Shown one piece after another: positions 1 to 64,000 of a stretch of 64,000 bases of DNA (positions within the stretch are counted from its first letter, which is position 1; every line of letters begins with the position of its first letter). This DNA is from Gemmatimonadales bacterium UBA2988. GTDB lineage: Bacteria > Gemmatimonadota > Gemmatimonadetes > Longimicrobiales > Gaopeijiaceae. Position numbers and translations under genes: made by a program. The notes under the pieces are model-generated. The model ran no database searches. It saw only the letters and a program-made list of their open reading frames with translations, and was not told the DNA's origin. The stretch covers positions 6,589 to 70,588 of the forward strand of contig DEAG01000011.1 of assembly GCA_002346665.1 (NCBI GenBank), given 5' to 3'.

Positions 1-443
1 GGAAGCAACTCTACGTCGAGAAGGAGTCGTAGCATCTGCTCCAGGTCATTGTGCATGACACCCTTGCCTCCTTTGAGCATCAGCGCGAGACGCTGTCCCA
101 GCGGCGCCTGTCCCAGGGTGTCGAAAATCAGATTTGCAAGGCCCTTTTCATTCGAACCCCGAACGTACTTCTGGATGTATGGAACCAACGGATAGATGCG
201 GATGCGGGACACCAATTCTGACTGCGCCGCCAACACTCTGGACACCTCCGCAGCGCGCGGATGCGTCGACATCATCACCGCCGAAACACCAATATCGTCG
301 CACAAACGAAGAACGCCGACGATGTTCTCCACGTTCGCGAATTTCTCTGCCTTCTCCGCCCCTCGTGTCTGCGAGAGGTGGTCGACGCCAAAGAACGAAT
401 TGTGACCGGCGATGATCGGGTCAATTGGTTCAATTGCAGTCAT
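1..443 (-). CDS. hypothetical protein, 5' part only (frame runs off the left edge of the window)
   Basis: Absent from the ORF track because no stop is reached. By hand translation the minus-strand frame opens with ATG at 443-441 (MTAIEPIDPIIAGHNSFFGVDHLSQTRGAEKAEKF...) and stays open to base 1. Its ATG overlaps the TGA of the upstream gene (ATGA). No family recognised. Confidence 0.5.
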   Translation of the reverse strand, partial: MTAIEPIDPIIAGHNSFFGVDHLSQTRGAEKAEKFANVENIVGVLRLCDDIGVSAVMMSTHPRAAEVSRVLAAQSELVSRIRIYPLVPYIQKYVRGSNEKGLANLIFDTLGQAPLGQRLALMLKGGKGVMHNDLEQMLRLLLDVELL

Positions 444-1483
444 GCGGACACTTCCTCCGGCGCGCCGTTAGCCGCTGATGAAGTGTAGACAGCGTCTACG
501 ATCCGCTGCACATGAATAGCCTGGTCCATGTCGATGTCACCGGGTCTTTCCATGCGCACGGCATCCAAGAATGCTGCGTCCTCACGGGTGTACTGCGGAC
601 CACCGATATCGATTTCCACGGGGCGATAGAGATCGACGGCGTTCCAGACATTCCACCCCGGGGAGAGCTCACCGAACCCTCGTTCCAGATATAGCCGAAC
701 GGTGTCATCCGTCACGATCAGGTTTCCGTCCACGCCCTGAAGCTCGATGGTAATCTCTACCATCCGCCTGAATCGTACCGACCAGGACGAATCAACCCAA
801 CCGGTGACACCGCTCGAAAACTCGAGAAAGATGTGGGCGAAATCCTCGACCTCCTGAGAATAGACGCTCTGTACGCGCCCGTTGACCCGAGCTACAGGCC
901 CCAGGTACCAGGTGAGGAGATCCAGCAAGTGGGATCCCTGACTGAGCAAGACTCCACCGCCCGACAAGGTCTTGTCATAACGCCATCCCTTGCCACGGCG
1001 AAAAAGCTGTGAAACGTAGATGGTTGCCGTCACGCGCTGGATCGGCCCGAGACATCCGGAGCGGACCAATTCGCGCCCCTTGACGAAGGAATCCACGTAC
1101 CGCGTCATGTAGCCGACCATGTGGGCCATGCGACGTTCACGAAGTTGCTGGACCAGTCCTTCTGCCTGCCCTGCGTCCGTGGTCAGCGGTTTTTCCACAA
1201 AAAACGGCAGCCTCTTATCCACGCACGCCATACACATCGGCACGTGTTGGTCCACGGGCGTAGCGATCACCACGGCGTCGAGCTCGGCAGAGCGGATCAT
1301 GTCCTCAGCGTCCGTGAACATTTCGACCGAGCCGGTCAACTCCCCCAGCGCCGAGCGAGCCCACTTGGAGGGATCTGCTGCCGCGACCACCCGACTCCCT
1401 CGCAAACCGTTGAGGATGCCCGCATGCACCAGGCCCATTTTCCCGAGACCCGCAATCCCCACCCTGATCTGCGGGTCAATCAT
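440..1483 (-). CDS. Gfo/Idh/MocA-family NAD(P)-dependent sugar oxidoreductase
   Basis: ORF 440..1546. N-terminal Rossmann motif IRVGIAGLGKMGLVHAGIL and FFVEKPL motif. Start trimmed to ATG 1483 (MIDPQIRVGIAG), which overlaps the upstream gene end by 8 nt rather than 70 nt. Confidence 0.8.
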   Translation of the reverse strand: MIDPQIRVGIAGLGKMGLVHAGILNGLRGSRVVAAADPSKWARSALGELTGSVEMFTDAEDMIRSAELDAVVIATPVDQHVPMCMACVDKRLPFFVEKPLTTDAGQAEGLVQQLRERRMAHMVGYMTRYVDSFVKGRELVRSGCLGPIQRVTATIYVSQLFRRGKGWRYDKTLSGGGVLLSQGSHLLDLLTWYLGPVARVNGRVQSVYSQEVEDFAHIFLEFSSGVTGWVDSSWSVRFRRMVEITIELQGVDGNLIVTDDTVRLYLERGFGELSPGWNVWNAVDLYRPVEIDIGGPQYTREDAAFLDAVRMERPGDIDMDQAIHVQRIVDAVYTSSAANGAPEEVSA

Positions 1484-2438
1484 GCTTCCACTCCTTGACC
1501 GACTCTGAACTGTCGCGAGGCCTAGCCGTGTAGTCGAGCCTGTCAACTCGCGATTTTATGTCTTTCGCCAACTGGACTGTGAACCCGAAGGAAAAGAGCT
1601 GAACCCCAACCATGACCAACAACGCGATGAGCACGAAGGATGGTAGACGCGTGAACATTTGCTTGACCTCGAATCCGGCCTGCCCGGCGATAAAAAAGAA
1701 ATACAGGACAGCGGCGGAAATAAGCCACAAACCCAACGTATAAAGCCAGCGAATGTGAACGCCGGACCGAACGAGCAATATCGGAAGGGTGTACATGATA
1801 TATTTCGGAATAGATCCCACGACGCGTGATTTTCCTTGTAGCCTAGGTCGCCAACTCGAAGGAACTTCGACAATACGAAATCCCTTCTCATGAGCGTCGA
1901 TGATAGACTCCTGCACGTATGTGTGTGTGCCTACGATGTCGAACTCTCGAACCACCTCCGGCCGCATCGCCCGAATACCACCGTGTGAGTCCGTGATGGG
2001 AAGTCCCGTGAACCCACGGAGGATTCGGGCGAGAATGCTCGTGCCGATCCGATTGATCCAGCGATAGGGGTATTTGACCAGGCTGGGTTCCACAAAGCGC
2101 GATCCAAGCACCAGGTCGGCCTCGTTGGCCGCCAGCGGGGCGAGAAACCTGCCGAGTTCCCCTGGATCTGACTGCCCGTCAGCATCCATGGAGACAATAA
2201 TCTCGGGATCAAAGGCCAGACTGGCTTTCCACCCACGCTGCATAGCATATCCGAGACCCTTCCCCCCACCGATCACGACGTGAACACCCATCCGGCTTGC
2301 GATCGACCGGGTGGCGTCATTGGAATCGTCGACAATGATTAGCACCGGGTCCCTGAGTCCCTCCTCAGCGAACGCACCCCGGATCTCGCTAATCACGGAC
2401 TCGATGGTTGCCTCCTCGTTAGCGGTCGGCAACACCAC
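1476..2438 (-). CDS. GT2 glycosyltransferase of polyprenyl-phosphate sugar synthase type (DPM1/GtrB/ArnC-like)
   Basis: VLPTANEEATIESVI, IIVDDSNDATR and SMDADGQSDP (GT-A fold with DxD), followed by C-terminal hydrophobic helices (LWLISAAVLYFFFIAG, FVLIALLVMVGVQLFSFGF). GTG start. Confidence 0.8.
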   Translation of the reverse strand: MVLPTANEEATIESVISEIRGAFAEEGLRDPVLIIVDDSNDATRSIASRMGVHVVIGGGKGLGYAMQRGWKASLAFDPEIIVSMDADGQSDPGELGRFLAPLAANEADLVLGSRFVEPSLVKYPYRWINRIGTSILARILRGFTGLPITDSHGGIRAMRPEVVREFDIVGTHTYVQESIIDAHEKGFRIVEVPSSWRPRLQGKSRVVGSIPKYIMYTLPILLVRSGVHIRWLYTLGLWLISAAVLYFFFIAGQAGFEVKQMFTRLPSFVLIALLVMVGVQLFSFGFTVQLAKDIKSRVDRLDYTARPRDSSESVKEWKHD

Positions 2439-2577
2439 GCAGATCTGCCATTGGCGTGGATCCGAGGAAAGCTCAACGTCAGGCTTGATAAACAGTGGTC
2501 AGATTCCTTTGCTCAAGGGTTACCGGTAATCGTCACGTGCATAGGGTCCGTCGGGCGCTGACCAACCGAGCGGTCCA

Positions 2578-3900
2578 TCAGAGCCGCAACACTTCAAGAG
2601 GTGCGGCATCAACGGGCAGGCAGCGTACCAGGTCGAGCACTCGCGCACCGGCGGGACACAGATCAATTAGCCTCTCAGCCGTGACAATGGCCTTCCCGAC
2701 GACAATCAACGCCGGCTTGGACGGGTCGTCTGTAACGAGGTCCTCGAGATCCTCCACAAGGAGACTTACCAGGTGGGGAATATGTTCCTCGACGTACCGA
2801 AGGTTCCGCCCCTGGAGCATCTCCAGTCGCACCTCGGGATCGAAGATCTGTATCTCGAAGCCCTTGCCTAACAGTCGCTCCGCTAGCTCCACAAGGGGAC
2901 TCTCGCGTAGGTCATCGGTTCCGGACTTGAAACTCAATCCGATGAGTCCGATGCGGCGCCTATCGGCACCCCCGATGAGATCCACCGACCGGGCAATCAC
3001 GGACTCGTTACTCGGGCCAACGGCAGAAAGGAGCGGCGTCGGAATTCCGTGGATCACAGCCGTCCGGGTAAGTGCTCTGAGGTCCTTGGGCAAGCAAGAG
3101 CCACCGAACGCGTAACCCGGGCGGAGATACGCCGGAGAGATATTGAGGATGCGGTCCTCGCACAGCATATCCATGACGCCGCCGCCATCCGCATGAAAGA
3201 CCCTCTCCAATGCGCCAATCTCGTTTGCGAAAGCCACCTTCATGGCGTGGAAAGAGTTGCACGCGTACTTGAGAAGCGAAGCCGTACCGGGCGACACGGC
3301 GACGAAGGGAGCATCGATTCCGGAGTACAGCTCCCGGAAAACCGGGATAGCCTTCGCGTGATCCGTCCCCACCACCAGGTACGGAGGATTGAGGAAGTCC
3401 TCTATCGCGTTGCCTTCCCGGAGGAACTCGGGGTTGAGGGCGAAGAAGACATCCTTCTCCCAACGCTCGGCAAGGGGTCCACTCGCAAGAAGCGGCAGGA
3501 CTTCAGCAGCCAACTGCGGGTGCGGCAGGGTGGAGCGGAGAGCGATGACGTAAGGATTCGGGTGCCCCCGAAGCGCTGCTGCAACGTCTTCAAGCACCCG
3601 CTGGATCTGGACGGTCTCGCAGGTTCCGTCAGTTCTACTGGGCGTCCCGACGCAAATCAACGCGATATCTGTATGCGGGATTGCCTCTTCCGTCGTGCTC
3701 ACGGGAATCACACTGCCGGTCCGGATACCTTCTCCCAGCAGCTCATCGAGACCTGGCTCAGCCACGGGCGTACAACCCGCACGTAGCGTACGTAGCTTCT
3801 CGTCCGAGATCTCTACCAGCCAAACCTGGTGCCCGAGGCTGGCAAGACATGCCGCGGAAACGCAGCCGACATACCCCGCCCCAAACAGAGCTATATTTAT
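2578..3900 (-). CDS. algD: GDP-mannose 6-dehydrogenase-like nucleotide-sugar dehydrogenase (AlgD type)
   Basis: ORF 2578..3765 lacks the Rossmann N-terminus. The same frame stays open 135 nt further upstream and encodes (I)NIALFGAGYVGCVSAACLASLGHQV. The blocks GYAFGGSCLPKDLRAL, GLSFKSGTDDLRESPLVELAE and IPHLVSLLVEDLEDLV match P. aeruginosa AlgD as I remember it. Start assigned to ATA at 3900 (see finding). Confidence 0.75.
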   Translation of the reverse strand: MNIALFGAGYVGCVSAACLASLGHQVWLVEISDEKLRTLRAGCTPVAEPGLDELLGEGIRTGSVIPVSTTEEAIPHTDIALICVGTPSRTDGTCETVQIQRVLEDVAAALRGHPNPYVIALRSTLPHPQLAAEVLPLLASGPLAERWEKDVFFALNPEFLREGNAIEDFLNPPYLVVGTDHAKAIPVFRELYSGIDAPFVAVSPGTASLLKYACNSFHAMKVAFANEIGALERVFHADGGGVMDMLCEDRILNISPAYLRPGYAFGGSCLPKDLRALTRTAVIHGIPTPLLSAVGPSNESVIARSVDLIGGADRRRIGLIGLSFKSGTDDLRESPLVELAERLLGKGFEIQIFDPEVRLEMLQGRNLRYVEEHIPHLVSLLVEDLEDLVTDDPSKPALIVVGKAIVTAERLIDLCPAGARVLDLVRCLPVDAAPLEVLRL

Positions 3901-5339
3901 GGTCTCTCACTCTCCTTCAGAGCAGGTTCCCCACCCACTCCCATTCGCCGTGCGGCAAGAACTCCCGCGAACAGCCAGAACGCTGAGTTCTCGACACTAA
4001 AAAGGTTGAATGCGCTGAAAAACGACAGGCAGAGGGTGGCAGGAATGTACGCTGCGCAGGCTAGGCCAAGGCCGCGGACGAACCTGTCTTGCCTGGAATG
4101 ATAAATACCCCAGGCCATACCCATGAGCGCCACCAGAAGCCAGCCATAAGCCACAAGCCCAAGCACTCCTTGATCTGTCAAAAGCTCGATAAAGTAGTTG
4201 TGGACATCATACGACCCCAAGAGTATTGCGCCCATCGGGCCGAATTCTCCGCTGTGCTGCGTGAAGATTCCACCTCCACCTCCGAACGGCACGACCCAGG
4301 TGTATTCTTGGATGAAATTCCAAGCGGCACCCCAGATGGCGACCCGGCCTGAGGTGTACTCGCTGATAACCGACCAATCAGAAGAAGCCACAGTCCCTAA
4401 CGTGAATACGCGGTCCCAGACGGTGGCGGGTAGCCAGAAGGGTGTGAGGATTAACCCCACTACCCCCACCCAAATAAGCTTGCGGTACTCGGTCAACGCC
4501 AATACAACGAGAGCTACAGCAGCAGCCAGGTAAGCGGCCCGGGTGAAGGAGTACAGGAGCGTTGCTATCGACGCCACCGATCCGGCTAGGATAAGCCCAC
4601 GAAGCCACTTTCTGGACGTATAGGTGAACGCGAACACCGCAAACGGAATAGCCAGGGCTACGACGCGGCCGTGACCGGCCAGCATGCCAAGCCTTGTCGT
4701 AATGGTGCGCGCTCCCATGTCCAGGGACACGCCACCGACTAAAGCACTGCCGAACACTAAGCTGCCGATACCGACCGTCGCGAGCAGGCTGTACAGTCCC
4801 CACCTAACCTCGCGATCGCGCATGGGGAGGTTCGTACCTACGAAGAAAAAGATCAGTGGCAGGAGCGGAATGGCAAAGTAGCCGAGAATGAAGGACCCCA
4901 GATCTCCCATGGGAGGGGAGCCAGGCCGCAGTCGAGCACGCACAATCGCGATCATCGCCAACAATAGGACGGCTATCATGGGCCCAAAAATGCGTCGGTC
5001 CCCGACCAGTGGCCTGTGCTCCTTCAGGGATCGCACGGCCGTTCCCACGAGGGCTCCGAATAGCAGAAGGATAAGGGGATCAAGGCCCGGGATGCCCAGC
5101 ATCCTGCCTGGAAGGAGACCGTGAAAGGGAGCGATGGCAACCAAGACCGGGAACGCCAGCGCCGGCAGCAACGGCATGGCAAAAGCTACAAAAACCGCGA
5201 CCAGGCCACTCAGGGCCATCACCACCGACCGCTCTGCGACAAGAGGAGGGACGACCATTCCCGCAATCAGGGCAGCGAGAAAGACCGCGGGCATGGTTCC
5301 CGAGGTCAATACGGGACGGTTAAGCGCCAGACGATTCAT
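3897..5339 (-). CDS. O-antigen ligase / Wzy-like polymerase family membrane protein
   Basis: About 11 hydrophobic helices and the family loop motif YDVHNYFIELLTDQGVLGLVAYGWLL. Start uncertain: ATG 5339 overlaps the upstream gene by 20 nt, and the alternative is MPAVFL at 5294. Confidence 0.7.
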   Translation of the reverse strand: MNRLALNRPVLTSGTMPAVFLAALIAGMVVPPLVAERSVVMALSGLVAVFVAFAMPLLPALAFPVLVAIAPFHGLLPGRMLGIPGLDPLILLLFGALVGTAVRSLKEHRPLVGDRRIFGPMIAVLLLAMIAIVRARLRPGSPPMGDLGSFILGYFAIPLLPLIFFFVGTNLPMRDREVRWGLYSLLATVGIGSLVFGSALVGGVSLDMGARTITTRLGMLAGHGRVVALAIPFAVFAFTYTSRKWLRGLILAGSVASIATLLYSFTRAAYLAAAVALVVLALTEYRKLIWVGVVGLILTPFWLPATVWDRVFTLGTVASSDWSVISEYTSGRVAIWGAAWNFIQEYTWVVPFGGGGGIFTQHSGEFGPMGAILLGSYDVHNYFIELLTDQGVLGLVAYGWLLVALMGMAWGIYHSRQDRFVRGLGLACAAYIPATLCLSFFSAFNLFSVENSAFWLFAGVLAARRMGVGGEPALKESERP

Positions 5340-7149
5340 CTCTAAGACGCTCCGTCGGGATCCCCGCAGGCGGCGTGATCCGATACACCTTCACTTCGGC
5401 CGACCGCGTCGGCCCATTTGGGACGGGGAATGTGGTAATTAGCTCCCAGCGCTCCTCGATCGCACTGTAGAATTGGTGGGAGCTTGGGAAGGCCTCCCGG
5501 CCTGTCGGAGTGAAGAACCGCGAATACCAGTGGCTGGACGTCACAAAATATTGATAACCTTCTCGCTCGAAGAACTCCGGATAGAGGGGAGTCACCATTG
5601 TGTTCCTGGACGCCATGGCGGCTGCAGATGTCGATTCGGCCTCCGAGGACTTCCAGGTCGGCTGATGAACCATGAGGAGATCATAGGTCTGTGTTCGGGA
5701 CCGCTCGGCTACTTCTATCATCAGACGACGGTAGGTCGAACGAGCATCTGCGATATACTCTTTCCCCAACATAGTCTTCTCGTGTTCACTCCTGGCCGAC
5801 TCTTCCCAGCGCGCCCTGAGGCTAGCTACCGTCGGCTTCAACTGAGGTCCGTAGTTGTCTACCGCGATGCGGGTACCTGGTGGGATATGATCCTCAATCC
5901 ACCTCTTAGCTACGTTCCGATTGTCCGGAGCGATGAAGGCGAGATTCGTCCACACAACGCTGGCCGCTGCCGGAGCGAGCACGATCAGCGCCACAAATGC
6001 TACTGTCGCGGTCTCCCCGATCCGCACGGGGATTCGCCGGATCCAGGTGGCCAAACTGTCTATCCCCACACCGACCAACAGGGCCAAGACCGGAGTGACA
6101 GGGAGGATATACCAGAACTTGGCCGCCGAACGCGACATCACGACAAAGTAGACGATCACCGCACCAAGCGTTACCCACCGTGCCCAGGTCGGTCGGAAGG
6201 CACAAGAAAGCAGGCCGACAAGGGCTGCCCCTGCCAACGTGGGACCGAACACCGCAGGATCAACTAGGTACCCACCGAACCGGAGCGCCCCAATCCCAAT
6301 AGTGCCTTCTGCAGAGATCTGTGTGGAATTGAACACGGTGTACATCAGATCACGAATGACGGCGTCCAATTCGAACAATAGATAGGGAAACCCGATCAGC
6401 AGGCCAGCAGCGAAGGCTCCCAGGGCCGCAGCCCCCGCTCCGGTCGCCCTCAACTTCCACGGCGGCAGCCGTTCCCTGACCAACCAGGCCACCCAGGCCA
6501 GAATCACGGCCCCCGCCCACAGGATCGCAGGAAACTTGGTTGCGGTCCCCAGCCCAACCCAGAGGCCGGCAAGAGCAAGGTGCCGGATCCTCCCCGAATC
6601 CAGAAAGCTGACCACGCTGATGAATACCAGAACGACAAAGAAGACCGCGGGTACGTCCGGCCGGGTATAGTGGGAGTACTCGGCGTGCAAGGGCAGGAAC
6701 GCTAGAGCCAGGCCGGACAGAAATCCCACCCTCCGAGAAAATAGCCGCTCGCCTAGGCGGTACGTCAGGACAACCGTAGCAGCTCCGACCAGAGCCTCGA
6801 GCCCGCGACCGGTCAGGTACACGGCACTGGGATCCGTCAAGTAGCTGACGGCGAACTCCGAGGCCCCCTGATAGACCCCCAGAAAAACTCCCAGAAGGTA
6901 AAGAACTCCGAAACCACCAAATAGCACGAAAGAGAATAGCGGCTGGTACTGGAAGGTCAGAGGAATGGGGTTCCCTGTACCCAGGGCCAGAGCGTTGTTC
7001 ACAAGGACGTGCTCAGCCGGTCCGTAGAGTGCTGGTAACCCGAATCCAATCCCCCAGAGGCGAAGGGCCAGGGCCACTCCTCCGAGCCCTACCATGATCC
7101 AGCGTCCATCACGCCGTACGGACGCAGACCGACTAATACCCATGTTCAT
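5320..7149 (-). CDS. GT-C fold membrane glycosyltransferase (PMT_2 / ArnT-like, GT39/GT83 type) with C-terminal soluble domain
   Basis: N-terminal LRLWGIGFGLP, many TM helices over about 400 aa, then a roughly 200-aa hydrophilic C-terminal domain. Start trimmed to ATG 7149 (ATGA overlap with the upstream stop). Confidence 0.65.
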   Translation of the reverse strand: MNMGISRSASVRRDGRWIMVGLGGVALALRLWGIGFGLPALYGPAEHVLVNNALALGTGNPIPLTFQYQPLFSFVLFGGFGVLYLLGVFLGVYQGASEFAVSYLTDPSAVYLTGRGLEALVGAATVVLTYRLGERLFSRRVGFLSGLALAFLPLHAEYSHYTRPDVPAVFFVVLVFISVVSFLDSGRIRHLALAGLWVGLGTATKFPAILWAGAVILAWVAWLVRERLPPWKLRATGAGAAALGAFAAGLLIGFPYLLFELDAVIRDLMYTVFNSTQISAEGTIGIGALRFGGYLVDPAVFGPTLAGAALVGLLSCAFRPTWARWVTLGAVIVYFVVMSRSAAKFWYILPVTPVLALLVGVGIDSLATWIRRIPVRIGETATVAFVALIVLAPAAASVVWTNLAFIAPDNRNVAKRWIEDHIPPGTRIAVDNYGPQLKPTVASLRARWEESARSEHEKTMLGKEYIADARSTYRRLMIEVAERSRTQTYDLLMVHQPTWKSSEAESTSAAAMASRNTMVTPLYPEFFEREGYQYFVTSSHWYSRFFTPTGREAFPSSHQFYSAIEERWELITTFPVPNGPTRSAEVKVYRITPPAGIPTERLRDESSGA

Positions 7150-8852
7150 GTGTACACCCTTCCCCGCAGCAGGCGCCAACAGTCGCGGAAGAAAAGCGAG
7201 GGATGTGCCCGGTAGACGTCGCGCCGGTCCTGAAACCGATACCAGAGGCGACGGACGCGTCGCCCGAGCGTTGCCCTGCGCAACTCCATATTAATGTCTA
7301 TGTAGAAACGTGGGTGACACATGGCCAGCAGGTGCAGCAAGATGCGGTTCCCAATCCGCCCGGACCCGAATGCCGCATCGTAGGCCACGATCAGGACCCG
7401 GCTACTCCAGGGCGCCTTCAACACTCTCAACCACAGACGGAAATCCAACCTCTCGTTACCCGTCAAGCTCACCCTAGTGAACTCGATCCCCATGCGATCC
7501 AACCCCTCCCGAAGGCCCCACTCGATCAGCTCCGCTTCCCTGCCACTGTTATTTATGAAAGCGACCGCCTCCTCGACACGGGTGAGACCGTCACTTCCCA
7601 GCGCCTTGGGTAGCTCTTCACCGCATCTCTGTGCTAGGTACTGGCGCTGATACTCTATCGCAGATTCCTCACTTTCCCGAAACATCCTGCGGTATCTATC
7701 AAGCGCATCGCGGGTCCCCTCAACATCACCGCCCTGGATCAGGTTCACGGTCTCTTCAGGGTCATTCAAAAGATCGTAGAATTCTTCACGGTCCGAGTCC
7801 TCAAGGCCATGGTACAAGACATACTTGAAACGTCGCCCCCTGAGACCGGACACTCGATGATCCTGGGCCAGATAGCGGGCGTCGATCCGAACGACGTGCT
7901 CATCATTTGCATGATCCCCGCTAACGATCGACTCCTCCTGCAATCCGTCCCCAAGAAGATGGGCCACAGAGCGCCCCTGAACCCGCGGTGCACCGTCCTC
8001 CACCAGGCGGCGACGTTGACCGGACAGCCCGAGAAGGTCAAGCAGTGTAGGCGCCACGTCGAGCGTGCTAGCCATCTCGTCGACCTTTTTCGGCCGACAA
8101 CCCGGATACCACAACAAAAAGGGCACGATCACGTTGTCATCGGTCAGGATGAGATCATGTCTATTGTAGAACGGCCCTCGCCGCTTGATTAACTCGTTGA
8201 AAGACTTCCTACTGGGATCCGGGAAGCCGTGGTCGGAGCACATGACCACCACGCTCCGTTCGTACAATCCTCGCTCTTCGATCACGCTCAAAAGGCGCGC
8301 CACCCGATCTGAGACGGATGGATCCCTCCGGCCATTAATGTGAATGAAGGTGAAGACAGGGTCGGGAAGTGACGAACGAAGCACGGCCGTCGCTGCTGTC
8401 TCAACCGTGGCGCCATCCCAATGTTCCCAACTTCTCGCCCCCGAAGGAAGAAACCGAGCTGGGACCGGCTTGAGAATCTCGCGGAAATAGCGTCGAGCTT
8501 CACGGTAAAAGCTCACGCCGAAACGCTCGTACCCCTCTTCGGCCAGCAGAGACCCGAGATTTCGGAACTCTCCCTGGTCATACCGAAACGTCTCAAAGCT
8601 TCGACTCAATAGGTACGACGGTACCGAAGTAAACATGGAGCTCAGCGACATCACCGTGCTCGGCGCGACCGTAACCATGGTGGTGAATTCCACCGCCCGC
8701 TCCGCAAAGCGATCCATGACGTCTAGACGCCCTAGTCCCAACTCGTCATCTGGGCAATGATAGCTGCGCACCCCATCCACCAGTATCCAGATGAGGTTCC
8801 ATGCGCTCGCTCCTGCCTGCACTCCTTTCTCTTGTTGCTTGTCTTGTTTCAA
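7146..8852 (-). CDS. sulfatase-fold (alkaline phosphatase superfamily) enzyme with unrecognised C-terminal domain
   Basis: NLIWILVDGVRSYH (metal-binding Asp region) and VVMCSDHGFPD. The formylglycine position reads VAPSTVMSLSSMF instead of C/S-x-P-x-R. No signal peptide or TM helix. TTG start at 8852 (alternative GTG at 8822). Confidence 0.65.
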   Translation of the reverse strand: MKQDKQQEKGVQAGASAWNLIWILVDGVRSYHCPDDELGLGRLDVMDRFAERAVEFTTMVTVAPSTVMSLSSMFTSVPSYLLSRSFETFRYDQGEFRNLGSLLAEEGYERFGVSFYREARRYFREILKPVPARFLPSGARSWEHWDGATVETAATAVLRSSLPDPVFTFIHINGRRDPSVSDRVARLLSVIEERGLYERSVVVMCSDHGFPDPSRKSFNELIKRRGPFYNRHDLILTDDNVIVPFLLWYPGCRPKKVDEMASTLDVAPTLLDLLGLSGQRRRLVEDGAPRVQGRSVAHLLGDGLQEESIVSGDHANDEHVVRIDARYLAQDHRVSGLRGRRFKYVLYHGLEDSDREEFYDLLNDPEETVNLIQGGDVEGTRDALDRYRRMFRESEESAIEYQRQYLAQRCGEELPKALGSDGLTRVEEAVAFINNSGREAELIEWGLREGLDRMGIEFTRVSLTGNERLDFRLWLRVLKAPWSSRVLIVAYDAAFGSGRIGNRILLHLLAMCHPRFYIDINMELRRATLGRRVRRLWYRFQDRRDVYRAHPSLFFRDCWRLLRGRVYT

Positions 8853-9009
8853 GTTCGGGTCATCCGCACGGTATTGTACTCACAGATTCCTGAAGCACCC
8901 CTTTAAAGCATATAACCCCAGGAGCGATGCGCCACGAAGAGACCTCGCTACGGTAGATCATATTTATATCACGTTCCGTATCGAAACGATGTGTACTACG
9001 ACCCTGAGA

Positions 9010-9885
9010 CTAGGAATCTCCGCAGTTCTCATCACGCTCTGCCGTTACCATGACATGGAATCCCATACCGGCTAGCCCAGGCACCCGTTCGATGACTCGA
9101 TCGACCCGAATCAGAACGGAGGTTAGCGCCCGCGCAAAGGGCAGCACCTTGAGAATCGGTACGATATCTGGAAAGCCGGCCAAAGCGTATGCGAGATAAC
9201 CGAAGCGTCGGGACTCAAGTATGCGAAAACCGGCCGACCTTATACAGCGGTTGAATTCGTCCGAAGAGTATCCTTCATCGGCCTCTTCGAAACGGTTCGA
9301 GAGAACATACAGGCACCGCCTCGCAGTTCTTACCAGCCACGAGTCGTTGCACGGCTCGGACACCACCAGCCGCCCGCCTGGGCGCAGAACCCGACGCAAC
9401 TCACACAAAACAGCATCGAGGTTAGGCATGTGATGCAGTGACCCACGACACACGACAGAATCAAAATATTCGTCCTCGTACGGCAGCAATTCTGCGTCAG
9501 CCCGCACTATGGCGCCGAGCCTTACTCCAGGCGTCTCGCGACGTGCGGCCAGACGAAGCATATCGGGCGAAAGGTCAACCGCGTGCACCGACTCGAAATG
9601 GCTCGCCAGAGTCGACAGCATGACGCCCGTTCCACACCCACAGTCGAGGACACGGCCCGACACCGGATGTGTGGAAGCCAGGATTTCATCGTTCCAGTAC
9701 CGCTGGAAGAGAGCGGAGAATGCGGGTTTGTAGCGCCGCACGTACTCCGGAGCGAGGTGCTCGTGCAACTCAACCTCGCGCAACTTGTGTAGCCGCTCCG
9801 ACTCAGCGCGTCCTGCGGAATCAGACGTCGTCACAGCATCGGCAGCCGATGAGGGGTCTCGCGGACCCGATGTCCGGCTCTTCAA
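9010..9885 (-). CDS. class I SAM-dependent methyltransferase
   Basis: Motif I VLDCGCGTGVM, and later LRPGGRLVVSE. ATGA overlap with the upstream GT4 gene. Confidence 0.8.
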   Translation of the reverse strand: MKSRTSGPRDPSSAADAVTTSDSAGRAESERLHKLREVELHEHLAPEYVRRYKPAFSALFQRYWNDEILASTHPVSGRVLDCGCGTGVMLSTLASHFESVHAVDLSPDMLRLAARRETPGVRLGAIVRADAELLPYEDEYFDSVVCRGSLHHMPNLDAVLCELRRVLRPGGRLVVSEPCNDSWLVRTARRCLYVLSNRFEEADEGYSSDEFNRCIRSAGFRILESRRFGYLAYALAGFPDIVPILKVLPFARALTSVLIRVDRVIERVPGLAGMGFHVMVTAERDENCGDS

Positions 9886-11120
9886 CTCTTCGCCATCGAG
9901 CTGGCCTCGTCTGATGGATAAGTACCGGATGTCAGTTCAAAGAGGTCCCGGAACAACTCCAGGTACCGTGGACCCACGCTACGAATATCGTGCGACCTCC
10001 GCGCGAAGGCGCGGGCCCGCTCTCCCACAGCGCGGCGCTGCAGAGGGTCGGCTAACAATCCCACCATGTCTCGACTCAACTGGTCAAGTGTACGGCTGTG
10101 TAGACCCAGCCCTTCGCGACAGATGACTTCGTCGGGATCGCAAGCAAGCGTGACTACAGGCATTGCGGACGCCCAGGCCTCGATGAAGGTGTTAGGAAAA
10201 CCCTCTGTCTCCGACGTGTTCACAAGCAGAGCGGACCGAGCAAAAATACGGACGATGTCCACAGTACCAGATTGAAATAACTCTACATTCGGCAGTTCCG
10301 ATGCCTCCCGGCGTATTTGATCGTGGTACACCGGCTCGTCTCCAGGGCCCATGAGGATGATAAAAGGAACCTTCCGGTGTCGCCGGGCGAGTTCCAAGAG
10401 TAGATCCGGTCGCTTCAGCCTCGAGGCTCGCCCGATCCACAGGACTGAACCCCCGTCCTCGTCCGTTCGTCGGTCAATACTAAGAAACGATGACAGGTCG
10501 AGTCCTTGGGGGATAACCACAGAGCCCCTATGATAGTGGTGCCCCAGCATATCCTGTTGCCACTTCGTCTGTACCACTACACGATCGGCCTGGCGGAGCC
10601 CATGTGAGTAGGCGATTCGGTCGCGACCAGCAACCTTGAAGTGACGCTTCACTCGATCGGGGTCGACGTTCGTGTCGCTGGTCACCATAAACAACATCTT
10701 ACGATTGTTGAATCGGCGATACAGACCCACGATTCCGGTCAGGTATCCGGCCCCCGATTGCACGTAGACGTCCGCGTTCGCCCGCGCCATTGCGCCCCAG
10801 GTTCCAGTGAAACGCGGGTGAAGCGAGCGTAGACCGGGCAGCCCGCTGTCGGCTCGGTATGGAACGATAATCGGGACGGAAGGATCGAGCCCTGCGTCGA
10901 GCCAGTAGGCAGGTTCAATGCCGATCAGGTTAACACGTCGCTCTTGGGCCGCCAGCCAGTTGGCTAGAATGACCACGAGCCTCTCGGCACCCCCGTATTT
11001 CCACAGCCCACTAGCCCCTTTGCCAGCAGAAGGGCCTAGCGCCACGAAGCAGATTTGGGGATCGACCTGGTTACGTCCGCCAGTTCCCCCGACTCCAGTC
11101 CAACTCACCACCGGCGGCAC
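9882..11120 (-). CDS. GT4-family (GT-B) glycosyltransferase
   Basis: C-terminal donor-binding block NTSETEGFPNTFIEAWASAMPVVT (E-x7-E type). Confidence 0.8.
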   Translation of the reverse strand: MPPVVSWTGVGGTGGRNQVDPQICFVALGPSAGKGASGLWKYGGAERLVVILANWLAAQERRVNLIGIEPAYWLDAGLDPSVPIIVPYRADSGLPGLRSLHPRFTGTWGAMARANADVYVQSGAGYLTGIVGLYRRFNNRKMLFMVTSDTNVDPDRVKRHFKVAGRDRIAYSHGLRQADRVVVQTKWQQDMLGHHYHRGSVVIPQGLDLSSFLSIDRRTDEDGGSVLWIGRASRLKRPDLLLELARRHRKVPFIILMGPGDEPVYHDQIRREASELPNVELFQSGTVDIVRIFARSALLVNTSETEGFPNTFIEAWASAMPVVTLACDPDEVICREGLGLHSRTLDQLSRDMVGLLADPLQRRAVGERARAFARRSHDIRSVGPRYLELFRDLFELTSGTYPSDEASSMAKS

Positions 11121-11162
11121 GCTACCCGCGACGAACTGAACCCCTCACCTCAACACCTCGCC

Positions 11163-12047
11163 CTAGGGTCGGCGTACGGCAACATCATCGGCAGCCCTCC
11201 GGTTGACCAGATCTGCGAGGAGCCCGATCGCCAGTACGTGAATGCCTCCCATAATCAACAACACGGAGAGTTCGGCCACGTTCTGGTTCTGCACAATATC
11301 GAACGCCAGTTTGGCAGCCCCGACCACGAACAGGACTATGCTGATCGGGAAAAACACCTTCAGCGGGTTCACATATATGACCATACGAACGATCTGGAAG
11401 AGAAGGCGCTTGGTGTCGAGAATCGGGTGAATCTTTGATTTTCCGAACCTCTTGTGATAATCGATCGGCACATACTCTACGCCTGCTCCCGACTGCATCA
11501 TGGCTAGAGTAATGGTCGTGCTGAAGGAGAACCCCGAGGGGAGCAATCTAAACAACCGCAGAGCGTCCTCTCTATGAAAAACCCGTAGTCCCGAGTTCAG
11601 ATCCGGGATCTTCGCATCCGCCAGGTAATTGGCCAACCGGAGCAGCAATAGCTTGGGAAGTCTACGGAGAAACGGGATGTTGACGTTAGCGCCTATCCTG
11701 GCTCCGACCACCATGGCGACGCCGTCAAGCTTGGCGAGAAGAGTCGGGATTACGTCACACGGATAGGTCCCATCCGCGTCGATCGTGACGATCACGTTTG
11801 AACGCGCGATACGAATCCCAGTCTTCAGAGCCTCGCCGTAGCCGCGACGGAAGGAATGCTGGTAGAGCGTGACCCCAGACTCCCTGGCTATCTCCGCCGT
11901 TCGGTCTGTCGAGGAATCGTCGACGACCACGATCTCGAAGCGGTGGGGAGTGTCGGCCATGGCAGCCTTAACATCTGCCAGAACCTGGCCGATACCAGCT
12001 TCCTCATTGTGGGCGGGAACGACGATGGTGACGTCCTTTTGCATCAC
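11163..12047 (-). CDS. GT2 polyprenyl-phosphate glycosyltransferase (GtrB/ArnC-like)
   Basis: VTIVVPAHNEEAGIGQVL, IVVVDDSSTDRTAEIA and TIDADGTYP, plus two C-terminal TM helices (FFPISIVLFVVGAAKLAF, VLLIMGGIHVLAIGLLADLV). Confidence 0.85.
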   Translation of the reverse strand: MMQKDVTIVVPAHNEEAGIGQVLADVKAAMADTPHRFEIVVVDDSSTDRTAEIARESGVTLYQHSFRRGYGEALKTGIRIARSNVIVTIDADGTYPCDVIPTLLAKLDGVAMVVGARIGANVNIPFLRRLPKLLLLRLANYLADAKIPDLNSGLRVFHREDALRLFRLLPSGFSFSTTITLAMMQSGAGVEYVPIDYHKRFGKSKIHPILDTKRLLFQIVRMVIYVNPLKVFFPISIVLFVVGAAKLAFDIVQNQNVAELSVLLIMGGIHVLAIGLLADLVNRRAADDVAVRRP

Positions 12048-12072
12048 TAACCTCGGACTTCAAAGGAAGCAC

Positions 12073-13287
12073 TCAGTCGCTAATCACTTCGTGCAGGACC
12101 TCCAACAAATAGTCTATATCCTGGGGGGCCAGATACTGGTGGCAACCAACATAGAACCCATTGCCGTTTACCCAATCTGCTACCGGATAGTCGTCCACGT
12201 CGATCTGAAACAGGCGTTGATAAACCGGCTGGTTCAAGAGCGGCAGCATGTCCCGAGTCTCTACGCCACGCTTCTCAAGTCCATTCACTACTCTGGACTT
12301 CTCCTCATCACGAAGGACAATGGGGTACATCATGAATGCGTGATCACACCCCGGTCGTATCCGCGGAAGCTGGATGCGATCCTCCAAGTCACGGAGGCCG
12401 TCCGTGATCCGAGCGGCGTTGGCTGCCCTCTGCTGAATCGCGACCTCAATCTTCTCCAGCTGTGCCAGCCCAAGCGCCGCTTCGAGTTCGGTCGCCCGAT
12501 AGCTGTAGCCTACGGAATTGAACCTGAAGCGCCGGGCAACAATATCCTGAAGCTCTTGGTCCGACACGTCATCGTCATCGTCAATTGAGAGGTAGCTGGG
12601 GTCCCGACCATGATTGAGTAGCGAGCGAATCTTGACCATGTAGTCGTAGTTCGAGGTCGTATTCAGCCCCCCCACACCAGTAACCAGCAAATGTGCTATA
12701 TAGGTCGAAAAACAACCTATGTCACCCATGCTGCCCACCGGCTCACCACGGTAGCGGGCAAACATCGTCTCACAGGAATCCTCTATGACCTTGAGGTCAT
12801 ATCTAGCAGCAACATCGCGGATCGGATCCATCTCACAGGGCAAGCCGAAGAGATGCACAGGTATTATCGCACGTGTCCGGGTGGTGATCTTACCTTCGAG
12901 CAGAGCTGGATCCAACTCGTAATACTCTCGCTCGACGTCTACGAAGACCGGCTTCATCTGGTTATGGATAACTATGTTGGACGTAGCAACGAACGTGACT
13001 GCCGGCACCACGACCTCATCGCCGTCCGACCAACCGTGGATCTCCTTGAGAGCGTGGAGGGCAAGCTGCAGTGCGCTCGTTCCACTGTTGCTCATGACCC
13101 CGTGCGCCGCCCCTTGCATCTCAGCGAAGCGTTGCTCGAACTCGCGCATGAACGGTCCATAAGACAATCGGCCAGTGTCCAGAACCCGGCCGACGTATTC
13201 CCTCTCTGCCTCGCCGATCTCGATACCACCAACGCAGATTTTAGGCTGGCCCTCGGATACGACGCTCTCTTCCTGCCTATCCCCCAA
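12073..13287 (-). CDS. DegT/DnrJ/EryC1/StrS-family PLP-dependent sugar aminotransferase
   Basis: GAAHGVMSNSGTSALQLAL, VVVPAVTFVATSN and the typical fold-type I layout, 404 aa. Confidence 0.85.
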   Translation of the reverse strand: MGDRQEESVVSEGQPKICVGGIEIGEAEREYVGRVLDTGRLSYGPFMREFEQRFAEMQGAAHGVMSNSGTSALQLALHALKEIHGWSDGDEVVVPAVTFVATSNIVIHNQMKPVFVDVEREYYELDPALLEGKITTRTRAIIPVHLFGLPCEMDPIRDVAARYDLKVIEDSCETMFARYRGEPVGSMGDIGCFSTYIAHLLVTGVGGLNTTSNYDYMVKIRSLLNHGRDPSYLSIDDDDDVSDQELQDIVARRFRFNSVGYSYRATELEAALGLAQLEKIEVAIQQRAANAARITDGLRDLEDRIQLPRIRPGCDHAFMMYPIVLRDEEKSRVVNGLEKRGVETRDMLPLLNQPVYQRLFQIDVDDYPVADWVNGNGFYVGCHQYLAPQDIDYLLEVLHEVISD

Positions 13288-13382
13288 TCCAAACTCCTTT
13301 CCAAATATGCTCGCAGGGACTACCGCTCACTCCTACAAAGGTCATCCGGACTACTCCCGACCATGCAGTCATCGTGTCCTAA

Positions 13383-14798
13383 CTACACTGCCAGCGCCGG
13401 CTTCACCGCTTCAGCTTGGAATAGCCTTCGATACATAGCTGACTGAAACAGAAGATCGGGGTCATAGCGTTGCTTGAGTGCCTCGAATTCTCTCCAACGA
13501 GGGAACATCTGCTGGAAATGGTCGACGGTCAACATTTCGTCTTTCGCCAAATATGATCGGCCGCCAGCTTCAAGCACCAGTTCGGTCATTCTGTAGAACA
13601 ATTCTGCCTCCTCGGCCTTCCCGCCGGCGTTCAGGGGAAGATCAATCCCGATCGAACAACCGTCGACCGAATAGCTCAGCATAGACTCGTCCGCCCGGTG
13701 GCTCTTAATCGCTGTCAGATGCGACGGCCGTCCGTTCTGCTGCGTCAGCTCGATGAGCTTTCGCATCGTCCGAGCGCATGAATCAAAAGGGATGACAGGC
13801 TCGAGCTCGAGATAGCCGCGCGGCGTAAAGAGGACTCGCCAATTCGGTATCATATCCAGAAGAAAGGTGAACTCGAAGTAATTCTGGACATAGGGACTGC
13901 GTCTCGTGCTGACTTTGTCGGTATGGAATTTCACAGTATTGACCGCGCTCATGAGCGTGTTCCCGAAGAACGGCTTGAGCATCGGCCACACCCAAGTACG
14001 GGGGAAAACCCCGAGAATGTAAGGGGAGATGTATCCTAGGATCTCACTTTTGGCACTCCGCGACGGCCTCTCAATGAAGCGACTCGTATGAATAGTACCC
14101 CGACCGAGATCAGCCCCCCGAGAGAAGCAATCCACCCACCCAATGTGGAAATCCGTCGTTGACCGAACTGCCTCGAAATCCTCCAGCATGCTCTCCAGGT
14201 TGGGCACGGTCCACTTGCTTACTTCCAGGTATGGGGACGGGATCCGCTTGCACTGCAGAACGATCTCGAGGAATATGCCTAGCAAACCCAGACCGCCAAT
14301 GGCGGCGAAAAATAGCTCCTGGTTCTCAGTCCGACTGCATTGGTATACCCGCCCATTACCAGCCAGCAGTTTGAACGCCACGACAGAGTCGCCGAGATTC
14401 CCCTCGTTCCACGCATTCTTGCCGTGGACGTTGTTTGCCACTGCACCGCCCAACGTTGGGTGTCGGATTCCGGGAACGGACGAGACCACCCAGTTGTCCT
14501 GCAGACAAACCTGTAGTGCCTGCTCGAATGTCACCCCCGGCTCTACTGTCATTTGACCGGTAGCCGGATCCCAGGCAAGGATCCGATTCATGTGGGTGAG
14601 GTCGATGACGACCCCGTCGGGGTTCAGGATGACGTCTCCGTAGCTGTATCCGGCCCCGCGCAAAGTCACGGAAAGGCTACGTCGACGCGCTTCCTCCAGA
14701 ACCAGGTCTATTTCCGCCCGACTCGATACCCTCGCCACATATGACAAGGCATGGGACGTCAATGTCCACCCTGAGGTCCGCTCGTAGCTAAGCACCAA
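13383..14798 (-). CDS. FAD-linked oxidase, DprE1-like (polyprenyl-phospho-sugar 2'-oxidase family)
   Basis: LRGAGYSYGD, GGAVANNVHGKN, LFFAAIGGLGLLGI and a C-terminal GGRSYLAKDEMLT...DPDLLFQSAMYRRL all parallel DprE1 blocks. Start trimmed to TTG 14798 or GTG 14795, just inside the upstream stop (14788). Confidence 0.7.
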   Translation of the reverse strand: MVLSYERTSGWTLTSHALSYVARVSSRAEIDLVLEEARRRSLSVTLRGAGYSYGDVILNPDGVVIDLTHMNRILAWDPATGQMTVEPGVTFEQALQVCLQDNWVVSSVPGIRHPTLGGAVANNVHGKNAWNEGNLGDSVVAFKLLAGNGRVYQCSRTENQELFFAAIGGLGLLGIFLEIVLQCKRIPSPYLEVSKWTVPNLESMLEDFEAVRSTTDFHIGWVDCFSRGADLGRGTIHTSRFIERPSRSAKSEILGYISPYILGVFPRTWVWPMLKPFFGNTLMSAVNTVKFHTDKVSTRRSPYVQNYFEFTFLLDMIPNWRVLFTPRGYLELEPVIPFDSCARTMRKLIELTQQNGRPSHLTAIKSHRADESMLSYSVDGCSIGIDLPLNAGGKAEEAELFYRMTELVLEAGGRSYLAKDEMLTVDHFQQMFPRWREFEALKQRYDPDLLFQSAMYRRLFQAEAVKPALAV

Positions 14799-15681
14799 CC
14801 ATCCTGAGGAAGTTTCGGCCCAAGATGCCCTCCCGTTCTCTATCGGTAATCTTGAGCCGCTCGATCCATCCCTTAATAACACCGTAGTCATAGACGCCGG
14901 TAGCACTCGAGAAGCCATAGGGACTATCGGTGCCGTAGAAACATTTCTCGGGACCTACTGCCGCAACAGCGATCCGCACAAAGCGCTCGCTAAGATGCGG
15001 ACTCGAGAGATCGATGTAGGCGTTCGCATGATCACGGACGAGAGGCCACATCTCCTTGAAAAAGGGCATGCCCGCGTGAGCAAAAATGATGCGCAGCCGT
15101 GGGTAGGTCTCTGCGAGCCACTGATACGCCCCCTGCGCCCCGAACCCCAAGTGAATCAGCAATGGCAATCCCAACTCCTCGGCACGCTGCGCAATCCCCG
15201 ACAACTCTCTCATAGGGTAATGATGCCAATAGGGATGCACCTTAACACCGATCATGCCCGGCACCGCCCTCCAGCGTTCCAAGTCCTCGATCACGTTGGG
15301 GTTGTCTCTCGGAGTCAGGAATATCCAGCCCCAGAACCGCTCCGGCATCTTCTCCAAGGCCGCGGCCACACTCTCGTTGTCCGGTTCAGTGGACTTGATG
15401 TACCCTTGTCGCCCTTGGGTGAACGGGCGCCACAAGGGACGGAGCGCGCCGTACTCATCGTAGAACGTTGTGCTCACGGCAGCGGCCGCCGGCCGAAGCA
15501 GCGAAGAGTTCATCATTGTGCGCTGCACAGCCAGAAGCACCGCAGATTTCTCCGGCTCCACCGTCTCTGTGATCCTGGGAATGAGCACGACCCTGTCGAT
15601 GCCTTCCTCGTCCATTTTACCGGACAGCATCTCCAGGCTGAGAACTCGCTCGTCAAGATGGGCGTGACAGTCAACTACCAT
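14788..15681 (-). CDS. amidohydrolase-superfamily metal-dependent hydrolase (TIM barrel)
   Basis: N-terminal VVDCHAHL, then FAHAGMP and YGTDSPY, a metal-ligand pattern typical of amidohydrolase_2-like proteins. Confidence 0.7.
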   Translation of the reverse strand: MVVDCHAHLDERVLSLEMLSGKMDEEGIDRVVLIPRITETVEPEKSAVLLAVQRTMMNSSLLRPAAAAVSTTFYDEYGALRPLWRPFTQGRQGYIKSTEPDNESVAAALEKMPERFWGWIFLTPRDNPNVIEDLERWRAVPGMIGVKVHPYWHHYPMRELSGIAQRAEELGLPLLIHLGFGAQGAYQWLAETYPRLRIIFAHAGMPFFKEMWPLVRDHANAYIDLSSPHLSERFVRIAVAAVGPEKCFYGTDSPYGFSSATGVYDYGVIKGWIERLKITDREREGILGRNFLRMVGA

Positions 15682-15724
15682 ATATCACCTCGGAATCGGG
15701 AGTCCGATCGCACACTCGATCACC

Positions 15725-16474
15725 TTACTCGTCTTTGTCCGTAAATGCCCCAGCCACAATCCGTGAAAAAATAGCATCGGGCAGGATCCGCATGGCCTCG
15801 AGTATAAGTCGGAGCAGGCGTGGCATGGTGACGCTAAGCGCACGCCGGTCGACGGCGGCAAGAATGCGGTACACCGCCTGTTCACTCGTCAGTCTGAACC
15901 AGCTCGATGACCCTGAACCCATCCCCGTATCCACTGCCCCGAGATGAATGGTAGTGAACGTGATGCCATCTCGGCTGTATCTCCCTCTGAGAGCCTCAAA
16001 AGCTCGAGTGAGAGCTGCTTTGCTGGCACAATATGCAATCCACCGCGCGTCACCTCGAAACGCCGCGAGGGAAGAGATTGCAACGAAGTGCCCCGCTCCT
16101 CGCTCCCGAAAGTTGGACATGAATATGTCCACCCACCTCATGGCTCCGAAGAGGTTTACCCGGACCACCTCCTCAAATCCGTCGCTTGTGAACGGACTGC
16201 CAAGGCGCTCCGGGTTGATTCCGGCGTTCAGAATAACCACGTCGGGGCGGAATCCGGACTCCTCCATCCTCGCCGCAGTGGAGCGCACCTGCTCATCTTG
16301 CTCCACGTCGCAAACGGAAAAGGAGAAACAGTCCTTGCCAAGGGTCTTCTGCAACTCTAGCAGATGGTCTTCTCGGCGAGCGATACCCCACACTCGGTGC
16401 CCGCGCCGAACGAGCTCCCGCACCATTCCGCGCCCAATTCCCGAAGAGACCCCCGTAACGAAATAGCTTGGCAC
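15725..16474 (-). CDS. short-chain dehydrogenase/reductase, DprE2-like
   Basis: VTGVSSGIGRG (TGxxxGxG), YCASKAAL (YxxxK) and the tail MRILPDAIFSRI resembling the DprE2 C-terminus. Start trimmed to GTG 16474, preceded by GGAGAAAGGAAATC. Confidence 0.7.
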   Translation of the reverse strand: MPSYFVTGVSSGIGRGMVRELVRRGHRVWGIARREDHLLELQKTLGKDCFSFSVCDVEQDEQVRSTAARMEESGFRPDVVILNAGINPERLGSPFTSDGFEEVVRVNLFGAMRWVDIFMSNFRERGAGHFVAISSLAAFRGDARWIAYCASKAALTRAFEALRGRYSRDGITFTTIHLGAVDTGMGSGSSSWFRLTSEQAVYRILAAVDRRALSVTMPRLLRLILEAMRILPDAIFSRIVAGAFTDKDE

Positions 16475-16544
16475 GATTTCCTTTCTCCGGATCAACCCTA
16501 CTGATCTAGCCCCATTATAGTTAGCCAAGTAGTTCTCAAGAACA

Positions 16545-17300
16545 TTACCTCGCAGACGTATCGGGCGAAGCCAACACCCTGACCGCCATGCGCTGCACAC
16601 GCCGCAGGAATATATGGAACAGTGTGTTGGCTACTGAGAGAAGGTTTGGGATCGTAAAGGCCTTCGAGGCCCCGCGTTCCCGATCACTGTTAGCTACTTG
16701 CACTTCCACCACGGAAATGCCTTCGTCCAAAAGTCGGCACAGCAACTCTGCCTGATAGCCAAATCCTGCGGTCTCCGCAAACCACATCCGAACGTTGTCA
16801 GTCTTGTGCAAAACCGGCCCGTTGTAGTACCGGATATCATGACCACTCAACAGGTTCACTAGGAACGTAAACGTTAGGCTGAGAATTCTGCGTGGAATGG
16901 TCCTGGTCTCGCTGAGGCCGAAGTACGGTACGACAGCGTCGGCCTCACCGACGTGGGAAAGGATCGAAGCAATGGCCTCGGAGGGCTCAGCTGCGTCGCC
17001 GTTGACGAGCATGAAGTTCTCGCAGGATGCGCGCTGTGCAGCGATGAAGTAGTTCCTACCCAGACCTCGGCAAAAACGATTCCTGATCAAGTTTAGCCGC
17101 ACGTCTGGATAGCGCTCGATACGCCCAAGAACCTCCCGCACAGTACCGTCACTCGATGCATCGTCAACAACGATGATTTCGTACGGAAAGCGCAAGTCGC
17201 GCATTACCTGGACGATGTTGTCAACCGTAAGACCCACATTACGCTCCTCGTTTAAACAAGGAACGAAGAGGGTGACGGATTCTTCTTCCACTTCTCGCAT
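16545..17300 (-). CDS. GT2 glycosyltransferase, polyprenyl-phosphate sugar synthase-like, no C-terminal TM
   Basis: VTLFVPCLNEERNVGLTV, IIVVDDASSDGTV and VNGDAAEP. Start trimmed to ATG 17300 (MREVEEES), 8 nt after the upstream stop. Confidence 0.8.
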   Translation of the reverse strand: MREVEEESVTLFVPCLNEERNVGLTVDNIVQVMRDLRFPYEIIVVDDASSDGTVREVLGRIERYPDVRLNLIRNRFCRGLGRNYFIAAQRASCENFMLVNGDAAEPSEAIASILSHVGEADAVVPYFGLSETRTIPRRILSLTFTFLVNLLSGHDIRYYNGPVLHKTDNVRMWFAETAGFGYQAELLCRLLDEGISVVEVQVANSDRERGASKAFTIPNLLSVANTLFHIFLRRVQRMAVRVLASPDTSAR

Positions 17301-17307
17301 AGCCACC

Positions 17308-17802
17308 TTAACCAGCCAGGCCGTCGCCCATCGTACGGCCCAGGAACCTCGCCCAACGAGCCATACGTACACCTTTAACCGTCAGATCGACACGGTCCTT
17401 TGAGACTAGCAAGAGTCCACTTTCACCCATGAGCCGAAGGCGATCCTCGAAGCGCGAAGATGAGGTGTATTCATCTAAAAGCGTTCCGAAAACAACGGTG
17501 TGTCCAGGCTCGACAAGTAGTCTCGCTACAAGAGTCAAGGATACCGACCGGGCAACACCCGCATAGACGAATAGATAGAGCACCACCAGTAAGAAATCGA
17601 TCGACACCACCGCAAAGATCTCGGGAAGGAGGCCGCCCACCAGTAGCACTGTGAACAGTGAAATCACCACACCCATCGCTGCCATACCACTCAGAAGTCC
17701 GATTCGCGGAGATCCTGAGGGTAAAATCCGCCAGACCGCGACATGGGTGATGAAGAAGATCCCCATTCCGGTAGTCACCGACAAAGCGATATCGACGCTC
17801 AT
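17308..17802 (-). CDS. small membrane protein: 3 predicted TM helices plus a C-terminal winged-helix-like domain (paralog A)
   Basis: Hydrophobic helices at about residues 5-25, 34-56 and 59-82, then RSVSLTLVARLL...GLLLVSKDRVDLTVKG. AGGAA 5 nt upstream of the ATG. Confidence 0.6.
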   Translation of the reverse strand: MSVDIALSVTTGMGIFFITHVAVWRILPSGSPRIGLLSGMAAMGVVISLFTVLLVGGLLPEIFAVVSIDFLLVVLYLFVYAGVARSVSLTLVARLLVEPGHTVVFGTLLDEYTSSSRFEDRLRLMGESGLLLVSKDRVDLTVKGVRMARWARFLGRTMGDGLAG

Positions 17803-17809
17803 GAGGTTC

Positions 17810-18370
17810 CTACCCGACCACCTCTAGACGGAGGAGCCTTCGCATCCCGTAACCTACGTGGGCCACGAGCCTGCCAACCGAGGTGAGTGGCCCGATTTGA
17901 TCAGCAGTGCACCGTATCAGACCAATTCGCTCCAGTCCCTCTATACGCTTGGAAAGTAGCCCCCTAACACCCATGCCTTCGCCATAGCCAGACTTCAGGT
18001 CCTCAAAACCAGCTCCGCCATCTAGCTCGAGAAGATCGACGAGGATTCTCAGCGAATACCCTCGTGAGAGCAACGATCGAACTTCCACGTACACCAGCCA
18101 ACCGGCTGCGTACAAAGCGACAACACCAGTCCTCAAACTGACCAATTCATCCCCCGGCCAGCCCATCTGAGCTGTGGCTTCCCAAAGGACACCGACACCG
18201 ATGACGCCGAACACGAGGAGAGACGCAGCGGCCGGGCCGGGACCATTGACACGTAAGGTACGATTCATCAGCACCTGCCATCCCCGCTGTAATGCTATGA
18301 CCCCGATCAAGGTCGCTAGAACAACGAACGGGGTCACCACCATACGCGCCAACTCTGTGAGCTGAATCAC
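17810..18370 (-). CDS. small membrane protein: 3 predicted TM helices plus a C-terminal winged-helix-like domain (paralog B)
   Basis: Same architecture as 17308..17802: RGYSLRILVDLLEL...IEGLERIGLIRCTADQIGPLTSVG. GTGA overlap with the upstream ADH stop. Confidence 0.6.
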   Translation of the reverse strand: MIQLTELARMVVTPFVVLATLIGVIALQRGWQVLMNRTLRVNGPGPAAASLLVFGVIGVGVLWEATAQMGWPGDELVSLRTGVVALYAAGWLVYVEVRSLLSRGYSLRILVDLLELDGGAGFEDLKSGYGEGMGVRGLLSKRIEGLERIGLIRCTADQIGPLTSVGRLVAHVGYGMRRLLRLEVVG

Positions 18371-19434
18371 GGGGAATCATCGGTCATGCATATCAGCCCA
18401 CGCCCTACCCCTCCCGACTCGAGATTCTCAAGGCCGCGGTTGACGTCGTCGAGGGAGTACTCGTGGGTGACAAGCTGTTCCGCCCTGAGCTTCCCGGCGA
18501 GGCACAGTTCCGCATATCGCGGAATGTCCCGGTCCGGAACGGTCTCCCCTCCCCACGTCCCCACAATTCTCTTCCCTCTGATCAGCTCCATGGGGTCAAG
18601 AGACAGCATTTCTCCGAAGGGCAGATTACCCGCGATCACGCACAGTCCGCCGTTCTCTCGAACACAGCGGAAAGCCAATGCCATGCTCGACTGCTTGCCC
18701 GCTGCCTCGATCGAGTAATCTACCCCGCGACCATGTGTGACTTCGAGGATGCTCGCCAACGGGTCCTGGGCCCGGGCGTTCACCACGTGGGTAGCACCGG
18801 CCCGGCGTGCCAGTTCGAGCTTATGATCCAGCACGTCAACCGCGATCACTTGGGATGCATCCGAGAGGGCAGCGGCGAGGACAGCACTCAGCCCGATTCC
18901 TCCCACTCCAAAGATGGCTACGCTATTTCCTTCTGCGACTTGGGCGGTGTTGAAAACAACGCCAGCGCCTGTGGGAAACGCACAGCCCAGGAGGGCCCCT
19001 TCACGCAATGGGACATCGTCCGGAATCCGCGTGACCCGATTCTCGCAGGTGACGGTTTGGAGCATGAAGGTGCTCATAGCCCCCGAGTTTATGGACCCCT
19101 CATCACTCCCGTAAACGGTGGATGGCACGTCAGCGCCGTTACCCTTGATCCACGACAGCACCACGCGATCCCCCGGTTTGACTTTCCCGACACCTGGACC
19201 GGTCTCTAGAACCGTTCCCGAGCCTTCGTGTCCGAGAGTATGTGGGAGGAACCGGTCCTCGCCTCGCTTGCCACGGGCCTCGAGTAGTTGCGTATGGCAG
19301 ATTCCACTGTATGCGATGTCGACAATAAGCTGGCCCGGCTTTAGCGGGGGAGTCGAGAGCTGAATAACGCGTAACGGCTCACCCAGTTCGAAAAGGACAG
19401 CGGCTTGTGTTTCCACAGTTAACGGCGGCTCCAT
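18367..19434 (-). CDS. zinc-type medium-chain alcohol dehydrogenase
   Basis: GICHTQL, GHEGSGTV and GVGGIGLSAV (NAD fold). Start trimmed to ATG 19434 (MEPPLTVETQAAVL). Confidence 0.8.
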   Translation of the reverse strand: MEPPLTVETQAAVLFELGEPLRVIQLSTPPLKPGQLIVDIAYSGICHTQLLEARGKRGEDRFLPHTLGHEGSGTVLETGPGVGKVKPGDRVVLSWIKGNGADVPSTVYGSDEGSINSGAMSTFMLQTVTCENRVTRIPDDVPLREGALLGCAFPTGAGVVFNTAQVAEGNSVAIFGVGGIGLSAVLAAALSDASQVIAVDVLDHKLELARRAGATHVVNARAQDPLASILEVTHGRGVDYSIEAAGKQSSMALAFRCVRENGGLCVIAGNLPFGEMLSLDPMELIRGKRIVGTWGGETVPDRDIPRYAELCLAGKLRAEQLVTHEYSLDDVNRGLENLESGGVGRGLICMTDDSP

Positions 19435-19949
19435 ACGGAGTGATAGGTGAGAAGTCCGAGTATAGATAAGCTGTCGACCATCTCTTCTCCGTTGATCATG
19501 TCCAAACAGCGAGAGAGAGGAACCCACTCATGACGTTCCACTTCTTTAGGTTGTGGTTCCCGGTCAGTCGTAGAGAAGTCGTGCGTCAGGAATATACGAG
19601 TCGGGTTATGCAAGGTATCGAGTCCTGGATGGAAAGTGATCAGCGGTGTCAGGTTCTTGCACCGCACCCCAGTCTCTTCCAAGCACTCTCGCACTGCACT
19701 CACCTCAGGTGTCTCTCCCCGATCTACCCTACCGCCCGGTATCTCCCAGGAAGGACCGTCAATCAGGAGGCGATACTGTTGGACTAGAAGGATGGATTCA
19801 CCTCGTACCACGATCAGGCCAGTACGCCAACCGTAATCGGTTACGTAGTACTCCTTCGAGAAGGCGCCAAAATCAGCATGTACGCGATATACCTGCTGAT
19901 AGCTGTTCTCGTATACGACTTCCCGGGGACCGATCCGAGGCACATCCAT
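19419..19949 (-). CDS. NUDIX hydrolase
   Basis: Nudix box GGRVDRGETPEVSAVRECLEETG. Confidence 0.85.
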   Translation of the reverse strand: MDVPRIGPREVVYENSYQQVYRVHADFGAFSKEYYVTDYGWRTGLIVVRGESILLVQQYRLLIDGPSWEIPGGRVDRGETPEVSAVRECLEETGVRCKNLTPLITFHPGLDTLHNPTRIFLTHDFSTTDREPQPKEVERHEWVPLSRCLDMINGEEMVDSLSILGLLTYHSVWSRR

Positions 19950-19990
19950 GTAAACCTCTTCCTCTAGCTTTCTATCACTACGTCACCGGA

Positions 19991-20650
19991 TTACTCGGCG
20001 ATGAACCAGTAATAATCTCCCGTGTAGCCGACCTCTTCAAAAAGCTTTTTCCAATCATCAACATGCATATAGGTCAAGGCAGTCAGGTTCCATTTGAGCA
20101 TGCGCTCATGCTCTTCCTCTGTCCGCCAGGCGTCGATGACTATGAACGAGCCTCCTCGGCTTACCCTCTCGACCTCCGAGATTGCCTGTTTGCACTTCCC
20201 TAGGGGAAGATTGTGGGCCGTATTGATCGAGATTACCAAATCGAACGATCCGTCATCGTACGGAAGCTCCTTGGCATCCCCCACTTCGAGGAATGGCTTC
20301 ATCTCCTCCATTGCGTTATCGATCGCATACTCGGACACGTCGACTCCCACAATGTTCGCACTGGGCATGAGCTGCTTAAAGTCATACAACATGAACCCCT
20401 TGCCGCACCCCACATCCAGGATAGAAGCATCGTCTCGCAGCGCATAATGGTCCCGCAAGCGCTCAACGGTCGCCTGCCAGAACCTAGGGTGGTAGGAGTA
20501 GCCTCCATAACCGTACAACCGATCCCCGTCGAAGAACTCCTCGCCGAACTGGCGCGCAACGCGGCGATGTTCGTCGGTGATCAGTCGTGCTCGTTCTTCA
20601 ATCGGACGCGGACTCCGTGGATATTGATCCATCAGGTTGATTTCAGCCAT
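19991..20650 (-). CDS. class I SAM-dependent methyltransferase
   Basis: Motif I ILDVGCGKGFML, then DLVISINTAHN. Confidence 0.8.
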   Translation of the reverse strand: MAEINLMDQYPRSPRPIEERARLITDEHRRVARQFGEEFFDGDRLYGYGGYSYHPRFWQATVERLRDHYALRDDASILDVGCGKGFMLYDFKQLMPSANIVGVDVSEYAIDNAMEEMKPFLEVGDAKELPYDDGSFDLVISINTAHNLPLGKCKQAISEVERVSRGGSFIVIDAWRTEEEHERMLKWNLTALTYMHVDDWKKLFEEVGYTGDYYWFIAE

Positions 20651-20651
20651 T

Positions 20652-21533
20652 TTACGTCTTCTGGAGTAGATTCGTCTCGAAGTACCTGGATGTTTCAGCC
20701 AGCCCTTGCTCGAGGTCCGTAAAAAGGAAGCCGGGAAGTGCAGACAGCAGCCTCGCAGGGCTCACACCCTGGTCCACTTTGGGCCTATCTCGCTCAACGT
20801 ATTCGATGCGGACATCGCGCCCGGTAAGTTGCGCTACACACGCCACGATCTGCTGGAACGAATGGCTCTGGCCGCTAGCCACGTTGAACGTCCCGACCCT
20901 ATCACCCAGAGCGAATTGAACCGTGATGCGTACCACATCACGGTAGAACACATAGTCACGGAGTTCGCTCCCATCCCCGAACAGTGTTACCTGCCCGTGA
21001 AGCATCATTGATCGGATGAATCTCGCCGGACCATACGTCTCCAGATGATCACCCGGACCATAGATCTTACACGGCCGTAGACAGACAAAGGGGGTACCAG
21101 TTTCGCGCGCAACCTGTCCGATCAGACACTCGCCTACAAACTTAGCGGCCCCATATGGGTTGGTCGGCGCGATCGGGGTTTCCTCGGTGACCTCCAAATT
21201 CGTCGAGGAGTCCCCGTACACAGACACGCTGCTGAAATAGAGACATCGCGCAACCGGACACTGCTCTAGGGCCCGTGCAATGTTTGTGGCCATAGCCACG
21301 TCCTCCATGAACCCCTCGAACGAACCGTGGGCGTGACGCGAGCGTGTAACAACAATGAGCACAGTTCGTGTGTCCAACTCTGCGCACAGGGTATCGAGAC
21401 AGTCGGGGGACGTCAGATCAAGCGTATCGGAATTAAGTCCAACCGCCTCTACTCCCTCGGCATGCAGCTCTCCGAGGAGAGCCTGGCCGACAAATCCACT
21501 GCCTCCGACTATTGTCACCTTGGGCGTCGGCAT
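20652..21533 (-). CDS. extended-SDR NAD(P)-dependent sugar epimerase/4-ketoreductase (RmlD-like)
   Basis: VTIVGGSGFVGQAL and YGAAKFVGE (YxxxK). Start trimmed to ATG 21533 (MPTPKVTIVGG). Confidence 0.75.
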   Translation of the reverse strand: MPTPKVTIVGGSGFVGQALLGELHAEGVEAVGLNSDTLDLTSPDCLDTLCAELDTRTVLIVVTRSRHAHGSFEGFMEDVAMATNIARALEQCPVARCLYFSSVSVYGDSSTNLEVTEETPIAPTNPYGAAKFVGECLIGQVARETGTPFVCLRPCKIYGPGDHLETYGPARFIRSMMLHGQVTLFGDGSELRDYVFYRDVVRITVQFALGDRVGTFNVASGQSHSFQQIVACVAQLTGRDVRIEYVERDRPKVDQGVSPARLLSALPGFLFTDLEQGLAETSRYFETNLLQKT

Positions 21534-21549
21534 AGAAACGAAGTACCGA

Positions 21550-22548
21550 TCAGACCTTGTGGACGTAGGAGAGCGGTTCGTGCTGAATCTGCGACCAGTT
21601 GGCCTCAATCCACTCGACCACTTCATCGATACCCTGGCCTAAGGGCACTTGAGGCGCCCAATCCAACTCCCGTTCGGCCGTGGAACAATCGAGCCAATAA
21701 CGTGCGTCCTGTCCAAGCCTCTCTTCAACGACTTGGATTGCAGTATCAAAGTCTCTCCCCATTCGTGAGCAGACCTCTCGCACTACGTCTGCCACGCTCT
21801 GGTCACTGGGCACGGTAAAGTGGTACGTCCCAGTAGTGCCACGCTCGATCGCACTAACAACCCCAGCTACAACATCACGGACGTGGATGAATGACTTCAT
21901 CGCCCTTCCACCTCCGTGGAGCTCGAGGGTCCTTCCCAACTTCAGGTAGATCGCCGTGCGGGGTATGATCTTGAAGAGTTGCTGGTGAGCTCCGTACACG
22001 TTGGTCGACCGAATGATGGTGACCGGGAAATCAAAGTTCTCCTGGAGGGTGTTCAGGTACATGTCCGCCGCAGCCTTTGAGATTGCGTAAGGTGTGCTAG
22101 GACGAAAGGGGGCGGCCTCCGTCAGAGGAGTCGGGCAAGTCCCGAAGATCTCGGCGGAAGAGATATGCACATAGCGCTCAAGGTACGCACACCGGCGAAG
22201 GTGGTCGCATAGCCGAGCCACTCCGAGGGTGTTCGTATCAAAGTACTCTACCGGGCGCTCATGGCTGAGAGCCACCTCACTCAACGCGGCTACGTTGATA
22301 ACCACCTGAGGCTGTATTTCCTGGAGCGAGCTAATCAACTCATCGAATTGCCGAACCAGATCGATGCTTCGGAACTCGAAACGAGGATTATCGTGACGCT
22401 TGTACGGCAGGAACAGTGGCTTGTACTCAGGCGAGCGGCTGATGCCCACAACTTCATTACTGGGGTTCTCTAACAAAGCATCGACGATATGGCTTCCCGT
22501 AAAGCAGTTACTACCGATCACCATGAATGATGTCGGAGTTACAGTCAT
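21550..22548 (-). CDS. NDP-hexose 4,6-dehydratase-like extended SDR
   Basis: [29 protein letters not shown] and [13 protein letters not shown] overlap with the upstream gene. Confidence 0.7.
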
Positions 22549-23675
22549 GCCGATTTTCCTGAGTGAAAGGAATGAACCTTATCGATCATGTAATCGAGCT
22601 CTTCCGGAGTCAGGTGCTGATGGGCTGGCAGTGTGATGATTGTCCCGCAATCCCGCTCGCACACGGGGAAATCTCCTTCCCGGTAACCGAGATGCTCGGC
22701 CGCGACCTGCAGATGAACGGGGATCGGGTAATGAACCTTGGCTTCGATTCCCTTCTCTTGCAGGTATTCCAGCAGACCGTCTCTGCGGCGAGCGCGGATC
22801 ACGTACAGGTGGAATACGTGCTTCACACCTTGGCGACGTCGCGGAATCAACACCGACTCGCCGAGGTCGGCGAGAGCTTCATCTAGTTTTCGTGCGTTGG
22901 AGATACGCTGTTCGGTGATCCACTCGACCTGATCGATCAGGCGATTACCGATCACGGCATGGAGGCTGTCAAGTCGCGAGTTGCCGCCAAAAATGGAAAC
23001 CTCGTCACGACCCACTAGGCCGTGGTTTCGGATGAGTCGCAGTTTCTCGGTAAGCTCAGTCGAACGTGTTACGACCACACCGCCATCACCCCACACATTA
23101 AGATTCTTCAGCGGGTGCAGGCTAAAGCATGCCGCATCTCCCCACGAACCCACAGGTTGGCCGTCAATCTCAGCCGAGATCGACTGACACGCGTCCTCCA
23201 CAACCGCCAAACCGTGCTCTCGGGCGATCTCCATAATCCTGGGCATGTCCGCCACGTTACCGGTGTAATGAACCGGGAGTATAGCCTTCGTACGGGATGA
23301 GATCGCCGCTTCGATGCCTTCGGGATCGATCACGAATCCGTCCTCACTATCCACGAACACGGGACGCGCTCCCGTCATCGCGATAGCTCCAACGGTAGCG
23401 ATGAAAGTCATCGGAGTCGTGATAACCTCATCTCCCGGCCCAATCCCGAGCGCCTTGAGAGTGAGCGCGATGGCATCCGTGCCACTACCCACGCCAACAG
23501 CGAAAGGCGCCCTACAGAGGGCCGCGAACCTTCGCTCGAACTCCTCTACTGCAGCACCAAGGGTGAAGTCACCCGTGGCAACGAGCTTGCGCAAGTCTTC
23601 GAGATAGTCATCTACATCCGCAAACTGTCTGTCTAGGTACGAAAACCTCACGTTCATCGACGGCTCCATGATCAT
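22545..23675 (-). CDS. DegT/DnrJ/EryC1/StrS-family sugar aminotransferase
   Basis: [37 protein letters not shown] and a C-terminal [18 protein letters not shown]. Confidence 0.85.
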
Positions 23676-24815
23676 TTACGTTCGGTAGAACTCATGCACA
23701 GCTCCTACGACCTGTTCCAGCTGACTCGACTGTAACTCGGGATAGACAGGTAAGCTCACGATTCTTGTCACCTGGTGCTCCGTCACGGGAAAGCTGCCTG
23801 GCGGATTCCCGAGCTCGGCGGCTGCAGGCTGGAGGTGGATAGGTACCGGGTAGTGGACTGCCGTGCCAACCCCCCGCCTCTTCAGGTGAGCGCGCAATTC
23901 GTCACGACGCTCGGCCTGAATGACAAAGGTGTGGTAAACCGCTCGCTCATGAAGCGCGTCAATCGGCACCACGACCTCCTCAAGTGATCCCAACTCAGCC
24001 TGATAATAGGCTGCGTTTGCACGGCGCTTCGCCGTCCATCGACCCAGGTATTTGAGTTTCACGAGAAGCACAGCAGCTTGCAGCGCATCAAGCCGCGAGT
24101 TGGTGCTCCACGTCACGCACTCGTCACGGGTACGTAGTCCCAGATTTCGCATAACCCGGAGCTTCTCATAGAGATTTTCGTCGTCCGTGGTTACCACGCC
24201 TCCATCACCGCACGCGTTGAGCGTTTTTAGGGGGTGAAAGCTGAAGCATCCAACATGTCCCAACGACCCTGCCCGGCGACCCCGGTACTCAGCCATCACC
24301 GCTTGAGCGCAATCCTCTATCACCAGCAACCCAAACTCTCTCGCAATCTCCACAATCTCGTCCATAGCAGCAGGGCGCCCAGTCAGATGCACCGGCATGA
24401 TCGCCTTCGTGCTCGGCGTAATCGCCTCAGCGATACGCCCGGGATCGATGTTGTAATCTTCCCCCACATCCACGAAAACCGGACGAGCCCCGGCTAACCC
24501 TATGGATCCGGCGCTAGCAACAAAAGAGTTGGGAGCCGTGATTACTTCGTCACCCTCACCGTCGCCCACGCCGAGGGCCCTAAGGGCTAGGACGAGTGCA
24601 TCTGTTCCGGAATTCACTCCCACGGCGAAACGCACGCCGCATAGCTTGGCGAAGTCGCGCTCGAAGCGCTCCACCTCTTCGCCCAGAATGAACTGGCCTA
24701 GGGTGATGACGGTATCGATCGCCTCGAGCAGCTCTTCTTTTATAGCCACGTGCTGGCCCGCAATGTCCACGTACGGAACCTGCCGCACGGGCGTCGACAT
24801 TAGTGTGCTGGACAT
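23676..24815 (-). CDS. DegT/DnrJ/EryC1/StrS-family sugar aminotransferase (second, adjacent copy)
   Basis: FAVGVNSGTDALVLALRALGVG, VITAPNSFVAS and VSLPVYPELQSSQLEQVV. Confidence 0.85.
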   Translation of the reverse strand: MSSTLMSTPVRQVPYVDIAGQHVAIKEELLEAIDTVITLGQFILGEEVERFERDFAKLCGVRFAVGVNSGTDALVLALRALGVGDGEGDEVITAPNSFVASAGSIGLAGARPVFVDVGEDYNIDPGRIAEAITPSTKAIMPVHLTGRPAAMDEIVEIAREFGLLVIEDCAQAVMAEYRGRRAGSLGHVGCFSFHPLKTLNACGDGGVVTTDDENLYEKLRVMRNLGLRTRDECVTWSTNSRLDALQAAVLLVKLKYLGRWTAKRRANAAYYQAELGSLEEVVVPIDALHERAVYHTFVIQAERRDELRAHLKRRGVGTAVHYPVPIHLQPAAAELGNPPGSFPVTEHQVTRIVSLPVYPELQSSQLEQVVGAVHEFYRT

Positions 24816-24825
24816 TGTGTCGTAC

Positions 24826-25884
24826 TTAGAAGGGGCCAGCGAAGCTTGGGTCGGGAATATCTTCAGGAACTGATGGCTCTTCTACTATGCCCGTGGGACT
24901 GAGCCCGAACATTGCCCTTCCGGCAGAAGCTATCTCTGCCGCCCGGGGATAAAAGCGGTTCGCGATAGCCGGAGTACTGGGAGACGGACAGTCCGGAAGG
25001 CCGATTCGGTGAGGGGGGTGCTTGAGCTTGGCGAAAGCTCGTTCCGCAGTGAATGCAACCACCTCGGCACCAATGCCGAAAGACTTCCAACCAGTATCGG
25101 CTACGATGAGACGGCCTGTCTTGCCCACGGAATCTAGTATGGCCTCCTGATCCAGCGGCCTTAATGTCCGGATATCCAGGACCTCAGCTTCGATCCCGTC
25201 CTCCGACATCACCTCCGCTGCCTGCAGGGCCTCCAAGGTCATGTATGAACTGCTCGCGATGGTCACATCGCTACCCTCCCGCACGACTCGGGCTGCGCCG
25301 AGGGGCACACTGTATACACCCTCCGGCACATGGCCTTTGACATTGTGAAGCCACCGATGCTCGATGAATATGACTGGGTTGTTGTCCTGGATGCTTGCAA
25401 TAAGCAATCCCTTGGCATCGTAAGGCACTGTGGGCATCACGACCTTGAGTCCAGGTACGTGGGCAAACCAAGCCTGCAGGCTCTGCGAGTGCTGAGGACC
25501 TTGCCCCCAGCCGCGCCCGACCACCAGGCGAATCACCAGCGGCAAGTTGCCCCCTCGGCCGCCAAACATGTAATGCCAATTCGCAGCCTGGTTGACGATC
25601 TGCTCCATGCTCAGTAACGCGAAGTCGAGTCGCTGATGCACCAAGATTGGGCGCATCCCCACTAGCGCACTGCCGACTGCGACCCCCGTCATGGCGTTCT
25701 CGGACGTCGGCACGTCGAACACCCGATCAGGGCCGTACTTCTCCTGAAGCCCGACGGTCGTCCCGAAAACGCCCTTCGGGTCCGGCACCCCGAGCCCCAT
25801 TAGGTACACTGTCGGATCCTCGGCCATGCAGAGATCGGTAGCTTCCCTAACTGCCTGAGCAAAGGTTATTTCTCTGTCAGGCAT
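24826..25884 (-). CDS. ThDP-dependent 2-oxoacid dehydrogenase E1 component, beta subunit (transketolase-like)
   Basis: KYGPDRVFDVPTSENAMTGVAVGSALVGMRPI, plus a C-terminal transketolase-C-like region (VTIASSSYMTLEAL). Confidence 0.85.
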   Translation of the reverse strand: MPDREITFAQAVREATDLCMAEDPTVYLMGLGVPDPKGVFGTTVGLQEKYGPDRVFDVPTSENAMTGVAVGSALVGMRPILVHQRLDFALLSMEQIVNQAANWHYMFGGRGGNLPLVIRLVVGRGWGQGPQHSQSLQAWFAHVPGLKVVMPTVPYDAKGLLIASIQDNNPVIFIEHRWLHNVKGHVPEGVYSVPLGAARVVREGSDVTIASSSYMTLEALQAAEVMSEDGIEAEVLDIRTLRPLDQEAILDSVGKTGRLIVADTGWKSFGIGAEVVAFTAERAFAKLKHPPHRIGLPDCPSPSTPAIANRFYPRAAEIASAGRAMFGLSPTGIVEEPSVPEDIPDPSFAGPF

Positions 25885-25902
25885 CGGACTCCGTTTTCCG
25901 AG

Positions 25903-26880
25903 TCAGGGTGCATAGACATCCTCCATTAGATTACTCTCATCCGGGAATGAACTCTGCTTGGCATACGCAACCGCGTTCTCGATCTCCTCACCCACTTGGC
26001 TCCTCATGCGCTTTATGTCCGGAGGAGACAGGGTACCTTCTTCTAGTAGGCGAGTCTCCAGTCTCTCTATGGGGCAACGTGCTTTCCACTGTTGAAATTC
26101 GACTTCGGTCCGATAGCCGATCTCGTTGTCATAGGCAGGACCACAGTGCTCGCGCCAGCGATAGGTCTTGAACTCAACGAATCTCGGTCCTCCGCCTCCG
26201 CGCGCTTCTTTAATTAGCCGCCTGGAAAGATTGTATACCTCCACCACATCGTTCCCATCGGCCTCATGGCTCTCGATGCCATGTCCCTGGGCCAGATCGA
26301 TCACTGATTGGCCCTCTGGCTGCCGCACACCTAAGGGGGAATACACGGAATAGAGGTTATTCTCACAGACGAACACTACGGGGAGTCGCTCGAGGGCAGC
26401 AAAATTGAGGCTCTCATGGAACACGCCTTCCTCGCATGCGGCCTCTCCGAAAAAGCTCACCACTGCTCGCTCCTCACCCCTCATTACCGACGCCCGGGCT
26501 GCGCCCACTGACATCGGAATCGTGCTACCCACGATTGCGGTCGCCCCGAGAAACCCGACAGAACGGTCAAGAAGGTGCATCGATCCCCCCTTGCCCTGAC
26601 AGCAACCGGTTACCTTGCCATACATCTCGGCCATCATCGCTGGGAGATCGCCCCCCTTGGCGAGGTAGTGACCGTGGGATCTGTGCCCACTCATAACGTA
26701 GTCGTCCACGGACAGATTCTCGCACACGCCCACGGACACCGCCTCTTGGCCGATGCATAGGTGCACCGGACACCTCATCTCCTGTTCATAATAGAGATCC
26801 GCGATCCGCTCTTCTATGATCCGGATGCGAAGCATCCCAAAATACAGATCGCGCAGCAAAGCAGCATTCATTGACGACAT
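25903..26880 (-). CDS. ThDP-dependent 2-oxoacid dehydrogenase E1 component, alpha subunit
   Basis: RCPVHLCIGQEAVSVG, GGSMHL, VVSFFGEAACEEGVFHESLNFA and VVFVCENNLYS (ThDP-binding fold). Confidence 0.85.
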   Translation of the reverse strand: MSSMNAALLRDLYFGMLRIRIIEERIADLYYEQEMRCPVHLCIGQEAVSVGVCENLSVDDYVMSGHRSHGHYLAKGGDLPAMMAEMYGKVTGCCQGKGGSMHLLDRSVGFLGATAIVGSTIPMSVGAARASVMRGEERAVVSFFGEAACEEGVFHESLNFAALERLPVVFVCENNLYSVYSPLGVRQPEGQSVIDLAQGHGIESHEADGNDVVEVYNLSRRLIKEARGGGGPRFVEFKTYRWREHCGPAYDNEIGYRTEVEFQQWKARCPIERLETRLLEEGTLSPPDIKRMRSQVGEEIENAVAYAKQSSFPDESNLMEDVYAP

Positions 26881-26881
26881 G

Positions 26882-27898
26882 CTATTCCAAGTTCAGTTGC
26901 TGCATCGTGTTGATGTTGTAGTAACGACCATCGGTGAGTGAATCGGGAAGCTTGCCGGCACGGAACGCGCTCACCAGTTCCTCCACCGCATCCGCGATCG
27001 TCCGCCTTGCTGTGAAGTTTAGCTCGCGCGCAATCTTCTCTGACGAGATACGATAGGAGCGCGGATCGTTAGACTCGGTTGTCACAACCTCGATCGGACC
27101 TCGATCGGGCATTTCCTTCTCCACCACCCCACGAACAACCTCGGCGAGTTCAGAGAGTTTGTGGTTTTCGTAACCCGCATTGTATGTCCTGCCAGCGATA
27201 CTCTCTTTCGGTAGTCGCAAAAGCAGTACATAGAGATCCACCATGTCCTGAATGTGAATATTGGGCCGCATCTGAGTTCCCCCAAAAATAGTGATGCGTC
27301 CTTTGTTCACGGCGTGATTAGTGAGAATGTTCACTATCACATCGAGTCTCTGTCGCGGCGAGTACCCGCAAACTGTTGCTGGCCGAATCACGACTGTCGT
27401 GAAGTCTTCCGATTGACGATTGAGCAATATGGGCTCACAAAGCCCCTTGTACTTGTTGTAGTCAGTGATTGGCAGCAGCGGGTGGTCCTCAGTGACGTTT
27501 TCAGCCTCACTGACGCCGTACACACTCGACGTGGATGCATAAATAAATCGCCTTACACCACCCTCTTCGGATATGTCGACAAGCGGGCTGAATGCGTCAT
27601 AGTTGATAGAACGGCTCAACCCGGGGTCAAGCTCGAAGCTCGGATCGTTAGAGATGCAGGCTAAATGGAGAACCGTGTCGCAGCCCTTAACCGCCCGCCG
27701 AAGCACATCTTGGTCTCGAATGTCCCCTTTGATCTGCTCTAGCCCAGGGTGGCTCTTGACGGCGTCCAGCACATGATCGCCGAACAGATAGAGATCTAGA
27801 ACGCGAACGCTGAACCCTTCTGCGAGCAAGCGAGGCACCAGTACAGCCCCGACGTAACCCGCACCACCCGTTACGAGTACCTGCCGTGCAGTATTCAT
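26882..27898 (-). CDS. extended-SDR NAD-dependent sugar epimerase/dehydratase
   Basis: VLVTGGAGYVGAVLVPRLL and YNKYKGLCE (YxxxK). Start trimmed to ATG 27898 (ATGA overlap with the GmhA stop). Confidence 0.75.
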   Translation of the reverse strand: MNTARQVLVTGGAGYVGAVLVPRLLAEGFSVRVLDLYLFGDHVLDAVKSHPGLEQIKGDIRDQDVLRRAVKGCDTVLHLACISNDPSFELDPGLSRSINYDAFSPLVDISEEGGVRRFIYASTSSVYGVSEAENVTEDHPLLPITDYNKYKGLCEPILLNRQSEDFTTVVIRPATVCGYSPRQRLDVIVNILTNHAVNKGRITIFGGTQMRPNIHIQDMVDLYVLLLRLPKESIAGRTYNAGYENHKLSELAEVVRGVVEKEMPDRGPIEVVTTESNDPRSYRISSEKIARELNFTARRTIADAVEELVSAFRAGKLPDSLTDGRYYNINTMQQLNLE

Positions 27899-28494
27899 TT
27901 GACTTGGCTGGTCTCCTGGTCTGTCAGCGCTCTTGTCATTGCGCAATCGGTGAGAAAGTGTGCGAGAACGGAGTGTGCCATTTCTACATTGCCATACAAA
28001 TCAGATGGCACGTAAAAGTTGAGTTCTCCGGTGGCCCGCAAGGGATTCTGGGCGCTGAAACCGGAGAACGTGATTACCTGGCACTTACGTTCCACCGCAG
28101 CCCGCGTACTGTGTAGAATATTCTCAGATCGACCTGAGCTACTGATAGCGATGAGGAGATCATCCGGATCTGCCCAGAGATCAACCAAACCAGGAAAGGC
28201 AGATTCGTATCCATCGTCGTTCGAGATCGCGGTCAGCAGCGGCGCCTCATTGAATACCAGAGCTCGCACTCCGACCACTTTGCACAGGTCATTCTGCATG
28301 TGGCTCGCGATCGCCGCGCTACCGCCATTACCCACGAGTATAGCTTTGTGGGCAGCAGGCCCGAGCGATTCGATCATCGCCACAGCTCTCGCCGCGCCCT
28401 CATCGAGGTTCACGCTGACACCGCTACTGTCGGTTACCTGAATGCCCAACAGAGCACTAGTGAAATCACGGAAATACGCGGATATATCGCTCAC
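27895..28494 (-). CDS. gmhA: D-sedoheptulose-7-phosphate isomerase (SIS domain)
   Basis: ILVGNGGSAAIASHMQNDL and LLIAISSSGRSENIL, 199 aa. Confidence 0.8.
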   Translation of the reverse strand: MSDISAYFRDFTSALLGIQVTDSSGVSVNLDEGAARAVAMIESLGPAAHKAILVGNGGSAAIASHMQNDLCKVVGVRALVFNEAPLLTAISNDDGYESAFPGLVDLWADPDDLLIAISSSGRSENILHSTRAAVERKCQVITFSGFSAQNPLRATGELNFYVPSDLYGNVEMAHSVLAHFLTDCAMTRALTDQETSQVK

Positions 28495-28552
28495 GATACC
28501 ATTATGTATAGGGTTGCCCCGAGTATGTGTATGAACCCTGACGAAGAGCTGT

Positions 28553-30082
28553 CTATTTCAGTATATGCTCAATGTGGCGAATCAACGGCACTCTCTGGAC
28601 TGGCTCTCTATTTCCGACTGTGGCAACCGCCTGGGCCCCTACGGCGTTACCGATGAAGCCGGCGACCTCTATTGGAGCATCTTGAGCGAGACACAACGAG
28701 GTCACCGACAGGTATGCGTCGCCCGCACCCATTCGATCCACCACCCGCCCCGCAAAAGCCGGGATCTCGACAAAACCCTCTTCTTCGCTGTAACACAGGG
28801 AACCATGCTTGCCTCGGGTAACAGAAGCTCTTCTGGCATTCAACTGTCGAGCGACCTTCTCCGTCATACCGTACAACTCACTATGCCGATCTCGAGCTTC
28901 TAGCCTCATCTCATTTTCCGCCATGCAGATGTAATCTGCCCGCGGATACCTGGATATCGTGTGGTACCCCAGGTTGCCGGCATTTGATTGTGCGTTGACC
29001 GCCAGGAAACGAGCCTTGTCACAGATAATATCAATAGCCTCGTGACTCATCATACCATGTCCGAAGTCGACTACCACCACCGCGTCGAAGCGGGGAACGG
29101 ACTCCTCTAGTGTAGCGCACAGTCTTGCATTGTCATCTGCGTCCAGTGTACCGGCACTCATCTGGTATATATCCAGCATCTTCGTGAAGAAGTAGTTCTC
29201 AACGAAGCGTTGCTTGACGATCGTGGGCGCATCTTTCCGGTATAAGAATGTCTGACTAATCTCGTTATTGAGGTGCTCCCGTACGAAACTCTCCTGGGTT
29301 TCCTCTGTTCCTAGAAAAGTGACGAGCCCCACGGAGTCCGCGAAGCTAGCCACGTGATTGCCGACAGCGAGGATCCCACCGGCGAACTTCTCTGTAGAAA
29401 GGTGCCGCATCGCGAGCATCGGCTCCTTCGACGATTTCCCGATCGCCTCACAGTATCGATACTCATCGATAATAGCCTCGCCTATGACCAACACGCTGAC
29501 AGACTTAGCGTTTTCTAGATATCCCGTGACCTCATCTATTGAATGACGGCTGGAGAATTCAGCTATATAGTCGCTGACTTCCGATGAGAAAACCGGCAAA
29601 TGTCTGTTGATGAGATTCGAGGCGCTGAAAGTGATGTCATCAGTAAACGCAAGCTCACCACCGATCGACCGGACCGCGTTTTCCTCTAGCGTGATCCCGC
29701 CCGTGCGGTCGTCATCCTTATCTTTGTAATCGGAACCTTTGACATAAACGTGCGGACGTAGGCGCTCGATCGGTTCAGTAGCCAGCGGCCACCTATTGAT
29801 TGCCACGTAGTCCACGCAGTCCAGCGCGGCAAGCGACTCAGCACGCAAGTCTTCGGGAAAAGCCGGCCGGTGCGGCCCCTTGTTTACGTATCGATCCGCC
29901 GTGAGCGTCACAACGAGTATGTCCCCAAGCTTCTTGGCATGCTCGAAATGTCGAATATGTCCGACATGTAGCAGATCGAACACACCATGACAAAGGACTA
30001 TTTTTTTGTCAGTGCGAATCCGATCGAGTAATTCTGTTAGTTCCTCGATCGGTTTGACCTTGTCATTCCGTAACATAGTCAC
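28553..30082 (-). CDS. bifunctional heptose-phosphate nucleotidyltransferase/kinase, HldE-like with reversed domain order
   Basis: The N-terminal cytidylyltransferase-like domain has KIVLCHGVFDLLHVGHIRHFEHAKKLGD. The C-terminal PfkB/ribokinase-like domain has VLVIGEAIIDEY and RMGAGDAY. Confidence 0.75.
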   Translation of the reverse strand: MTMLRNDKVKPIEELTELLDRIRTDKKIVLCHGVFDLLHVGHIRHFEHAKKLGDILVVTLTADRYVNKGPHRPAFPEDLRAESLAALDCVDYVAINRWPLATEPIERLRPHVYVKGSDYKDKDDDRTGGITLEENAVRSIGGELAFTDDITFSASNLINRHLPVFSSEVSDYIAEFSSRHSIDEVTGYLENAKSVSVLVIGEAIIDEYRYCEAIGKSSKEPMLAMRHLSTEKFAGGILAVGNHVASFADSVGLVTFLGTEETQESFVREHLNNEISQTFLYRKDAPTIVKQRFVENYFFTKMLDIYQMSAGTLDADDNARLCATLEESVPRFDAVVVVDFGHGMMSHEAIDIICDKARFLAVNAQSNAGNLGYHTISRYPRADYICMAENEMRLEARDRHSELYGMTEKVARQLNARRASVTRGKHGSLCYSEEEGFVEIPAFAGRVVDRMGAGDAYLSVTSLCLAQDAPIEVAGFIGNAVGAQAVATVGNREPVQRVPLIRHIEHILK

Positions 30083-30114
30083 GCATCCCGCGGTTTATCT
30101 GGATTGTCAGCTAT

Positions 30115-31164
30115 CTATGTGCGCTTGTCACTGTCACTGAGGTACTCGAACCACTCCCGGGTGGCCTCGGCTACCGAAGCTTCATCCCACACCGGAGCGT
30201 CCTGCCACTCCTCGATGCACTCCGACATTATTTGCACTCCTTCTTCAAAGCTCACTCTGGGCCTCCAGCCCAGTAGCCGAGAAATCTTGCTGGTGTCCGC
30301 AAATGTGCACTCAGGTTCACCCGGCCGCTTCGGAATGGATACTACATCGCCTCCTAGGAGGCTCACGAGGTGATTGACGGAATAGCTATTCCCGGATCCG
30401 ACATTCAGCACCTCGCCATCTAATTCGGACTCCGCCGCCTTGACCAAAGCGTCTACCACATCGGTCACGAAAGTGAAGTCTCGGGTTTGCGTCCCATCTC
30501 CGACTACCGTAAAAGGCTTTCCGGCCAGCTTCTGTGCTAGAAAGACACCAAAAACTGCCCCATAGGTCCCAGTCGTGCGAGACCGAGGACCATATACATT
30601 GAAGAGCCGAAGTGATACCGCCGGAACGCTGTACACCTCGCTCCAGTGAAGCACGTACCGCTCGCCGACATACTTCGTCAGCGCGTACGGGTACATAGGA
30701 GCTATCCGTTCCGTCTCCGGCGTCGGGAACTCCTCCGAGATTCCGTAGCACGACGAAGAAGCAACATAGATGAACCGTCTAACGTCCGCGGCACGCGCCG
30801 CTTCTAGGACGGATACTGTTCCTTCTACGTTGGCCCTGTGGTATGCCAGGGGTTTTTGAATTGAAGGCACGATATCGGCCAGCGCTGCCAGATGAAAAAC
30901 CCACTCAGCGTTTTCGAAAACTGTATTCGTATCTTGTAGATCTGCGACATCGACACGGCGAAAGGATAGTTTGGGGTGGTCTTTCACTGCCTCAAGATTA
31001 TCGATCTTCCCGGTCGACAGATCGTCGAAGACACGAACGATGTGTCCATCCGCGAGCAGTCTCTCCACCAAGTGACTGCCGATGAAACCCGCCCCCCCGG
31101 TTACGACAACTGTACGCGAGTCATCCAAATCTCGATTACCTCTGGTAAACGCACTTAGGTTCAC
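30115..31164 (-). CDS. extended-SDR NAD-dependent sugar epimerase/dehydratase
   Basis: [19 protein letters not shown] and YALTKYVGE (YxxxK). Confidence 0.8.
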   Translation of the reverse strand: MNLSAFTRGNRDLDDSRTVVVTGGAGFIGSHLVERLLADGHIVRVFDDLSTGKIDNLEAVKDHPKLSFRRVDVADLQDTNTVFENAEWVFHLAALADIVPSIQKPLAYHRANVEGTVSVLEAARAADVRRFIYVASSSCYGISEEFPTPETERIAPMYPYALTKYVGERYVLHWSEVYSVPAVSLRLFNVYGPRSRTTGTYGAVFGVFLAQKLAGKPFTVVGDGTQTRDFTFVTDVVDALVKAAESELDGEVLNVGSGNSYSVNHLVSLLGGDVVSIPKRPGEPECTFADTSKISRLLGWRPRVSFEEGVQIMSECIEEWQDAPVWDEASVAEATREWFEYLSDSDKRT

Positions 31165-31266
31165 GTATGAAACACCCTCTTAAAGGTAGGGTCAAAAAGC
31201 TCTGTGCCCCAATTCGACAGAGCAGTCTGGGAAGGATAAACCGACTTCTCAATAGATAATCGTCGG

Positions 31267-31509
31267 ATGGAAACACATCGGCGGGACTTGGATGGTCGTC
31301 GCATCTTCACAACACAGTTCAAGCAGAAGCAGATCACGTGGATAGTACGCCATAAGTTGACGGTTGCTGAGTTGGCACGGGAGTTAGCAATGTCCCTTTC
31401 GATCGTACGGCAGTGGCACCACCTGACCATGAACGGAGACTCAACATCCGTGGACGCTAAACAAAAAGAAAAAATCGTGCCGGTAAGCGACCTCCGATCT
31501 GGCCGATAA
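31267..31509 (+). mobile_element. orphan IS3-family transposase OrfA-like helix-turn-helix fragment
   Basis: RRIFTTQFKQKQITWIVRHKLTVAELARELAMSLSIVRQWHHL follows the IS3/IS911 OrfA pattern (R-x-F-[ST]-x-[EQ]-FK ... TVAE-x-AREL ... W). No OrfB/DDE gene follows. It lies on the opposite strand to the array, in a visibly A/T-richer gap. Confidence 0.5.
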
Positions 31510-31511
31510 AT

Positions 31512-32180
31512 TCAGAGCTTCTCACCGCGATGTTCCCACTTCCCTCGGAAGGTGACCCAGAACGAAGCCAGGATAAGCCTCAGGTCGAGCCCAAAGCTTC
31601 GATTTCTGACGTACACGAGATCGTAGCGGAACTTGTGCTTGCGGATTATATCGCGAGGCGCGTAGATCTGTGCTATCCCCGTCAATCCCGGGCGAACTCT
31701 GGAGCGTTCCTCATACCCCGGAACATCCTCAACAGGAACCGGCAACTGCTCACCCTCAATCTCGATTTCTTCCGGGAGAAGAGCCCGCGGCCCCACGAAG
31801 CTCATATCGCCAACAAGGATGTTCCAGAGTTGGGGTAACTCGTCCATCGCGGTGGCCCTGATTAACCTCCCGATCTTGGTTACCCGATCGTCTCCAGCAC
31901 TCGCCTGGAGCGGCCCAAAGCGTTTATCCGAATCCTCCACCATCGATCTAAATTTCCAACTCTTGAAGCGAGCGCCACCCCGCCCGACTCGCTCGTGCCC
32001 ATAGAATATGGTGCCACCGTCAGTCAGCTTGATGGCCGCTGCCATCACTGGCCACAACGGTAATGATGCTATCAAGCCCAGGGCAGCGAGAGAGGCGTCG
32101 AAAACCCGCTTCGACAACGGGTCCGGATACAGATATATGTCCGCCAGACGTGCTTGCTCATCGGCAAATTTCGTGTGCAT
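31512..32180 (-). CDS. polyprenyl-phosphate phosphoglycosyltransferase (small bacterial sugar transferase, PglC/WbaP-C-terminal type)
   Basis: KRVFDASLAALGLIASLPLWPV (re-entrant helix), KFRSM and DELPQLWNILVGDMSFVGPRA. Start trimmed to ATG 32180. Confidence 0.85.
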   Translation of the reverse strand: MHTKFADEQARLADIYLYPDPLSKRVFDASLAALGLIASLPLWPVMAAAIKLTDGGTIFYGHERVGRGGARFKSWKFRSMVEDSDKRFGPLQASAGDDRVTKIGRLIRATAMDELPQLWNILVGDMSFVGPRALLPEEIEIEGEQLPVPVEDVPGYEERSRVRPGLTGIAQIYAPRDIIRKHKFRYDLVYVRNRSFGLDLRLILASFWVTFRGKWEHRGEKL

Positions 32181-32184
32181 CCGC

Positions 32185-33378
32185 TCACCTGGATAGGAAC
32201 GCACCTTCAACCACACTATGGATACGCCTCGCGTGTAACAAAGCGCGGACCGTCCTACGATGCCAGTCAAAGCTGACGAGCTGGCGGAGCCTCGGAGCGA
32301 GGTCCTTCTGCAACACGCGAAACAATTCGTCTATGTCACGATCGCTCAAACTCTTCGCCAACTGCTGAAGCTGGAGTCCGCCCTGTATCTCATCGTCCAG
32401 CCGGCTGCGCCATGCATGCTGATAGCTGGACAAAGAGTCAGCGGACAGCTTGCCACTTCGAAGAGCATCACTCAACACTTCAGCAGCTAGCTCAGCGCCG
32501 ATTAGACCGTAGTAGATGCCTCCTGCCGTAGTCGTCTTCACCTGTCCAGCTGCCTCCCCGACGGCGATTACTCGATCTGCCACACTTGGATCGACAGGCC
32601 CCTGGACAATACCACGGCTCATGATCGTATACCCGTGTTCACCGGAACTGGCGAACCCATCGCCGTTGAGACGAGACCGTATGGCATCGGTCTTCAAGAG
32701 CTCCTTGATGAGCGTTTTCCCGCCCTGTGACCCCAGAAGCCCGATACCAGCCGTCCCGTGTCCCCGTGGAACTGCCCATGCGAAGAACCCTGGAGCGAAT
32801 CCTCGACCGAAGTACAGCTCCGCGCCTTCGGGCAGCTTGATAGGCAGTTCAGCACGGGTCCCTTGAACGAATCCAGGAGGACTGCCGAGGCTGAGTTGCT
32901 TGTGCAACCACTGCCGATAGCCAGTAGCCACAACGATCGCTTTTCCTCGTAAGAGCTGCTGACCCCCGTTGACATCGGCCGTGAGCTCTACTCCTCTGTC
33001 GGTGACCAGAGTTTTTCGGGCCTTGTGGCCTCGCAACAGGCAGGTACCGGCGGCAACAGCTCGTGAAACTAGCTGGTCGTCAAACTGAGTTCGGTCCACA
33101 ACGTGTGCCAGAGGCTGTTCGGGGCAGTACGGCACCTCCAATCCGGAGGGGGAAAAGAAAGAAACGCGCAGTATCGAGTCCACGATCGATTCCCGTGGAA
33201 GATCGAAGTGCGCGAATGCTTCAAGGCCTATGATCCCTGAGCAGATGATCCTGCTACGGGGCCCCTCGTTCTCATCCACAAGCGCCACGTCATGACCTGC
33301 CGCAGCCAGGTTTGCAGCAGCAAGACTCCCGGCGGGTCCCGCACCTACTACTAGCACCTCAAAGTTGGATGCCTTCAT
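32185..33378 (-). CDS. geranylgeranyl reductase-family FAD-dependent oxidoreductase
   Basis: VLVVGAGPAGSLAAANLAAAGHDVALVDE, RIICSG and VGEAAGQVKTTTAGGIYYGL. Confidence 0.75.
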   Translation of the reverse strand: MKASNFEVLVVGAGPAGSLAAANLAAAGHDVALVDENEGPRSRIICSGIIGLEAFAHFDLPRESIVDSILRVSFFSPSGLEVPYCPEQPLAHVVDRTQFDDQLVSRAVAAGTCLLRGHKARKTLVTDRGVELTADVNGGQQLLRGKAIVVATGYRQWLHKQLSLGSPPGFVQGTRAELPIKLPEGAELYFGRGFAPGFFAWAVPRGHGTAGIGLLGSQGGKTLIKELLKTDAIRSRLNGDGFASSGEHGYTIMSRGIVQGPVDPSVADRVIAVGEAAGQVKTTTAGGIYYGLIGAELAAEVLSDALRSGKLSADSLSSYQHAWRSRLDDEIQGGLQLQQLAKSLSDRDIDELFRVLQKDLAPRLRQLVSFDWHRRTVRALLHARRIHSVVEGAFLSR

Positions 33379-33572
33379 TAGGATGGTCGGATCTACTCTT
33401 AGAAGAAGGTGTGACGGTAGTGGCGCATCGAGGACAAGCTCGGCTTCGTTTTCTTGAAACCGTCAGCCTGAAGATGTGAGCAGTTCAGATACGGAGGGTT
33501 ATTACACTCCCCACGGTAGTGGCCGCGCCTTGCACACTAGCCGTGAGACCATCCCACTCCATAGCAGAGCGG

Positions 33573-35069
33573 TCACGCTCCCTTACGTGTGATCAAGTGC
33601 TTCGCCAGCACCGAGAAACCTCGCAGGTTCTTCTGGAAGTGCTGCACATCGGTAAGGGACTCCCGGACCTTATTGAAGACATAGCGGGGACGGAGGTAGA
33701 ACCGGCGGCGGCTGAGGTCACAGAAGTCCTCAATCTCCTTGTTGCTCAGGCCGGGCCGCTCCACGGTCGAGCGGTGCTGCCCCTCTCCATCGTTCCACTC
33801 GGAGAAATTCTCGGTGCGGAGCAGCCCCTCGGCCTTGTAGAAGTCATAGTCGTAGGTCCCGGGGGATACCATGATGGGGTAGAACTGGGCCGAGTCGATG
33901 TCCAGGGACAGGGCGAAATCAAGAGTCCGTTCCATGGTGTCACGCGTCTCGAACTTGTTGCCGTACATGAAGCAGCCGTGGATGTGGATACCCACATCCG
34001 CGGCATTGGACACGAAGTCCTGGATCCTGACCATCTTGGTACCCTTGCGCATCTTGTTGAGGATATCCTGGTCGCCGCTCTCGAAGCCCACGCAGAACAT
34101 CTTGAAGTTCGCCTGCTTCATCGCCTCCAGGGTCTCCAGCTTGACGTCCGCCCGGGCGTTACAGGTGTACTCTAGATTAGTCACCCCCCGCTCCACCATC
34201 AGCCGACAGATCTCGCGCACCCGGGCCTGATCGGCGGTGAAAGTGTCGTCCTCGATCATAACCCCCTTAACGTAGGGCAGGTGGGTTTCGATGTATTCGA
34301 ACTCATCCACCACGTTCTCCGGGGAGCGCGTGCGGTACTTGTGGCCGTACATCACCTGAGGAAGCTGGCAAAATGAGCACCGGTAGGGGCAGCCCCGGCC
34401 GGTGATGACCGTCACCATGGGTGTCTTGGTGTGGGCCATGAAATAATCGGGGATGTTGAGGAACTGATTGTAGATCTTGGTGACGAACGGGATAGCATCA
34501 AAGTCGTGGATAGGCTCTGATTTGCCTGTGCTGACGACCTCTCCGTTCCGGGCATAGGCCAACCCCTTAACATCCCGCCATTCCTCCCCCGCCATGATGC
34601 GGCGGGACATCTCCTGCACCGTGTGGTCGTACTCCCCGTCAAGGATTGCATCCAGTTGCAACCCGTTCTCCCGGATGTAGGCGAAGGTATCGTCGATGGT
34701 AGCCGTGACGTGGGGGCCTGCCACGCACACCACCGCCTCCGGCTGAGCCGCCTTGATCTCGGAGGCCAATTTCAAATCGCTGTAGATACTGGGGGTGGAG
34801 GTGTCTAGGACCACTAGGCGGGCGTCGTTCTTGCACGTGCGCTCTACCACTTCCTCGAAGGTAAGCTCCCCGGGGCTGCCGTCGATAACGTCGATGGTTA
34901 CCCCCTCCACCGTGGACGCTGCCGCCGCCGCGTAACACAGGAAATGGGGATAATAAAGGGTGTTGCTCTTGGTAACGCTGGGGCTCCGGGACTCCCGAGA
35001 AAAACGCCGCATGAACGGGGGATTGATGAATGTGGCGTTGATCGCGTCGGTGGCAGCTACTTGAATCAT
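33573..35069 (-). CDS. B12-binding-domain radical SAM enzyme (class B)
   Basis: N-terminal B12-binding-like region (LVVLDTSTPSIYSDLKLASEIKAAQPEAVVCVAGPHV) and the CX3CX2C cluster GRGCPYRCSFCQ, 498 aa. Confidence 0.8.
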   Translation of the reverse strand: MIQVAATDAINATFINPPFMRRFSRESRSPSVTKSNTLYYPHFLCYAAAAASTVEGVTIDVIDGSPGELTFEEVVERTCKNDARLVVLDTSTPSIYSDLKLASEIKAAQPEAVVCVAGPHVTATIDDTFAYIRENGLQLDAILDGEYDHTVQEMSRRIMAGEEWRDVKGLAYARNGEVVSTGKSEPIHDFDAIPFVTKIYNQFLNIPDYFMAHTKTPMVTVITGRGCPYRCSFCQLPQVMYGHKYRTRSPENVVDEFEYIETHLPYVKGVMIEDDTFTADQARVREICRLMVERGVTNLEYTCNARADVKLETLEAMKQANFKMFCVGFESGDQDILNKMRKGTKMVRIQDFVSNAADVGIHIHGCFMYGNKFETRDTMERTLDFALSLDIDSAQFYPIMVSPGTYDYDFYKAEGLLRTENFSEWNDGEGQHRSTVERPGLSNKEIEDFCDLSRRRFYLRPRYVFNKVRESLTDVQHFQKNLRGFSVLAKHLITRKGA

Positions 35070-35146
35070 TTTATCGGGCCCTTAGGGTAGCCTGTAATCC
35101 CCTGGTCCTAAAAGCATCACAAGGTAAAAAACCGACCCAGTTCACC

Positions 35147-35749
35147 TTACAGTTCCAGGACAAAGATAGACTTGTGTAGGCCCGGGTCAATCTTTCCCTG
35201 AATCTCCCGGGCGTGGCGAAATGTCGTGATTAATACAGCGTCGGGATCCAGCTCTCTTATCGATGCCGGAGGCTGAACAACCATCGTCCCCCTCGTTGCC
35301 CCCTGCTTGGCGGGGTCGTCATCCACGACTCCGACCATCTCAAGGCCCAACGATTTCGCCAAGGGATAAGTCGTCTCCATCACGTCTCCACTTCCGTAGA
35401 AAACGAGCCGGCTTACGCCTTTTCGCTTGATCTCCCGCAGACGTCGCCGGATCCGTTCCTGGACGTCCCGGAAGCTTCCGAGTACGGAGCGATAATGCTG
35501 ATGGCTCAGCCGTCGTCGATATTCTCTCCCGCTGGGCGTTAGACAGTACGCGTAGGGCCTCACATTCGGATTCAGAACCTGAACGTAGCCTTCCTTGATG
35601 AAACTTCTAATGCACCGATTTACGAGGCTCACAGCCATCCCTACATGTTCCGCGAGGCTCCGTTGGGACACGTTGAGGTTCTGATCCAGGTCCTCTAGGA
35701 TGAGGAGCTGGCGAAGGATACTGCGCGCACCACTGGCTTCCTCAGTCAC
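35147..35749 (-). CDS. winged-helix transcriptional regulator fused to a Rossmann/CoA-binding-like domain (Rex-like architecture)
   Basis: The N-terminal wHTH has SQRSLAEHVGMAVSLVNRCIRSFIKEGYV. The C-terminal part, RLVFYGSGDVMETTYPLAKSLGLEMVGVVDDDPAKQG, resembles the CoA_binding-type domain seen in Rex and at the N-terminus of polysaccharide enzymes. GTG start with GAGGG upstream. Confidence 0.6.
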   Translation of the reverse strand: MTEEASGARSILRQLLILEDLDQNLNVSQRSLAEHVGMAVSLVNRCIRSFIKEGYVQVLNPNVRPYAYCLTPSGREYRRRLSHQHYRSVLGSFRDVQERIRRRLREIKRKGVSRLVFYGSGDVMETTYPLAKSLGLEMVGVVDDDPAKQGATRGTMVVQPPASIRELDPDAVLITTFRHAREIQGKIDPGLHKSIFVLEL

Positions 35750-36666
35750 GGGCTACCCTCACGCCGCCGTAGGAATCTCTCGATCGCCCTGTTGTTCACA
35801 GTACAAAACATTCGTTTCAAACAGGAACATCGGTGCCGTCCAATCAAGCTCGTAAAGCAACTGCAGTAGATGACCACTCGGGTTGTGAGTATGGTGCCAG
35901 CAGCGAAACCACTGCCGGGGCGCCGGATCGGACCGCCTAGAGGATAAGCGCCCCTTTGTCCTTCACAGTCCAGCTACGCGGCGGGGAACTTCCTTAGGAA
36001 CCCAGGACCCGGGCCGTAGCGTACCGCGGAACCTGTCAACGATCGTGAAACAACTCGAGGGAGTAGCAATCTCCCGTGTGTTGATGGGGAAACGGGAATT
36101 TACTCAGACGGGCTCTGGGAGCGGTTTGGACGTCGGCGCTGGGGTAGTGGGAAGCCAACTCCTTCATACCTCATCGTCTTCCATCGCTTGTCCCCTCACC
36201 TAATTCCGGACACAGCTCCGCCCCGTCACTCCCAGTTGTGAGGCACACTCTGGTTCATGGATCACATGTGCAGCTATGTATTGGTGCAGGGAATAAGGAC
36301 TGCCCTGCCCGACCCCCGGAGTGGATACCGCAAGGAATGGGTAGCATTGGCTTGCGTTCCATTCCAGCCTTCCAGACTAAAGCCCACCCTGGCTGTACGC
36401 AAGGCTCCGTTTTTACGCTTCCACAGGCTTACGCCAGCCCCAGAATAGGACCCCATTCCCAGGTGTAGAATTACCCGTTGGGCCCCTCCTCCGAGGTGAT
36501 GTCGGTATGCTCGATAACGACGCCGGGATCTGTGGGCCCTTCGTCCAGGTCCGAGATGCCCCGTGAAAACCGACCAGATGCCGCTCATGGGTGAGAATCG
36601 GATAACCACGGGTCGATGGCTCGGCAGGATACGGCTTCGCCCTGTCAGTCACGAGGTTCGTCTGAC
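35750..36666 (-). promoter_or_regulatory. 917-bp ORF-free leader between the NusG paralog and the first gene of the glycan array
   Basis: Only short, Arg/Pro/Gly-rich, family-less ORFs on either strand. Contains a perfect 7-bp stem GGAATGG(18 nt)CCATTCC at 36334-36365. Confidence 0.4.
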
Positions 36667-37248
36667 TCAGGCCAGTGATCTCAATGTGGAGAGATCCAGA
36701 TGCACACTCACCGCCTGGCGGATGGCGGTGAGCCGGATGGCGACCCGGGCCTGCCCCCGCTTCTCCAAGAGCAAGCCTCGCATCCCCCGGAAAGGACCGC
36801 GGGTGACCAGCACGGAATCTCCGATGTCGAAGAAGTCGGCCGGAAGAGGCTCTACGGCTGTCTCCTCAATACCGGCCACCAGGAGTCGGACGGATTCCAG
36901 CTCCTCCTCACGGAGGGGAGACGGACACCCGTTCGGCCTAACCACATCCACGATGCCGTGGATCCGGACAACATCGTCGTACTGATTGAGGTCGAAGCGG
37001 ACGAAAGTATACCCGGGAAAGAGCGGGAAGGCCACGCGTTTCTTCCGGTCTGACCACTGCCGTTCCTTCTGCACTAGGGGCAGGTACGCCTCAAACCCCG
37101 CCTGGCTCAAGAGCTTACCGACCACCTTCTCGGCCCGGGCCCGGGTCCGGCAGGCGTACCATCGCGCCCCCCGGTAGAGCTCCGTAGAAAAGGTGCTGCC
37201 GGCCTTCGAGAACCCCTTGACCGGGCTCTTAAATGAATCTCTAGGCAT
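36667..37248 (-). CDS. specialised NusG paralog (UpxY/RfaH/LoaP-like transcription antiterminator)
   Basis: NGN-like RWYACRTRARAEKVV...VAFPLFPGYTFVRF and KOW-like IGDSVLVTRGPFRGMRGLLLEK. The ORF is open to 37395 but the nearest start before the NGN domain is ATG 37248. Confidence 0.7.
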   Translation of the reverse strand: MPRDSFKSPVKGFSKAGSTFSTELYRGARWYACRTRARAEKVVGKLLSQAGFEAYLPLVQKERQWSDRKKRVAFPLFPGYTFVRFDLNQYDDVVRIHGIVDVVRPNGCPSPLREEELESVRLLVAGIEETAVEPLPADFFDIGDSVLVTRGPFRGMRGLLLEKRGQARVAIRLTAIRQAVSVHLDLSTLRSLA

Positions 37249-37547
37249 ACGATCGGTCCGAGTCGCGTTTTCAAGGAAGCTATCCCGGGGCAGAGCGCCC
37301 GACTCTGCGGAACCATCCGAATCCAAGGACGAGAGCGGAGACTGATGTTCCTTTATCTCGCCGACAACAATGAGAACGCTTGTTTCCGAACGCAAGCCGT
37401 CGTTCTTCGTCGCTTCCGCGGGACACTACCGGACTGTCGCATGCTACGACTAGCGATGAAGGACTGGCACCACACTCTACCGCACGCCATCATCATCGCC
37501 GCGGGCATGGCATCACGCGTGGACACGCTGACAAGGGATCGCGTCAA
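37249..37547. promoter_or_regulatory. divergent intergenic region between the NusG paralog and the lhgO-like gene (promoters not mapped)
   Basis: Follows from the trimmed starts of the two divergent genes. No promoter hexamers confidently identified. Confidence 0.3.
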
Positions 37548-38753
37548 GTGAACGACGGAACCGACTTCCTGGTGGTGGGTGGTGGCATCGTCGGCCTGGC
37601 CGTGGCCCTCGAGCTGCGCCGCCGAGGGCTCGGCTCGGTGACTCTCTTGGAAAAGGAGCCAGCTCTGGGCCTGCACACCTCAGGGCGGAACAGCGGGGTC
37701 CTCCACGCCGGAATATATTACGCCACCGACAGTCTCAAGGCCCGGTTGTGTGCGGAGGGGTCCCGGCGGCTCCGGGAATACGCAATCGACCGTAAACTTC
37801 CCCTGAGGACCTGTGGCAAGGTCATCGTAGCATCCTCGGAACAGACCGCTCCCCAGATCGACGTGCTATACCGACAGGCGCTTCACAACGGAGTACGGGT
37901 GGAGCGGATCTCCCCGGATGAGCTAAGCCGCATCGAACCGGAGGCTACCACCCATGGTGTGGCACTCCATTCTCCGGATACGGCGATCACAGACTCTAGG
38001 TCCATCCTGCAGTGCCTGAGCGAGGACGCCGCGGACGCCGGAGTGCGCATCGAGCGGGGAGTCCGAGTTATCCGAGCAGACGACCAGGCGAGAGTAGCAA
38101 GTACAACCGCTGGGCCGTGCCCCTACGGAATACTGGTGAACTGCGCGGGCCTTCACGCCGACCGCATTGCCCATGCGGCCGGGGTGGGCCTCGAGTACGC
38201 CATCCTGCCCTTCCGGGGCATGTACCGTAAGCTTCGCGCCGAAGCGGCGGCCCGCTTTCGGGGACTCGTCTATCCCGCTCCGGACCTGCGCGTGCCCTTT
38301 CTGGGTGTTCACATCACCCCAACCGTCCATGGTGACGTGACCCTGGGGCCCACCGCTCTGCCCGCGCTCGGGCGGGAGAACTACGGGTGGATCAACGGAG
38401 TGCGACCGCGTGAAGCGGCGCGCATGGGATGGGACCTGGGGCGAATGCTCATCCTCAACCGCCACGGCTTCCGCAAGATGGCGGCCGAGGAAGCGACCCG
38501 CTACACCAAACCAGGCTTCCTGAGGGACGCCCGCACCCTAGCACCTCGGCTGCGTGGTCGGGACGTCACCGGTTGGTCGAAGGTCGGGATCCGGGCCCAG
38601 CTCATCAACCGGAAGCGGCTGGAGCTCGTGATGGACTTCGTAGTCGAAGAGGGCACACGCTCAGTACATGTGATGAACGCGGTGTCGCCGGCGTTCACAT
38701 CTGCGCTTCCGTTCGCGGAGTTGGTGGCCAACCGGGCCGCAACAATCCGCTAG
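37548..38753 (+). CDS. lhgO: L-2-hydroxyglutarate oxidase/dehydrogenase-like FAD enzyme
   Basis: DFLVVGGGIVGLAVALEL, LLEKE...HTSGRNSGVLHAGIYY, ILPFRGMY and VPFLGVHITPTVHGDVTLGP parallel E. coli LhgO blocks. Start trimmed to in-frame GTG 37548. Confidence 0.75.
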   Translation: MNDGTDFLVVGGGIVGLAVALELRRRGLGSVTLLEKEPALGLHTSGRNSGVLHAGIYYATDSLKARLCAEGSRRLREYAIDRKLPLRTCGKVIVASSEQTAPQIDVLYRQALHNGVRVERISPDELSRIEPEATTHGVALHSPDTAITDSRSILQCLSEDAADAGVRIERGVRVIRADDQARVASTTAGPCPYGILVNCAGLHADRIAHAAGVGLEYAILPFRGMYRKLRAEAAARFRGLVYPAPDLRVPFLGVHITPTVHGDVTLGPTALPALGRENYGWINGVRPREAARMGWDLGRMLILNRHGFRKMAAEEATRYTKPGFLRDARTLAPRLRGRDVTGWSKVGIRAQLINRKRLELVMDFVVEEGTRSVHVMNAVSPAFTSALPFAELVANRAATIR

Positions 38754-38958
38754 GGAACCGCCCTTCCCGCCCTCTATTACTCAAGCAACCACACGAACCA
38801 CCACACTGCTCGATGTAGGGACGGACACCCGCCAGGGCGGTCAAATGCCTCGTCGGGGAAAGCCTTCAGGACGTACAGGTAGCGGATGTCGCCTTGAACC
38901 ACCTAGAAACGGACGTTGGTCTCTAGTTCGCACGAGGTTGGCAGTGATGGTGGGGTCC

Positions 38959-42261
<3,303 letters not shown>

Positions 42262-42272
42262 TCTCGGTTCTA

Positions 42273-42887
42273 CTAGGCGTGCTGAACAGCGGGCGGCGGG
42301 TAGAGCGTTTCCCGCTCGATGATTATGCGAGCCGCGTCCGGCACCAGGTGCCGGATCGATCTCCCCTGCCGTGCCCGCGCCCGCACGTCGGTCGCCGACA
42401 CATCGATCCGGGTGACCGGCACGACGCACGAGGGGACGGAGACCCCAGGGTCCACGGCAGCGGGATCCTCCCCCTCTCGGGCCATGACTGCGACGGTCGC
42501 CAGCCGGGCTATTCCTTGGGGGTCTTTCCAGTCCGCGAGTTGCCGCCACTGGTCCACTCCGATCAGAAGCACCAGTTCGGCCTCGGGATAACGGGCGCTA
42601 AGTTCCCGCAGTGTGTCGACCGTGTACGAGGTTCCCGCGCGGCGCACCTCTATGTCGGAAGCGACTAGAACCGGATCGTCCGCAGACGCCGCCTCCAGCA
42701 TTTCCAAGCGCAGCCCCGGAGGGGCTGTCACTCGGCGCTTGTGAGGGGGTCGTGCAGCGAGCACGAGAAAGACGCGGTCCAGGCCCAGCCCCGCAGCCGC
42801 ATCGCGGGCGACGATCAGGTGGCCCACGTGAGGCGGATCGAAAGTCCCGCCCAGGACTCCCAACCGATGCGCACGAGCGGGGATCAC
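42273..42887 (-). CDS. nadD: nicotinate-nucleotide adenylyltransferase
   Basis: LGVLGGTFDPPHVGHL and a C-terminal ISATDVRAR. GTGA overlap with the bamD stop. Confidence 0.85.
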   Translation of the reverse strand: MIPARAHRLGVLGGTFDPPHVGHLIVARDAAAGLGLDRVFLVLAARPPHKRRVTAPPGLRLEMLEAASADDPVLVASDIEVRRAGTSYTVDTLRELSARYPEAELVLLIGVDQWRQLADWKDPQGIARLATVAVMAREGEDPAAVDPGVSVPSCVVPVTRIDVSATDVRARARQGRSIRHLVPDAARIIIERETLYPPPAVQHA

Positions 42888-43657
42888 AGCTCGGCACCAC
42901 CCGGCGTCGCCGCCTGCGACGCTGAGTCATCCGCGAGGCCACGCGCCTCTTCAGAGGTCGGATAGCTGTCGAGGATCTTTTGGCGCGTTTCCTCGACGAG
43001 ATCTTGGTAACCGATCTGCTCGTACGCCCTCATGATCCCCCGCAGGGCTTTGGGGGCCCACGAGGTGTCGGCATAGTCGTTCTCGATCGTTTCATAGTAT
43101 GTGATCGAGGATTCGTAGAACTGCCGCCGGAAATAATAGCTGGCGATAGAGTAGAGCTTCTCGGCTACCTTGACGCGCATCTGCTCTGCGATAGTCGCCG
43201 CCACTGTCGCCGCCGCGGTTCCCGGGTAGTCGGCGGCCACGTTACCGCACAGGACAAAGGCCTCTTCGGTGGGCTCCTGGTCGCGCTGGATGCTGGGAGA
43301 GAGGGCAGCAGCAGAACGGCAGCGGCCCATCGCCGCATCGGCTGCGGACGGGTGGTCGGGATAGCGGTCGGCAAAGTAACCGTATTCGGCCGAGGCGGTA
43401 ACGAACTGCTCCCGCCGGAAGTAGCTCTCCGCCAGAAGAAGCTGGGCCTCAGGTGCCCGCTCATAAGAAGGAAACAGGATGAAGAGGCGGTCGAGCGCGA
43501 GTTGGGCTTCGCCGTATTCCCCCTCGTCAAAACTGGTCACGGCCAGCGCGTATAGGTCTGCCGCCAACATCCCCTGATAGGGAAGTTCGCCCCGGCAGCC
43601 TGCGACCAGCAGGGCTGCGAGGACCAGGCTGAGAGGTTTCGGGAAGCGGGTGCGCAT
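42884..43657 (-). CDS. bamD: outer membrane protein assembly factor BamD-like TPR lipoprotein
   Basis: Lipobox LLVAGC after MRTRFPKPLSLVLAAL, with TPR-like repeats (FDEGEYGEAQLALDRL, YPDHPSAADA, YYFRRQFYESSITYYE). Start trimmed to ATG 43657. Confidence 0.7.
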   Translation of the reverse strand: MRTRFPKPLSLVLAALLVAGCRGELPYQGMLAADLYALAVTSFDEGEYGEAQLALDRLFILFPSYERAPEAQLLLAESYFRREQFVTASAEYGYFADRYPDHPSAADAAMGRCRSAAALSPSIQRDQEPTEEAFVLCGNVAADYPGTAAATVAATIAEQMRVKVAEKLYSIASYYFRRQFYESSITYYETIENDYADTSWAPKALRGIMRAYEQIGYQDLVEETRQKILDSYPTSEEARGLADDSASQAATPGGAEL

Positions 43658-43662
43658 TCCTG

Positions 43663-44000
43663 CTAGGTACACGGTAGGGGAGGCCTGGTTTCTCCAACAC
43701 GATAGAAATCCCAGACCACGGGGGCCACAAGGCGGACCCGCTCCTCCCTGAGTTCGGGGTAGATGGGCAGGCTCAGGCCCCCCGCGCACGCGCGGAGTGA
43801 GAGGGCAGAGCATCCGTGCCACTTGCGCAACCGATTGCATGCGTGGCACCTACCAGCGCCGCAAAGACCTGCTCCAGTTCAGCGACTTCGGTACCGAGGG
43901 TGAACCGCTGGGAATCGAGCGCGGCACCCAACCGCGCAACGACTGCCTCGCGGAGGCTCGCACAGTGGTCTTGCAGATCGAACAGCGGAACGGCCTGCAT
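43663..44000 (-). pseudogene. internally deleted DegT/DnrJ-family aminotransferase remnant
   Basis: ORF 43773..44000 gives only the N-terminal 65 residues (VPLFDLQ...FAALVGATHAIGCASGTDAL). By hand translation, a shifted frame from about 43776 down to the TAG at 43663-43665 gives the family C-terminus LSLPIYPELREERVRLVAPVVWDFY. About 270 codons of the middle are missing. Confidence 0.75.
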
Positions 44001-44016
44001 GCCCGCGCTTCGCGTC

Positions 44017-44955
44017 TCAGCACCGCGCAGCGGGCTGTTCAGATCGGGAAGAGCGTTGGAGCACGTAGTCGCGGTACGTCTGCTCGATACCCGCGCGCAA
44101 GCTGGTCCGCGGCTGCCAACCCAACTGCCTCATTCTGGTCACATCGAGGAGTTTCTGGGGTGTCCCATCGGGGAGATTTTCGTCCTGGACTATGCGTCCC
44201 TTATAGCCGACTACCTCTCCGATCAGCTGAGCTAGCTCAGCGATGTTCACGTCCTCACCATAACCTACGTTCACGATCTCCCACGGCACGGTGTCGGCCT
44301 CCATCAAGACAACGCAGGCGTCCGCCAGGTCGTCCACGTGAAGGAACTCCCGCCTGGGTCGACCACTCCCCCAGACCACGACCTCGTCGCGTCCTTCCGC
44401 CTTGGCCTCGTGAAATTTACGGAGAAGGGCTGGCACAACGTGGCTGGTCTCTAAATCGAAGTCGTCCCCCGGACCGTAAAGGTTCGTGGGCATCACGGAT
44501 AGGTAACGGGTGCCGTGCTGGCGGTTGAAAGCCTGGCAGAGCTTGATGCCGGCGATCTTGGCGATTGCATAAGGCTCGTTGGTGGGCTCTAGGGAACCGG
44601 TGAGGAGGTGCTCCTCCTTTATTGGCTGTGGGGCTAGCCGCGGGTATACGCAGGAACTCCCCATAAAAAGCAAGCTCCGGACTCCCAGAGCATGACCCAT
44701 CCGGATCACATTCAACTCGATAGCAAGGTTTTCCGCGATGAAGTCCGCGGGATAGCGGCTGTTGGCAAGGATCCCTCCGACCCGGGCGGCGGCCAACAGG
44801 ATCACCTCCGGTCGATGGCGCCCGAGCCACGCTCGCACCGCGCTTCCGTCCGCCAGGTCAAGATCTTGGCGGTCTGTCAGAAGAAGATCGGTGTAACCTC
44901 CCTTCTCAAGGCGACGGACCAGCGCGCTTCCGACCAACCCGCCGTGACCGGCCAC
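44017..44955 (-). CDS. fcl: GDP-L-fucose synthase (GDP-4-keto-6-deoxymannose 3,5-epimerase/4-reductase)
   Basis: VAGHGGLVGSAL, YAIAKIAGIKLC, PTNLYGPGDDFDLETSHVVPALLRKFHEAK and VWGSGRPRREFLHVDDLA. Confidence 0.9.
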   Translation of the reverse strand: MAGHGGLVGSALVRRLEKGGYTDLLLTDRQDLDLADGSAVRAWLGRHRPEVILLAAARVGGILANSRYPADFIAENLAIELNVIRMGHALGVRSLLFMGSSCVYPRLAPQPIKEEHLLTGSLEPTNEPYAIAKIAGIKLCQAFNRQHGTRYLSVMPTNLYGPGDDFDLETSHVVPALLRKFHEAKAEGRDEVVVWGSGRPRREFLHVDDLADACVVLMEADTVPWEIVNVGYGEDVNIAELAQLIGEVVGYKGRIVQDENLPDGTPQKLLDVTRMRQLGWQPRTSLRAGIEQTYRDYVLQRSSRSEQPAARC

Positions 44956-44975
44956 GAAGACTCGGTTCGAGGGAT

Positions 44976-46028
44976 TCAGATCGAGGCCGCTCCCCGGACC
45001 GCCATGTGGTGACCTGCTGTCCGCATGATGCCCTCCTGACGCGCTAGCGTGACGTCGTAATCGACCATCATGCGGACCAGATTAGGGAAGTCAACCTCGG
45101 CCTTCCACCCCAAACGCTCCCAACACAGTGTCGTGTCTCCCTGGAGAACGTGAACTTCACTGGGACGGAAGTACCCGGGGTCCACCTCGACATACTTCTC
45201 CCACTCCAGATCGACGCAGCCGAACGCTTCTTCCACGAAGTCCCGCACCGAATGGCAGGTGCCGGTCGCGACCACATAGTCACCCGGCTCGTCCTGCTGT
45301 AGCATAAGCTGCATAGCCTTCACGTAATCTCCGGCAAACCCCCAGTCCCGCTTGGCCTCGAGGTTTCCCAGAAAGAGCTTTGTTTGAAGACCCTCGACGA
45401 TCCGGCCCACCGCACGCGTGATCTTGCGAGTGACGAAGGTTTCCCCCCGCCGGGGTGACTCGTGGTTGAAGAGGATGCCGTTGCACAGGAAGAGTCCGTA
45501 GGCCTCCCGGGCGTTCACCCCGTACCAATGCGCCGCAACCTTGCTCACACCGTAAGGACTGCGGGGGTGAAAAGGCGTGTCCGCCCCCTGAGGGGGTGGG
45601 GAAGACCCGAACATCTCCGAGGACCCAGCCTGATAGACACGAACGTCCTGACCGGATTTTTCTCGGTAGTCGAGGACCGCCTGTAACATTCGTAGGGCGC
45701 CCATCGCGACAACGTCAGCCGTGTACTCTGGTTCCTCGAACGAGACCTTGACGTGCGACTGCGCGCCCAAGTTGTAGACCTCGTGCGGCTGCGCGCGATC
45801 GATTACTCTGCGCAACACCGCCGAATCGGTGAGATCTCCGTAGTGCAGGATGACCTTTCTGCCCACCTCGTGGGGGTCCTCGTACAGATGGTCGATACGG
45901 TCGGTCGTGAATACTGAGGACCGCCGGATTATGCCGTGCACCTCGTACCCTTGGCTGAGGAGCAACTCCAACAGGTACGATCCGTCCTGTCCGGTTATAC
46001 CGGTTACCAACGCACGTTTCTGATCCAT
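44976..46028 (-). CDS. gmd: GDP-mannose 4,6-dehydratase
   Basis: [45 protein letters not shown] and [18 protein letters not shown]. Confidence 0.95.
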
Positions 46029-46071
46029 TAGCTAGCTTCACCTGCCGCGAGCGAGGTCACAATAGCCCAAA

Positions 46072-47031
46072 TTACCGGCCCTTCTGAAACTCCGCCAGAA
46101 TTGCACCGGCGGTCTTCTGGAGGCCTGCGCGCAAACCAACATTCACCTCGTATCCCATGGCCGCGCGGATCTTGGTGAGGTCCGCCAGCGAGTCCTGTAC
46201 GTCCCCTGGGCGCGCCGGACCATGCTTCGCTTCCACCGCCGACCCCAACTCCTCCTGGACCATCTTCCACAAAGCGTTGATCGAGGTCCGCTCCCCCGCT
46301 CCAACATTGAATACCTGGCCGGACACTCGGTCCGTAGCAGCCTCGGCGGACAGCAGATTGGCTTCGATTACGTTCGAAATATGGGTGAAGTCTCGGGTCT
46401 GCTCGCCGTCCCCGTTTATCGTTGGAGAACACCCCTCTAGCGCCATCGTGATAAAGAGCGGGATCACAGCCGCATATTGGGAACTCGGGTCCTGGCGCGA
46501 CCCGAACACGTTGAAGTAGCGCAGCACCACGGTCTCGAGCCCGTGCACATGGGCAAACACGCACGTGTAGTGCTCTCCGGTGATCTTCGCGACCGCGTAG
46601 GGCGAGCGGGGTCGCTCCGCCATGTCCTCCCGCTTCGGCAGGGTGGGCGTGTCCCCGTATGCCGAACTCGATCCGGCGTACACGAAGCGGCGCACGCCCG
46701 CGCCGTGTGCGGCGACCAGCATGTGTAGCGTCCCGGTGGCCGTCACTTCGTGGGTTAGTGTCGGGTCGGCCACGGACCTCTGGACCGAGGGGACAGCGGC
46801 CTGGTGAAAGACGTAGTCTACTCCGCGGCAAGCAGCTTCGCAGACCAAAGGGTCCGTGACGGACCCTTCGATCAGTTCAATCCCGTCCAGAGCATGTTCT
46901 AAGTTCACCCGGTGCCCAGTGGAGAAGTTGTCAAGTACGCGCACGTGAGCACCCTCCGCGATCAGGCGATCCACGAGGTGGGATCCGATGAACCCCGCTC
47001 CTCCAGTGACCAGCGCAGTGGCATCCCTCAT
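46072..47031 (-). CDS. extended-SDR NDP-sugar 4-epimerase-like enzyme (WbpP/UDP-uronate epimerase-like)
   Basis: [34 protein letters not shown] and [13 protein letters not shown] overlap with the upstream stop. Confidence 0.75.
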
Positions 47032-48002
47032 CTGGCATCCGAATCCATGAGCGTACGGGCGACGGCACCCTTTTCGACAAGCGCCCTGAAGAACGGGATC
47101 GTGCGCTGGAGCCCCTCCCGAAGCGGGACGTTCGGCTCCCAGCCGAGCACGTCACGAGCGATCGTTATGTCGGGCCGCCGGATCTTGGGGTCGTCCTGGG
47201 GGAGCGGCAGAAAATCGATAGTGGACCGGCCTCCGATCTCCTCTAGGACCAGTTCCGCCAGTTCCTGAACTGTGAATTCGTCAGGGTTGCCAATGTTCGT
47301 CGGGTCCACACGATCGGACTCGAAGAGTCGGTAGATCCCTTCCACCTCGTCTGACACGTAGCAGAACGAACGAGTCTGAGAGCCATCTCCGTACACGGTG
47401 AGCGGCTCTCCCCGGAGCGCCTGCACGACGAAATTGGACACGACGCGTCCGTCCGCGGGTCGCATGCGCTCCCCAAACGTATTGAAAATACGAACGATGC
47501 GCGTGTCCACCCCGTGGAATCGGTGGTACGCCATGGTCATAGCCTCTGCGAAGCGCTTCGCCTCGTCGTAAACTCCCCGGGGTCCGACATTGTTCACGTT
47601 GCCCCAATAGGTCTCGGGCTGGGGGTGAACTAGAGCGTCTCCGTAGACCTCGGACGTAGAAGCGAGGAGGTACCGCGCACCCTTGGCCTTGGCTAAGCCA
47701 AGCGTCTTAAAGGTGCCCAGGCTCCCTACCTTGAGCGTCTGAATGGGGAGCTCGAGGTAGTCCACGGGGCTCGCGGGAGACGCGAAATGGAGGACACCGT
47801 CGAGCGGGCCTGCGACCGACATGTCGTTAGTCACGTCGTGCTGAACGAACTCGAAGTCAGCGTTATCCCGGAGGTGGGCAATGTTGTCAGAACTTCCCGT
47901 GATGAAGTTGTCCATCCCGATCACCTGGTGGCCGTCCACAAGGAAACGATCGACCAGATGTGAGCCCAGGAAGCCCGCCGCACCGGTGATCAACACCCTC
48001 AC
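47028..48002 (-). CDS. UDP-glucuronate decarboxylase (UDP-xylose synthase)
   Basis: [49 protein letters not shown] and [10 protein letters not shown]. Start trimmed to GTG 48002 (GTGA overlap with the ugd stop). Confidence 0.85.
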
Positions 48003-49327
48003 TCTCGATCTCCCGACATTGCCACCAGAGGCTTCCCAATAGAGTGATACTCGAATCCGTGGGCCTCCATCATCTCCGTCTTGTAGAGGTTGCGACCGTC
48101 GAATATCACGGGCTGTAGAAGGAGTTCCTTCATGCGAGGAAAATCCGGGCGACGATAGGGATGCCATTCGGTGTGAATCACCAGGGCGTCCGCACCCTCG
48201 AGCGCAACGTAGTTGTTCTCTTGATATTCGACCCGGTCCCCCAAGCGGCGCCTGGCCTCTTCGATTGCAACCGGATCGTGAACCACGACGCGAGCCCCAC
48301 GCTCGATTAGACCCTCCATAGTCACCAAGCTCGGGGCGTCCCTCATGTCGTCGGTGTTCGGTTTGAACGCGAGTCCCCAGATCGCGTAGATCCGGCTAGA
48401 GAGATCATCACCGAAGCGCGCCACGATCGCATCCAGCAGCAGCCGTTTCTGGCTGTCGTTCACAGCCTCCACAGCCTCGAGGATGGAAGCGTCCAACCCG
48501 AGCTGATTGCTCGTGCGTATGAGCGCCTTCACGTCTTTCGGGAAGCAACTTCCGCCGTAGCCCACCCCCGGGAACAGAAAGTTAGGCCCGATGCGTGAGT
48601 CCGACCCGATCCCCGTCCGAACCTGATCCACATCGGCGCCTGTCGCAGCGCACAGACGAGCAACCGCATTCATGAAGCTGATCCGGGTGGCCAGCATAGC
48701 ATTAGCCGCGTACTTGGTGATCTCGGCGGACGCCACGTCCATAATCATGATCTGATGGCCAGTCCTGACGAATGGTTCGAACAGCGTACGGAGCACCTCA
48801 GCTGCCCCGGGGTCGTCCACCCCGAGCACGACCCGGTCGGGCTTCATGAAATCCTCGACCGCGGCTCCCTCCTTCAGGAACTCCGGGTTCGAACAGACGT
48901 GGAACGAGTGCGTGGCGTCGACCGCGATCGCCTGCCGCACCTTGTCAGCTGTACCCACCGGGACTGTGCTCTTGGTGATCACGATCTTATCACCATTCAT
49001 AGCTCGCCCGATGGTCCCGGCCACTGCCAGCACATGCTGGAGGTCCGCTGAACCGTCCTCTCCGGGGGGAGTGCCCACGGCAACGAAGATAATCCTGGAG
49101 TCTCGGACGGCCTGCGCGACATCGGTGGTAAAGCGAAGCCGTCCTTCGGCTAGGTTATGCCTCACCATCGGCTCGAGTCCAGGCTCGTAAATTGGGATCT
49201 CACCCTGGTTGAGACACGCGACTTTACCCTCGTCGACGTCCGCGCACACGACGTCGTGGCCGGTCTCGGCCAGGCACGCGCCCACGACCAGACCGACATA
49301 ACCGGTCCCGATTACGGAGATGTTCAC
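47999..49327 (-). CDS. ugd: UDP-glucose 6-dehydrogenase
   Basis: [38 protein letters not shown] and [16 protein letters not shown]. Start trimmed to GTG 49327 ([12 protein letters not shown]), which removes a 95-aa non-homologous extension. Confidence 0.9.
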
Positions 49328-49862
49328 GACGGCGCGGTGATAACCCGGATCAAGCGCCGAGAAATGTGGTAGCCACTTCTTCTGGCGTCGGGACTGTGTC
49401 ACTGCGCGAATCCCACACACCGTAAGGGTACACTGTGTAGGGGACCGGCTTTCTCCGCTCCGAAAGCCAGCAACACACCGACTTGTAACTAATAAATGGA
49501 AACGGAGAAACCATTGGCCTGGAAGGAGTAATAAAGGATTGCGGTAGGCAAGATAGGGGTGCCTGGTCACACAGCAAAGCCCGGAGTGAACTGGTCCCGG
49601 CTTCCTAGACAAATGGGTGGCCTAATCATGCTATCTCCGGATGAGCTCCTGGTGGACTCGGACCGGGGCCCTATACCTATGCCGTTCCGGCAGCCCCACG
49701 TGGGTGCTTTCCGCGACGCACTGGTGCCAGCAGCCCGTTCACACACATCAACCTGAGCACTCAGTTCTTGCCCACACGGAGAGGGAAAGCATTATCCTAC
49801 ACTCATGCCCACCGGAACGCCGCCACCAGACCCGCCTCAGAACTCACGCGTGAGCTGAACTG
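49328..49862. promoter_or_regulatory. 535-bp divergent intergenic region between the ugd operon and the Wzi-like gene
   Basis: No credible ORF. Carries one copy of the 13-mer shared with the 35.9-kb leader, and a GCGGTAG word. Confidence 0.35.
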
Positions 49863-51512
49863 ATGGTCTTTACAGGGACGCTTTTACTTGCTGCGGTCCA
49901 GGTGGTGTCCGGCTCAGGCGCGGATCCCTGCACCCAAGCGATTCGCTTGAGCATGGATGGCCAGCGCACCGAACTCGTGCGAGCGGCCGAAGAACTGGGT
50001 GCGCAACGCCCGCATTTTTTCCTTCCCGCCGCGTCACCGATCCGTCTATGCGTCGACTCGTTTCCTGCGCTCCGCTCGTGGGGCGTTCCGGATGATCAAA
50101 GAAAGCTGTACGTGGCCCCACTTCAGATCCACGCCGTGCGCAATTCTGCCTACCCTAAATCGATCAATGATGGCTTGCTCTGGGCGGGTGTGGGCACCTC
50201 AGCCGCACTCACCGGCGGGGTAGAAGTGCAGTGGCGATGGCTCACGATCGGATTGAAGCCCACCGTCGTCTGGCAGCAAAACAAGTACTTCAAGACCCCA
50301 GCCTTCCACATGGAAGGGGTGCCCATGAGCTTGCGACCGCCCGGCACCCTTATCTTGGGACTCTCCCGTTTTGCCAATGTTAATCACCCGGGAGTAATCG
50401 ACTACCCTGAAAGATTCGGTGATGCATCGTTCGGCAGCGTGGACGCTGGCCAAAGCTTCATCAGGTTGGACGCGGGCCCCATCAGCGCAGCGTTATCGCA
50501 CGAAAATCTCTGGATGGGCGCAAGCGACGTGTTCCCAATCATGCTCAGCAACACGGCGCCGGGCTTCTGGCACGTACGGTTCGGTACACGCACACCGGTC
50601 CGGCTGGCCTGGTTCAACGTGGATACACACGTGGTATGGGGCGCGCTTCAAGAATCTGACTACTTCGACGGCAGCGGTCAGAACGACGAACACTTGTTCG
50701 CGGCCCTGGCTGTATCGATTGAGCCTACATTCGTGCCGGGATTGAAGCTGGGGGCCAGTCGTATCGCTCATCTGGCTGAACGTCCCGGCGGTCACTCTCT
50801 CGGCTTCTACCTAGACCGCTTTATTGATTCACCCGCGTTTTCACGGGTGAGCACGAACCTACCGGAGAATGGATTGGGTGCAGTGTTCGTCTCGTGGACG
50901 ATTCCAGAAGGTGGTTTCGAGGTCCATGCAGAATGGGTGCGTGAAGACCGGTTCTTCAATTTCCAGGACCTGTTGCGTGAGCCGGATTGGACACAGGCCT
51001 ACGGGCTAGGATTCGGTAAGATCTTCAAGACAAGCACGTCCGTATCGCGATTTTGGGGAGAGCTGGTCCACCTGGGAGAATCGGCTCCGGTACGGGCCGG
51101 TAAAGGGTTCTTTTCGTACTACACACACCGTCCGGTAACGCAGGGACATACCCATCGGGGCCAGCTCCTTGGGGCTGCCATCGGTCCAGGATCCGATGTC
51201 CAAGTGATCGGCTTCGATCACTTTCGTGAGAGTGGCTTACTAGGAGGATACATCCAGCGAACGCGCTACGATGACGATACGTACTACCGACAATTCTCAC
51301 GTCGCTACGGCGAAGCGCGCCACGACGTAGAGCTCACTGGCGGGCTTCACGCCACGCGCTTTCTGGGTTCCGTGCACCTGCAGGCAGGAATTTCGGCCAG
51401 CCGGCGTTACGACCGCTCCTTTCTGGTACTGCGAACTTCAGGTACCAACCAACAAATCGAAACGAACTGGGGTCTGGATCTTCGCTTGACCTGGCAACCA
51501 AACCTACAGTAG
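49863..51512 (+). CDS. putative outer-membrane beta-barrel protein, capsule-assembly Wzi-like
   Basis: Short signal peptide (MVFTGTLLLAAVQVVSG) and alternating aromatic/hydrophilic strand pattern through to a C-terminal ...LRLTWQPNLQ. INDGLLWAGVG and GHTHRGQLLGAAIGPGSD are reminiscent of Wzi-family blocks. Family call is tentative. Confidence 0.45.
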   Translation: MVFTGTLLLAAVQVVSGSGADPCTQAIRLSMDGQRTELVRAAEELGAQRPHFFLPAASPIRLCVDSFPALRSWGVPDDQRKLYVAPLQIHAVRNSAYPKSINDGLLWAGVGTSAALTGGVEVQWRWLTIGLKPTVVWQQNKYFKTPAFHMEGVPMSLRPPGTLILGLSRFANVNHPGVIDYPERFGDASFGSVDAGQSFIRLDAGPISAALSHENLWMGASDVFPIMLSNTAPGFWHVRFGTRTPVRLAWFNVDTHVVWGALQESDYFDGSGQNDEHLFAALAVSIEPTFVPGLKLGASRIAHLAERPGGHSLGFYLDRFIDSPAFSRVSTNLPENGLGAVFVSWTIPEGGFEVHAEWVREDRFFNFQDLLREPDWTQAYGLGFGKIFKTSTSVSRFWGELVHLGESAPVRAGKGFFSYYTHRPVTQGHTHRGQLLGAAIGPGSDVQVIGFDHFRESGLLGGYIQRTRYDDDTYYRQFSRRYGEARHDVELTGGLHATRFLGSVHLQAGISASRRYDRSFLVLRTSGTNQQIETNWGLDLRLTWQPNLQ

Positions 51513-51516
51513 GTAG

Positions 51517-52686
51517 CTACTGCGTGCGCTGAGGCATGAAGCTCTGCATACTAGACTCTGCACCAAGCTGTCCTTCTAAGCCGCTGCCCCAGCAGTACAA
51601 CGATCCCTCCGCAATCGCGCACGCGTGGGTGGCGCCGCTCGTGGCAAGCTGTGATACCGTGAGTAGTTCACTCGTCTGCTGCCTACCGGGCTGCAGGTGG
51701 ACCGGCTGGGGTACGTAGTGAGCTTCTACATCCCCGACACCCAGTTGGCCAGCATCATTGCGGCCCCAGCACCAAGCATTACCTGTGGGCTTTTCCACGC
51801 CACAGGTGTAGCTGCTTCCCGCAGCAATGATCGCAAACGCGCTCAGTCGTCGAATGAGCGTGGGCGAAGACGACCCGACCAAGCCTTCGCGGAATACACT
51901 AGCATCCCCCATCTCGCCGTGCTCGTTGCTACCCCAGCAGTAGGCACCGTCATCCTCACCGACCGCACAAGTGTGTGATCGACCGCTGCTGATCTGCCGA
52001 AACCGGGGCGCCCCCTGGACCGCCGCCGGATCGAGCCGGGTCAGCGCTGACGATCCTGTGCCGAGCTGCCCGGAATCGTTCCTGCCCCAACAATAAGCGA
52101 TTCCACTCGCCAGAGCGCAGGTGTGCCAGGCACCTGCACTGATGCTCTCAAAGCGCAGCTCGCCGACAATGGCCTGGGGCCAGATGACCGTGTTACCTGA
52201 GCCATTCCCATTTTGGCCATAACGGCCGTTGCCCCAGCAATACACGACGTCGTCCAGCGCAATGGCACACGTATGGTGCGCCCCCGCGCTGATGGCCTTG
52301 AACCTGAGCGTGGTGGTGACTTCCACGGGGACGCTGTTGCGCGGATCCGTTGGGTTTCCACGTTCATAAAAGCCGTTCCATCCCCAGCACAGGGCACGCC
52401 CGTCCTGTGCCAAACCGCAGGTATGCGCTTCGCCGGCACTGATGTCATCGAAGCGCTCCGTAGTTTGAACGGCCGTGGGTACGAACCGGTCTTCTGTGTC
52501 TCCCGTACCCAACTCACCGTCCGCGCCCCGTCCCCAACAGTACGCCTTGCCGTCAGTCGTCAAAGCGCATGAGTGCCCACCGCGAGCAGTGACGGCTTTG
52601 AAAAACTGGCTGAGCGGGGGGGCTAACGGATCCGAACAGGCAGATAGTGCCGTGCAGGTCACCAGCACTGCAATCAACTTGGTCAT
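51517..52686 (-). CDS. RCC1-repeat (7-bladed beta-propeller) lipoprotein
   Basis: Lipobox TALSAC and seven repeats ending in CWG (AYCWGRGADGELGTG, ALCWGWNG, VYCWGNGRYGQNGNG, AYCWGRNDSGQLGTG, AYCWGSNEHGEMGD, AWCWGRNDAGQLGVG, LYCWGSGLEGQLGAE). Confidence 0.8.
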   Translation of the reverse strand: MTKLIAVLVTCTALSACSDPLAPPLSQFFKAVTARGGHSCALTTDGKAYCWGRGADGELGTGDTEDRFVPTAVQTTERFDDISAGEAHTCGLAQDGRALCWGWNGFYERGNPTDPRNSVPVEVTTTLRFKAISAGAHHTCAIALDDVVYCWGNGRYGQNGNGSGNTVIWPQAIVGELRFESISAGAWHTCALASGIAYCWGRNDSGQLGTGSSALTRLDPAAVQGAPRFRQISSGRSHTCAVGEDDGAYCWGSNEHGEMGDASVFREGLVGSSSPTLIRRLSAFAIIAAGSSYTCGVEKPTGNAWCWGRNDAGQLGVGDVEAHYVPQPVHLQPGRQQTSELLTVSQLATSGATHACAIAEGSLYCWGSGLEGQLGAESSMQSFMPQRTQ

Positions 52687-53804
52687 CAGTATTCCAACCT
52701 CGTCTGCTGCAACAGGCTGAACATACGTCGGGCAATCGCCGTGGGTTCCAGGTGGGCCACGCTCGAACGGGCTGCCTCACGCATGGTAGCAACGCTTGCC
52801 GGGTCACAAGCAAGGGCACTGACAATAGCCTGCTGGACCGCACCTACGCTCTCCGGCGCGAATACCCAGCCGTTCTCTCCGCACCGCACCAGTTCTTCCA
52901 CCGCCTGGCTGTAGCTGCTTCCGATCACGGGCAAACCCGCCGCCAGCGCTTCGTTCACCACCAGACCCCATTCGTCACCCAGGGTGGGAAACACCAGAAA
53001 CTCAGCCTCGCCGTACCATCTGGGCAACTCGTCGTACTGCACGTTACCGACCCAATTCAACATCAACCCGGAATCCCGGTATTGCTCTTCGAGCGGAACC
53101 CGCAAGGGCCCATCCCCCACGATGTCAAGGCGCACTCTCTGGTGCTCCTGAAGTTGGGACATAGCCGCAAGCAGGAGTGCGATGCCCTTTCTCTCGCTGA
53201 CGCTGCCCACGTAGAGAAGGTGACGAGCGGCTGAGCTCGGCCTGCGTTGCAGCGGCAACTGCAGGAAGGGTCGCAGTTCGGTGGTCTGGGGTATCTGCGC
53301 TATGCGGGCGTGCGGGTATCGGAAGAGCCGTATGTAGCGTGCGCCTGACTCGCCGTTCACGATGACTCGGTCTACCCGGCGCAACAACCAATTGCGCAAT
53401 GCCCTGCGCAATTGTCCGCGTTGTGCTTCCAGGCGGTCGGTGAGTGTGGCCCACAGAATGACAGGCACCCTATGCCTGCGCCCATAACGAACTGCGGAAA
53501 GCGAGCGTGCCCCAAATTCGCCCGTGATTATTACCTCGGGCTGGAAACGCTCTAGTTGGCTAGCCGTGTCGAGGGGAATATGCAACTGGATGCGTTCCCG
53601 GAACCCGGCACCCCGCCAGGTGCGTGGGGCCGTGAGCGTGCGCTGCACAACCACGTCGAGGCCAGACCAATCCACAGCCCAAGCACGGTTATCCTCCATC
53701 ACGGTGGAAAGCAGAACGCGCATTTCGCCAACCTGCAAGGCCAGTGCCCGGAACACCGGCAACCGGTATGGCGCAATAAAGTTGGTGAGCAATGCGACTC
53801 TCAT
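52686..53804 (-). CDS. GT4-family glycosyltransferase
   Basis: FPTLGDEWGLVVNEALAAGLPVIGS. Start trimmed to ATG 53804 (ATGA overlap). Confidence 0.8.
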   Translation of the reverse strand: MRVALLTNFIAPYRLPVFRALALQVGEMRVLLSTVMEDNRAWAVDWSGLDVVVQRTLTAPRTWRGAGFRERIQLHIPLDTASQLERFQPEVIITGEFGARSLSAVRYGRRHRVPVILWATLTDRLEAQRGQLRRALRNWLLRRVDRVIVNGESGARYIRLFRYPHARIAQIPQTTELRPFLQLPLQRRPSSAARHLLYVGSVSERKGIALLLAAMSQLQEHQRVRLDIVGDGPLRVPLEEQYRDSGLMLNWVGNVQYDELPRWYGEAEFLVFPTLGDEWGLVVNEALAAGLPVIGSSYSQAVEELVRCGENGWVFAPESVGAVQQAIVSALACDPASVATMREAARSSVAHLEPTAIARRMFSLLQQTRLEY

Positions 53805-54799
53805 GAGGTGTCGCCGAGAGCCTGCCGGTCCTTCAGCCGCTGGAGCCATAGGCCGGGAGCCAAGAAGGCCAGCCCCAGGGCACCGAGTTGGCGCAGTCCG
53901 AGTCCGGGCTCAATCTGGAACGCCCGCAGAGCCGCCCCCAAGCCACGCCTCCCGTGACCGATGCGCTCCTTATGTAGAACCGGCTGTCCGCGGAGAGTCG
54001 CTGCAATCAAGCGATGCTTATGCTCAGCTACAGCGCTGCCAGGGGCGGTACCCAACACCTCTACCAGGACCCTACCCACCGCAATCTGTCGTTCGACCAG
54101 CCGAAGCAGATCGTCGGATCCCACGAACTGTTGGGCATCGTGCCGGCGATACCATCCCAGTGCAGCGGCCAGCGAGTAGCCCCATGCACCAAGTCCGGTA
54201 AGCCGCGCCAACAGGTATGCGTCTGCGTCCCAGGATAAGGAAACGTCGCCCGCAAAGCCGATGGGTTGAGCAACCAACGGAAGGGCGCGGCGGGCGATAT
54301 CGCGACGCAGGCTGAAACCTGAGGTGGCAGCCGTAAGCGTGCGCTCGATGATCGGTTGTGCCCTCGGCGGCACGGGAGCATCTCGCGGGATGTCCGGTAC
54401 CGTGGGACCCAGCGACCGGCCTTTTCCATCTACCACCTCGAGCGCGTGCCGTACCCACTGTACTCGAGGATGCGCCTGGAAAACGTCGAGCACGCAGTCG
54501 ACTTTTCCGGGATGCCAGGCGTCGTCGGCATCGAGTAGGCACACCACATCGCCCTCGCACTGTTCGATCCCGCGAGCGAGGCTCCTAGCCTGTCCACTAT
54601 GCGTCGTACGAATCACTCGAATGCGTGCCCCAAACGAAGCCAGAACCCGCAGCGAGTCATCCGTCGAGCCGTCATCTATGACGATGATTTCGTGCAGGGA
54701 CCGTGTCTGTGCCAACGCGGACTCGACACACTCGCCCAGGAATTGCCCGTAATTGTAGTTGGTGATGACCGCGCTGACGGAACGCTCACCCACGTCCAT
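53801..54799 (-). CDS. GT2-family glycosyltransferase
   Basis: VSAVITNYNYGQFLGECVESALAQT, IIVIDDGSTDDS and LLDADDAW. Start trimmed to ATG 54799. Confidence 0.8.
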   Translation of the reverse strand: MDVGERSVSAVITNYNYGQFLGECVESALAQTRSLHEIIVIDDGSTDDSLRVLASFGARIRVIRTTHSGQARSLARGIEQCEGDVVCLLDADDAWHPGKVDCVLDVFQAHPRVQWVRHALEVVDGKGRSLGPTVPDIPRDAPVPPRAQPIIERTLTAATSGFSLRRDIARRALPLVAQPIGFAGDVSLSWDADAYLLARLTGLGAWGYSLAAALGWYRRHDAQQFVGSDDLLRLVERQIAVGRVLVEVLGTAPGSAVAEHKHRLIAATLRGQPVLHKERIGHGRRGLGAALRAFQIEPGLGLRQLGALGLAFLAPGLWLQRLKDRQALGDTS

Positions 54800-56208
54800 C
54801 AAGATGCCGCAGCTGCCGAACGCAGATCGGCGACGAGCCTCTGCGTCTCTGGCCAAGAAGGCAGCACGCAAGCCAGCACCAGTATACCCAGGCCGCTGAC
54901 CCACCCTAACGAATTAAAGAAAAGTGCAACGCTGAAGGAGGAGGTCACCGCTAGCGCGCGCCCGTAACTTGGTTTTCCCATGTGGCGACGCACGAACAAG
55001 TGCATCAGCGGATAGCTGACAATGGTGGCGGCTTCGGCGACGCCATAGCCCACGAGACCAGCCTGTGGCACTACCGCAGCGGCTACTCCGAATAGCAGGA
55101 CCAGCTGCACAAAATGCACGATGCCCACGTCTAGGTTACGGCGAACGACATACAGGGCAGACGAATGCAGCGCGAACATGGCGTTCGCCAGAAAACTCAG
55201 AGCGAGAAAAGGATATACCGTGGCCAGCGGTTCCCACGATCTGCCCAATAACAAAGGCAGGAGAGCGGGAGCCACCCAGGCGAACAGGACGAGCACGGGT
55301 CCCACGACGAGGGCCTGAAGCCACATCCCGTCGGTGATGGCTCGAACGAGGCGGTCTGCGCTGGACTGCACACGGGCCAGAGAAGCCGTTGACACTCGCC
55401 ATGCGATGACGCCGGCAAAACCCAGCTGCGTCACGATTTGGGTAGCCAATGACACAATGCCGACCGCTTCGGCTCCCAGGTAACGGCCCACGACGATTGG
55501 ATTGGCCAGCCGGCGCAACTGGTAGATCCAGATGGACAATGAATAGGAAAATCCGTAGGAGAGCATCTCACGGGCGAGAGCCGGCTGCCAGGCGGGTCGT
55601 GGAACGTAGCGAGCGGCCCACGAAGTTCCCACCAACAGGCCGATCTGCTGGCACCACCAGCCCGCGACGGCCGCCCAGCTGCCGAACCCGGCCAAGGCAA
55701 GAGGAACCGACACTGAAAAGAACATGGCCTGACTGGCGAGCTCGATCCAGGCGACACGCTTGTAGTCCAAGGCCCGGTCGAGCTGAGCGGTGGCCACCTG
55801 AGCGACGTTGATGAGCGGCAGAGCAACAAGCAACGCCAGCGCCGTGCTGGAGACACCTTCGATCCGGGTCCACTGGTCGAACCAGAACGCAAGCAGCGCG
55901 CCCACAACCAAGGCGACGATCCCCGACAGCGCCAGCAGCGAGGCAGCCACGTCCAGACCATCCCGTTCAATGGGACGCTCGCTTCGCACCAAGAATACGC
56001 CGATGCCCAACTGTGCTCCCAACTGGAGAGCACCGAACAACCCTAGAGCGGCGGCATACCGACCATACGCCGCGGGCCCCAGCGCACGCGTGAGCAAGAG
56101 TATCCCCACCACGTTGATGAACAGGCCAGCCAACTGGCGGAATCCGAGGTACGCACCGCCACGCAGCACTTTAGAACGTAGACTGTCACTCCCCGATACC
56201 TGGCTCAT
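54799..56208 (-). CDS. wzx: Wzx-type oligosaccharide flippase (MOP superfamily)
   Basis: 469 aa with about 12-14 hydrophobic helices. N-terminal LRSKVLRGGAYLGFRQLAGLFINVVGILLLTR is typical of polysaccharide-biosynthesis flippases. Confidence 0.7.
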   Translation of the reverse strand: MSQVSGSDSLRSKVLRGGAYLGFRQLAGLFINVVGILLLTRALGPAAYGRYAAALGLFGALQLGAQLGIGVFLVRSERPIERDGLDVAASLLALSGIVALVVGALLAFWFDQWTRIEGVSSTALALLVALPLINVAQVATAQLDRALDYKRVAWIELASQAMFFSVSVPLALAGFGSWAAVAGWWCQQIGLLVGTSWAARYVPRPAWQPALAREMLSYGFSYSLSIWIYQLRRLANPIVVGRYLGAEAVGIVSLATQIVTQLGFAGVIAWRVSTASLARVQSSADRLVRAITDGMWLQALVVGPVLVLFAWVAPALLPLLLGRSWEPLATVYPFLALSFLANAMFALHSSALYVVRRNLDVGIVHFVQLVLLFGVAAAVVPQAGLVGYGVAEAATIVSYPLMHLFVRRHMGKPSYGRALAVTSSFSVALFFNSLGWVSGLGILVLACVLPSWPETQRLVADLRSAAAAS

Positions 56209-57587
56209 GGCGGAAATACGACCCGGACCGGCGTCAACGAACTCTGCGACGTGGGTACGCCCAGCTGACCCGAACTGTTATCTCCCCAGCACCAGATTTG
56301 AGATGCGGCCACAGCGCAGGTATGGGCAAAACCGACGCTCACGAGACTCACATCGGCTAAACCAGAGATGGCGCTCGGAACCTTGAAATCTCCATCCTCG
56401 CCCGCTTGGTTCCCCCAGCAAGCGGCTAGCGACGTTACCAGCACGCCACAAGAATAGACATCGCCAGTACTGATCGATTGGAAGAGTGCTGAGCCTACGG
56501 GCAACGGTGTCCTTGTCCGAACGAAAGGGTCCTGACCGGTTTCACCGGTTCCGTTGCGACCCCAGCAGTAGGCGGTACCGTCGGTAGCCAGAGCGCAGGT
56601 ATGGCGCGAGTGCGCGACAATGTCGGTGAACTGCAAGCCTCCGGCCACGGCTTGTGGAAGTGTCTCGGTGGCACCGAAGGTGGCACCCGTACCCAACTCG
56701 CCATCCCCGTTGAAGCCCCAGCAATAGGCCGCACCGTCGAGTGCCAACGCACACGAGTGAAATTCGCCAGCGGCGACGCGTGTAAAGGCCGTTGCGCTCT
56801 CGGCCATCCCAAGCAGTCCTGATTGCGCGTGGTCGTCGGCGCCCCAACACATCAAGGTGCCGTCCAGCGTTATCCCGCACGTGTGCAGGTAACCCGCCGA
56901 GACGGACACGAAGCGTTCTTCACTGGCCACCGGAGTAGGAGCATGGCGCAGGAAAAGGTCGCCGACGCCGAGCTGGCCACTGCCGTTGTCCCCCCAGCAA
57001 AAAAGCTGGCCGCTTGGTACCAGACCACAGGTGTGGAACCAGCCAACCGCCAGGGACTCGAATTGAAGCCCTAATCTCACCGGCACGGGCATGGCACGCT
57101 CTGTCTCGGAGCCGTCCCCCAGCTGCGCCTTGTTATTCCGGCCCCAACAATAGGCATGGCCAGTCGTGGAAAGTGCACACGTGTGGCCGTAGCCAGCACC
57201 GATAAAACTGAAGATCCGTGTGGGGTAGAGGCGGAACGTGGCCGACGAGCCTTCCGCCTCGGCCAAGATCAGCACTTGCGTGCCCTCTAAGGGCATGATC
57301 ACGCGAACACTCGTTAAACCGGCAGAGTCAGTGTGTGAAAGCGGTTCGTCGAGCGCACCGCCACCTTCAATGATCCGCCAGCGAACGCTAAGATGGGGCA
57401 GCGGGACGCCACCGCGCGTGACACGCACCGCCAACGGCTCCTTCAGCTCCTCGCCGGCGAAGGCAGGCTGCTGATCTCCACCCACCAACTCAACCAATAG
57501 CGGCTGCGCATCCGTGCCCGACAGGCACGACCCGAGCGCAAGGACACCGAGAACGCAGAGGACCGGCCGGATCACTGGTCTGCGCAA
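56205..57587 (-). CDS. lipoprotein with N-terminal Ig-like domain and 7 RCC1 repeats
   Basis: Lipobox LALGSC. An Ig-like segment follows (LVELVGGDQQPAFAGEELKEPLAVRVTRGGVPLPHLSVRWRIIEGGG). Then seven CWG repeats (AYCWGRNNKAQLGDG, LFCWGDNGSGQLGVG, LMCWGADDHAQSG, AYCWGFNGDGELGTG, AYCWGRNGTGETG, AACWGNQAGEDG, IWCWGDNSSGQLG). Confidence 0.75.
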   Translation of the reverse strand: MRRPVIRPVLCVLGVLALGSCLSGTDAQPLLVELVGGDQQPAFAGEELKEPLAVRVTRGGVPLPHLSVRWRIIEGGGALDEPLSHTDSAGLTSVRVIMPLEGTQVLILAEAEGSSATFRLYPTRIFSFIGAGYGHTCALSTTGHAYCWGRNNKAQLGDGSETERAMPVPVRLGLQFESLAVGWFHTCGLVPSGQLFCWGDNGSGQLGVGDLFLRHAPTPVASEERFVSVSAGYLHTCGITLDGTLMCWGADDHAQSGLLGMAESATAFTRVAAGEFHSCALALDGAAYCWGFNGDGELGTGATFGATETLPQAVAGGLQFTDIVAHSRHTCALATDGTAYCWGRNGTGETGQDPFVRTRTPLPVGSALFQSISTGDVYSCGVLVTSLAACWGNQAGEDGDFKVPSAISGLADVSLVSVGFAHTCAVAASQIWCWGDNSSGQLGVPTSQSSLTPVRVVFPP

Positions 57588-57649
57588 GATCGACTGGCCA
57601 GCTTAGCTTGGCTTAGAAGAAGCCTAGCTGAGAAGCGCAGCGACCTCTC

Positions 57650-60055
57650 TCAAGATCGGTCGAAGTAGCCATGCGCCTTGGTGGCACCCTTGACGCCGTA
57701 ATACAACTGCCGGCGTTCATCCACCCCGTTGAGGACCGTGCCAAGGAGCAGGGCCCGCACCCCTTCGATCTGGCTCACGGCAAACTCGAGGGATTCCTGT
57801 TCGGTAACCCCCGCCCGGGCCACGAGGACCACTCCGTCTGTCCGGGTACCGAGGAGCGCAGCGTCGGTCACCACGTTGAGCGGCGGCGCATCGAATACGA
57901 CGGTGTCGTAACGCTCATTCACCTCGCTCAGGAACCGACCCATCGGCTCTGAGGACAAGAGTTCGGCGGGGTTAGGTGGCCGGGTGCCTGATGTGATGAA
58001 ATCCATCGTGTGATCCGGCTCCATCTCCAGTGTACGGATGGCCTCGTCCAGACCCACCGCCCCGACCAGTACGTTCGAGAGCCCGGGCTCCCGCGTCTCG
58101 CGAAACACCTCGTCCAGCGTACCGCGCCGCATATCCGCATCCACTAGGAGCACCCGCCCCCCCTGTTGGGACAGCACCAGCGCCATGTTGGCGGCAGTCG
58201 TGGATTTGCCGTCTCCAGGCATTGGGCTGGTGAACACCAACGCCTTGGGAGCCGATGTGGGGCGGGAGAACGTGATGTTGGTGCGCAGCGACCGGTAGGC
58301 CTCGGCGGCCGGATCGCCCGCCGTGATTAGACCGATCAGCCGCGGCTCGAGTGATGTCCCATTGCCGGTGGATGCCCAGGGCAGTCGGCTCGCAGCACCG
58401 GCCACGGCAGGGCGGATGATAGGGATTAGCCCCAGGACGGCCGCTCCCGTCGCCGCCTGCAACTCCCCACGGTCCCGCACCGTCCGGTCCAGGTGCTCGG
58501 CGACTACTGCCCCACCCACCCCCACGATGGCTCCTACCGCCAGCGCCACCATCAGGCTCAACCACGGCTTCGGACGGATGGGATCGGTGGGGTAGATCGC
58601 CGGATCTATCACTCTCACGGAGTAGTCCTCCACCGCCGCGACGACCTCGGCCTCCTTCTGCTTGGTCTGAAGGATGGTGTAGAGAGTGGACAGGATCGTC
58701 GCCTGACGCTCCATACGGGCATAGGTCATCTGCTGGGCCGGAATGCGAGCGAGTTCGGTCTCGAAGCTGGCCAGTCCATCTCCGAGCGTCCGCACCTGTT
58801 CACCGAGCCCTCTCAAGTAGGTCTCCGCCATAGTCTTGAGCTGGAACTCGAGCGCCTCGATCCGCTCAGTAAGGAGGATGACGTCACTATCTGCCGGCTT
58901 GCGAGTCATCAGGAACTCGGTCCGGAGGTTCTCAAGTTCCACGAGCTGGGTCAGCATTTCGGCGGTCGCAACGTTTGTGATCAGTGTGGGAAACGACACA
59001 AGCTTCCGATATGGCGACGCTCCGTCGCTGCCGGCTTCTTCGCTTCCGATCTCTGCTAGGAGCTGGCCCAGCGCCTCGCGCTCGGCGGACAGCAGGTCGC
59101 GGCGGGTTTGCATCTGAGCGAGTCGATCCACTTTGGCTGGAGCCTCAGCCGCGATGCTCACGATCCCATTTTGCTCACGGAACGAACGAAGTGTCTCCTC
59201 CGCGCTGACAAGCTGGGCCCCGAGAGTATCGATCTGCTCTGCGAGGAAGGCCACGGTGCCACGTGCCTGGGCAGATCTAACCTGCTGCCGCCCAGCAAGG
59301 AAGTGGGCAGCCAGTTCATTGGGAACCGCCCGAACCAGTTCGGGATCGGTCCCGCGGTAGCGTACCCACACCACATCGGCCTCCCGATCCGGCCGAAAAA
59401 CCGCGATACTCGCCTGAAGTTCCTCAACCGCAGTTTGGAACAAGATCACTGAAAAGTTGATGCTCTCGAAGGCTGCTGCGCCGGAAGCGAGGGTGAACTG
59501 CACGCCGTTGACAGCCACCACCCGACCCACTTCAACTTCCCCGTAGTCGACCACTTCTTTAGCCGGGCGCTCGAACGGACCAGGCTGATCCGTTCGCTTG
59601 GTGACCTCCCCAGTAAGATGAAAGCGTCCCTCTCCCACGGCCTCGAGAATGTAATCGGCAGCTGGAGCAACGGTGTCCATCGACAGGTCCGCAAAGATCT
59701 CGGAGCGGCGGACACGGGCCGGCGCACCCAGGATGACCTGGAGGTCCTGGGAACGCACGACTGCCTCGGCCAACGAGCGACTGCGGAGCACGGCCATTTC
59801 CGTGAACACTTCACGGCCGGCGCCGAGTGTCGAGAGCTCCTCGAACCTGGCGATACCTGATTTTTCCTCGCCGATGCGGACAGAGACGGCGGCCTCGTAG
59901 ACGGGACGGACAAGAAGGATGAACGCCACCGTGAGAGCTAGCAGCACGACAGGTGCCCCTAGGATCAGCAGGGGTCGGGCCCGAAAAGCTTGGCGGACGT
60001 CTAATTTCCGCGCTCCCGCACTCTTGCCAGGTCCGTTTGCGGAAGGCTCCGTCAT
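57650..60055 (-). CDS. polysaccharide co-polymerase with C-terminal BY-kinase domain (Wzc/GumC-like, PCP-2a)
   Basis: N-terminal TM plus a long coiled periplasmic region and a second TM (LSLMVALAVGAIVGVGGAVV). The kinase Walker motifs are SPMPGDGKSTTAANMA, VLLVDADMRRG and YDTVVFDAPPL. The C-terminus carries Tyr residues (RRQLYYGVKGATKAHGYF). Confidence 0.85.
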   Translation of the reverse strand: MTEPSANGPGKSAGARKLDVRQAFRARPLLILGAPVVLLALTVAFILLVRPVYEAAVSVRIGEEKSGIARFEELSTLGAGREVFTEMAVLRSRSLAEAVVRSQDLQVILGAPARVRRSEIFADLSMDTVAPAADYILEAVGEGRFHLTGEVTKRTDQPGPFERPAKEVVDYGEVEVGRVVAVNGVQFTLASGAAAFESINFSVILFQTAVEELQASIAVFRPDREADVVWVRYRGTDPELVRAVPNELAAHFLAGRQQVRSAQARGTVAFLAEQIDTLGAQLVSAEETLRSFREQNGIVSIAAEAPAKVDRLAQMQTRRDLLSAEREALGQLLAEIGSEEAGSDGASPYRKLVSFPTLITNVATAEMLTQLVELENLRTEFLMTRKPADSDVILLTERIEALEFQLKTMAETYLRGLGEQVRTLGDGLASFETELARIPAQQMTYARMERQATILSTLYTILQTKQKEAEVVAAVEDYSVRVIDPAIYPTDPIRPKPWLSLMVALAVGAIVGVGGAVVAEHLDRTVRDRGELQAATGAAVLGLIPIIRPAVAGAASRLPWASTGNGTSLEPRLIGLITAGDPAAEAYRSLRTNITFSRPTSAPKALVFTSPMPGDGKSTTAANMALVLSQQGGRVLLVDADMRRGTLDEVFRETREPGLSNVLVGAVGLDEAIRTLEMEPDHTMDFITSGTRPPNPAELLSSEPMGRFLSEVNERYDTVVFDAPPLNVVTDAALLGTRTDGVVLVARAGVTEQESLEFAVSQIEGVRALLLGTVLNGVDERRQLYYGVKGATKAHGYFDRS

Positions 60056-60735
60056 CGAACGAGCAAGGTGATGATGATACCGCTCAGGGTAGCCACACCG
60101 GCTACCACTTCACCTAAGTTCAGGTCTATCCAACTGCGCCGTGGGACGAATATCTCGTCGCCGGACAGAATCTCAGACTCGGAGATTGACATATCGAGAC
60201 GGAGGTCCGCATCCACCACTTGGCCTCCCCGGCGAAGCACCACCTTACCCTCTTCTCCCAACTCCGTGCGGCCCCTCGCGTTGGCCACCGCGTCGGCAAC
60301 GTTCATGGTCGGATCGAGCTGATAGACACCCGGTTGGTTGACCTCACCGACCACCCGGACGCGACGCAGGACAACCAGTTCGATGCCCCGGACAGACCGG
60401 ATCAACTGCAGGTCCCGAATCACCTTCTCGCGCAGGCTCCGGTTGCTCTCGCGGGTGACGTCGTACTCCCCCAAAAGAGGGAGTACGACCGTGCTGAACT
60501 GGTTCACCGGAAACTCCCCAGACAACTCTGCCTGACGGAGCACCGTCAGGCGCACTACGTCGCCTGGCCGGATGACATCCTCCACACTTGCGATACCGGA
60601 TACAGCCCCCGTCTGCCCAGACAAGGAATTTCCGGCGAAGGCCAGCACGAGGCCGAGGGCCAAGGGAAAAAGGCGAGCAATCAAATGTTTAGTCACTAGG
60701 CCTACCAAGGTACGAGCGGCTTCTGGGAGCATCAA
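60052..60735 (-). CDS. short outer-membrane polysaccharide export (OPX, Wza/GumB-like) protein
   Basis: Poly_export-like IRPGDVVRLTVLRQAELSGEFPVNQFSTVVLPLLGEYDV, an SLBB-like region (GVYQL...GDEIFVP) and a hydrophobic C-terminal helix (VVAGVATLSGIIITLLV). Only 227 aa. Confidence 0.75.
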   Translation of the reverse strand: MMLPEAARTLVGLVTKHLIARLFPLALGLVLAFAGNSLSGQTGAVSGIASVEDVIRPGDVVRLTVLRQAELSGEFPVNQFSTVVLPLLGEYDVTRESNRSLREKVIRDLQLIRSVRGIELVVLRRVRVVGEVNQPGVYQLDPTMNVADAVANARGRTELGEEGKVVLRRGGQVVDADLRLDMSISESEILSGDEIFVPRRSWIDLNLGEVVAGVATLSGIIITLLVR

Positions 60736-61901
60736 GTTGATAGCAAGACCCGCCTATAGAACGCATCGACGCCTTCGGCTACCGAGGACCACGAAAGTGG
60801 GCCCTCCGCCAGCCGGCGGGCGCGCTCGCCCGCCTCGCTGGCACGGTCCCCGGAGTCTAGGGCTGCAAGCAACGCCTCGGACAGCGACGCAACCGCAGGA
60901 GCGCTGGTCCACCCCGCTCGATGAGCGTCGATCCACTCGGCCGCGTCCCCAACTCTGGGCATGACCACGGAGCGACCCGCACACAAGTAATCGCTCAGCT
61001 TTGCGGGCCAACGCCCTCGGTTACAGATCGTGTCGGACAAGGGAAGTACGCAACAATCAGCGGTTCCGAGCCAGAGCTGCAAGAGATCGAGGTCGACGAA
61101 ACCCGGGATAATCAGAGCATCCGCGGGCAGGCGCTCTTGCGGAATCGGTGTGCGCGGATTGCCAAGGAGGACCAGTCGAGCGCGAGGCCGTTCACGACAA
61201 ACGCGCTGCATCGCTCCGAACAGAAGCTCGATGTCCCGGGGGTAGATCAGGCCAACGTGTAACACGACCTCAGCATCGTCATCGATGCTAAGCGCGACCC
61301 GTGAACGTTCACGGTCGTGGGGACGGATGCCCTCGTGTTCGCACCCGTTGGGGAAGTTCAGAATGGCATCGGTGGGCACGCCCAACTGGACGGCGCGGCC
61401 CTCCAGGGCCCGGCTGATCACCGTGGTGCCGCGCGCGTGTGTTCGAAACGCCTCCTCGAACCAGGTCTCGACACCTCCGATCAGACGGTTGACTAAGTGG
61501 CCCGGGCGCTCTGCGATCGTCCCTCCTCGGCCCCACCAGTCCGCCCAGTCCATAAACAGAGGGAGATTGCCGCGCGCGGCCAAGAATAACGCTGGCAGGA
61601 TCACCGCGGGGCGACAATCGAACGCGTGGATAGCATCGAAATCACCGTGCCGCAACCCAAGCGAGCGATGGAGCGTATTCCAGGGATCCCACCCCGTGCG
61701 CCCGCGTCCCCAGAAAAGGTCCGGAGTCTCGATCAGATCAACACCATCGCGCCGCCGCCTTCGTTGAGCGATGCGCGCAGTCGGACTGGTCGTAACCACC
61801 GTGATCTCATGGCCATGAGCGACCAGCGCCCTACCGAGTGGGAACGCCCGGAAAAAGGTGCCAGACCAGGCCACGTTGTGGTTTAGGAAGAGCAGCCTCA
61901 A
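60732..61901 (-). CDS. GT4-family glycosyltransferase
   Basis: MRLLFLNHNVAWSGTFFRAFPLGRALVAHGHEITVVT (GT-B N-domain) and a C-terminal domain with the LLGNPRT...ADCCVLPL layout. Confidence 0.7.
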   Translation of the reverse strand: MRLLFLNHNVAWSGTFFRAFPLGRALVAHGHEITVVTTSPTARIAQRRRRRDGVDLIETPDLFWGRGRTGWDPWNTLHRSLGLRHGDFDAIHAFDCRPAVILPALFLAARGNLPLFMDWADWWGRGGTIAERPGHLVNRLIGGVETWFEEAFRTHARGTTVISRALEGRAVQLGVPTDAILNFPNGCEHEGIRPHDRERSRVALSIDDDAEVVLHVGLIYPRDIELLFGAMQRVCRERPRARLVLLGNPRTPIPQERLPADALIIPGFVDLDLLQLWLGTADCCVLPLSDTICNRGRWPAKLSDYLCAGRSVVMPRVGDAAEWIDAHRAGWTSAPAVASLSEALLAALDSGDRASEAGERARRLAEGPLSWSSVAEGVDAFYRRVLLST

Positions 61902-61941
61902 ATCGTCACCGCTTGCTGGCCTCCTACCCTAACGGGTACAC

Positions 61942-63402
61942 TTGGGAGTGAGTTGGCGCATTCGCTTCTCGGTCACGACCGCCCTGGTCGTCGTCGCCCT
62001 CCTGGCGACAGGATACGGTCTCGCCACCAACCCCCTGCTCGCCGCTGGAGCCATCTTGGGGGTTATCGTGCTCGCGATAACGCTCACATGGCCCATGGTT
62101 GTTGTTGCGGTCATGTTAGCGCTAGGGCCGGTGAATCTCGGGTTTCTGACCGGGGGTTACAAGGAGCTGCTCCCAGCTTTGGGTGGCTTGGATATGAGCG
62201 GTATCCGCCTGGTCGGGATCTCGGCTGGACTGGCCACAGTGGTGCTGACGCGCGCCGACCTCCTCAAGGCACTCGTCGCCATTCCAGCCCGATGGTATCT
62301 ACTGTTCCTGGCCTGGGCCGGAGCCACCCTAGCGTTTTCTCCAGCGTCACTCGAAGGCCTAAGGCTTCTTTTCAAGCTCGCATACCCGCTACTCATCTTC
62401 TTGGTGGTGGCTGCCCCAGAGCGTCGTGTGGGCGAGTTGCACCGACTGGGTGACTGGGCCCTATGGGGAGCCACGCTGCTCCTACTGATCAATCCGATCT
62501 TCGTTGTGAACGGAAGCTATGTTCTCGAATCTAACGAGTGGTTCCGCGTTTCGTTGCCCGGAAGCCATCAAAACCCGCTTTCCTTCTACCTCTTGGCCAT
62601 AGTCTTGATCTGCATAGGCCGTTTCCGCGCACGTGGGCAAGCCCGATATTTGTTGCTCGGCAGTGTTGCCACTGTCTGGATTGCCCTTACTCTCACACGC
62701 ATCACTTTCCTTGCCTCCTTCGTAGCCATGGCGGTCGTCGCTCTGCATACCGCCATCGCCGACCGGAACTGGCGTGTACTCCTGGCCGCAGCAGCCTTCG
62801 CTGTCATCCTCGGCGGTCTGGCGTTGGAGGGAGTCTTGGTGCGTACGTTCGGATACCTCCCTAACCCCGGGCAACTCCTCGCGCTTTCGCTGGACCCAGT
62901 GACGCTCTACCAGGCCATCAATTGGCAGGGCCGCGATACTCTCTGGGGCATTCTTCTCCTGTCATTTCAGGCAAGCCCGGTGGTCGGATTGGGACTCGGA
63001 GCGTCCAGCCTGGCAATCGAGTCTGCACTGGGTGAAACGATGGTAGCCCACAACGAGTACCTACGCCTGGCGGTGGACACCGGACTGATCGGTTGTCTGT
63101 TATTCTTTTTGGCTGTGCGGAGCTGGATAGGCGCTTCGATGCAGGCGATGCACCAAGTCGGACGGAAAGCGGATGAATACGCCATGCCGGCACTCGCTTT
63201 GATCGCAGCGTTCGGCGTAATCGCCCTGACCGACAACGCGCTCGACTACTACGGGCCGCTGACCCAGTACGTCGGATTCTTGGCTGCAGCCTGTGTGGTG
63301 CTGGGACGGGAAACTGAGGTAAGCACAACGTCTTCTGCGGACTCCGATACGGGTAACAAGGCGGTCTTCAATGACCCCCTTCCGGCGAGCCCGAGGCGAT
63401 GA
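61942..63402 (+). CDS. O-antigen ligase / Wzy-like polymerase family membrane protein (second copy)
   Basis: About 10-12 TM helices and the family motif MVAHNEYLRLAVDTGLIGCLLFF. Confidence 0.7.
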   Translation: MGVSWRIRFSVTTALVVVALLATGYGLATNPLLAAGAILGVIVLAITLTWPMVVVAVMLALGPVNLGFLTGGYKELLPALGGLDMSGIRLVGISAGLATVVLTRADLLKALVAIPARWYLLFLAWAGATLAFSPASLEGLRLLFKLAYPLLIFLVVAAPERRVGELHRLGDWALWGATLLLLINPIFVVNGSYVLESNEWFRVSLPGSHQNPLSFYLLAIVLICIGRFRARGQARYLLLGSVATVWIALTLTRITFLASFVAMAVVALHTAIADRNWRVLLAAAAFAVILGGLALEGVLVRTFGYLPNPGQLLALSLDPVTLYQAINWQGRDTLWGILLLSFQASPVVGLGLGASSLAIESALGETMVAHNEYLRLAVDTGLIGCLLFFLAVRSWIGASMQAMHQVGRKADEYAMPALALIAAFGVIALTDNALDYYGPLTQYVGFLAAACVVLGRETEVSTTSSADSDTGNKAVFNDPLPASPRR

Positions 63403-63416
63403 TTTAAGCGCCGTAC

Positions 63417-64000
63417 TCAGGCAGCAGCCTCATCTGCAGCGGTCCGGCCCCGGTGCGGCCGTCCGTAGACATGGTCGAGTTCACGAGCCACCAGCCGGAA
63501 GCACACTTGGGCAGTGAACCGCTCCTCCCATTTCTGCCGACCGGCAGCCCCCATCGCGGCACGCAGCTGGGGACGCGCTCGCAGCCGCTCGAGGGCTCCT
63601 GTGAGGGCCCCCCTGTCCTCCGGCACCAATAACCCGGTCCTTCCGTCCTCTATCATGTCGGGGATCGCTCCGCGGGCTGTCGCCACGACGGGCAGACCAG
63701 CGGCCATGGCCTCTAGCACCACCAGCGGCTGCCCCTCGTGTGAGCGGACAGGCAGTGCGAAGACATCCGCCTCCCTCAGGAGGCGTGCCTTCTCTTCCGG
63801 ACCAACCACCCCGATCAACTCGACGTGCGCGCGGGCGGGCGAAGCCGCCACCGCCGCCCGGATACGGCGCTCATCTCTTCCTGTCAGCCACGCCCCCGCC
63901 AGCACCAGCCGACTGGGCAGGTCCCAGGGACACAGGGCACCAAAGGCCTCGACCAGGTCGTCGACTCCCTTGAGATCGGAAAGTTGCCCCAGGTAGAGGA
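63417..64000 (-). CDS. GT4-family glycosyltransferase, C-terminal part (gene continues past the right edge)
   Basis: VRSHEGQPLVVLEAMAAGLPVVAT. By hand translation the frame stays open upstream of the ORF-track start through YLGQLSDLKGVDDLVEAF to base 64000. Confidence 0.75.
   Translation of the reverse strand, partial: LYLGQLSDLKGVDDLVEAFGALCPWDLPSRLVLAGAWLTGRDERRIRAAVAASPARAHVELIGVVGPEEKARLLREADVFALPVRSHEGQPLVVLEAMAAGLPVVATARGAIPDMIEDGRTGLLVPEDRGALTGALERLRARPQLRAAMGAAGRQKWEERFTAQVCFRLVARELDHVYGRPHRGRTAADEAAA

What the first reader, a model, noticed from the sequence alone, without database searches (positions are those of the whole stretch)
13383..17300. DprE1/DprE2-like oxidase-reductase pair next to a polyprenyl-P sugar synthase, with a GT-C downstream: a lipid-linked sugar epimerisation route lacking the classical phosphoribosyltransferase
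Seen:
- The FAD oxidase 13383..14798 shares block-by-block similarity with M. tuberculosis DprE1 as I recall it: LRGAGYSYGD vs RGLGRSYGD, GGAVANNVHGKN vs GGAIACDIHGKN, and GGRSYLAKDEMLT...DPDLLFQSAMYRRL vs GGRLYTAKDSRTT...DPLRVFASDMARRL.
- The 250-aa SDR 15725..16474 ends in MRILPDAIFSRI, like the DprE2 tail.
- An amidohydrolase (14788..15681) sits between them.
- A soluble GT2 of DPM1/ArnC type (16545..17300) is immediately upstream.
- A GT-C enzyme lies at 5320..7149, and two more GtrB/ArnC-type GT2s lie at 11163..12047 and 1476..2438.

Established:
- DprE1/DprE2 epimerise decaprenyl-P-ribose to decaprenyl-P-arabinose.
- GT-C enzymes use polyprenyl-P sugars on the outer face of the membrane.

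No UbiA-like phosphoribosyltransferase is visible in the window.

Inference: a polyprenyl-P-hexose or pentose made by the GT2 is oxidised and reduced to a rare epimer and then added periplasmically. The interposed amidohydrolase suggests an extra, undescribed step.
Basis: partly seen in the sequence, partly recalled or inferred. Interest (0 to 1): 0.65.

Follow-up and report, generated by a model that had tools for sequence, protein, structure and literature searches.

The report
Lipid-linked sugar editing gene module
A marine bacterium carries a conserved gene set that probably loads a sugar onto the membrane carrier lipid with an ordinary glycosyltransferase and then remodels it there with relatives of the tuberculosis drug-target enzymes DprE1 and DprE2 plus an extra metal enzyme; this route has not been described before, and here it is only inferred from sequence.

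Summary
14795..13383 (-) encodes a full-length DprE1-family flavoenzyme. It scores 258 bits on the NCBIfam DprE1 model against 118 for the next family, and E 2e-50 to DprE1 crystal structures against 1e-12 for the next. 16474..15725 encodes a divergent DprE2-family SDR, shown through intermediates rather than directly. 15681..14788 is a PF04909 enzyme. 17300..16545 is a GT2 without membrane helices whose sequence profile and predicted fold match only polyprenyl-phosphate glycosyltransferases (DPMS, ArnC, GtrB).

In 77 of 85 informative loci from many phyla, a DprE2-family SDR lies next to the oxidase. In the window's own clade (8 loci, 46-66% identity), GT2, two small membrane proteins, SDR, PF04909 enzyme and oxidase always occur together, in shuffled order. 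GT2::oxidase and SDR::PF04909 fusions exist. BacA or DedA (carrier-lipid recycling) sit beside the GT2 in two loci. No UbiA-type phosphoribosyltransferase was found in the window or in any locus.

The "amidohydrolase" is structurally closest to decarboxylases, hydratases and C-C hydrolases, not to deacylases.

Best reading (confidence about 0.55): a GT2-made polyprenyl-P sugar is oxidised, processed by the metalloenzyme and reduced before a polytopic transferase uses it. The sugar, the chemistry and the final acceptor are unknown. I rate it a new variant of a known kind.

The parts
13383..14795 (-). DprE1-family FAD oxidase (470 aa, GTG start)
   Evidence: NCBIfam DprE1 model 258 bits, E 1.9e-76, full length; cutoff 500; next family 118 bits. 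PDB DprE1 E 2e-50 against 1e-12 for GLDH. Equivalents of Lys418 and of the His132-Gly-Lys134 motif are invariant in the family alignment. The BTZ-target Cys aligns with Gly.
14788..15681 (-). PF04909 (Amidohydro_2) metal-dependent enzyme, 297 aa; its stop overlaps the oxidase start by 8 nt
   Evidence: Pfam E 2.8e-30. HxH, His149, His177, His202 and Asp252 are present in the sequence. AlphaFold model pLDDT 97. Fold neighbours: 3cjp (uncharacterised), LigJ hydratase, 2,6-DHB decarboxylase, LigY, ACMSD, IDCase. Found only in the 8 loci of the window's clade. SDR::PF04909 fusions P0372 and P0388 exist.
15725..16474 (-). DprE2-subfamily short-chain reductase, 249 aa, with a C-terminal amphipathic tail
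   Evidence: Best NCBIfam hits are PRK07024, PRK08251 and PRK07102, the same neighbourhood as DprE2. 32% identity, E 3e-32, full length, to an oxidase-adjacent SDR from Chlorobiota. 149 bits on the profile of oxidase-adjacent SDRs, which scores Mtb DprE2 132 bits. The direct match to DprE2 is weak.
16545..17300 (-). GT2 of the polyprenyl-phosphate glycosyltransferase class, 251 aa, without membrane helices
   Evidence: Profile against PDB: DPMS 5mlz E 2.4e-19 over the whole catalytic domain, then ArnC and GtrB. AlphaFold model pLDDT 91. The first 11 structural hits, and 22 of the first 23, are ArnC, DPMS or GtrB, TM-score about 0.7. JGI names three homologs 'dolichol-phosphate mannosyltransferase'. 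Closest paralog in the window is the Dpm1/AglJ-like GT2 at 11163..12044.
17308..17802 (-). Small membrane protein 'TMb' (164 aa): about 3 membrane helices plus a soluble C-terminal domain; no Pfam family
   Evidence: No Pfam or NCBIfam hit. Orthologs lie next to the GT2 in L004, L091, L095 and L096 (E 3e-42 to 4e-9), with a weak match in L090 (E 1e-4). L094 carries a second small membrane protein that was not matched to TMb.
17810..18370 (-). Small membrane protein 'TMa' (186 aa), paralog of TMb; no Pfam family
   Evidence: No Pfam or NCBIfam hit. Orthologs in L004, L091, L095, L096 and L094. L090 carries two small membrane proteins in the same position, one only weakly matched to TMb. Weak cross-hit to TMb-type proteins.
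18367..19416 (-). Zn-dependent medium-chain alcohol dehydrogenase (349 aa). Adjacent or near in six module loci and absent from the trio-less Ferrovibrio locus. Possible member of the module
   Evidence: Pfam ADH_N and ADH_zinc_N. Present in the window/L001, L004, L090, L091, L094 and L095. Absent in L096.
5320..7149 (-). GT-C (PMT/PMT_2) polytopic glycosyltransferase; candidate but unproven user of the lipid-linked product
   Evidence: Pfam PMT and PMT_2; 10 predicted membrane helices. Not conserved with the module. Other loci have unrelated polytopic proteins after the oxidase.

Best explanation
The stretch 18370..13383 (-) is a conserved module for making and editing a carrier-lipid-linked sugar.

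Proposed steps:
1. The GT2, which has no membrane helices, transfers a sugar from a nucleotide sugar to polyprenyl (undecaprenyl-type) phosphate. It is probably held at the membrane by the two small membrane proteins TMa and TMb. The upstream genes (HldE-like, GmhA-like, 4,6-dehydratase-like, aminotransferases, methyltransferase) would supply the nucleotide sugar.
2. The DprE1-family flavoenzyme oxidises a secondary hydroxyl of the lipid-linked sugar to a ketone.
3. The PF04909 metalloenzyme acts on that activated keto intermediate. Enolisation-dependent chemistry is expected, such as decarboxylation, dehydration/hydration, C-C cleavage or epimerisation next to the carbonyl.
4. The DprE2-family SDR reduces the ketone with NAD(P)H.
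5. The edited lipid-linked sugar is then used by a polytopic (GT-C-like) transferase outside the cytoplasm.

Shown here: the family assignments, the co-conservation, the fusions, and the absence of a nearby PRPP-dependent transferase.

Inferred: the lipid acceptor, the order of steps, the position oxidised, the PF04909 reaction, the sugar, and the final transferase.
For: Oxidase:
- It is DprE1-family with the catalytic Lys and the His-Gly-Lys motif conserved.

SDR:
- It is DprE2-subfamily by transitive profile evidence.
- A DprE2-family SDR lies within 2.5 kb on the same strand in 77 of 89 non-redundant oxidase loci. Four more are cut off by the contig end.

GT2:
- It is a polyprenyl-phosphate glycosyltransferase by profile and by predicted fold.

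Co-conservation and fusions:
- The window's clade has 8 loci at 46-66% oxidase identity, and all carry GT2, SDR, PF04909 enzyme and oxidase. Order differs: L007 has SDR-PF04909-GT2-oxidase, and L094 is split into divergent operons.
- A GT2::oxidase fusion exists, P0032.
- SDR::PF04909 fusions exist, P0372 and P0388.
- In the CPR clade the oxidase sits between PMT_2 GT-Cs, membrane-helix-less GT2s and GtrA.

Carrier-lipid link:
- BacA (Und-PP phosphatase) lies in the L094 module.
- DedA lies beside GT2-TMa-TMb in Ferrovibrio.

Accessory nature of the trio:
- Ferrovibrio has the sugar pathway plus GT2-TMa-TMb without SDR, PF04909 enzyme or oxidase. The trio therefore behaves as an add-on editing unit.

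Other:
- No UbiA-like protein is present in the window or the loci.
- A polytopic membrane protein follows the oxidase in 5 loci.
- Gene spacing is tight or overlapping, and no intergenic terminator was found.
Against: - Nothing is biochemical.
- The oxidase (258 against a cutoff of 500) and the SDR (below about 75 against 250) fall well short of the equivalog cutoffs, so the substrates are unknown.
- In the GT2, the Asp of the D-x-x-SG(F/L)R motif aligns with Tyr, and DXD is NGD. This departs from typical Dpm1/GtrB enzymes.
- The GT2::oxidase fusion lies in a sister clade (41% identity) that lacks the SDR, not in the window's own clade.
- The rest of the genome could not be checked for a PRPP-dependent transferase.
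- The downstream polytopic proteins are not homologous to each other, so the final transferase is not established.
- Most SDR-oxidase pairs in other phyla sit among housekeeping genes with no glycan genes nearby.
- The PF04909 neighbours give no specific reaction.
Confidence: 0.55

Rival explanations
1. This is the classical arabinofuranose route. The oxidase and SDR are functional DprE1/DprE2 acting on polyprenyl-P-ribofuranose made by a UbiA-type phosphoribosyltransferase encoded elsewhere in the genome. The neighbouring GT2 makes an unrelated lipid-linked sugar.
For: DprE1 is by far the best-scoring family for the oxidase. JGI labels many homologs 'decaprenylphospho-beta-D-ribofuranose 2-oxidase'. 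DprE1/E2 homologs with a PPPRS are known in Gram-negative Araf systems (PMC11127046). Only 64 kb of the genome was visible.
Against: No UbiA-like gene in the window, in the 8 clade loci or in about 80 family loci. Scores are far below the equivalog cutoffs. The oxidase is tightly co-conserved with a GT2, TMa, TMb and a PF04909 enzyme that the DPR-to-DPA route does not need. A GT2::oxidase fusion exists.
Confidence: 0.15
2. This is a soluble-substrate pathway. The flavoenzyme oxidises a free or nucleotide-linked sugar, alditol or lactone. The PF04909 enzyme is a lactonase or decarboxylase and the SDR a dehydrogenase in nucleotide-sugar tailoring. The GT2 then simply uses the finished donor.
For: Pfam ALO (D-arabinono-1,4-lactone oxidase) domain hit, E 3e-11. 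From general knowledge, PF04909 includes sugar lactonases. The module sits inside a long nucleotide-sugar tailoring operon.
Against: The ALO and lactone-oxidase models score much lower than DprE1 (44-118 against 258 bits). No lactonase appears among the listed top 50 fold neighbours of the PF04909 model. The GT2::oxidase fusion and the CPR context with GT-C and GtrA point to a lipid-linked substrate. Ferrovibrio keeps the whole nucleotide-sugar pathway and the GT2 without the trio.
Confidence: 0.2
3. These are merely neighbours. The genes are independent parts of a large variable glycan island and do not form a pathway unit.
For: The window is a glycan island of more than 60 kb with many unrelated enzymes. 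Genes flanking the module differ between loci.
Against: The same six genes recur in 8 loci at 46-66% identity with rearranged order. Two kinds of gene fusion exist. The PF04909 stop and oxidase start overlap.
Confidence: 0.05

Closest known systems
Mycobacterial DprE1/DprE2 (decaprenyl-P-ribose to decaprenyl-P-arabinose 2'-epimerisation) and its Gram-negative Araf counterparts with a PPPRS (PMC11127046)
   Same: An FAD oxidase of the same family with the catalytic Lys and His-Gly-Lys motif conserved. A partner SDR of the same subfamily with the same C-terminal tail. The two genes are adjacent. The context includes GT-C-type transferases.
   Different: About 30% identity to DprE1 and about 21% to DprE2, with both below the equivalog cutoffs. 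Gene order is SDR then oxidase. No UbiA/PPPRS or 5'-phosphatase is nearby. A GT2 polyprenyl-P glycosyltransferase is co-conserved instead. An extra PF04909 enzyme lies between the two. The BTZ-target Cys is Gly.
Three-component periplasmic glycosylation systems (GtrB/GtrA/Gtr*; ArnC/ArnD/ArnEF/ArnT; FlmF2/NaxD/FlmK)
   Same: A GT2 polyprenyl-P glycosyltransferase makes a monosaccharide-P-lipid. That lipid can be edited on the carrier (ArnD deformylase, NaxD deacetylase) and is then used by a GT-C.
   Different: The editing here would be redox chemistry (flavin oxidase plus SDR) together with an ACMSD-type metalloenzyme, not deacylation. The GT2 lacks its own membrane helices and is accompanied by two novel small membrane proteins. 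No recognisable GtrA or SMR flippase is in the module.
Human-type DPM synthase (DPM1 catalytic subunit without a membrane helix, plus the small membrane subunits DPM2 and DPM3)
   Same: The catalytic GT2 lacks a membrane anchor and is encoded with two small membrane proteins.
   Different: There is no sequence similarity between TMa/TMb and DPM2/DPM3. This is an analogy only and was not tested.
ACMSD-related branch of PF04909 (ACMSD, gamma-resorcylate decarboxylase, IDCase, LigW, LigJ, LigY)
   Same: The same fold, with the metal-ligand set present (HxH, His, His, Asp).
   Different: TM-scores are only about 0.6 and identity 12-17%. All known members act on aromatic or dicarboxylate small molecules, and none on a sugar or a lipid-linked substrate.

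Membership tests
DprE1 (decaprenylphosphoryl-beta-D-ribose 2'-oxidase) | Full-length match to the curated DprE1 model at or above its equivalog cutoff | tested here: not met
   NF053785: 258 bits, positions 4-447 of 449, cutoff 500. Family relatives score 245-291. A homolog, not an equivalog.
DprE1 (decaprenylphosphoryl-beta-D-ribose 2'-oxidase) | Closer to DprE1 than to any other VAO/PCMH flavoenzyme family | tested here: met
   Next NCBIfam family scores 118 bits. PDB DprE1 E 2e-50 against GLDH 1e-12.
DprE1 (decaprenylphosphoryl-beta-D-ribose 2'-oxidase) | Catalytic Lys418 and the His132-Gly-Lys134 motif | tested here: met
   AKD and HGK align with DprE1 and are invariant in 24 family members.
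DprE1 (decaprenylphosphoryl-beta-D-ribose 2'-oxidase) | Substrate is polyprenyl-P-ribofuranose supplied by a UbiA-type PPPRS | tested here: inconclusive
   No UbiA-like protein in the window or the loci. The rest of the genome is not available.
DprE2 (2'-keto reductase partner) | Match to the curated DprE2 model at or above its cutoff | tested here: not met
   Not among the top 25 families, so below about 75 bits against a cutoff of 250. BLASTP to Mtb DprE2: 21% identity, E 0.02.
DprE2 (2'-keto reductase partner) | Same SDR subfamily, with the C-terminal tail, and adjacent to a DprE1-family oxidase | tested here: met
   The profile of oxidase-adjacent SDRs scores the window SDR 149 bits and Mtb DprE2 132 bits. 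DprE2 hits only those SDRs among 1129 ORFs. Adjacency holds in 77 of 85 informative loci.
Polyprenyl-phosphate glycosyltransferases (Dpm1/GtrB/ArnC class of GT2) | GT-A catalytic domain plus interface helices, matching DPMS/GtrB/ArnC over the full length | tested here: met
   Profile to 5mlz E 2.4e-19 over positions 5-214, and ArnC 9hwj over 7-213. Other GT2s match only the N-terminal half. The first 11 Foldseek hits, and 22 of the first 23, are ArnC, DPMS or GtrB, TM-score 0.57-0.74.
Polyprenyl-phosphate glycosyltransferases (Dpm1/GtrB/ArnC class of GT2) | Canonical DXD motif and the Asp of the D-x-x-SG(F/L)R acceptor-side motif | tested here: not met
   DXD reads NGD, with only the last Asp kept. 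The acceptor-side Asp aligns with Tyr in 'YYNGP'.
Polyprenyl-phosphate glycosyltransferases (Dpm1/GtrB/ArnC class of GT2) | Transfers a sugar to polyprenyl phosphate | not testable with these tools
   Only context is available: BacA and DedA neighbours and a GT-C nearby.
PF04909 / ACMSD-related metalloenzymes | Pfam match above the gathering score, TIM-barrel fold, metal ligands | tested here: met
   106.5 bits against a cutoff of 26.4. Model pLDDT 97. Fold neighbours as listed. HxH, H149, H177, H202 and D252 are present in the sequence.

The most novel reading that the evidence does not exclude
A previously undescribed kind of carrier-lipid-level sugar editing may exist. A GT2-made polyprenyl-P sugar (possibly heptose-derived) would be oxidised by a DprE1-type flavoenzyme and transformed by an ACMSD-fold metalloenzyme, by decarboxylation, dehydration, C-C cleavage or alpha-epimerisation. 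A DprE2-type SDR would then re-reduce it, creating a donor sugar that never exists as a nucleotide sugar. Sister clades would use the same oxidase with an aminotransferase to make lipid-linked amino sugars. If so, the many DprE1/DprE2-like pairs annotated as 'DPR oxidase' in Chloroflexota, Armatimonadota, Planctomycetota, CPR and other phyla are not arabinose enzymes. They would be a general lipid-linked keto-sugar toolkit independent of PRPP.
Probability: 0.35. Interest if true: 0.8.

Novelty: new variant of a known kind. Interest (0 to 1): 0.62.

Why it matters
Redox editing of a sugar after it is attached to the carrier lipid is known only for ribofuranose derived from PRPP. DprE1/E2 convert it to arabinofuranose, and an SDR converts it to xylofuranose (PMC11127046).

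A GT2-fed version with an extra metalloenzyme step would widen the set of sugars that can be made on the lipid. It would explain thousands of probably mis-annotated 'DPR oxidase' genes outside the Actinobacteria. It would also add parts (oxidase, PF04909 enzyme, reductase, a membrane-helix-less GT2 with two helper proteins) for glycoengineering.

It also bears on how specific DprE1-targeted chemistry is. The covalent-inhibitor cysteine is absent in this oxidase.

Tried and rejected
The 470-aa GTG-start product is the one on record.
- The metagenome scan with the single protein returned only 3 distant or irrelevant loci.
- Source names for SDR homologs never say DprE2, and direct BLASTP to DprE2 is weak. 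The DprE2 link had to be shown through intermediates. The Mtb DprE2 sequence was written from memory. It was accepted only after it scored 426.7 bits on the curated DprE2 model, cutoff 250.
- I considered TMa+TMb as a split UbiA and rejected it. Each has about 3 helices plus a soluble domain, and neither has a Pfam or NCBIfam hit.
- I considered the PF04909 enzyme as a deacylase (ArnD/NaxD analog) or a lactonase and found it unsupported. Its fold neighbours are decarboxylases, hydratases and C-C hydrolases.
- The unbiased clustering of neighbours in 80 genome loci found only housekeeping families apart from the SDR.
- The downstream polytopic proteins could not be aligned with each other or with the window's GT-C.
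- Literature searches found no description of a GT2-fed DprE1-like system. The library is incomplete, so this is not proof of absence.
- Promoter and terminator scans were uninformative.
- The organism could not be named. The nearest named relative is a Nitrospinota MAG at 66% oxidase identity.

Full report
**Observation**

All genes of the finding lie on the minus strand and are real ORFs. The same gene calls are found on public contigs that carry the identical oxidase. These include a 108-kb Logan contig of SRR5321872 and a Tara Oceans assembly, ERZ976865, so the window comes from a marine metagenome. The oxidase most likely starts at the GTG at 14795 (470 aa), because only that product is on record.

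In transcription order, window coordinates, the local genes are:
- Zn-ADH, 19416-18367
- TMa, 18370-17810
- TMb, 17802-17308
- GT2, 17300-16545
- SDR, 16474-15725
- PF04909 enzyme, 15681-14788
- oxidase, 14795-13383
- DegT aminotransferase, 13287-12073
- Dpm1/AglJ-like GT2, 12044-11163
- GT4
- methyltransferase
- sulfatase-like protein
- PMT_2 GT-C, 7149-5320
- Wzy_C, 5339-3897

Intergenic gaps run from -8 to 95 nt. No intergenic terminator-like site was found, and the number of sites is below the shuffle expectation.

**The oxidase**

It matches the curated DprE1 model over its whole length (258 bits, E 1.9e-76). The next family scores 118 bits, and the equivalog cutoff is 500. Against solved structures, DprE1 entries score E about 2e-50, while the next family (galactonolactone dehydrogenase) scores 1e-12.

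Identity to M. smegmatis DprE1 is 29.5% over 464 columns. The AKD lysine (Lys418 in M. tuberculosis numbering) and the HGK motif are invariant in a 24-member family alignment. The cysteine that benzothiazinones attack aligns with glycine.

This is therefore a DprE1-family enzyme, not a lactone, alditol or cytokinin oxidase. It is not an equivalog of DprE1. The whole environmental family scores 245-291 bits on that model.

**The SDR**

Directly, it is a weak DprE2 match:
- None of the listed homologs that carry a source name is called DprE2.
- The DprE2 model is not among its 25 best NCBIfam families, so it scores below about 75 bits against a cutoff of 250.
- BLASTP to M. tuberculosis DprE2 gives 21% identity, E 0.02, although the alignment runs into the shared C-terminal tail.

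I wrote the DprE2 sequence from memory. I accepted it only after it scored 426.7 bits on the curated DprE2 model.

The link is clear through intermediates:
- The SDR next to a Chlorobiota oxidase is 32% identical to the window SDR over the full length (E 3e-32). It scores 127.7 bits on the DprE2 model.
- A profile of 53 oxidase-adjacent SDRs from outside the window's clade scores the window SDR 149 bits and DprE2 132 bits.
- DprE2 used as a query against 1129 ORFs of the loci hits exactly the 58 oxidase-adjacent SDRs and nothing else.

**Co-conservation**

A genome scan returned 80 loci from Chloroflexota, Armatimonadota, Planctomycetota, Sumerlaeota, Chlorobiota/Kapaibacteria, Leptospira, Binatia, CPR and others. 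In a six-frame recount of 89 non-redundant oxidase loci:
- 77 have a DprE2-family SDR within 2.5 kb on the same strand.
- 4 are cut off by the contig end.
- 8 lack the SDR.

In those distant loci the other neighbours are housekeeping genes.

The window's own clade has 46-66% oxidase identity. It comprises the window/L001, L004, L007 (a Nitrospinota MAG), L090, L091, L092, L094 and L095. This clade is different:
- Every locus carries the membrane-helix-less GT2, the SDR, the PF04909 enzyme and the oxidase. In L092 the GT2 and the PF04909 gene look fragmented.
- A pair of small membrane proteins accompanies the GT2 wherever upstream DNA is available: window, L004, L090, L091, L094, L095 and L096. 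Sequence matches to the L090 and L094 copies are weak or partial.
- Usually a Zn-ADH, a methyltransferase and NDP-sugar epimerase/dehydratases are present too.
- Gene order is not fixed. L007 has SDR-PF04909-GT2-oxidase. L091 has TMa and TMb further upstream. L094 splits the set into two divergent operons and adds BacA, the undecaprenyl-diphosphate phosphatase.

The PF04909 gene occurs only in this clade.

**Fusions**

- P0032 is a GT2 fused to the N-terminus of an oxidase. It is 41% identical to the window oxidase and belongs to the CPR-like clade.
- P0372 and P0388 are an SDR fused to a PF04909 domain that is 36% identical to the window's (E 2e-70).

**The GT2**

- A profile of six module GT2s finds P. 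furiosus dolichyl-phosphate mannose synthase best (E 2.4e-19, covering the whole catalytic domain), then ArnC and GtrB. Other GT2s match only the nucleotide-binding half.
- An AlphaFold model (pLDDT 91) has ArnC, DPMS or GtrB as its first 11 PDB neighbours and as 22 of its first 23. The one exception is the membrane mannosyltransferase PcManGT at rank 12. TM-scores are about 0.7 and rmsd about 3 Å.
- JGI names three homologs 'dolichol-phosphate mannosyltransferase'.
- The protein lacks the C-terminal membrane helices of those enzymes.
- It deviates in two motifs: NGD for DXD, and Tyr for the acceptor-side Asp.

TMa and TMb (about 3 helices plus a soluble domain, no Pfam family) accompany it everywhere. 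That includes a Ferrovibrio genome, where the same nucleotide-sugar genes, a DedA-family protein, GT2, TMa and TMb occur without SDR, PF04909 enzyme or oxidase. The trio thus behaves as an accessory editing unit added to a GT2 lipid-sugar system.

**The 'amidohydrolase'**

It is PF04909, with all metal ligands present. Only 54 representative clusters in 1.84 billion proteins match it at E ≤ 1e-30, so the subfamily is small. The model is very confident (pLDDT 97).

Its neighbours are an uncharacterised Clostridium protein, LigJ hydratase, 2,6-dihydroxybenzoate decarboxylase, LigY C-C hydrolase, ACMSD, IDCase and LigW, with TM-scores of about 0.6 (sequence profile). No deacylase or lactonase is among the listed top 50. 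The extra step is therefore more likely carbon-skeleton or enolisation chemistry on the keto intermediate than removal of an acyl group. Which reaction it is cannot be told.

**No phosphoribosyltransferase**

The 64-kb window holds only four proteins with four or more predicted helices. They are Wzy_C, PMT_2, Wzx and Wzy_C. No UbiA-sized polytopic protein lies near the oxidase in any locus. The rest of the genome is not available.

**What is known**

Kelly et al. (PMC11127046) describe three-component systems. In these a PRPP-dependent synthase makes undecaprenyl-P-ribofuranose. An SDR then converts it to Xylf, or DprE1/E2 homologs convert it to Araf, and a GT-C uses the product. The authors state they know of no other epimerases in such side-chain systems. 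GT2-made Und-P sugars are known to be edited only by deacylation (ArnD and NaxD; general knowledge). I found no paper describing a DprE1-type oxidase fed by a GT2.

**Interpretation**

The most economical reading is as follows. A polyprenyl-P sugar is made by GT2 with TMa and TMb. It is oxidised by the DprE1-type enzyme, processed by the PF04909 enzyme and reduced by the DprE2-type SDR. A polytopic transferase then consumes it. That transferase would be a variable, unalignable membrane protein directly after the oxidase in five loci, or possibly the PMT_2 GT-C further downstream in the window.

The sugar is unknown. The upstream genes hint at a heptose-derived, amino, methylated or branched sugar, but all score below the family cutoffs. 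They are:
- an HldE-like protein with swapped domain order
- GmhA-like SIS protein
- PDH-E1-like pair
- two DegT aminotransferases
- 4,6-dehydratase-like and reductase-like SDRs
- methyltransferase
- NUDIX hydrolase
- HpnJ-like B12 radical-SAM enzyme

I put about 0.55 on this lipid-level editing model. The rivals are 0.15 for a classical Araf route with a distant PPPRS, 0.2 for a soluble-substrate pathway, and 0.05 for mere neighbours.

**Verdict**

This is a new variant of a known kind, of real but still purely computational interest.

Noticed in passing
L005 8001-10829; also L009 and L010 (CPR/Patescibacteria); P0032/L093: A sister clade of the oxidase has no SDR. A class-III aminotransferase (476 aa) follows the oxidase, flanked by two PMT_2 GT-Cs, membrane-helix-less GT2s and GtrA. 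The GT2::oxidase fusion belongs to this clade, and its upstream gene is HldE-like. This suggests lipid-linked keto-sugar to amino-sugar conversion.
   Followed up: partly
window 33573-35069 (-); L091 1067-2668; L094 3135-4571: A B12-binding radical-SAM enzyme most like hopanoid HpnJ (368.7 bits, cutoff 577.6) lies upstream in the window. It sits inside or beside the module in two other loci, so it may belong to the same pathway.
   Followed up: partly
window 24826-31164 (-): A pathway resembling heptose-nucleotide synthesis: an HldE-like bifunctional protein with swapped domain order (28553-30082), GmhA-like SIS protein (27895-28494), epimerases, and a PDH-E1-like alpha/beta pair (25903-26880 and 24826-25884). 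The pair could add a two-carbon branch. The same set recurs in L095 and in Ferrovibrio (L096).
   Followed up: partly
L096 (Ferrovibrio sp., OZ260071.1) 9242-11811: A Ferrovibrio genome assembly (a 4.4-Mb contig; whether MAG or isolate is not stated) carries DedA + GT2 + TMa + TMb with the same sugar genes but lacks SDR, PF04909 enzyme and oxidase. If a cultured strain carries the same locus, it would be a natural comparison strain.
   Followed up: partly
P0372, P0388 (not in the window): In the SDR::PF04909 fusion proteins, the HxH motif reads HxY and the 'AHAG' histidine is lost. That sub-branch may bind metal differently or not at all.
   Followed up: no
window about 36000: A step in G+C content: 0.54-0.60 below about 36 kb and 0.60-0.65 above. 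The 36.6-43.8 kb stretch holds a NusG-like protein, a DAO-type oxidase, SecA and BamD/YfiO. A second glycan cluster follows (Gmd, fucose-synthase-like protein, UGDH, Wzi, two RCC1-repeat proteins, Wzx, Wzc-like kinase, Wzy). The lower-GC cluster that holds the finding may be an acquired island.
   Followed up: no
window 13383-14795 (-): The cysteine of DprE1 that covalent benzothiazinone inhibitors attack aligns with glycine in this oxidase.
   Followed up: partly
window 12073-13287 (-): A DegT-type sugar aminotransferase directly follows the oxidase in the window only, not in the other seven module loci. It could be a lineage-specific branch from the keto intermediate, or it could be unrelated.
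   Followed up: no

Follow-up and report, generated by a model that had tools for sequence, protein, structure and literature searches.

Periplasmic or luminal glycosylation of LPS, teichoic acids, arabinan and proteins draws on monosaccharide donors bound to a carrier lipid, for example Und-P-Glc, Und-P-Ara4N, decaprenyl-P-arabinose and Dol-P-Man. It is poorly understood how the synthases that lack transmembrane (TM) helices are organized at the membrane and how their products are tailored and handed over to flippases; even the roles of GtrA and of the TM domain of DPMS are unsettled. Human DPM1 is devoid of TM helices and requires two small membrane proteins, DPM2 and DPM3, which measure 80-90 aa, have two TM helices and contain no winged-helix domain (PMC5526996). 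In mycobacteria and corynebacteria, the TM-less polyprenyl-P-mannose synthase Ppm1 has a membrane protein partner, Ppm2, which is separately encoded or fused and has been proposed to anchor and activate the enzyme; Ms-Ppm1 binds Ppm2 (PMC3460810). Two further systems place small membrane proteins beside a polyprenyl-P GT2. GtrA, or GtrA_DPMS_TM (PF04138, a family that includes the TM domain of the type-III enzyme PfDPMS), is a four-TM component of about 120 aa that lacks a soluble domain and is genetically coupled to the GT2 in three-component glycosylation. ArnE/ArnF, the EamA/SMR-like undecaprenyl-P-Ara4N flippase, is a heterodimer of paralogous four-TM proteins of the DMT/SMR type that lies beside an ArnC-like synthase. 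Here we describe a family of paired membrane proteins, A and B, from a 64,000 nt stretch of DNA of Gemmatimonadales bacterium UBA2988 (the window), as a concrete candidate for the missing organizing component of lipid-sugar pathways.

Gene organization around the A/B pair

Gene B (17810..18370; 186 aa) and its paralogue of the same architecture, gene A (17308..17802; 164 aa), were defined by ORF calls, homologues and AF2 models, together with the dN/dS analysis given below. Both lie on the minus strand, as do the other genes of this section, in a tightly packed operon. The stop codon of the upstream Zn-dependent alcohol-dehydrogenase-family gene (ADH; 18367..19527) overlaps the start codon of B as GTGA. 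Spacers of 7 nt separate B from A and A from the start of a TM-less GT2 (16545..17300; 251 aa, Pfam GT2), a putative polyprenyl-phosphate glycosyltransferase. The GT2 starts with the ATG at 17300, preceded by a Shine-Dalgarno-like GGTGG motif between A and this start, and its ORF runs on to 17372. It is followed by a short-chain dehydrogenase (SDR; 15725..16600) for which a DprE2-like role is proposed, an Amidohydrolase_2 gene (14788..15681) and a DprE1-like FAD_binding_4/ALO oxidase (13383..14918). The flanks agree with the preliminary description, which had placed the two frames between an alcohol dehydrogenase and a soluble GT2 ahead of DprE-like genes. A PMT_2-type GT-C glycosyltransferase encoded at 5320..7179 is likely the periplasmic user of the lipid-linked sugar, and GT-C or YfhO-like genes recur in the related loci. 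The ADH gene is also directly upstream of B in loci L003/L004 and L006 and four genes upstream in L007, and the amidohydrolase gene after the SDR is kept in L003 too.

A and B are genuine genes with a shared membrane architecture

The preliminary description had left room for the two frames being spurious. We found homologues of A (n = 10) and B (n = 29) in a database clustered at 90% identity, and comparison with a 90%-identical Gemmatimonadota MAG gave dN/dS of 0.23 for A and 0.25 for B. A and B are genuine genes under purifying selection. Translation of A may actually begin 8-12 codons after the ATG at 17802; the codon matching this ATG is ATT in locus L008.

AF2 models of B (pLDDT 87) and A (pLDDT 81) both show a run of three long helices leading into an alpha-beta-alpha-alpha-hairpin-alpha domain, and the hydropathy profiles agree with the models on the TM helices, in line with the earlier view that the two proteins share a layout of three hydrophobic helices and about 80 soluble residues. 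In B, the N-terminus and TM1-TM3 occupy residues 1-97 (18080..18370; AF2 helices 4-38, 44-67 and 73-103) and the winged-helix (wH) domain, delimited by AF2, Foldseek and conservation, residues 98-186 (17813..18079), with helix a1 at 105-115, a short strand at 120-121, a2 at 122-129, a3 at 135-148, the hairpin at 152-162 and a C-terminal helix at 164-180. The wH domain of A spans residues 84-164 (17311..17553) and is continuous with TM3 (AF2 helix 59-97); in the models of both proteins it starts right at the end of TM3 with no linker. In B, loop 1 carries a net charge of +2.6 and loop 2 of -0.8, a positive-inside signal by which B is predicted to have its N-terminus outside and its C-terminus inside, with three TM helices and a cytoplasmic wH domain, so that the wH domains would be on the same side of the membrane as the GT2. 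The wH domains themselves are net positive (+5.6 in B, +3.6 in A).

The constraint in both proteins is on the cytoplasmic wH domain, and the TM helices are nearly free of conserved positions. In an alignment of 138 B sequences, 11 of the 89 wH positions are at least 90% conserved versus 0 of the 97 positions in the N-terminus and TM helices; the corresponding figures for A are 6 of 81 and 1 of 83. Invariant residues of the B domain are R103, G104, S106, R108, D112, Y129, G132, G134, R142 and G166, and conserved residues of the A domain are S86, S88, Y112, R121, T141, G144 and G164.

Pairwise BLASTP detected no similarity between A and B (E 1.9). By contrast, hhalign of the two family alignments matched A 76-164 with B 93-185 over 88 columns at 97.4% probability (E 1.1e-11), and the HMM of each family matches the other family. 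By these profile comparisons the C-terminal halves of A and B are homologous and the pair are paralogues, so the claim in the preliminary description that the soluble parts align is borne out by profiles, though not by BLASTP.

The modeled fold of these halves is a winged helix. Nearly all top Foldseek matches in the PDB are wHTH proteins (OhrR/MarR, HlyU, YodB/QsrR and AF1382, the last with TM 0.72 and rmsd 2.3 Å over 85 columns); their E-values are only 0.07-0.3 because the queries were whole models that include the TM region. Other matches are the wH domain of MUS81 and dimerization domains of O-methyltransferases. A and B have in common with the MarR, PadR, ArsR and HxlR regulators the alpha1-beta-alpha2-alpha3-hairpin topology and the L-T-x-x-G turn after the wing, but those are soluble DNA-binding dimers, whereas A and B are integral membrane proteins with the wH domain welded to TM3. 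A Pfam/NCBIfam scan of A and B gave no match at E<=1, and scanning all members of both alignments gave only sub-threshold matches to HemN_C, HTH_45 and HVO_A0261_N (25-28 bits against a cut-off of 35). When profiles of A, B and the joint wH domain were run against the PDB, nothing significant emerged, the best matches being HxlR, IdeR and Lrs14-like proteins at E 0.16-0.4. Thus, of the earlier assignment to MarR/PadR-type winged helices, the similarity of fold stands and membership of such a family by sequence does not; the preliminary description had recognized no named family, and neither protein is matched by one of Pfam or NCBIfam.

The neighboring GT2 is a predicted polyprenyl-P glycosyltransferase without a TM domain

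The best PDB matches of the GT2 profile are PfDPMS (1.4e-19), GtrB (1.9e-17) and ArnC (9.5e-17). Its invariant residues R137 and S141 align with R131 and S135 in interface helix 1 of PfDPMS, which are ligands of the lipid phosphate (PMC5526996), and the alignment stops where the TM domain of PfDPMS starts. Types I and III DPMS, GtrB and ArnC have C-terminal TM helices, whereas the GT2 of the window has none: its hydropathy profile contains no hydrophobic segment, with a 19-residue maximum of 1.39 compared with 2.37 in the GtrB-like GT2 at 11163-12047. As judged from sequence, the GT2 is a polyprenyl-P-GT-type enzyme (DPMS/GtrB/ArnC-like) lacking a TM domain. Members of its subfamily are fused, locus by locus, to an FAD oxidase, SDR, epimerase or ABC exporter; the DprE1-like FAD module is fused to the GT2 in L003, L031 and L032, and a GT2-ABC exporter fusion directly follows A in L006, L044 and L049-L052. 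Given this variety of fusions, it is plausible that several enzymes assemble at the membrane around the lipid-linked sugar.

The pair is conserved across phyla and co-occurs with the GT2

In all 24 distinct loci anchored on B, a B-type gene is followed directly by an A-type gene on the same strand, with intergenic gaps of 7-8 nt or with the genes overlapping. These loci come from at least eight phyla (Gemmatimonadota, Omnitrophota, Nitrospira, Methylomirabilota, Rokubacteria, Hydrogenedentes, Chloroflexota and Proteobacteria). A and B very probably form an obligate pair.

The GT2 subfamily is set apart from other GT2s by score (>=215 versus <=100 bits). In 18 of the 24 distinct B-anchored loci, a member lay no more than two genes away from the pair. 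In the reverse search, counting only loci with at least 1150 nt on both sides of the GT2 (n = 28), the pair was present in 21, in 19 of these within 300 nt. The co-occurrence with GT2 genes that the preliminary description had envisaged is therefore found from both sides, pair and GT2 being adjacent in about 70-75% of loci in either search direction, and the GT2 is by far the commonest immediate neighbor. Where the GT2 is at least 55% identical to that of the window, the pair accompanied it in 8 of 8 well-flanked loci, with complete A and B ORFs; in L045, whose GT2 is 60% identical, one A/B-family ORF is visible at the contig end. These counts support a functional tie between the pair and the polyprenyl-P-type GT2 next door.

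About a quarter of the B-anchored loci have no such GT2 within 6 kb (L005, L015 and L024-L026), and about a quarter of the well-flanked GT2 loci lack the pair. The latter rule out a universal need of the subfamily for the pair, and TM-less GT2s of this kind can thus exist without it. A search for a docking element revealed no difference between the C-terminal tails of GT2s from pair-associated and pair-less loci.

Comparison with known membrane partners

Like DPM2/DPM3, A and B are two small membrane proteins encoded apart from a TM-less GT2 with interface helices that belongs to the same enzyme class. They differ in size (164 and 186 aa), in having three TM helices with a wH domain of 80-90 aa, and in being paralogous to each other. 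Given the published architecture of DPM2/DPM3, we treat the resemblance as analogy only, with no homology indicated. The Ppm1-Ppm2 system provides a bacterial case of a TM-less synthase with an integral membrane protein partner, which the putative contact of A/B with the GT2 would parallel, but Ppm2, a large apolipoprotein N-acyltransferase (Lnt) with many TM helices, is unrelated to A/B in fold and size. The pair is likewise distinct from GtrA: neither protein matches the Pfam family, and hhalign against three GtrA proteins of related loci gave a probability of 0.1-0.3%. GtrA is encoded alongside the pair in L020, and beside the same GT2 subfamily in the pair-less loci L103 and L091. With ArnE/ArnF the pair shares a potentially heteromeric organization of small paralogous proteins next to a polyprenyl-P sugar synthase; A and B have no conserved TM residues, no Pfam match to EamA and a probability of 0.2% in hhalign against two EamA-like neighbors.

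Possible function of the A/B pair

We propose that A and B together serve a polyprenyl-phosphate sugar synthase as a heterodimeric membrane adaptor, similar to DPM2/DPM3 in its working and not homologous to them; we consider this reading to have about an even chance of being correct. A and B would be the two subunits of a non-catalytic inner-membrane heterodimer, each with three membrane spans that lead from an outside N-terminus to an inside C-terminus. Because helix 1 of the wH domain directly continues TM3, the domain would lie flat on the cytoplasmic face, presenting an invariant Arg/Ser at the membrane interface, the invariant Arg of helix 3 and, in B, a Tyr-Gly-x-Gly-x-Gly loop. Within a surface-glycan pathway, the pair would act in the branch producing a lipid-linked monosaccharide, with the TM-less DPMS/GtrB/ArnC-like GT2 encoded 7 nt downstream as its partner. 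With a nucleotide sugar as donor, this enzyme would glycosylate polyprenyl phosphate, while the wH domains dock it and keep the GT2, the phosphate head group of the carrier lipid, or both, at the membrane. From its context, the donor sugar may be a modified heptose or a keto/amino sugar. The DprE1-like oxidase, SDR, amidohydrolase and aminotransferase, adjacent or fused, would then tailor the lipid-linked sugar, which would be passed to a separate flippase and a GT-C transferase. Heterodimer formation, physical contact with the GT2 and an anchoring or lipid-presenting role are what we infer in this scheme. Several observations count against it. Some loci show only the pair or only the GT2, the GT2 tails do not differ with the presence of the pair, and no A/B-GT2 fusion turned up among the 150 best B-family representatives. 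PfDPMS stripped of its TM domain still reaches the membrane and retains activity (PMC5526996), and the pair is kept in the clade of GT2-ABC fusions, where the GT2 is already tethered to the membrane, so that simple anchoring cannot be the entire function.

The retention of the pair beside a GT2 that the ABC fusion already holds at the membrane would suit a membrane scaffold for a partner other than the GT2, such as the periplasmic GT-C or the flanking nucleotide-heptose/keto-sugar enzymes (ADH, transaldolase, methyltransferase), serving as a metabolon or in post-translational control of flux. The loci without a GT2 in view (L005, L024 and L026), where the pair lies between a transaldolase/HldE-like gene and a methyltransferase plus a PMT_2-type GT-C, point the same way, as does the Zn-ADH immediately upstream in the window, L003 and L006. 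The GT2 is nevertheless the most frequent immediate neighbor in both search directions and the remaining neighbors differ from locus to locus, which leaves this scaffold unlikely, though not negligibly so. Alternatively, A and B might be a new flippase or scramblase for the polyprenyl-P-sugar of the GT2, filling the slot of GtrA, ArnE/ArnF or Rv3789, with the wH domains docking the synthase. The cluster of the window contains a GT2 and a GT-C with no GtrA, EamA-like or ABC gene nearby and only a distant Wzx, the pair recalls ArnE/ArnF, and in pair-less loci a GtrA_DPMS_TM protein (L103, L091) or an EamA-like protein (L107) stands beside the GT2, a hint of slot replacement. On the other side, conservation is concentrated in the cytoplasmic domain and almost absent from the TM helices, profile comparisons indicate no homology to GtrA or EamA-like proteins, and loci with the pair often carry a flippase candidate of their own: the GT2-ABC fusion after A in the six loci named above, ABC exporters in L012, L016 and L015, GtrA in L020 and an EamA-like protein directly after the GT2 in L030. 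We therefore regard this transport role as quite improbable. The ArnE/ArnF-style flippase offered in the preliminary description is weakened accordingly, while its broader notion of an accessory to the polyprenyl-P sugar comes close to the partner of the synthase favored here.

Membrane-bound wHTH regulators such as ToxR and CadC are known, and A and B had also been suggested to be a membrane-tethered pair of regulators; as a heterodimer, they would sense lipid-linked intermediates or the state of the envelope, bind DNA and control the glycan cluster. Their fold resembles that of the MarR, ArsR and HxlR regulators, their wH domains are net positive, and one Arg in helix 3, the equivalent of the recognition helix, is invariant in both families. 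This suggestion found no positive evidence, since neither protein significantly matches any DNA-binding family by sequence, no linker separates the wH domain from TM3, the wing of B has no conserved basic residue in the family alignment, and acidic residues occur in the RFEDR-like helix 3 of A. Moreover, strict pairing, fixed order and tight packing with an enzyme across many phyla look like the behavior of complex subunits, and wH domains commonly mediate protein-protein contacts, as the fold matches to MUS81 and the O-methyltransferase dimerization domains illustrate. Regulation of transcription thus appears very unlikely, and A and B are more likely membrane partners of the lipid-sugar enzyme than gene regulators.

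The adaptor reading can be extended. The pair might define an unrecognized, widespread bacterial type of multi-subunit polyprenyl-phosphate sugar synthase, in which a pseudo-symmetric heterodimer of membrane-embedded wH proteins, whose fold ordinarily serves to bind DNA, acts as a receptor or gate for the carrier lipid. Its invariant interfacial Arg/Ser/Tyr residues would bind either the phosphate of the lipid or the lipid-linked sugar, and the heterodimer would link the synthesis step of the TM-less GT2 to tailoring on the lipid (DprE1/DprE2-like oxidation-reduction and perhaps transamination) and to an exporter that takes over the product. We offer this extension tentatively, as possible but rather doubtful. 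As an organizing component of these pathways, the family would also exemplify a wH domain recruited to a role at the membrane surface other than binding DNA.

The A/B family

A profile search with B retrieved at least 676 representatives at 50% identity (E<=1e-3), all metagenomic or from MAGs and none from a cultured host. Proteins of this unnamed family, which spans many phyla, are now annotated as 'hypothetical', and the family merits a definition. Among the 150 best B-family representatives, no fusion of B to the GT2 or to its paralogue A was found; beyond some ORF extensions, the only candidate in this set was P0168, a doubtful protein of FHA-TM3-wH layout.

Genomic context and conservation of the A and B genes

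The small genes B (17810-18370, minus strand; ORF of 186 aa) and A (17308-17802, minus strand; ORF of 164 aa) are contained in a long, nearly unbroken series of minus-strand genes. The stop codon of the upstream Zn-ADH gene overlaps the GTG start of B in a GTGA sequence, 7 nt separate the B stop codon from the ATG of A, and another 7 nt, which include a GGTGG motif, lie between the A stop codon and the ATG of the GT2 gene (16545-17300, minus strand). The GT2 start was set at the Met encoded at 17300, where the homologues begin, the ORF start at 17372 being an over-extension.

In a 90%-clustered protein collection, 10 homologues of A (40-92% identity) and 29 of B (identity down to 22% over the alignment) were found, all of them metagenomic 'hypothetical proteins'. 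Among 1.84 billion representatives, a profile of the B alignment matched 676 proteins at E≤1e-3, 339 of them at E≤1e-10, and nearly all of these matches are 165-190 aa in length. Against a Gemmatimonadota MAG contig (L008) encoding 90% identical proteins, dN/dS was 0.25 for B and 0.23 for A, and a marine, Gemmatimonadota-like source of the window is therefore probable. The homologues and the dN/dS values agree with the preliminary description in taking both ORFs as genuine genes. As L008 has ATT at the position of the A start codon, the true start of A may lie 8-12 codons downstream of the annotated ATG. A terminal glycine is usual in both families (window regions 17308-17310 and 17810-17812): G164 of A is 92% conserved, and B typically ends in ...VG.

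Loci from other genomes were gathered via the homologues and by a scan in which each GTDB species was represented by one genome, which gave 20 loci, all from MAGs. The hosts belong to Gemmatimonadota, Omnitrophota, Nitrospira, Methylomirabilota, Rokubacteria, Hydrogenedentes, Chloroflexota, and Alpha- and Betaproteobacteria. The B-type gene is followed by an adjacent A-type gene on the same strand in all 27 loci (24 distinct). One Nitrospira contig (L027) carries two separate B-then-A pairs, at 2880-3964 and 7705-8763, about 4 kb apart. A and B represent a real, widespread, and uncharacterised family, for which no named family was found.

Fold, paralogy, and membrane topology

AlphaFold2 with the family alignments gave confident models (pLDDT 87 and pTM 0.71 for B; pLDDT 81 for A). 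The B model consists of helices 4-38, 44-67, and 73-103, followed by a winged-helix (wH) domain composed of α1 (105-115), a short strand, α2 (122-129), α3 (135-148), a hairpin (152-155/158-162), and a C-terminal helix (164-180). The order of elements is the same in A, where TM3 and wH helix 1 form a single continuous helix (59-97). The models and the three hydrophobic segments detected by hydropathy uphold the three TM helices described for each protein.

Pairwise BLASTP found no similarity between A and B. The paralogy and shared soluble part proposed earlier were recovered by hhalign of the two family alignments (97.4% probability, E 1.1e-11, A 76-164 against B 93-185), and the family HMMs cross-match each other. 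The joint alignment of the C-terminal domains has four positions common to both families: a Ser in helix 1 (B S106/A S88), a Tyr at the end of helix 2 (B Y129/A Y112), an invariant Arg in helix 3 (B R142/A R121), and a Gly after the wing (B G166/A G144).

Foldseek searches of the PDB with both whole models retrieved almost only winged-helix proteins, including OhrR/MarR, HlyU, YodB/QsrR, MftR, the MUS81 wH domain, and AF1382 (TM 0.72, rmsd 2.3 Å over 85 columns), at E-values of only 0.07-0.3, which are weak because the TM helices were included in the query. Neither A nor B of the window matched Pfam or NCBIfam, with sub-threshold matches to HemN_C, HTH_45, and HVO_A0261_N from some family members, and profile searches of the PDB returned nothing significant (HxlR, IdeR, and Lrs14-like proteins at E 0.16-0.4). 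Assignment to MarR or PadR was therefore ruled out: the preliminary description was right about the fold, but the likeness does not extend to family membership. One B-family representative (P0168, 246 aa) has an FHA domain N-terminal to TM3 and the wH domain, which may reflect a genuine signalling fusion or an error of gene calling.

Among 138 B-type and 28 A-type sequences, net positive charge is found in loop 1 (+2.6 in B, +2.1 in A) and the wH domain (+5.6 and +3.6), with neutral or negative values for the N-terminus and loop 2. This distribution predicts an N-out/C-in topology with a cytoplasmic wH domain. Positions conserved at ≥90% number 0 of 97 in the N-terminal and TM part of B versus 11 of 89 in its wH domain (R103, G104, S106, R108, L110, D112, Y129, G132, G134, R142, and G166), and 1 of 83 versus 6 of 81 in A. 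The TM helices thus look like a generic anchor, and the function probably resides in the cytoplasmic domain, which they keep right at the membrane surface.

The neighboring GT2 is a predicted lipid-sugar synthase without a TM domain

The best PDB matches of the GT2-subfamily profile are P. furiosus Dol-P-Man synthase (PfDPMS; 1.4e-19), GtrB (1.9e-17), and ArnC (9.5e-17), all three of which are polyprenyl-phosphate glycosyltransferases. In PfDPMS, R131 and S135 of interface helix 1 hold the lipid phosphate (PMC5526996). After correction of the PfDPMS numbering for a 22-residue tag offset, these residues align with R137 and S141 of the GT2, both invariant in the subfamily, and the alignment extends through the acceptor loop. 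The GT2 has no hydrophobic segment and ends soon after an amphipathic helix, where the TM domain of PfDPMS begins. We therefore regard it as a predicted 'type-II-like' lipid-sugar synthase, comprising the catalytic domain and interface helices. A second polyprenyl-P-type GT2 in the same operon (11163-12047) carries two TM helices at its C-terminus, as is typical of GtrB, so that the cluster may make two different lipid-linked monosaccharide donors.

Defined by a subfamily HMM (≥215 bits versus ≤100 bits for other GT2s), this GT2 subfamily is the usual neighbor of the pair, in 18 of 24 distinct loci. It occurs as a stand-alone protein of ~250 aa directly after A (window, L001, L008, L010, L013, and L022), as a GT2-FAD_binding_4/ALO fusion (L003), as a GT2-ABC exporter fusion (L006), or as a GT2-SDR fusion directly before B (L012, L016, L018, L020, L023, L027, and others). 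A reverse scan of metagenomes seeded with the GT2 yielded 80 loci. Both family genes were present in 21 of the 28 GT2 loci with at least 1150 nt on each side, and within 300 nt in 19. The co-occurrence thus stood when checked from both sides. Where the GT2 is ≥55% identical to that of the window and both family ORFs are complete, the pair is directly upstream in 8/8 loci; in L045 (60% identical), one family ORF, interrupted by the contig end, lies 338 nt downstream of the GT2. With more distant GT2s, presence of the pair was mixed.

Across loci, the GT2 is fused to a FAD_binding_4/ALO (DprE1-like) oxidase, an SDR, an NAD-epimerase, or a full ABC exporter half-transporter (TMD+NBD) (for example L003 7585-9774, L012 4176-5924, L103 1766-3391, and L006 9024-11558; further L031, L032, L016, L018, L020, L023, L027, L044, and L049-L052). 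These gene fusions suggest that lipid-linked sugar synthesis, on-lipid tailoring, and export are physically coupled.

A and B as putative accessory subunits of the synthase

Such an enzyme has two established precedents: human DPM1 requires two small membrane proteins, the tether DPM3 and the enhancer DPM2 (PMC5526996), and mycobacterial Ppm1 interacts with Ppm2, a membrane protein (PMC3460810). In position, number, topology, and co-occurrence, A and B suit a role of this kind, and their most probable role is that of accessory membrane subunits of the lipid-sugar synthase. On the basis of this fit, we propose that A and B would form a pseudo-symmetric heterodimer whose cytoplasmic wH domains provide docking sites for the GT2, the carrier-lipid phosphate head group, or both. 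The pairing, fold, topology, GT2 class, and co-occurrence are results of the analysis, and the contact with the GT2 and the biochemical role are what we infer. Docking would keep synthesis together at the membrane with on-lipid tailoring by the DprE1-like oxidase, SDR, amidohydrolase, and perhaps DegT transaminase, before the product is exported and the GT-C enzyme (5320-7179) uses it. Several observations weaken this model. The pair is retained even in loci whose GT2, being fused to an ABC transporter, requires no anchoring; in some loci the pair occurs with no GT2, and in others the GT2 occurs with no pair; and PfDPMS lacking its TM domain is active by itself (PMC5526996). A role beyond tethering is thus probable.

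The loci without GT2 would also be compatible with a scaffold for another partner, either a GT-C enzyme or the cytoplasmic sugar-nucleotide enzymes, which we consider unlikely. That the pair itself flips the lipid-linked sugar made by the GT2, in the ArnE/ArnF style suggested earlier, is likewise unlikely. In its favor, no GtrA, EamA-like, or ABC gene is found near the synthase and the GT-C of the window, and a GtrA_DPMS_TM or EamA-like gene adjoins the same GT2 in a few pair-less loci. However, A and B have unconserved TM helices and no homology to GtrA or EamA-like proteins, and at least 11 pair loci have a flippase candidate of their own: an ABC fused to the GT2 (L006, L044, and L049-L052), an ABC exporter (L012, L015, and L016), GtrA (L020), or an EamA-like protein directly after the GT2 (L030). 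The other earlier idea, a pair of membrane-tethered transcription regulators, appears very improbable: the wH fold and positive charge are all that favor it, but the wH domain follows TM3 without a linker, its wing is unconserved, and the genomics are subunit-like.

In literature searches, TM-anchored winged-helix pairs were not found described for polyprenyl-phosphate sugar pathways, the nearest concepts being three-component systems (PMC11127046), DPM2/3, and GtrA. If A and B are accessory subunits of the synthase, a known kind of job would be carried out by unrelated proteins through an unusual use of the winged helix.

Other features of the loci

Near GT2s of this subfamily, whether or not the pair is present, there are small flippase-type genes, encoding an EamA-like protein (L030 983-1366; 27 bits, just below the cut-off) and GtrA_DPMS_TM proteins (L020 11295-11690 and L103 3505-3993; E 1e-12 and 8e-19). 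The clusters include heptose-type genes (HldE-like, GmhA-like, and transaldolase) and also hold split TPP-dependent E1 enzymes, DegT aminotransferases, methyltransferases, and GT-C proteins (PMT_2, YfhO-like).

In the window, a DegT aminotransferase gene directly follows that of the DprE1-like FAD oxidase (12073-14918), which speculatively suggests oxidation and transamination of a lipid-linked sugar. Since 131 nt are shared between the oxidase ORF and the amidohydrolase ORF upstream of it, the oxidase probably starts further downstream than its ORF does. SecA (38959-42549) is unusually long at 1196 aa; its match to the Pfam model SecA_DEAD, which has 290 positions, extends over residues 103-644 and so points to ~250 inserted residues. 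The capsule/EPS cluster contains a gene for an RCC1-repeat (β-propeller) protein (56205-57587), flanked by a Wzx-type flippase (54799-56208) and a Wzc-like tyrosine kinase/co-polymerase (57650-60055). Split TPP-dependent E1 α/β genes and a B12-binding radical-SAM gene are located within the sugar cluster (24826-26880 and 33573-35069). Comparable TPP-enzyme genes are of the E1 type in L003 and the transketolase type in L001 and L007, and the radical-SAM gene recurs in L001; these genes hint that the cluster produces a higher sugar that is branched or C-methylated.

Follow-up and report, generated by a model that had tools for sequence, protein, structure and literature searches.

In a Gemmatimonadota genome of marine origin, the four genes that head a glycan locus proved to be a composite of three separable modules that holds no conserved trio. 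The only conserved unit is a pair formed by a flavoprotein of the geranylgeranyl-reductase (GGR) superfamily and a priming phosphoglycosyl transferase (PGT). In what we consider the best explanation, to which we give an even chance, this pair is the core of the composite, and the flavoprotein would saturate isoprene units in the polyprenyl-phosphate carrier that the PGT uses. The pair suggests that the carrier lipid for glycans is hydrogenated in some bacteria, a modification hitherto attributed to archaea and eukaryotes.

The analysed window is a stretch of 64,000 nt from Gemmatimonadales bacterium UBA2988, in which the region under study is the 5′ end of a Wzy-type glycan locus of about 32 kb. 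The four head genes are preceded by the gene of an UpxY-type antiterminator and a leader of about 0.9 kb. The features discussed below are as follows:

36667–37395, minus strand: UpxY-family NusG/RfaH-like transcription antiterminator, whose gene precedes the leader (NF033644 antiterm_UpxY, Pfam NusG)
35750–36666, minus strand: untranslated leader of ~917 nt, separating the first locus gene from the antiterminator gene (sequence read)
35147–35749, minus strand: regulator, 200 aa (ORF translation, HMM, fold)
33573–35069, minus strand: radical SAM enzyme (rSAM), 498 aa (ORF translation, HMM)
32185–33378, minus strand: GGR-like flavoprotein, 397 aa (ORF translation, HMM, motifs, fold)
32181–32190, minus strand: GGR–PGT junction (read directly from the sequence)
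31512–32180, minus strand: PglC-type PGT, 222 aa from ATG (ORF translation, HMM)
13383–14918, minus strand: DprE1-like FAD oxidase (HMM)
11163–12047, minus strand: polyprenyl-phosphate glycosyltransferase-like GT2, a second carrier-lipid user (HMM, all under cutoffs)
5320–7179, minus strand: GT-C (PMT_2/ArnT-like) transferase (HMM)

Translation of the four head ORFs, all on the minus strand, agreed with the gene calls of a first-pass annotation, and the six motifs quoted there were all present in the rSAM and GGR-like products (GRGCPYRCSFCQ, IPFVTKIYNQFLNIPDYF, GHKYRTRSPENVVDEFEYI, FYLRPRYV, VLVVGAGPAGS, VGEAAGQVKTTTAGGIYYGL). The upstream gene scored 116.9 bits with NF033644 antiterm_UpxY (cutoff 100) and 65.7 bits with Pfam NusG. 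The leader contained neither an ORF with family support nor an Rfam family reaching its gathering score; by analogy with the known mode of action of UpxY systems, it may be the target of the antiterminator. The description of the four genes as a head-of-operon module holds in the window, where they come first after the leader, but not in relatives, where the GGR–PGT pair lies mid-locus or ahead of Wza/Wzc. The GC content of the locus (locus A) is 54–58%, and that of its flanks 61–65%.

HMM, sequence, motif and fold comparisons all identified the product of 32185–33378 as a FAD flavoprotein of the GGR superfamily, in line with its earlier assignment. It scored 176.7 bits with TIGR02032 (GG-red-SF, cutoff 158.8), and its best solved relative, both by sequence (E 2.8e-15, residues 5–359) and by fold, was the archaeal lipid reductase 3OZ2, in whose alignment Cys46 corresponded to Cys47 and FFAWAVP to YIWVFP. 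Foldseek comparison of an AF2 model (pLDDT 85.7) gave TM values of 0.84 for 3OZ2 and 0.79–0.81 for SaGGR, with FixC and halogenases trailing at ≤0.70; in structure, GGR-fold enzymes are also close to proteins of other chemistry, such as FixC, halogenases and monooxygenases. The FAD GxGxxG motif, Cys46 and the aromatic-x-W-x-hydrophobic-P motif were invariant in the clade, the last as a variant (F-x-W-x-V-P, not Y-x-W-x-F-P). All characterised equivalogs (BchP/ChlP, DGGGPL reductase, MenJ) scored far under their cutoffs, and substrate specificity can therefore not be transferred from those enzymes. BchP was a serious candidate because some Gemmatimonadota are phototrophic; the scores set the protein apart from BchP/ChlP and MenJ (TIGR02023, 115 vs a cutoff of 343 bits; ChlP, 80 vs 505; MenJ, 55 vs 700).

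The neighbouring gene encodes a small monotopic (PglC-type) priming PGT, as had been proposed: it matched Bac_transf with 192.6 bits and PglC (8g1n) with an E value of 2.5e-27, and the DE dyad and GDMSFVGPR were kept. A longer, TTG-started ORF extending to 32270 and overlapping the GGR gene is less likely, because the alignment to PglC takes in the 222-aa form only from residue 23 onwards, and because AGGTGA stands just 5′ of the ATG. This Shine-Dalgarno-like AGGTGA (32190–32185) includes the GGR stop codon TGA, leaving a 4-nt spacer between the stop and the PGT ATG at 32180. As judged from the junction sequence, the two genes may be translationally coupled.

To place the pair in context, 142 bacterial GGR-homolog loci were sampled, 62 from genomes and 80 from metagenomes. 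In the close clade of the window, GGR was followed by PGT in 7/7 cases. Across the sample, a Bac_transf PGT lay within 600 nt in 58 loci (23/62 genome and 35/80 metagenome loci), and 18 further loci had a PGT elsewhere in the flank. With GGR relatives clustered at 70% identity, a PGT was adjacent in 38 of the 71 clusters that could be evaluated. PGT density was 0.184/kb beside the GGR gene vs 0.019/kb in the remainder of the same flanks, and an unbiased Pfam scan returned Bac_transf as the commonest neighbour family; quinone or carotenoid genes were absent from the common neighbours. The linkage occurred in either gene order, and also between convergent genes, and spanned many phyla at 31–55% GGR identity (Gemmatimonadota, Aminicenantes, Nitrospirota, Binatia, Eubacteriales, Spirochaetia, Omnitrophota and Planctomycetia), all loci with the pair coming from metagenome-assembled (MAG) or single-cell genomes. 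In one GGR subclade the upstream slot was filled either by a Bac_transf PGT (L018, L104, L106) or by a WecA-type Glycos_transf_4 PGT (L015, L067, L098, L100, L109), two non-homologous types that have only their substrates, polyprenyl phosphate and nucleotide sugar, in common. About one third of the evaluable bacterial relatives had no PGT nearby, so the family is not exclusively PGT-linked; a PGT was found in 0/21 archaeal lipid-type GGR loci, and no GGR–PGT fusion protein was found among the best 150 of 1.84 billion representatives. The wider trio or quartet is not conserved. An HpnJ-like rSAM or the regulator occurred in 0/142 bacterial GGR loci and a GGR homolog in 0/7 rSAM neighbourhoods, and the expectation that an rSAM–GGR pair, or a trio with the PGT, would recur near glycan loci was not borne out. 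The GGR–PGT adjacency shows a functional link, but adjacency does not identify the substrate. The close and widespread linkage of the GGR homolog to the priming PGT supports the idea of carrier-lipid tailoring, for this protein only.

We propose that the flavoprotein, with reduced FAD, would hydrogenate at least one C=C bond of the carrier polyprenyl chain, acting on polyprenyl phosphate, its diphosphate precursor or polyprenyl-PP-sugar. The product would be a partly saturated, dolichol-like carrier, which the adjacent PGT would load with the first sugar phosphate. The substrate, the position and number of the reduced bonds and the physiological role are all putative in this proposal. The saturated carrier would then be used by the polyprenyl-phosphate GT2, the DprE1-like oxidase, the GT-C and Wzy of the locus. 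The GT2 matched AglJ (TIGR04182, 132.7 bits), Dol-P-hexose transferase (109.7 bits) and PpgS (90.4 bits), each under its cutoff. The oxidase carries FAD_binding_4 and ALO domains and matched NF053785 DprE1 over its full length with 258 bits (cutoff 500), the substrate of DprE1 being a polyprenyl-phospho-sugar; the GT-C matched PMT_2 (55 bits) and PMT (36 bits), and its family uses polyprenyl-phosphate-sugar donors. Saturation of carrier lipids is not known from bacteria (PMC5088576), and reviews call the bacterial carriers fully unsaturated. According to the summaries of Naparstek 2012 in PMC10821996 and PMC5088576, deletion of a GGR in Haloferax volcanii abolished saturated dolichol phosphate. 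The earlier suspicion that carrier-lipid tailoring beside a bacterial glycan-initiating enzyme is undescribed held within the searchable literature, in which no paper connected GGRs with PGTs or with undecaprenyl phosphate.

The rSAM is a cobalamin-type (class B) enzyme of an HpnJ-sister group and forms an independent glycan-locus module. Pfam returned Radical_SAM with 79 bits and B12-binding with 29.3 bits, slightly below the gathering score of 32.1, so the N-domain is best worded 'B12-binding-like'; the CxxxCxxC motif reads CPYRCSFC. When the enzyme was compared with HpnJ and other class-B models, as the first-pass annotation had advised, HpnJ (TIGR03471) was by far the best with 368.7 bits over the full length, though under its cutoff of 577.6, and BchE came second with 129 bits. 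Among 2657 homologs (E ≤ 1e-20), the seven neighbourhoods inspected all lay in or beside glycan genes, six of them with a GT2 adjacent or within ~3 kb; this particular GT2 was not found in the window. One homolog sits within an rSAM–GT2–PGT cassette (L172), and in another locus a flavin reductase adjoins the rSAM–GT2 pair (L173). The most likely role of the rSAM would be to remodel a sugar, and not the lipid, within a glycan that is nascent or lipid-linked, by C-methylation or an HpnJ-like rearrangement; it may possibly act on the first lipid-linked sugar. Methylation of the carrier lipid by this enzyme, as once envisaged, found no support. HpnJ chemistry itself is known from genetics only (PMC13459092, PMC9204698).

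The regulator consists of a MarR-type winged helix, a long helix and a small Rossmann-like domain. Its earlier designation as Rex-like is right for the architecture but not for the family: the 22 top Foldseek matches of its AF2 model (pLDDT 90.3) were Rex repressors (E 5.6e-7), whereas Pfam and NCBIfam gave no Rex match, only winged-helix families (HTH_24, 33 bits) and a weak Methyltransf_14 match of the C-terminal domain (24 bits). Profile searches matched the N-terminal part to MarR 3nrv and residues 113–189 to Rex 5zz5. The 153 homologs, of ~200 aa and with PF22674 C2185-like_N, belong to Gemmatimonadetes where named. One of them heads a different glycan locus, with NeuB/Wzy, and the regulator therefore represents an independent module. 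At the head of the locus it would probably make DNA binding responsive to a ligand, either a dinucleotide or a nucleotide sugar.

These data bear on four other readings. Joint action of the rSAM and the GGR homolog, either as a pair or in a trio with the PGT, had been suggested: under a cofactor-sensing regulator, they would tailor the carrier, by both saturation and methylation, or else the first lipid-linked sugar. The genes are contiguous and co-oriented, their arrangement is repeated on several contigs that belong to the same species-level cluster, the nearest rSAM family, HpnJ, acts on a lipid-linked aminosugar, and the L172 cassette joins an rSAM to a PGT; the mutual absence of rSAM and GGR from each other's neighbourhoods elsewhere, together with an rSAM whose conserved GT2 partner is missing from the window, nevertheless makes joint action improbable, and as a conserved unit it is largely refuted. 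We hold it to be equally improbable that the flavoprotein is a FixC/ETF-QO-like electron-transfer protein, feeding the rSAM for example, or a sugar-acting flavin oxidoreductase. FixC 7koe was significant by sequence and fold (E 3.1e-8; TM 0.67), halogenases and monooxygenases have the same fold, radical SAM enzymes require a reductant and L173 offers a flavin reductase beside an rSAM. Against this, GGRs were clearly the best fold matches, TIGR02032 was above its superfamily cutoff, the GGR Cys and W/P motif were invariant, the flavoprotein never accompanied the rSAM in other loci, and ETF or ferredoxin partner genes were not found in the window.

Reduction of another isoprenoid (a terminal glycan lipid anchor, a quinone or a short prenyl diphosphate pool), with the PGT as neighbour through co-regulation only, is unlikely. 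GGRs are promiscuous for GGPP, FPP, prenols and quinone tails (PMC10821996), and the weak MenJ match and the relatives without a PGT would fit, but the tight, often overlapping adjacency is to the initiating transferase specifically, the PGT is exchanged for one that has only polyprenyl phosphate and NDP-sugar in common with it, and the common neighbours include no quinone or carotenoid genes. Finally, glycan loci are mosaic and often exchanged, and the lower GC content of this one would suit a GGR-like gene hitch-hiking in horizontally mobile loci, its adjacency to the PGT having no functional meaning; the ten-fold PGT excess immediately beside the GGR gene over the remaining, glycan-rich flanks, and a linkage kept across many phyla, varied gene orders and different PGT superfamilies, render this highly improbable.

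With carrier saturation by the GGR-like flavoprotein as the preferred reading, each module can be set against known systems. Like Rex repressors, the regulator combines a winged helix with a Rossmann-like nucleotide-binding domain in ~200 aa, and its profile matches the nucleotide-binding region of Rex 5zz5; unlike them, it has a MarR-like N-terminal domain, a G-x-G-x-x-M instead of the canonical GxGxxG glycine motif, a global TM of only ~0.37 and a C-terminal domain that equally resembles NDP-sugar-binding domains (3nkl, TcaB9/KijD1). The rSAM agrees with HpnJ in its full-length match, its B12-like N-domain with CxxxCxxC core and the adjacency of its family to a GT2, as HpnJ adjoins HpnI. It departs from HpnJ in scoring under the equivalog cutoff, in the absence of hopanoid genes and in the partner GT2 of its family, which is EpsD/MftF-like with no HpnI match. 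The PGT shares with Campylobacter PglC a single Bac_transf domain of ~200 aa, the catalytic dyad and GDMSFVGPR, but has an insertion of ~10 residues after the PRALL motif and is coupled to the gene of a reductase, an arrangement undescribed for PglC. BchP/ChlP and MenJ belong to the same superfamily as the flavoprotein, whose gene is surrounded by glycan genes and not by genes for pigments or quinones. From the archaeal GGRs (Thermoplasma acidophilum Ta0516/3OZ2, Sulfolobus acidocaldarius GGR 3ATQ and Haloferax volcanii GGR) it differs by an identity of ~18% in structural alignments, by scores far below the DGGGPL-reductase equivalog cutoffs, by a separate position of the bacterial clade in the tree and by the PGT linkage of that clade. 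It has in common with them the FAD-dependent fold (TM 0.79–0.84), the FAD motif, the active-site Cys and the aromatic-W-P motif, and they provide the precedent for a GGR that acts on a glycan carrier lipid.

Locus A, a long co-oriented glycan locus that occupies roughly 3.9–35.7 kb of the window, is headed by four genes:

35147–35749, minus strand, regulator (open reading frame in translation)
33573–35069, minus strand, HpnJ-like radical SAM (rSAM) enzyme (open reading frame in translation)
32185–33378, minus strand, flavoprotein resembling geranylgeranyl reductase (GGR) (open reading frame in translation)
31512–32180, minus strand, priming phosphoglycosyl transferase (PGT) (open reading frame in translation)

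Exact sequence matches, which include Tara Oceans assemblies, assign the DNA to a marine member of the Gemmatimonadota. All four reading frames were recovered on the minus strand exactly where the first-pass annotation had placed them, and every motif quoted there was found in their translations. That annotation had suggested that rSAM and GGR-like flavoprotein may act as a pair, tailoring either the polyprenyl carrier or the first lipid-linked sugar under a cofactor-sensing regulator, and had named rSAM, GGR and PGT as a trio whose conservation should be checked. The flavoprotein scored 176.7 bits against the GGR superfamily model TIGR02032 (cutoff 158.8; model positions 2–296 of 297), which bears out its proposed family assignment, and its best solved relative by sequence was the lipid GGR of Thermoplasma acidophilum (3OZ2, E = 2.8e-15, residues 5–359). 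GGR enzymes such as 3OZ2 and that of Sulfolobus acidocaldarius (SaGGR) are characterised by FAD-binding GxGxxG, by a Cys of the active site close to the flavin and by a YxWxFP-type motif. All three have counterparts here: GAGPAG is present, Cys46 aligned to Cys47 of 3OZ2, and FFAWAVP aligned to YIWVFP with W and P invariant, Y replaced by F and F by V. The FAD motif, Cys46, F199/W201/P204, the GEAAGQVKTTTAGG segment and a C-terminal FDWH were invariant in 32 clade members. The AlphaFold model (pLDDT 85.7, pTM 0.88) matched 3OZ2 with a TM-score of 0.84 and Sulfolobus GGR with 0.79–0.81, compared with at most 0.70 for halogenases and 0.67 for FixC, so that the predicted fold is nearer to GGR than to other flavoproteins.

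Better-known members of the family proved poor candidates for the identity of this protein. Scores fell far below the cutoffs for BchP/ChlP (115.4 versus 343.3 for TIGR02023; 79.8 versus 505.3 for TIGR02028), and the neighbours are glycan genes; scores were likewise far below the cutoffs of the equivalog models for archaeal digeranylgeranylglycerophospholipid reductase (92.7 versus 580) and the menaquinone reductase MenJ (55 versus 700). A neighbour-joining tree placed the archaeal sequences apart from a bacterial radiation of GGR relatives, and the family comprised 409 representatives at E ≤ 1e-30.

The last of the four genes encodes a protein with a single Bac_transf domain of about 200 aa (192.6 bits, residues 24–211 of 222), whose MDELPQL aligned to LDELPQL of PglC (8g1n). 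It is thus a small monotopic PGT with the catalytic Asp-Glu dyad, in keeping with the PglC-type priming transferase of the first-pass annotation. A small Bac_transf PGT immediately followed the GGR-like gene in each of the first three close-homolog neighbourhoods, and the association recurred across the wider collection. A PGT gene was located within 600 nt of the GGR relative at 23 of 62 bacterial genome loci and 35 of 80 metagenome loci, and further out in the flank at another 7 and 11, respectively, while none of 21 archaeal loci had one either within 600 nt or further out; the remaining loci were mostly too short to judge. After the GGR loci had been collapsed at 70% identity, a PGT was adjacent in 38 of 71 evaluable clusters. 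PGT density right beside the GGR gene (0.184 per kb) was ten times that elsewhere in the same flanks (0.019 per kb), and Bac_transf was the top family in an unbiased Pfam scan of immediate GGR neighbours. Gene order was GGR then PGT throughout the clade of the window (7/7) and mostly PGT then GGR in other lineages, where the aligned parts often lie just 18–26 nt apart; convergent orientation occurred at two loci. Partner PGTs were 50–70% identical to the PGT of the window even where the reductases shared only 32–37% identity. At the junction in the window, 4 nt separate the GGR stop codon from the PGT start codon, with AGGTGA lying across the stop. The conserved unit is therefore flavoprotein plus PGT. 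All 80 genome-collection loci came from metagenome-assembled genomes or a single-cell genome, which may be why the pairing has been overlooked; taken together, the genome and metagenome scans yielded 160 loci, every one of them from metagenome-assembled genomes, single-cell genomes or metagenome contigs. A Rosetta-stone fusion of GGR and PGT was absent from the best 150 of 1.84 billion representatives, all of which measured 238–494 aa; apparent long reading frames in Aminicenantes loci turned out to be overlapping genes in different frames.

Where no Bac_transf gene was present, the commonest neighbours encoded GT4 proteins and Glycos_transf_4 proteins, the latter being polytopic PGTs of the WecA/MraY type. 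At five of the collected homolog loci (L015, L067, L098, L100 and L109), a Glycos_transf_4 gene of the WecA type was located directly upstream of the reductase gene, and three loci of the same tree subclade (L018, L104 and L106) carried a Bac_transf PGT in that upstream slot. This alternation amounts to the replacement of one PGT by a non-homologous one in the same slot. The two PGT superfamilies have unrelated folds; all that they have in common is their substrates, namely polyprenyl phosphate and a nucleotide sugar. For a flavoprotein with the fold of an isoprenoid reductase, the polyprenyl chain is the obvious link to both, and the partner swap is the strongest argument for reading the flavoprotein as an enzyme of the carrier lipid.

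The trio itself fell apart. No GGR homolog was encoded in any of seven neighbourhoods of rSAM homologs (44–64% identity), and HpnJ-like rSAM and regulator were both missing from all 142 bacterial loci of flavoprotein relatives. The idea of a joint rSAM/GGR unit was thus refuted, while carrier-lipid tailoring found support in gene linkage and could be generalised for the GGR–PGT pair. The rSAM matched Radical_SAM (79.1 bits) and contains the cluster motif CPYRCSFC (CxxxCxxC); the B12-binding model scored 29.3 bits, under its gathering score of 32.1, and all top NCBIfam matches were B12-rSAM families. As the first pass had surmised, HpnJ (TIGR03471) was the best family over the full length (residues 13–485, model positions 4–460 of 472), ahead of BchE (129 bits), but the score of 368.7 bits fell short of the equivalog cutoff of 577.6, so the protein is a sister of HpnJ and not HpnJ itself. 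HMM scans detected none of the hopanoid genes shc, hpnH, hpnI and hpnK in the 64-kb window.

All seven rSAM-homolog neighbourhoods were located in or beside glycan genes, and in six of them a GT2 gene was adjacent or within about 3 kb. Four of these GT2s were orthologous, with 39–54% mutual identity (coordinates are those of the homolog loci):

L005, 4122–5102, GT2
L007, 3863–4906, GT2
L008, 8907–9815, GT2
L172, 8551–9657, GT2

An analogy with the HpnI–HpnJ pair failed, as the partner GT2s resembled EpsD/MftF (Glyco_tranf_2_3 type), gave no HpnI match and have no ortholog in the window, where identity reached at most 38% over N-terminal GT2-domain segments of 57–125 aa. HpnJ-sister rSAM and GT2 form a conserved, uncharacterised two-gene module, of which the window has the rSAM without that GT2. 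On one Desulfobacterales chromosome (L172), the module is part of a compact PilZ–rSAM–GT2–PGT cassette. The rSAM family is large (2657 homologs at E ≤ 1e-20), with members in Fibrobacterota, Desulfobacterales and Terriglobales as well as in some archaea. The enzyme would most likely remodel a sugar, by C-methylating or rearranging it, on a glycan that is lipid-linked or still growing, and nothing points to lipid methylation. The evidence on HpnJ is genetic only and casts it as a putative cobalamin rSAM for ring contraction without methylation; HpnJ clusters with Fom3 and the sugar C-methylase MoeK5 (PMC13459092, PMC9204698); compared with HpnJ, the rSAM of the window belongs to a large sister family embedded in glycan loci. 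A search of open-access papers and bioRxiv returned no relevant literature on cobalamin rSAM enzymes in O-antigen C-methylation. The rSAM–GT2 pair would mark a step of sugar remodelling, as yet uncharacterised, that many glycan loci share.

PilZ-domain proteins also recurred among the neighbours of GGR-like genes (8/113). Small PilZ genes were located just downstream of the GGR-like gene at L016, L020, L023, L025 and L028 (Omnitrophota, Planctomycetia), and in L172 a PilZ gene (6530–6901) directly precedes the rSAM–GT2–PGT genes. This recurrence hints at c-di-GMP control of both GGR and rSAM modules.

In the model of the regulator (pLDDT 90.3), a long helix connects a winged helix to a mini-Rossmann domain of five strands. 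Rex repressors made up the top 22 matches of a Foldseek search against the PDB (E from 5.6e-7, probability 1.0), with a TM-score of just about 0.37 because the domain orientation differs. HMM searches assigned the N-domain to HTH_24 and MarR and detected no Rex DNA-binding or CoA_binding-type domain even at E ≤ 10. Likewise, in a profile of 44 homologs, the N-terminal part matched MarR proteins, and the C-terminal part matched the nucleotide-binding region of Rex 5zz5 (E = 2.4e-5) as well as a fragment of UDP-sugar dehydrogenase. Compared with the NAD(H)-binding motif of Rex (GxGxxG plus an acidic residue after β2), the invariant residues F-Y-G-x-G-x-x-M-E and D143-D144-D145 show replacement of the third Gly. 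The winged helix-turn-helix and Rossmann fold of the Rex-like regulator seen in the first pass stood: the predicted structure is Rex-like in architecture, but the protein is not a member of the Rex family. Either a dinucleotide or a nucleotide sugar could serve as its ligand. The named members of this family of 153 homologs are from Gemmatimonadetes, and a NeuB/Wzy glycan locus unrelated to locus A has one of the homologs at its head.

A non-coding leader of about 917 nt (35750–36666) separates the regulator gene from that of a UpxY-family NusG paralog, whose score of 116.9 bits exceeded the subfamily cutoff of 100; the leader is probably the target region of this UpxY-like antiterminator. No Rfam family reached its gathering score in the window, which therefore contains no known riboswitch or leader RNA, and promoter and terminator scans of 30900–37500 gave no more sites than shuffled sequences. 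A T-rich tract 3′ of the PGT gene (31445–31525) folded no better than shuffles (z = +1.0); without a terminator fold at this point, there is no ground for treating the four genes as a transcription unit of their own. The remainder of locus A encodes enzymes for sugar nucleotides, namely SDR epimerases/dehydratases, three DegT aminotransferases, an HldE-like enzyme and a SIS protein. Further genes specify a TPP-dependent E1 pair, GT2 and GT4 glycosyltransferases, several methyltransferases and a Wzy_C protein. The first four genes of the following list make up a second carrier-dependent branch:

5320–7179, PMT_2-type GT-C transferase
11163–12047, polyprenyl-phosphate GT2 (best matches archaeal AglJ and Dol-P-hexose transferase; also PpgS)
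13383–14918, DprE1-like FAD oxidase (258 bits, full length)
15725–16600, SDR, possible DprE2 counterpart
24826–26880, TPP-dependent E1 alpha/beta pair, pyruvate-dehydrogenase-like (beta subunit 315.5 versus cutoff 321)
27895–28494, SIS-domain (GmhA-like) protein
28553–30082, HldE-like bifunctional heptose enzyme (adenylyltransferase N-terminal, PfkB kinase C-terminal)

By analogy, GT2, DprE1-like oxidase, SDR and GT-C transferase look like a branch for epimerisation and periplasmic transfer of a polyprenyl-phospho-sugar, comparable to the mycobacterial decaprenyl-phospho-arabinose route. The E1 pair is flanked by an epimerase and two DegT aminotransferases, a placement suggesting that a two-carbon unit is transferred to a sugar, which would become branched or acylated. 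The HldE-like enzyme has a reversed domain order and adjoins the SIS-domain protein. Beyond locus A, SecA and BamD precede a second glycan locus, locus B, with Wza, Wzc, Wzi, a flippase and Wzy. Four further features were recorded in this part of the window:

37380–38753, plus strand, L-2-hydroxyglutarate-oxidase-like flavoprotein (NF008726, 348 bits versus cutoff 299)
47999–49612, UDP-glucose/GDP-mannose dehydrogenase-family protein
51517–52686, RCC1-repeat (beta-propeller) protein
56205–57587, RCC1-repeat (beta-propeller) protein

The first of these, as listed, shares 16 nt (37380–37395) with the 5′ end of the UpxY-like reading frame, and both RCC1-repeat genes are located within locus B amid GT4, GT2, flippase and Wzc/Wza genes. 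GC content was 54–58% on the locus A side (1–36000) versus 59–65% in the SecA/BamD region and locus B (36000–64000), and the lower value of locus A is compatible with horizontal acquisition.

For the GGR–PGT pair, the genomic evidence so far supports a role in carrier tailoring. Reduced FAD would hydrogenate at least one isoprene double bond in the carrier, be it polyprenyl phosphate, its diphosphate or the sugar-loaded form, and the coupled PGT would next prime the reduced carrier. We tentatively propose, at somewhat less than even confidence, that a dedicated GGR-family reductase coupled to an initiating PGT provides partly saturated, dolichol-like carriers for particular surface glycans in a sizeable, mostly uncultured slice of bacteria (Gemmatimonadota, Aminicenantes, Nitrospirota, Binatia, Omnitrophota, Planctomycetia, Aerophobetes and some Clostridia). 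Polyprenyl phosphate is a limiting carrier shared by peptidoglycan, O-antigen, capsule and protein glycosylation, and textbooks assign fully unsaturated undecaprenyl phosphate to bacteria and saturated dolichols to archaea and eukaryotes. If the proposal is true, the rule of fully unsaturated bacterial carriers would be overturned, and some bacteria would set a carrier pool aside for one pathway by marking it chemically, thereby keeping it private and apart from peptidoglycan synthesis. A reductase tied to a priming transferase bears on how pathways compete for carrier, on the substrate specificity of PGT, flippase and Wzy/GT-C enzymes and on the evolution of dolichol-type carriers; should the alpha-isoprene unit be its target, it could help to identify the alpha-reductase of archaea.

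Among open-access papers and bioRxiv, we found no paper linking GGR to PGT or a bacterial GGR to undecaprenyl phosphate, and nothing relevant on a bacterial polyprenol reductase; a 2026 review of polyisoprenoid biosynthesis contained no mention of GGR-type reduction. Reviews describe bacterial polyisoprenols as fully unsaturated (PMC5088576). According to the passages that summarise the work in PMC10821996 and PMC5088576, deletion of GGR in Haloferax volcanii abolished saturated dolichol phosphate. The haloarchaeal enzyme thus provides an archaeal precedent for carrier saturation, to which the flavoprotein described here would add a new, bacterial counterpart.
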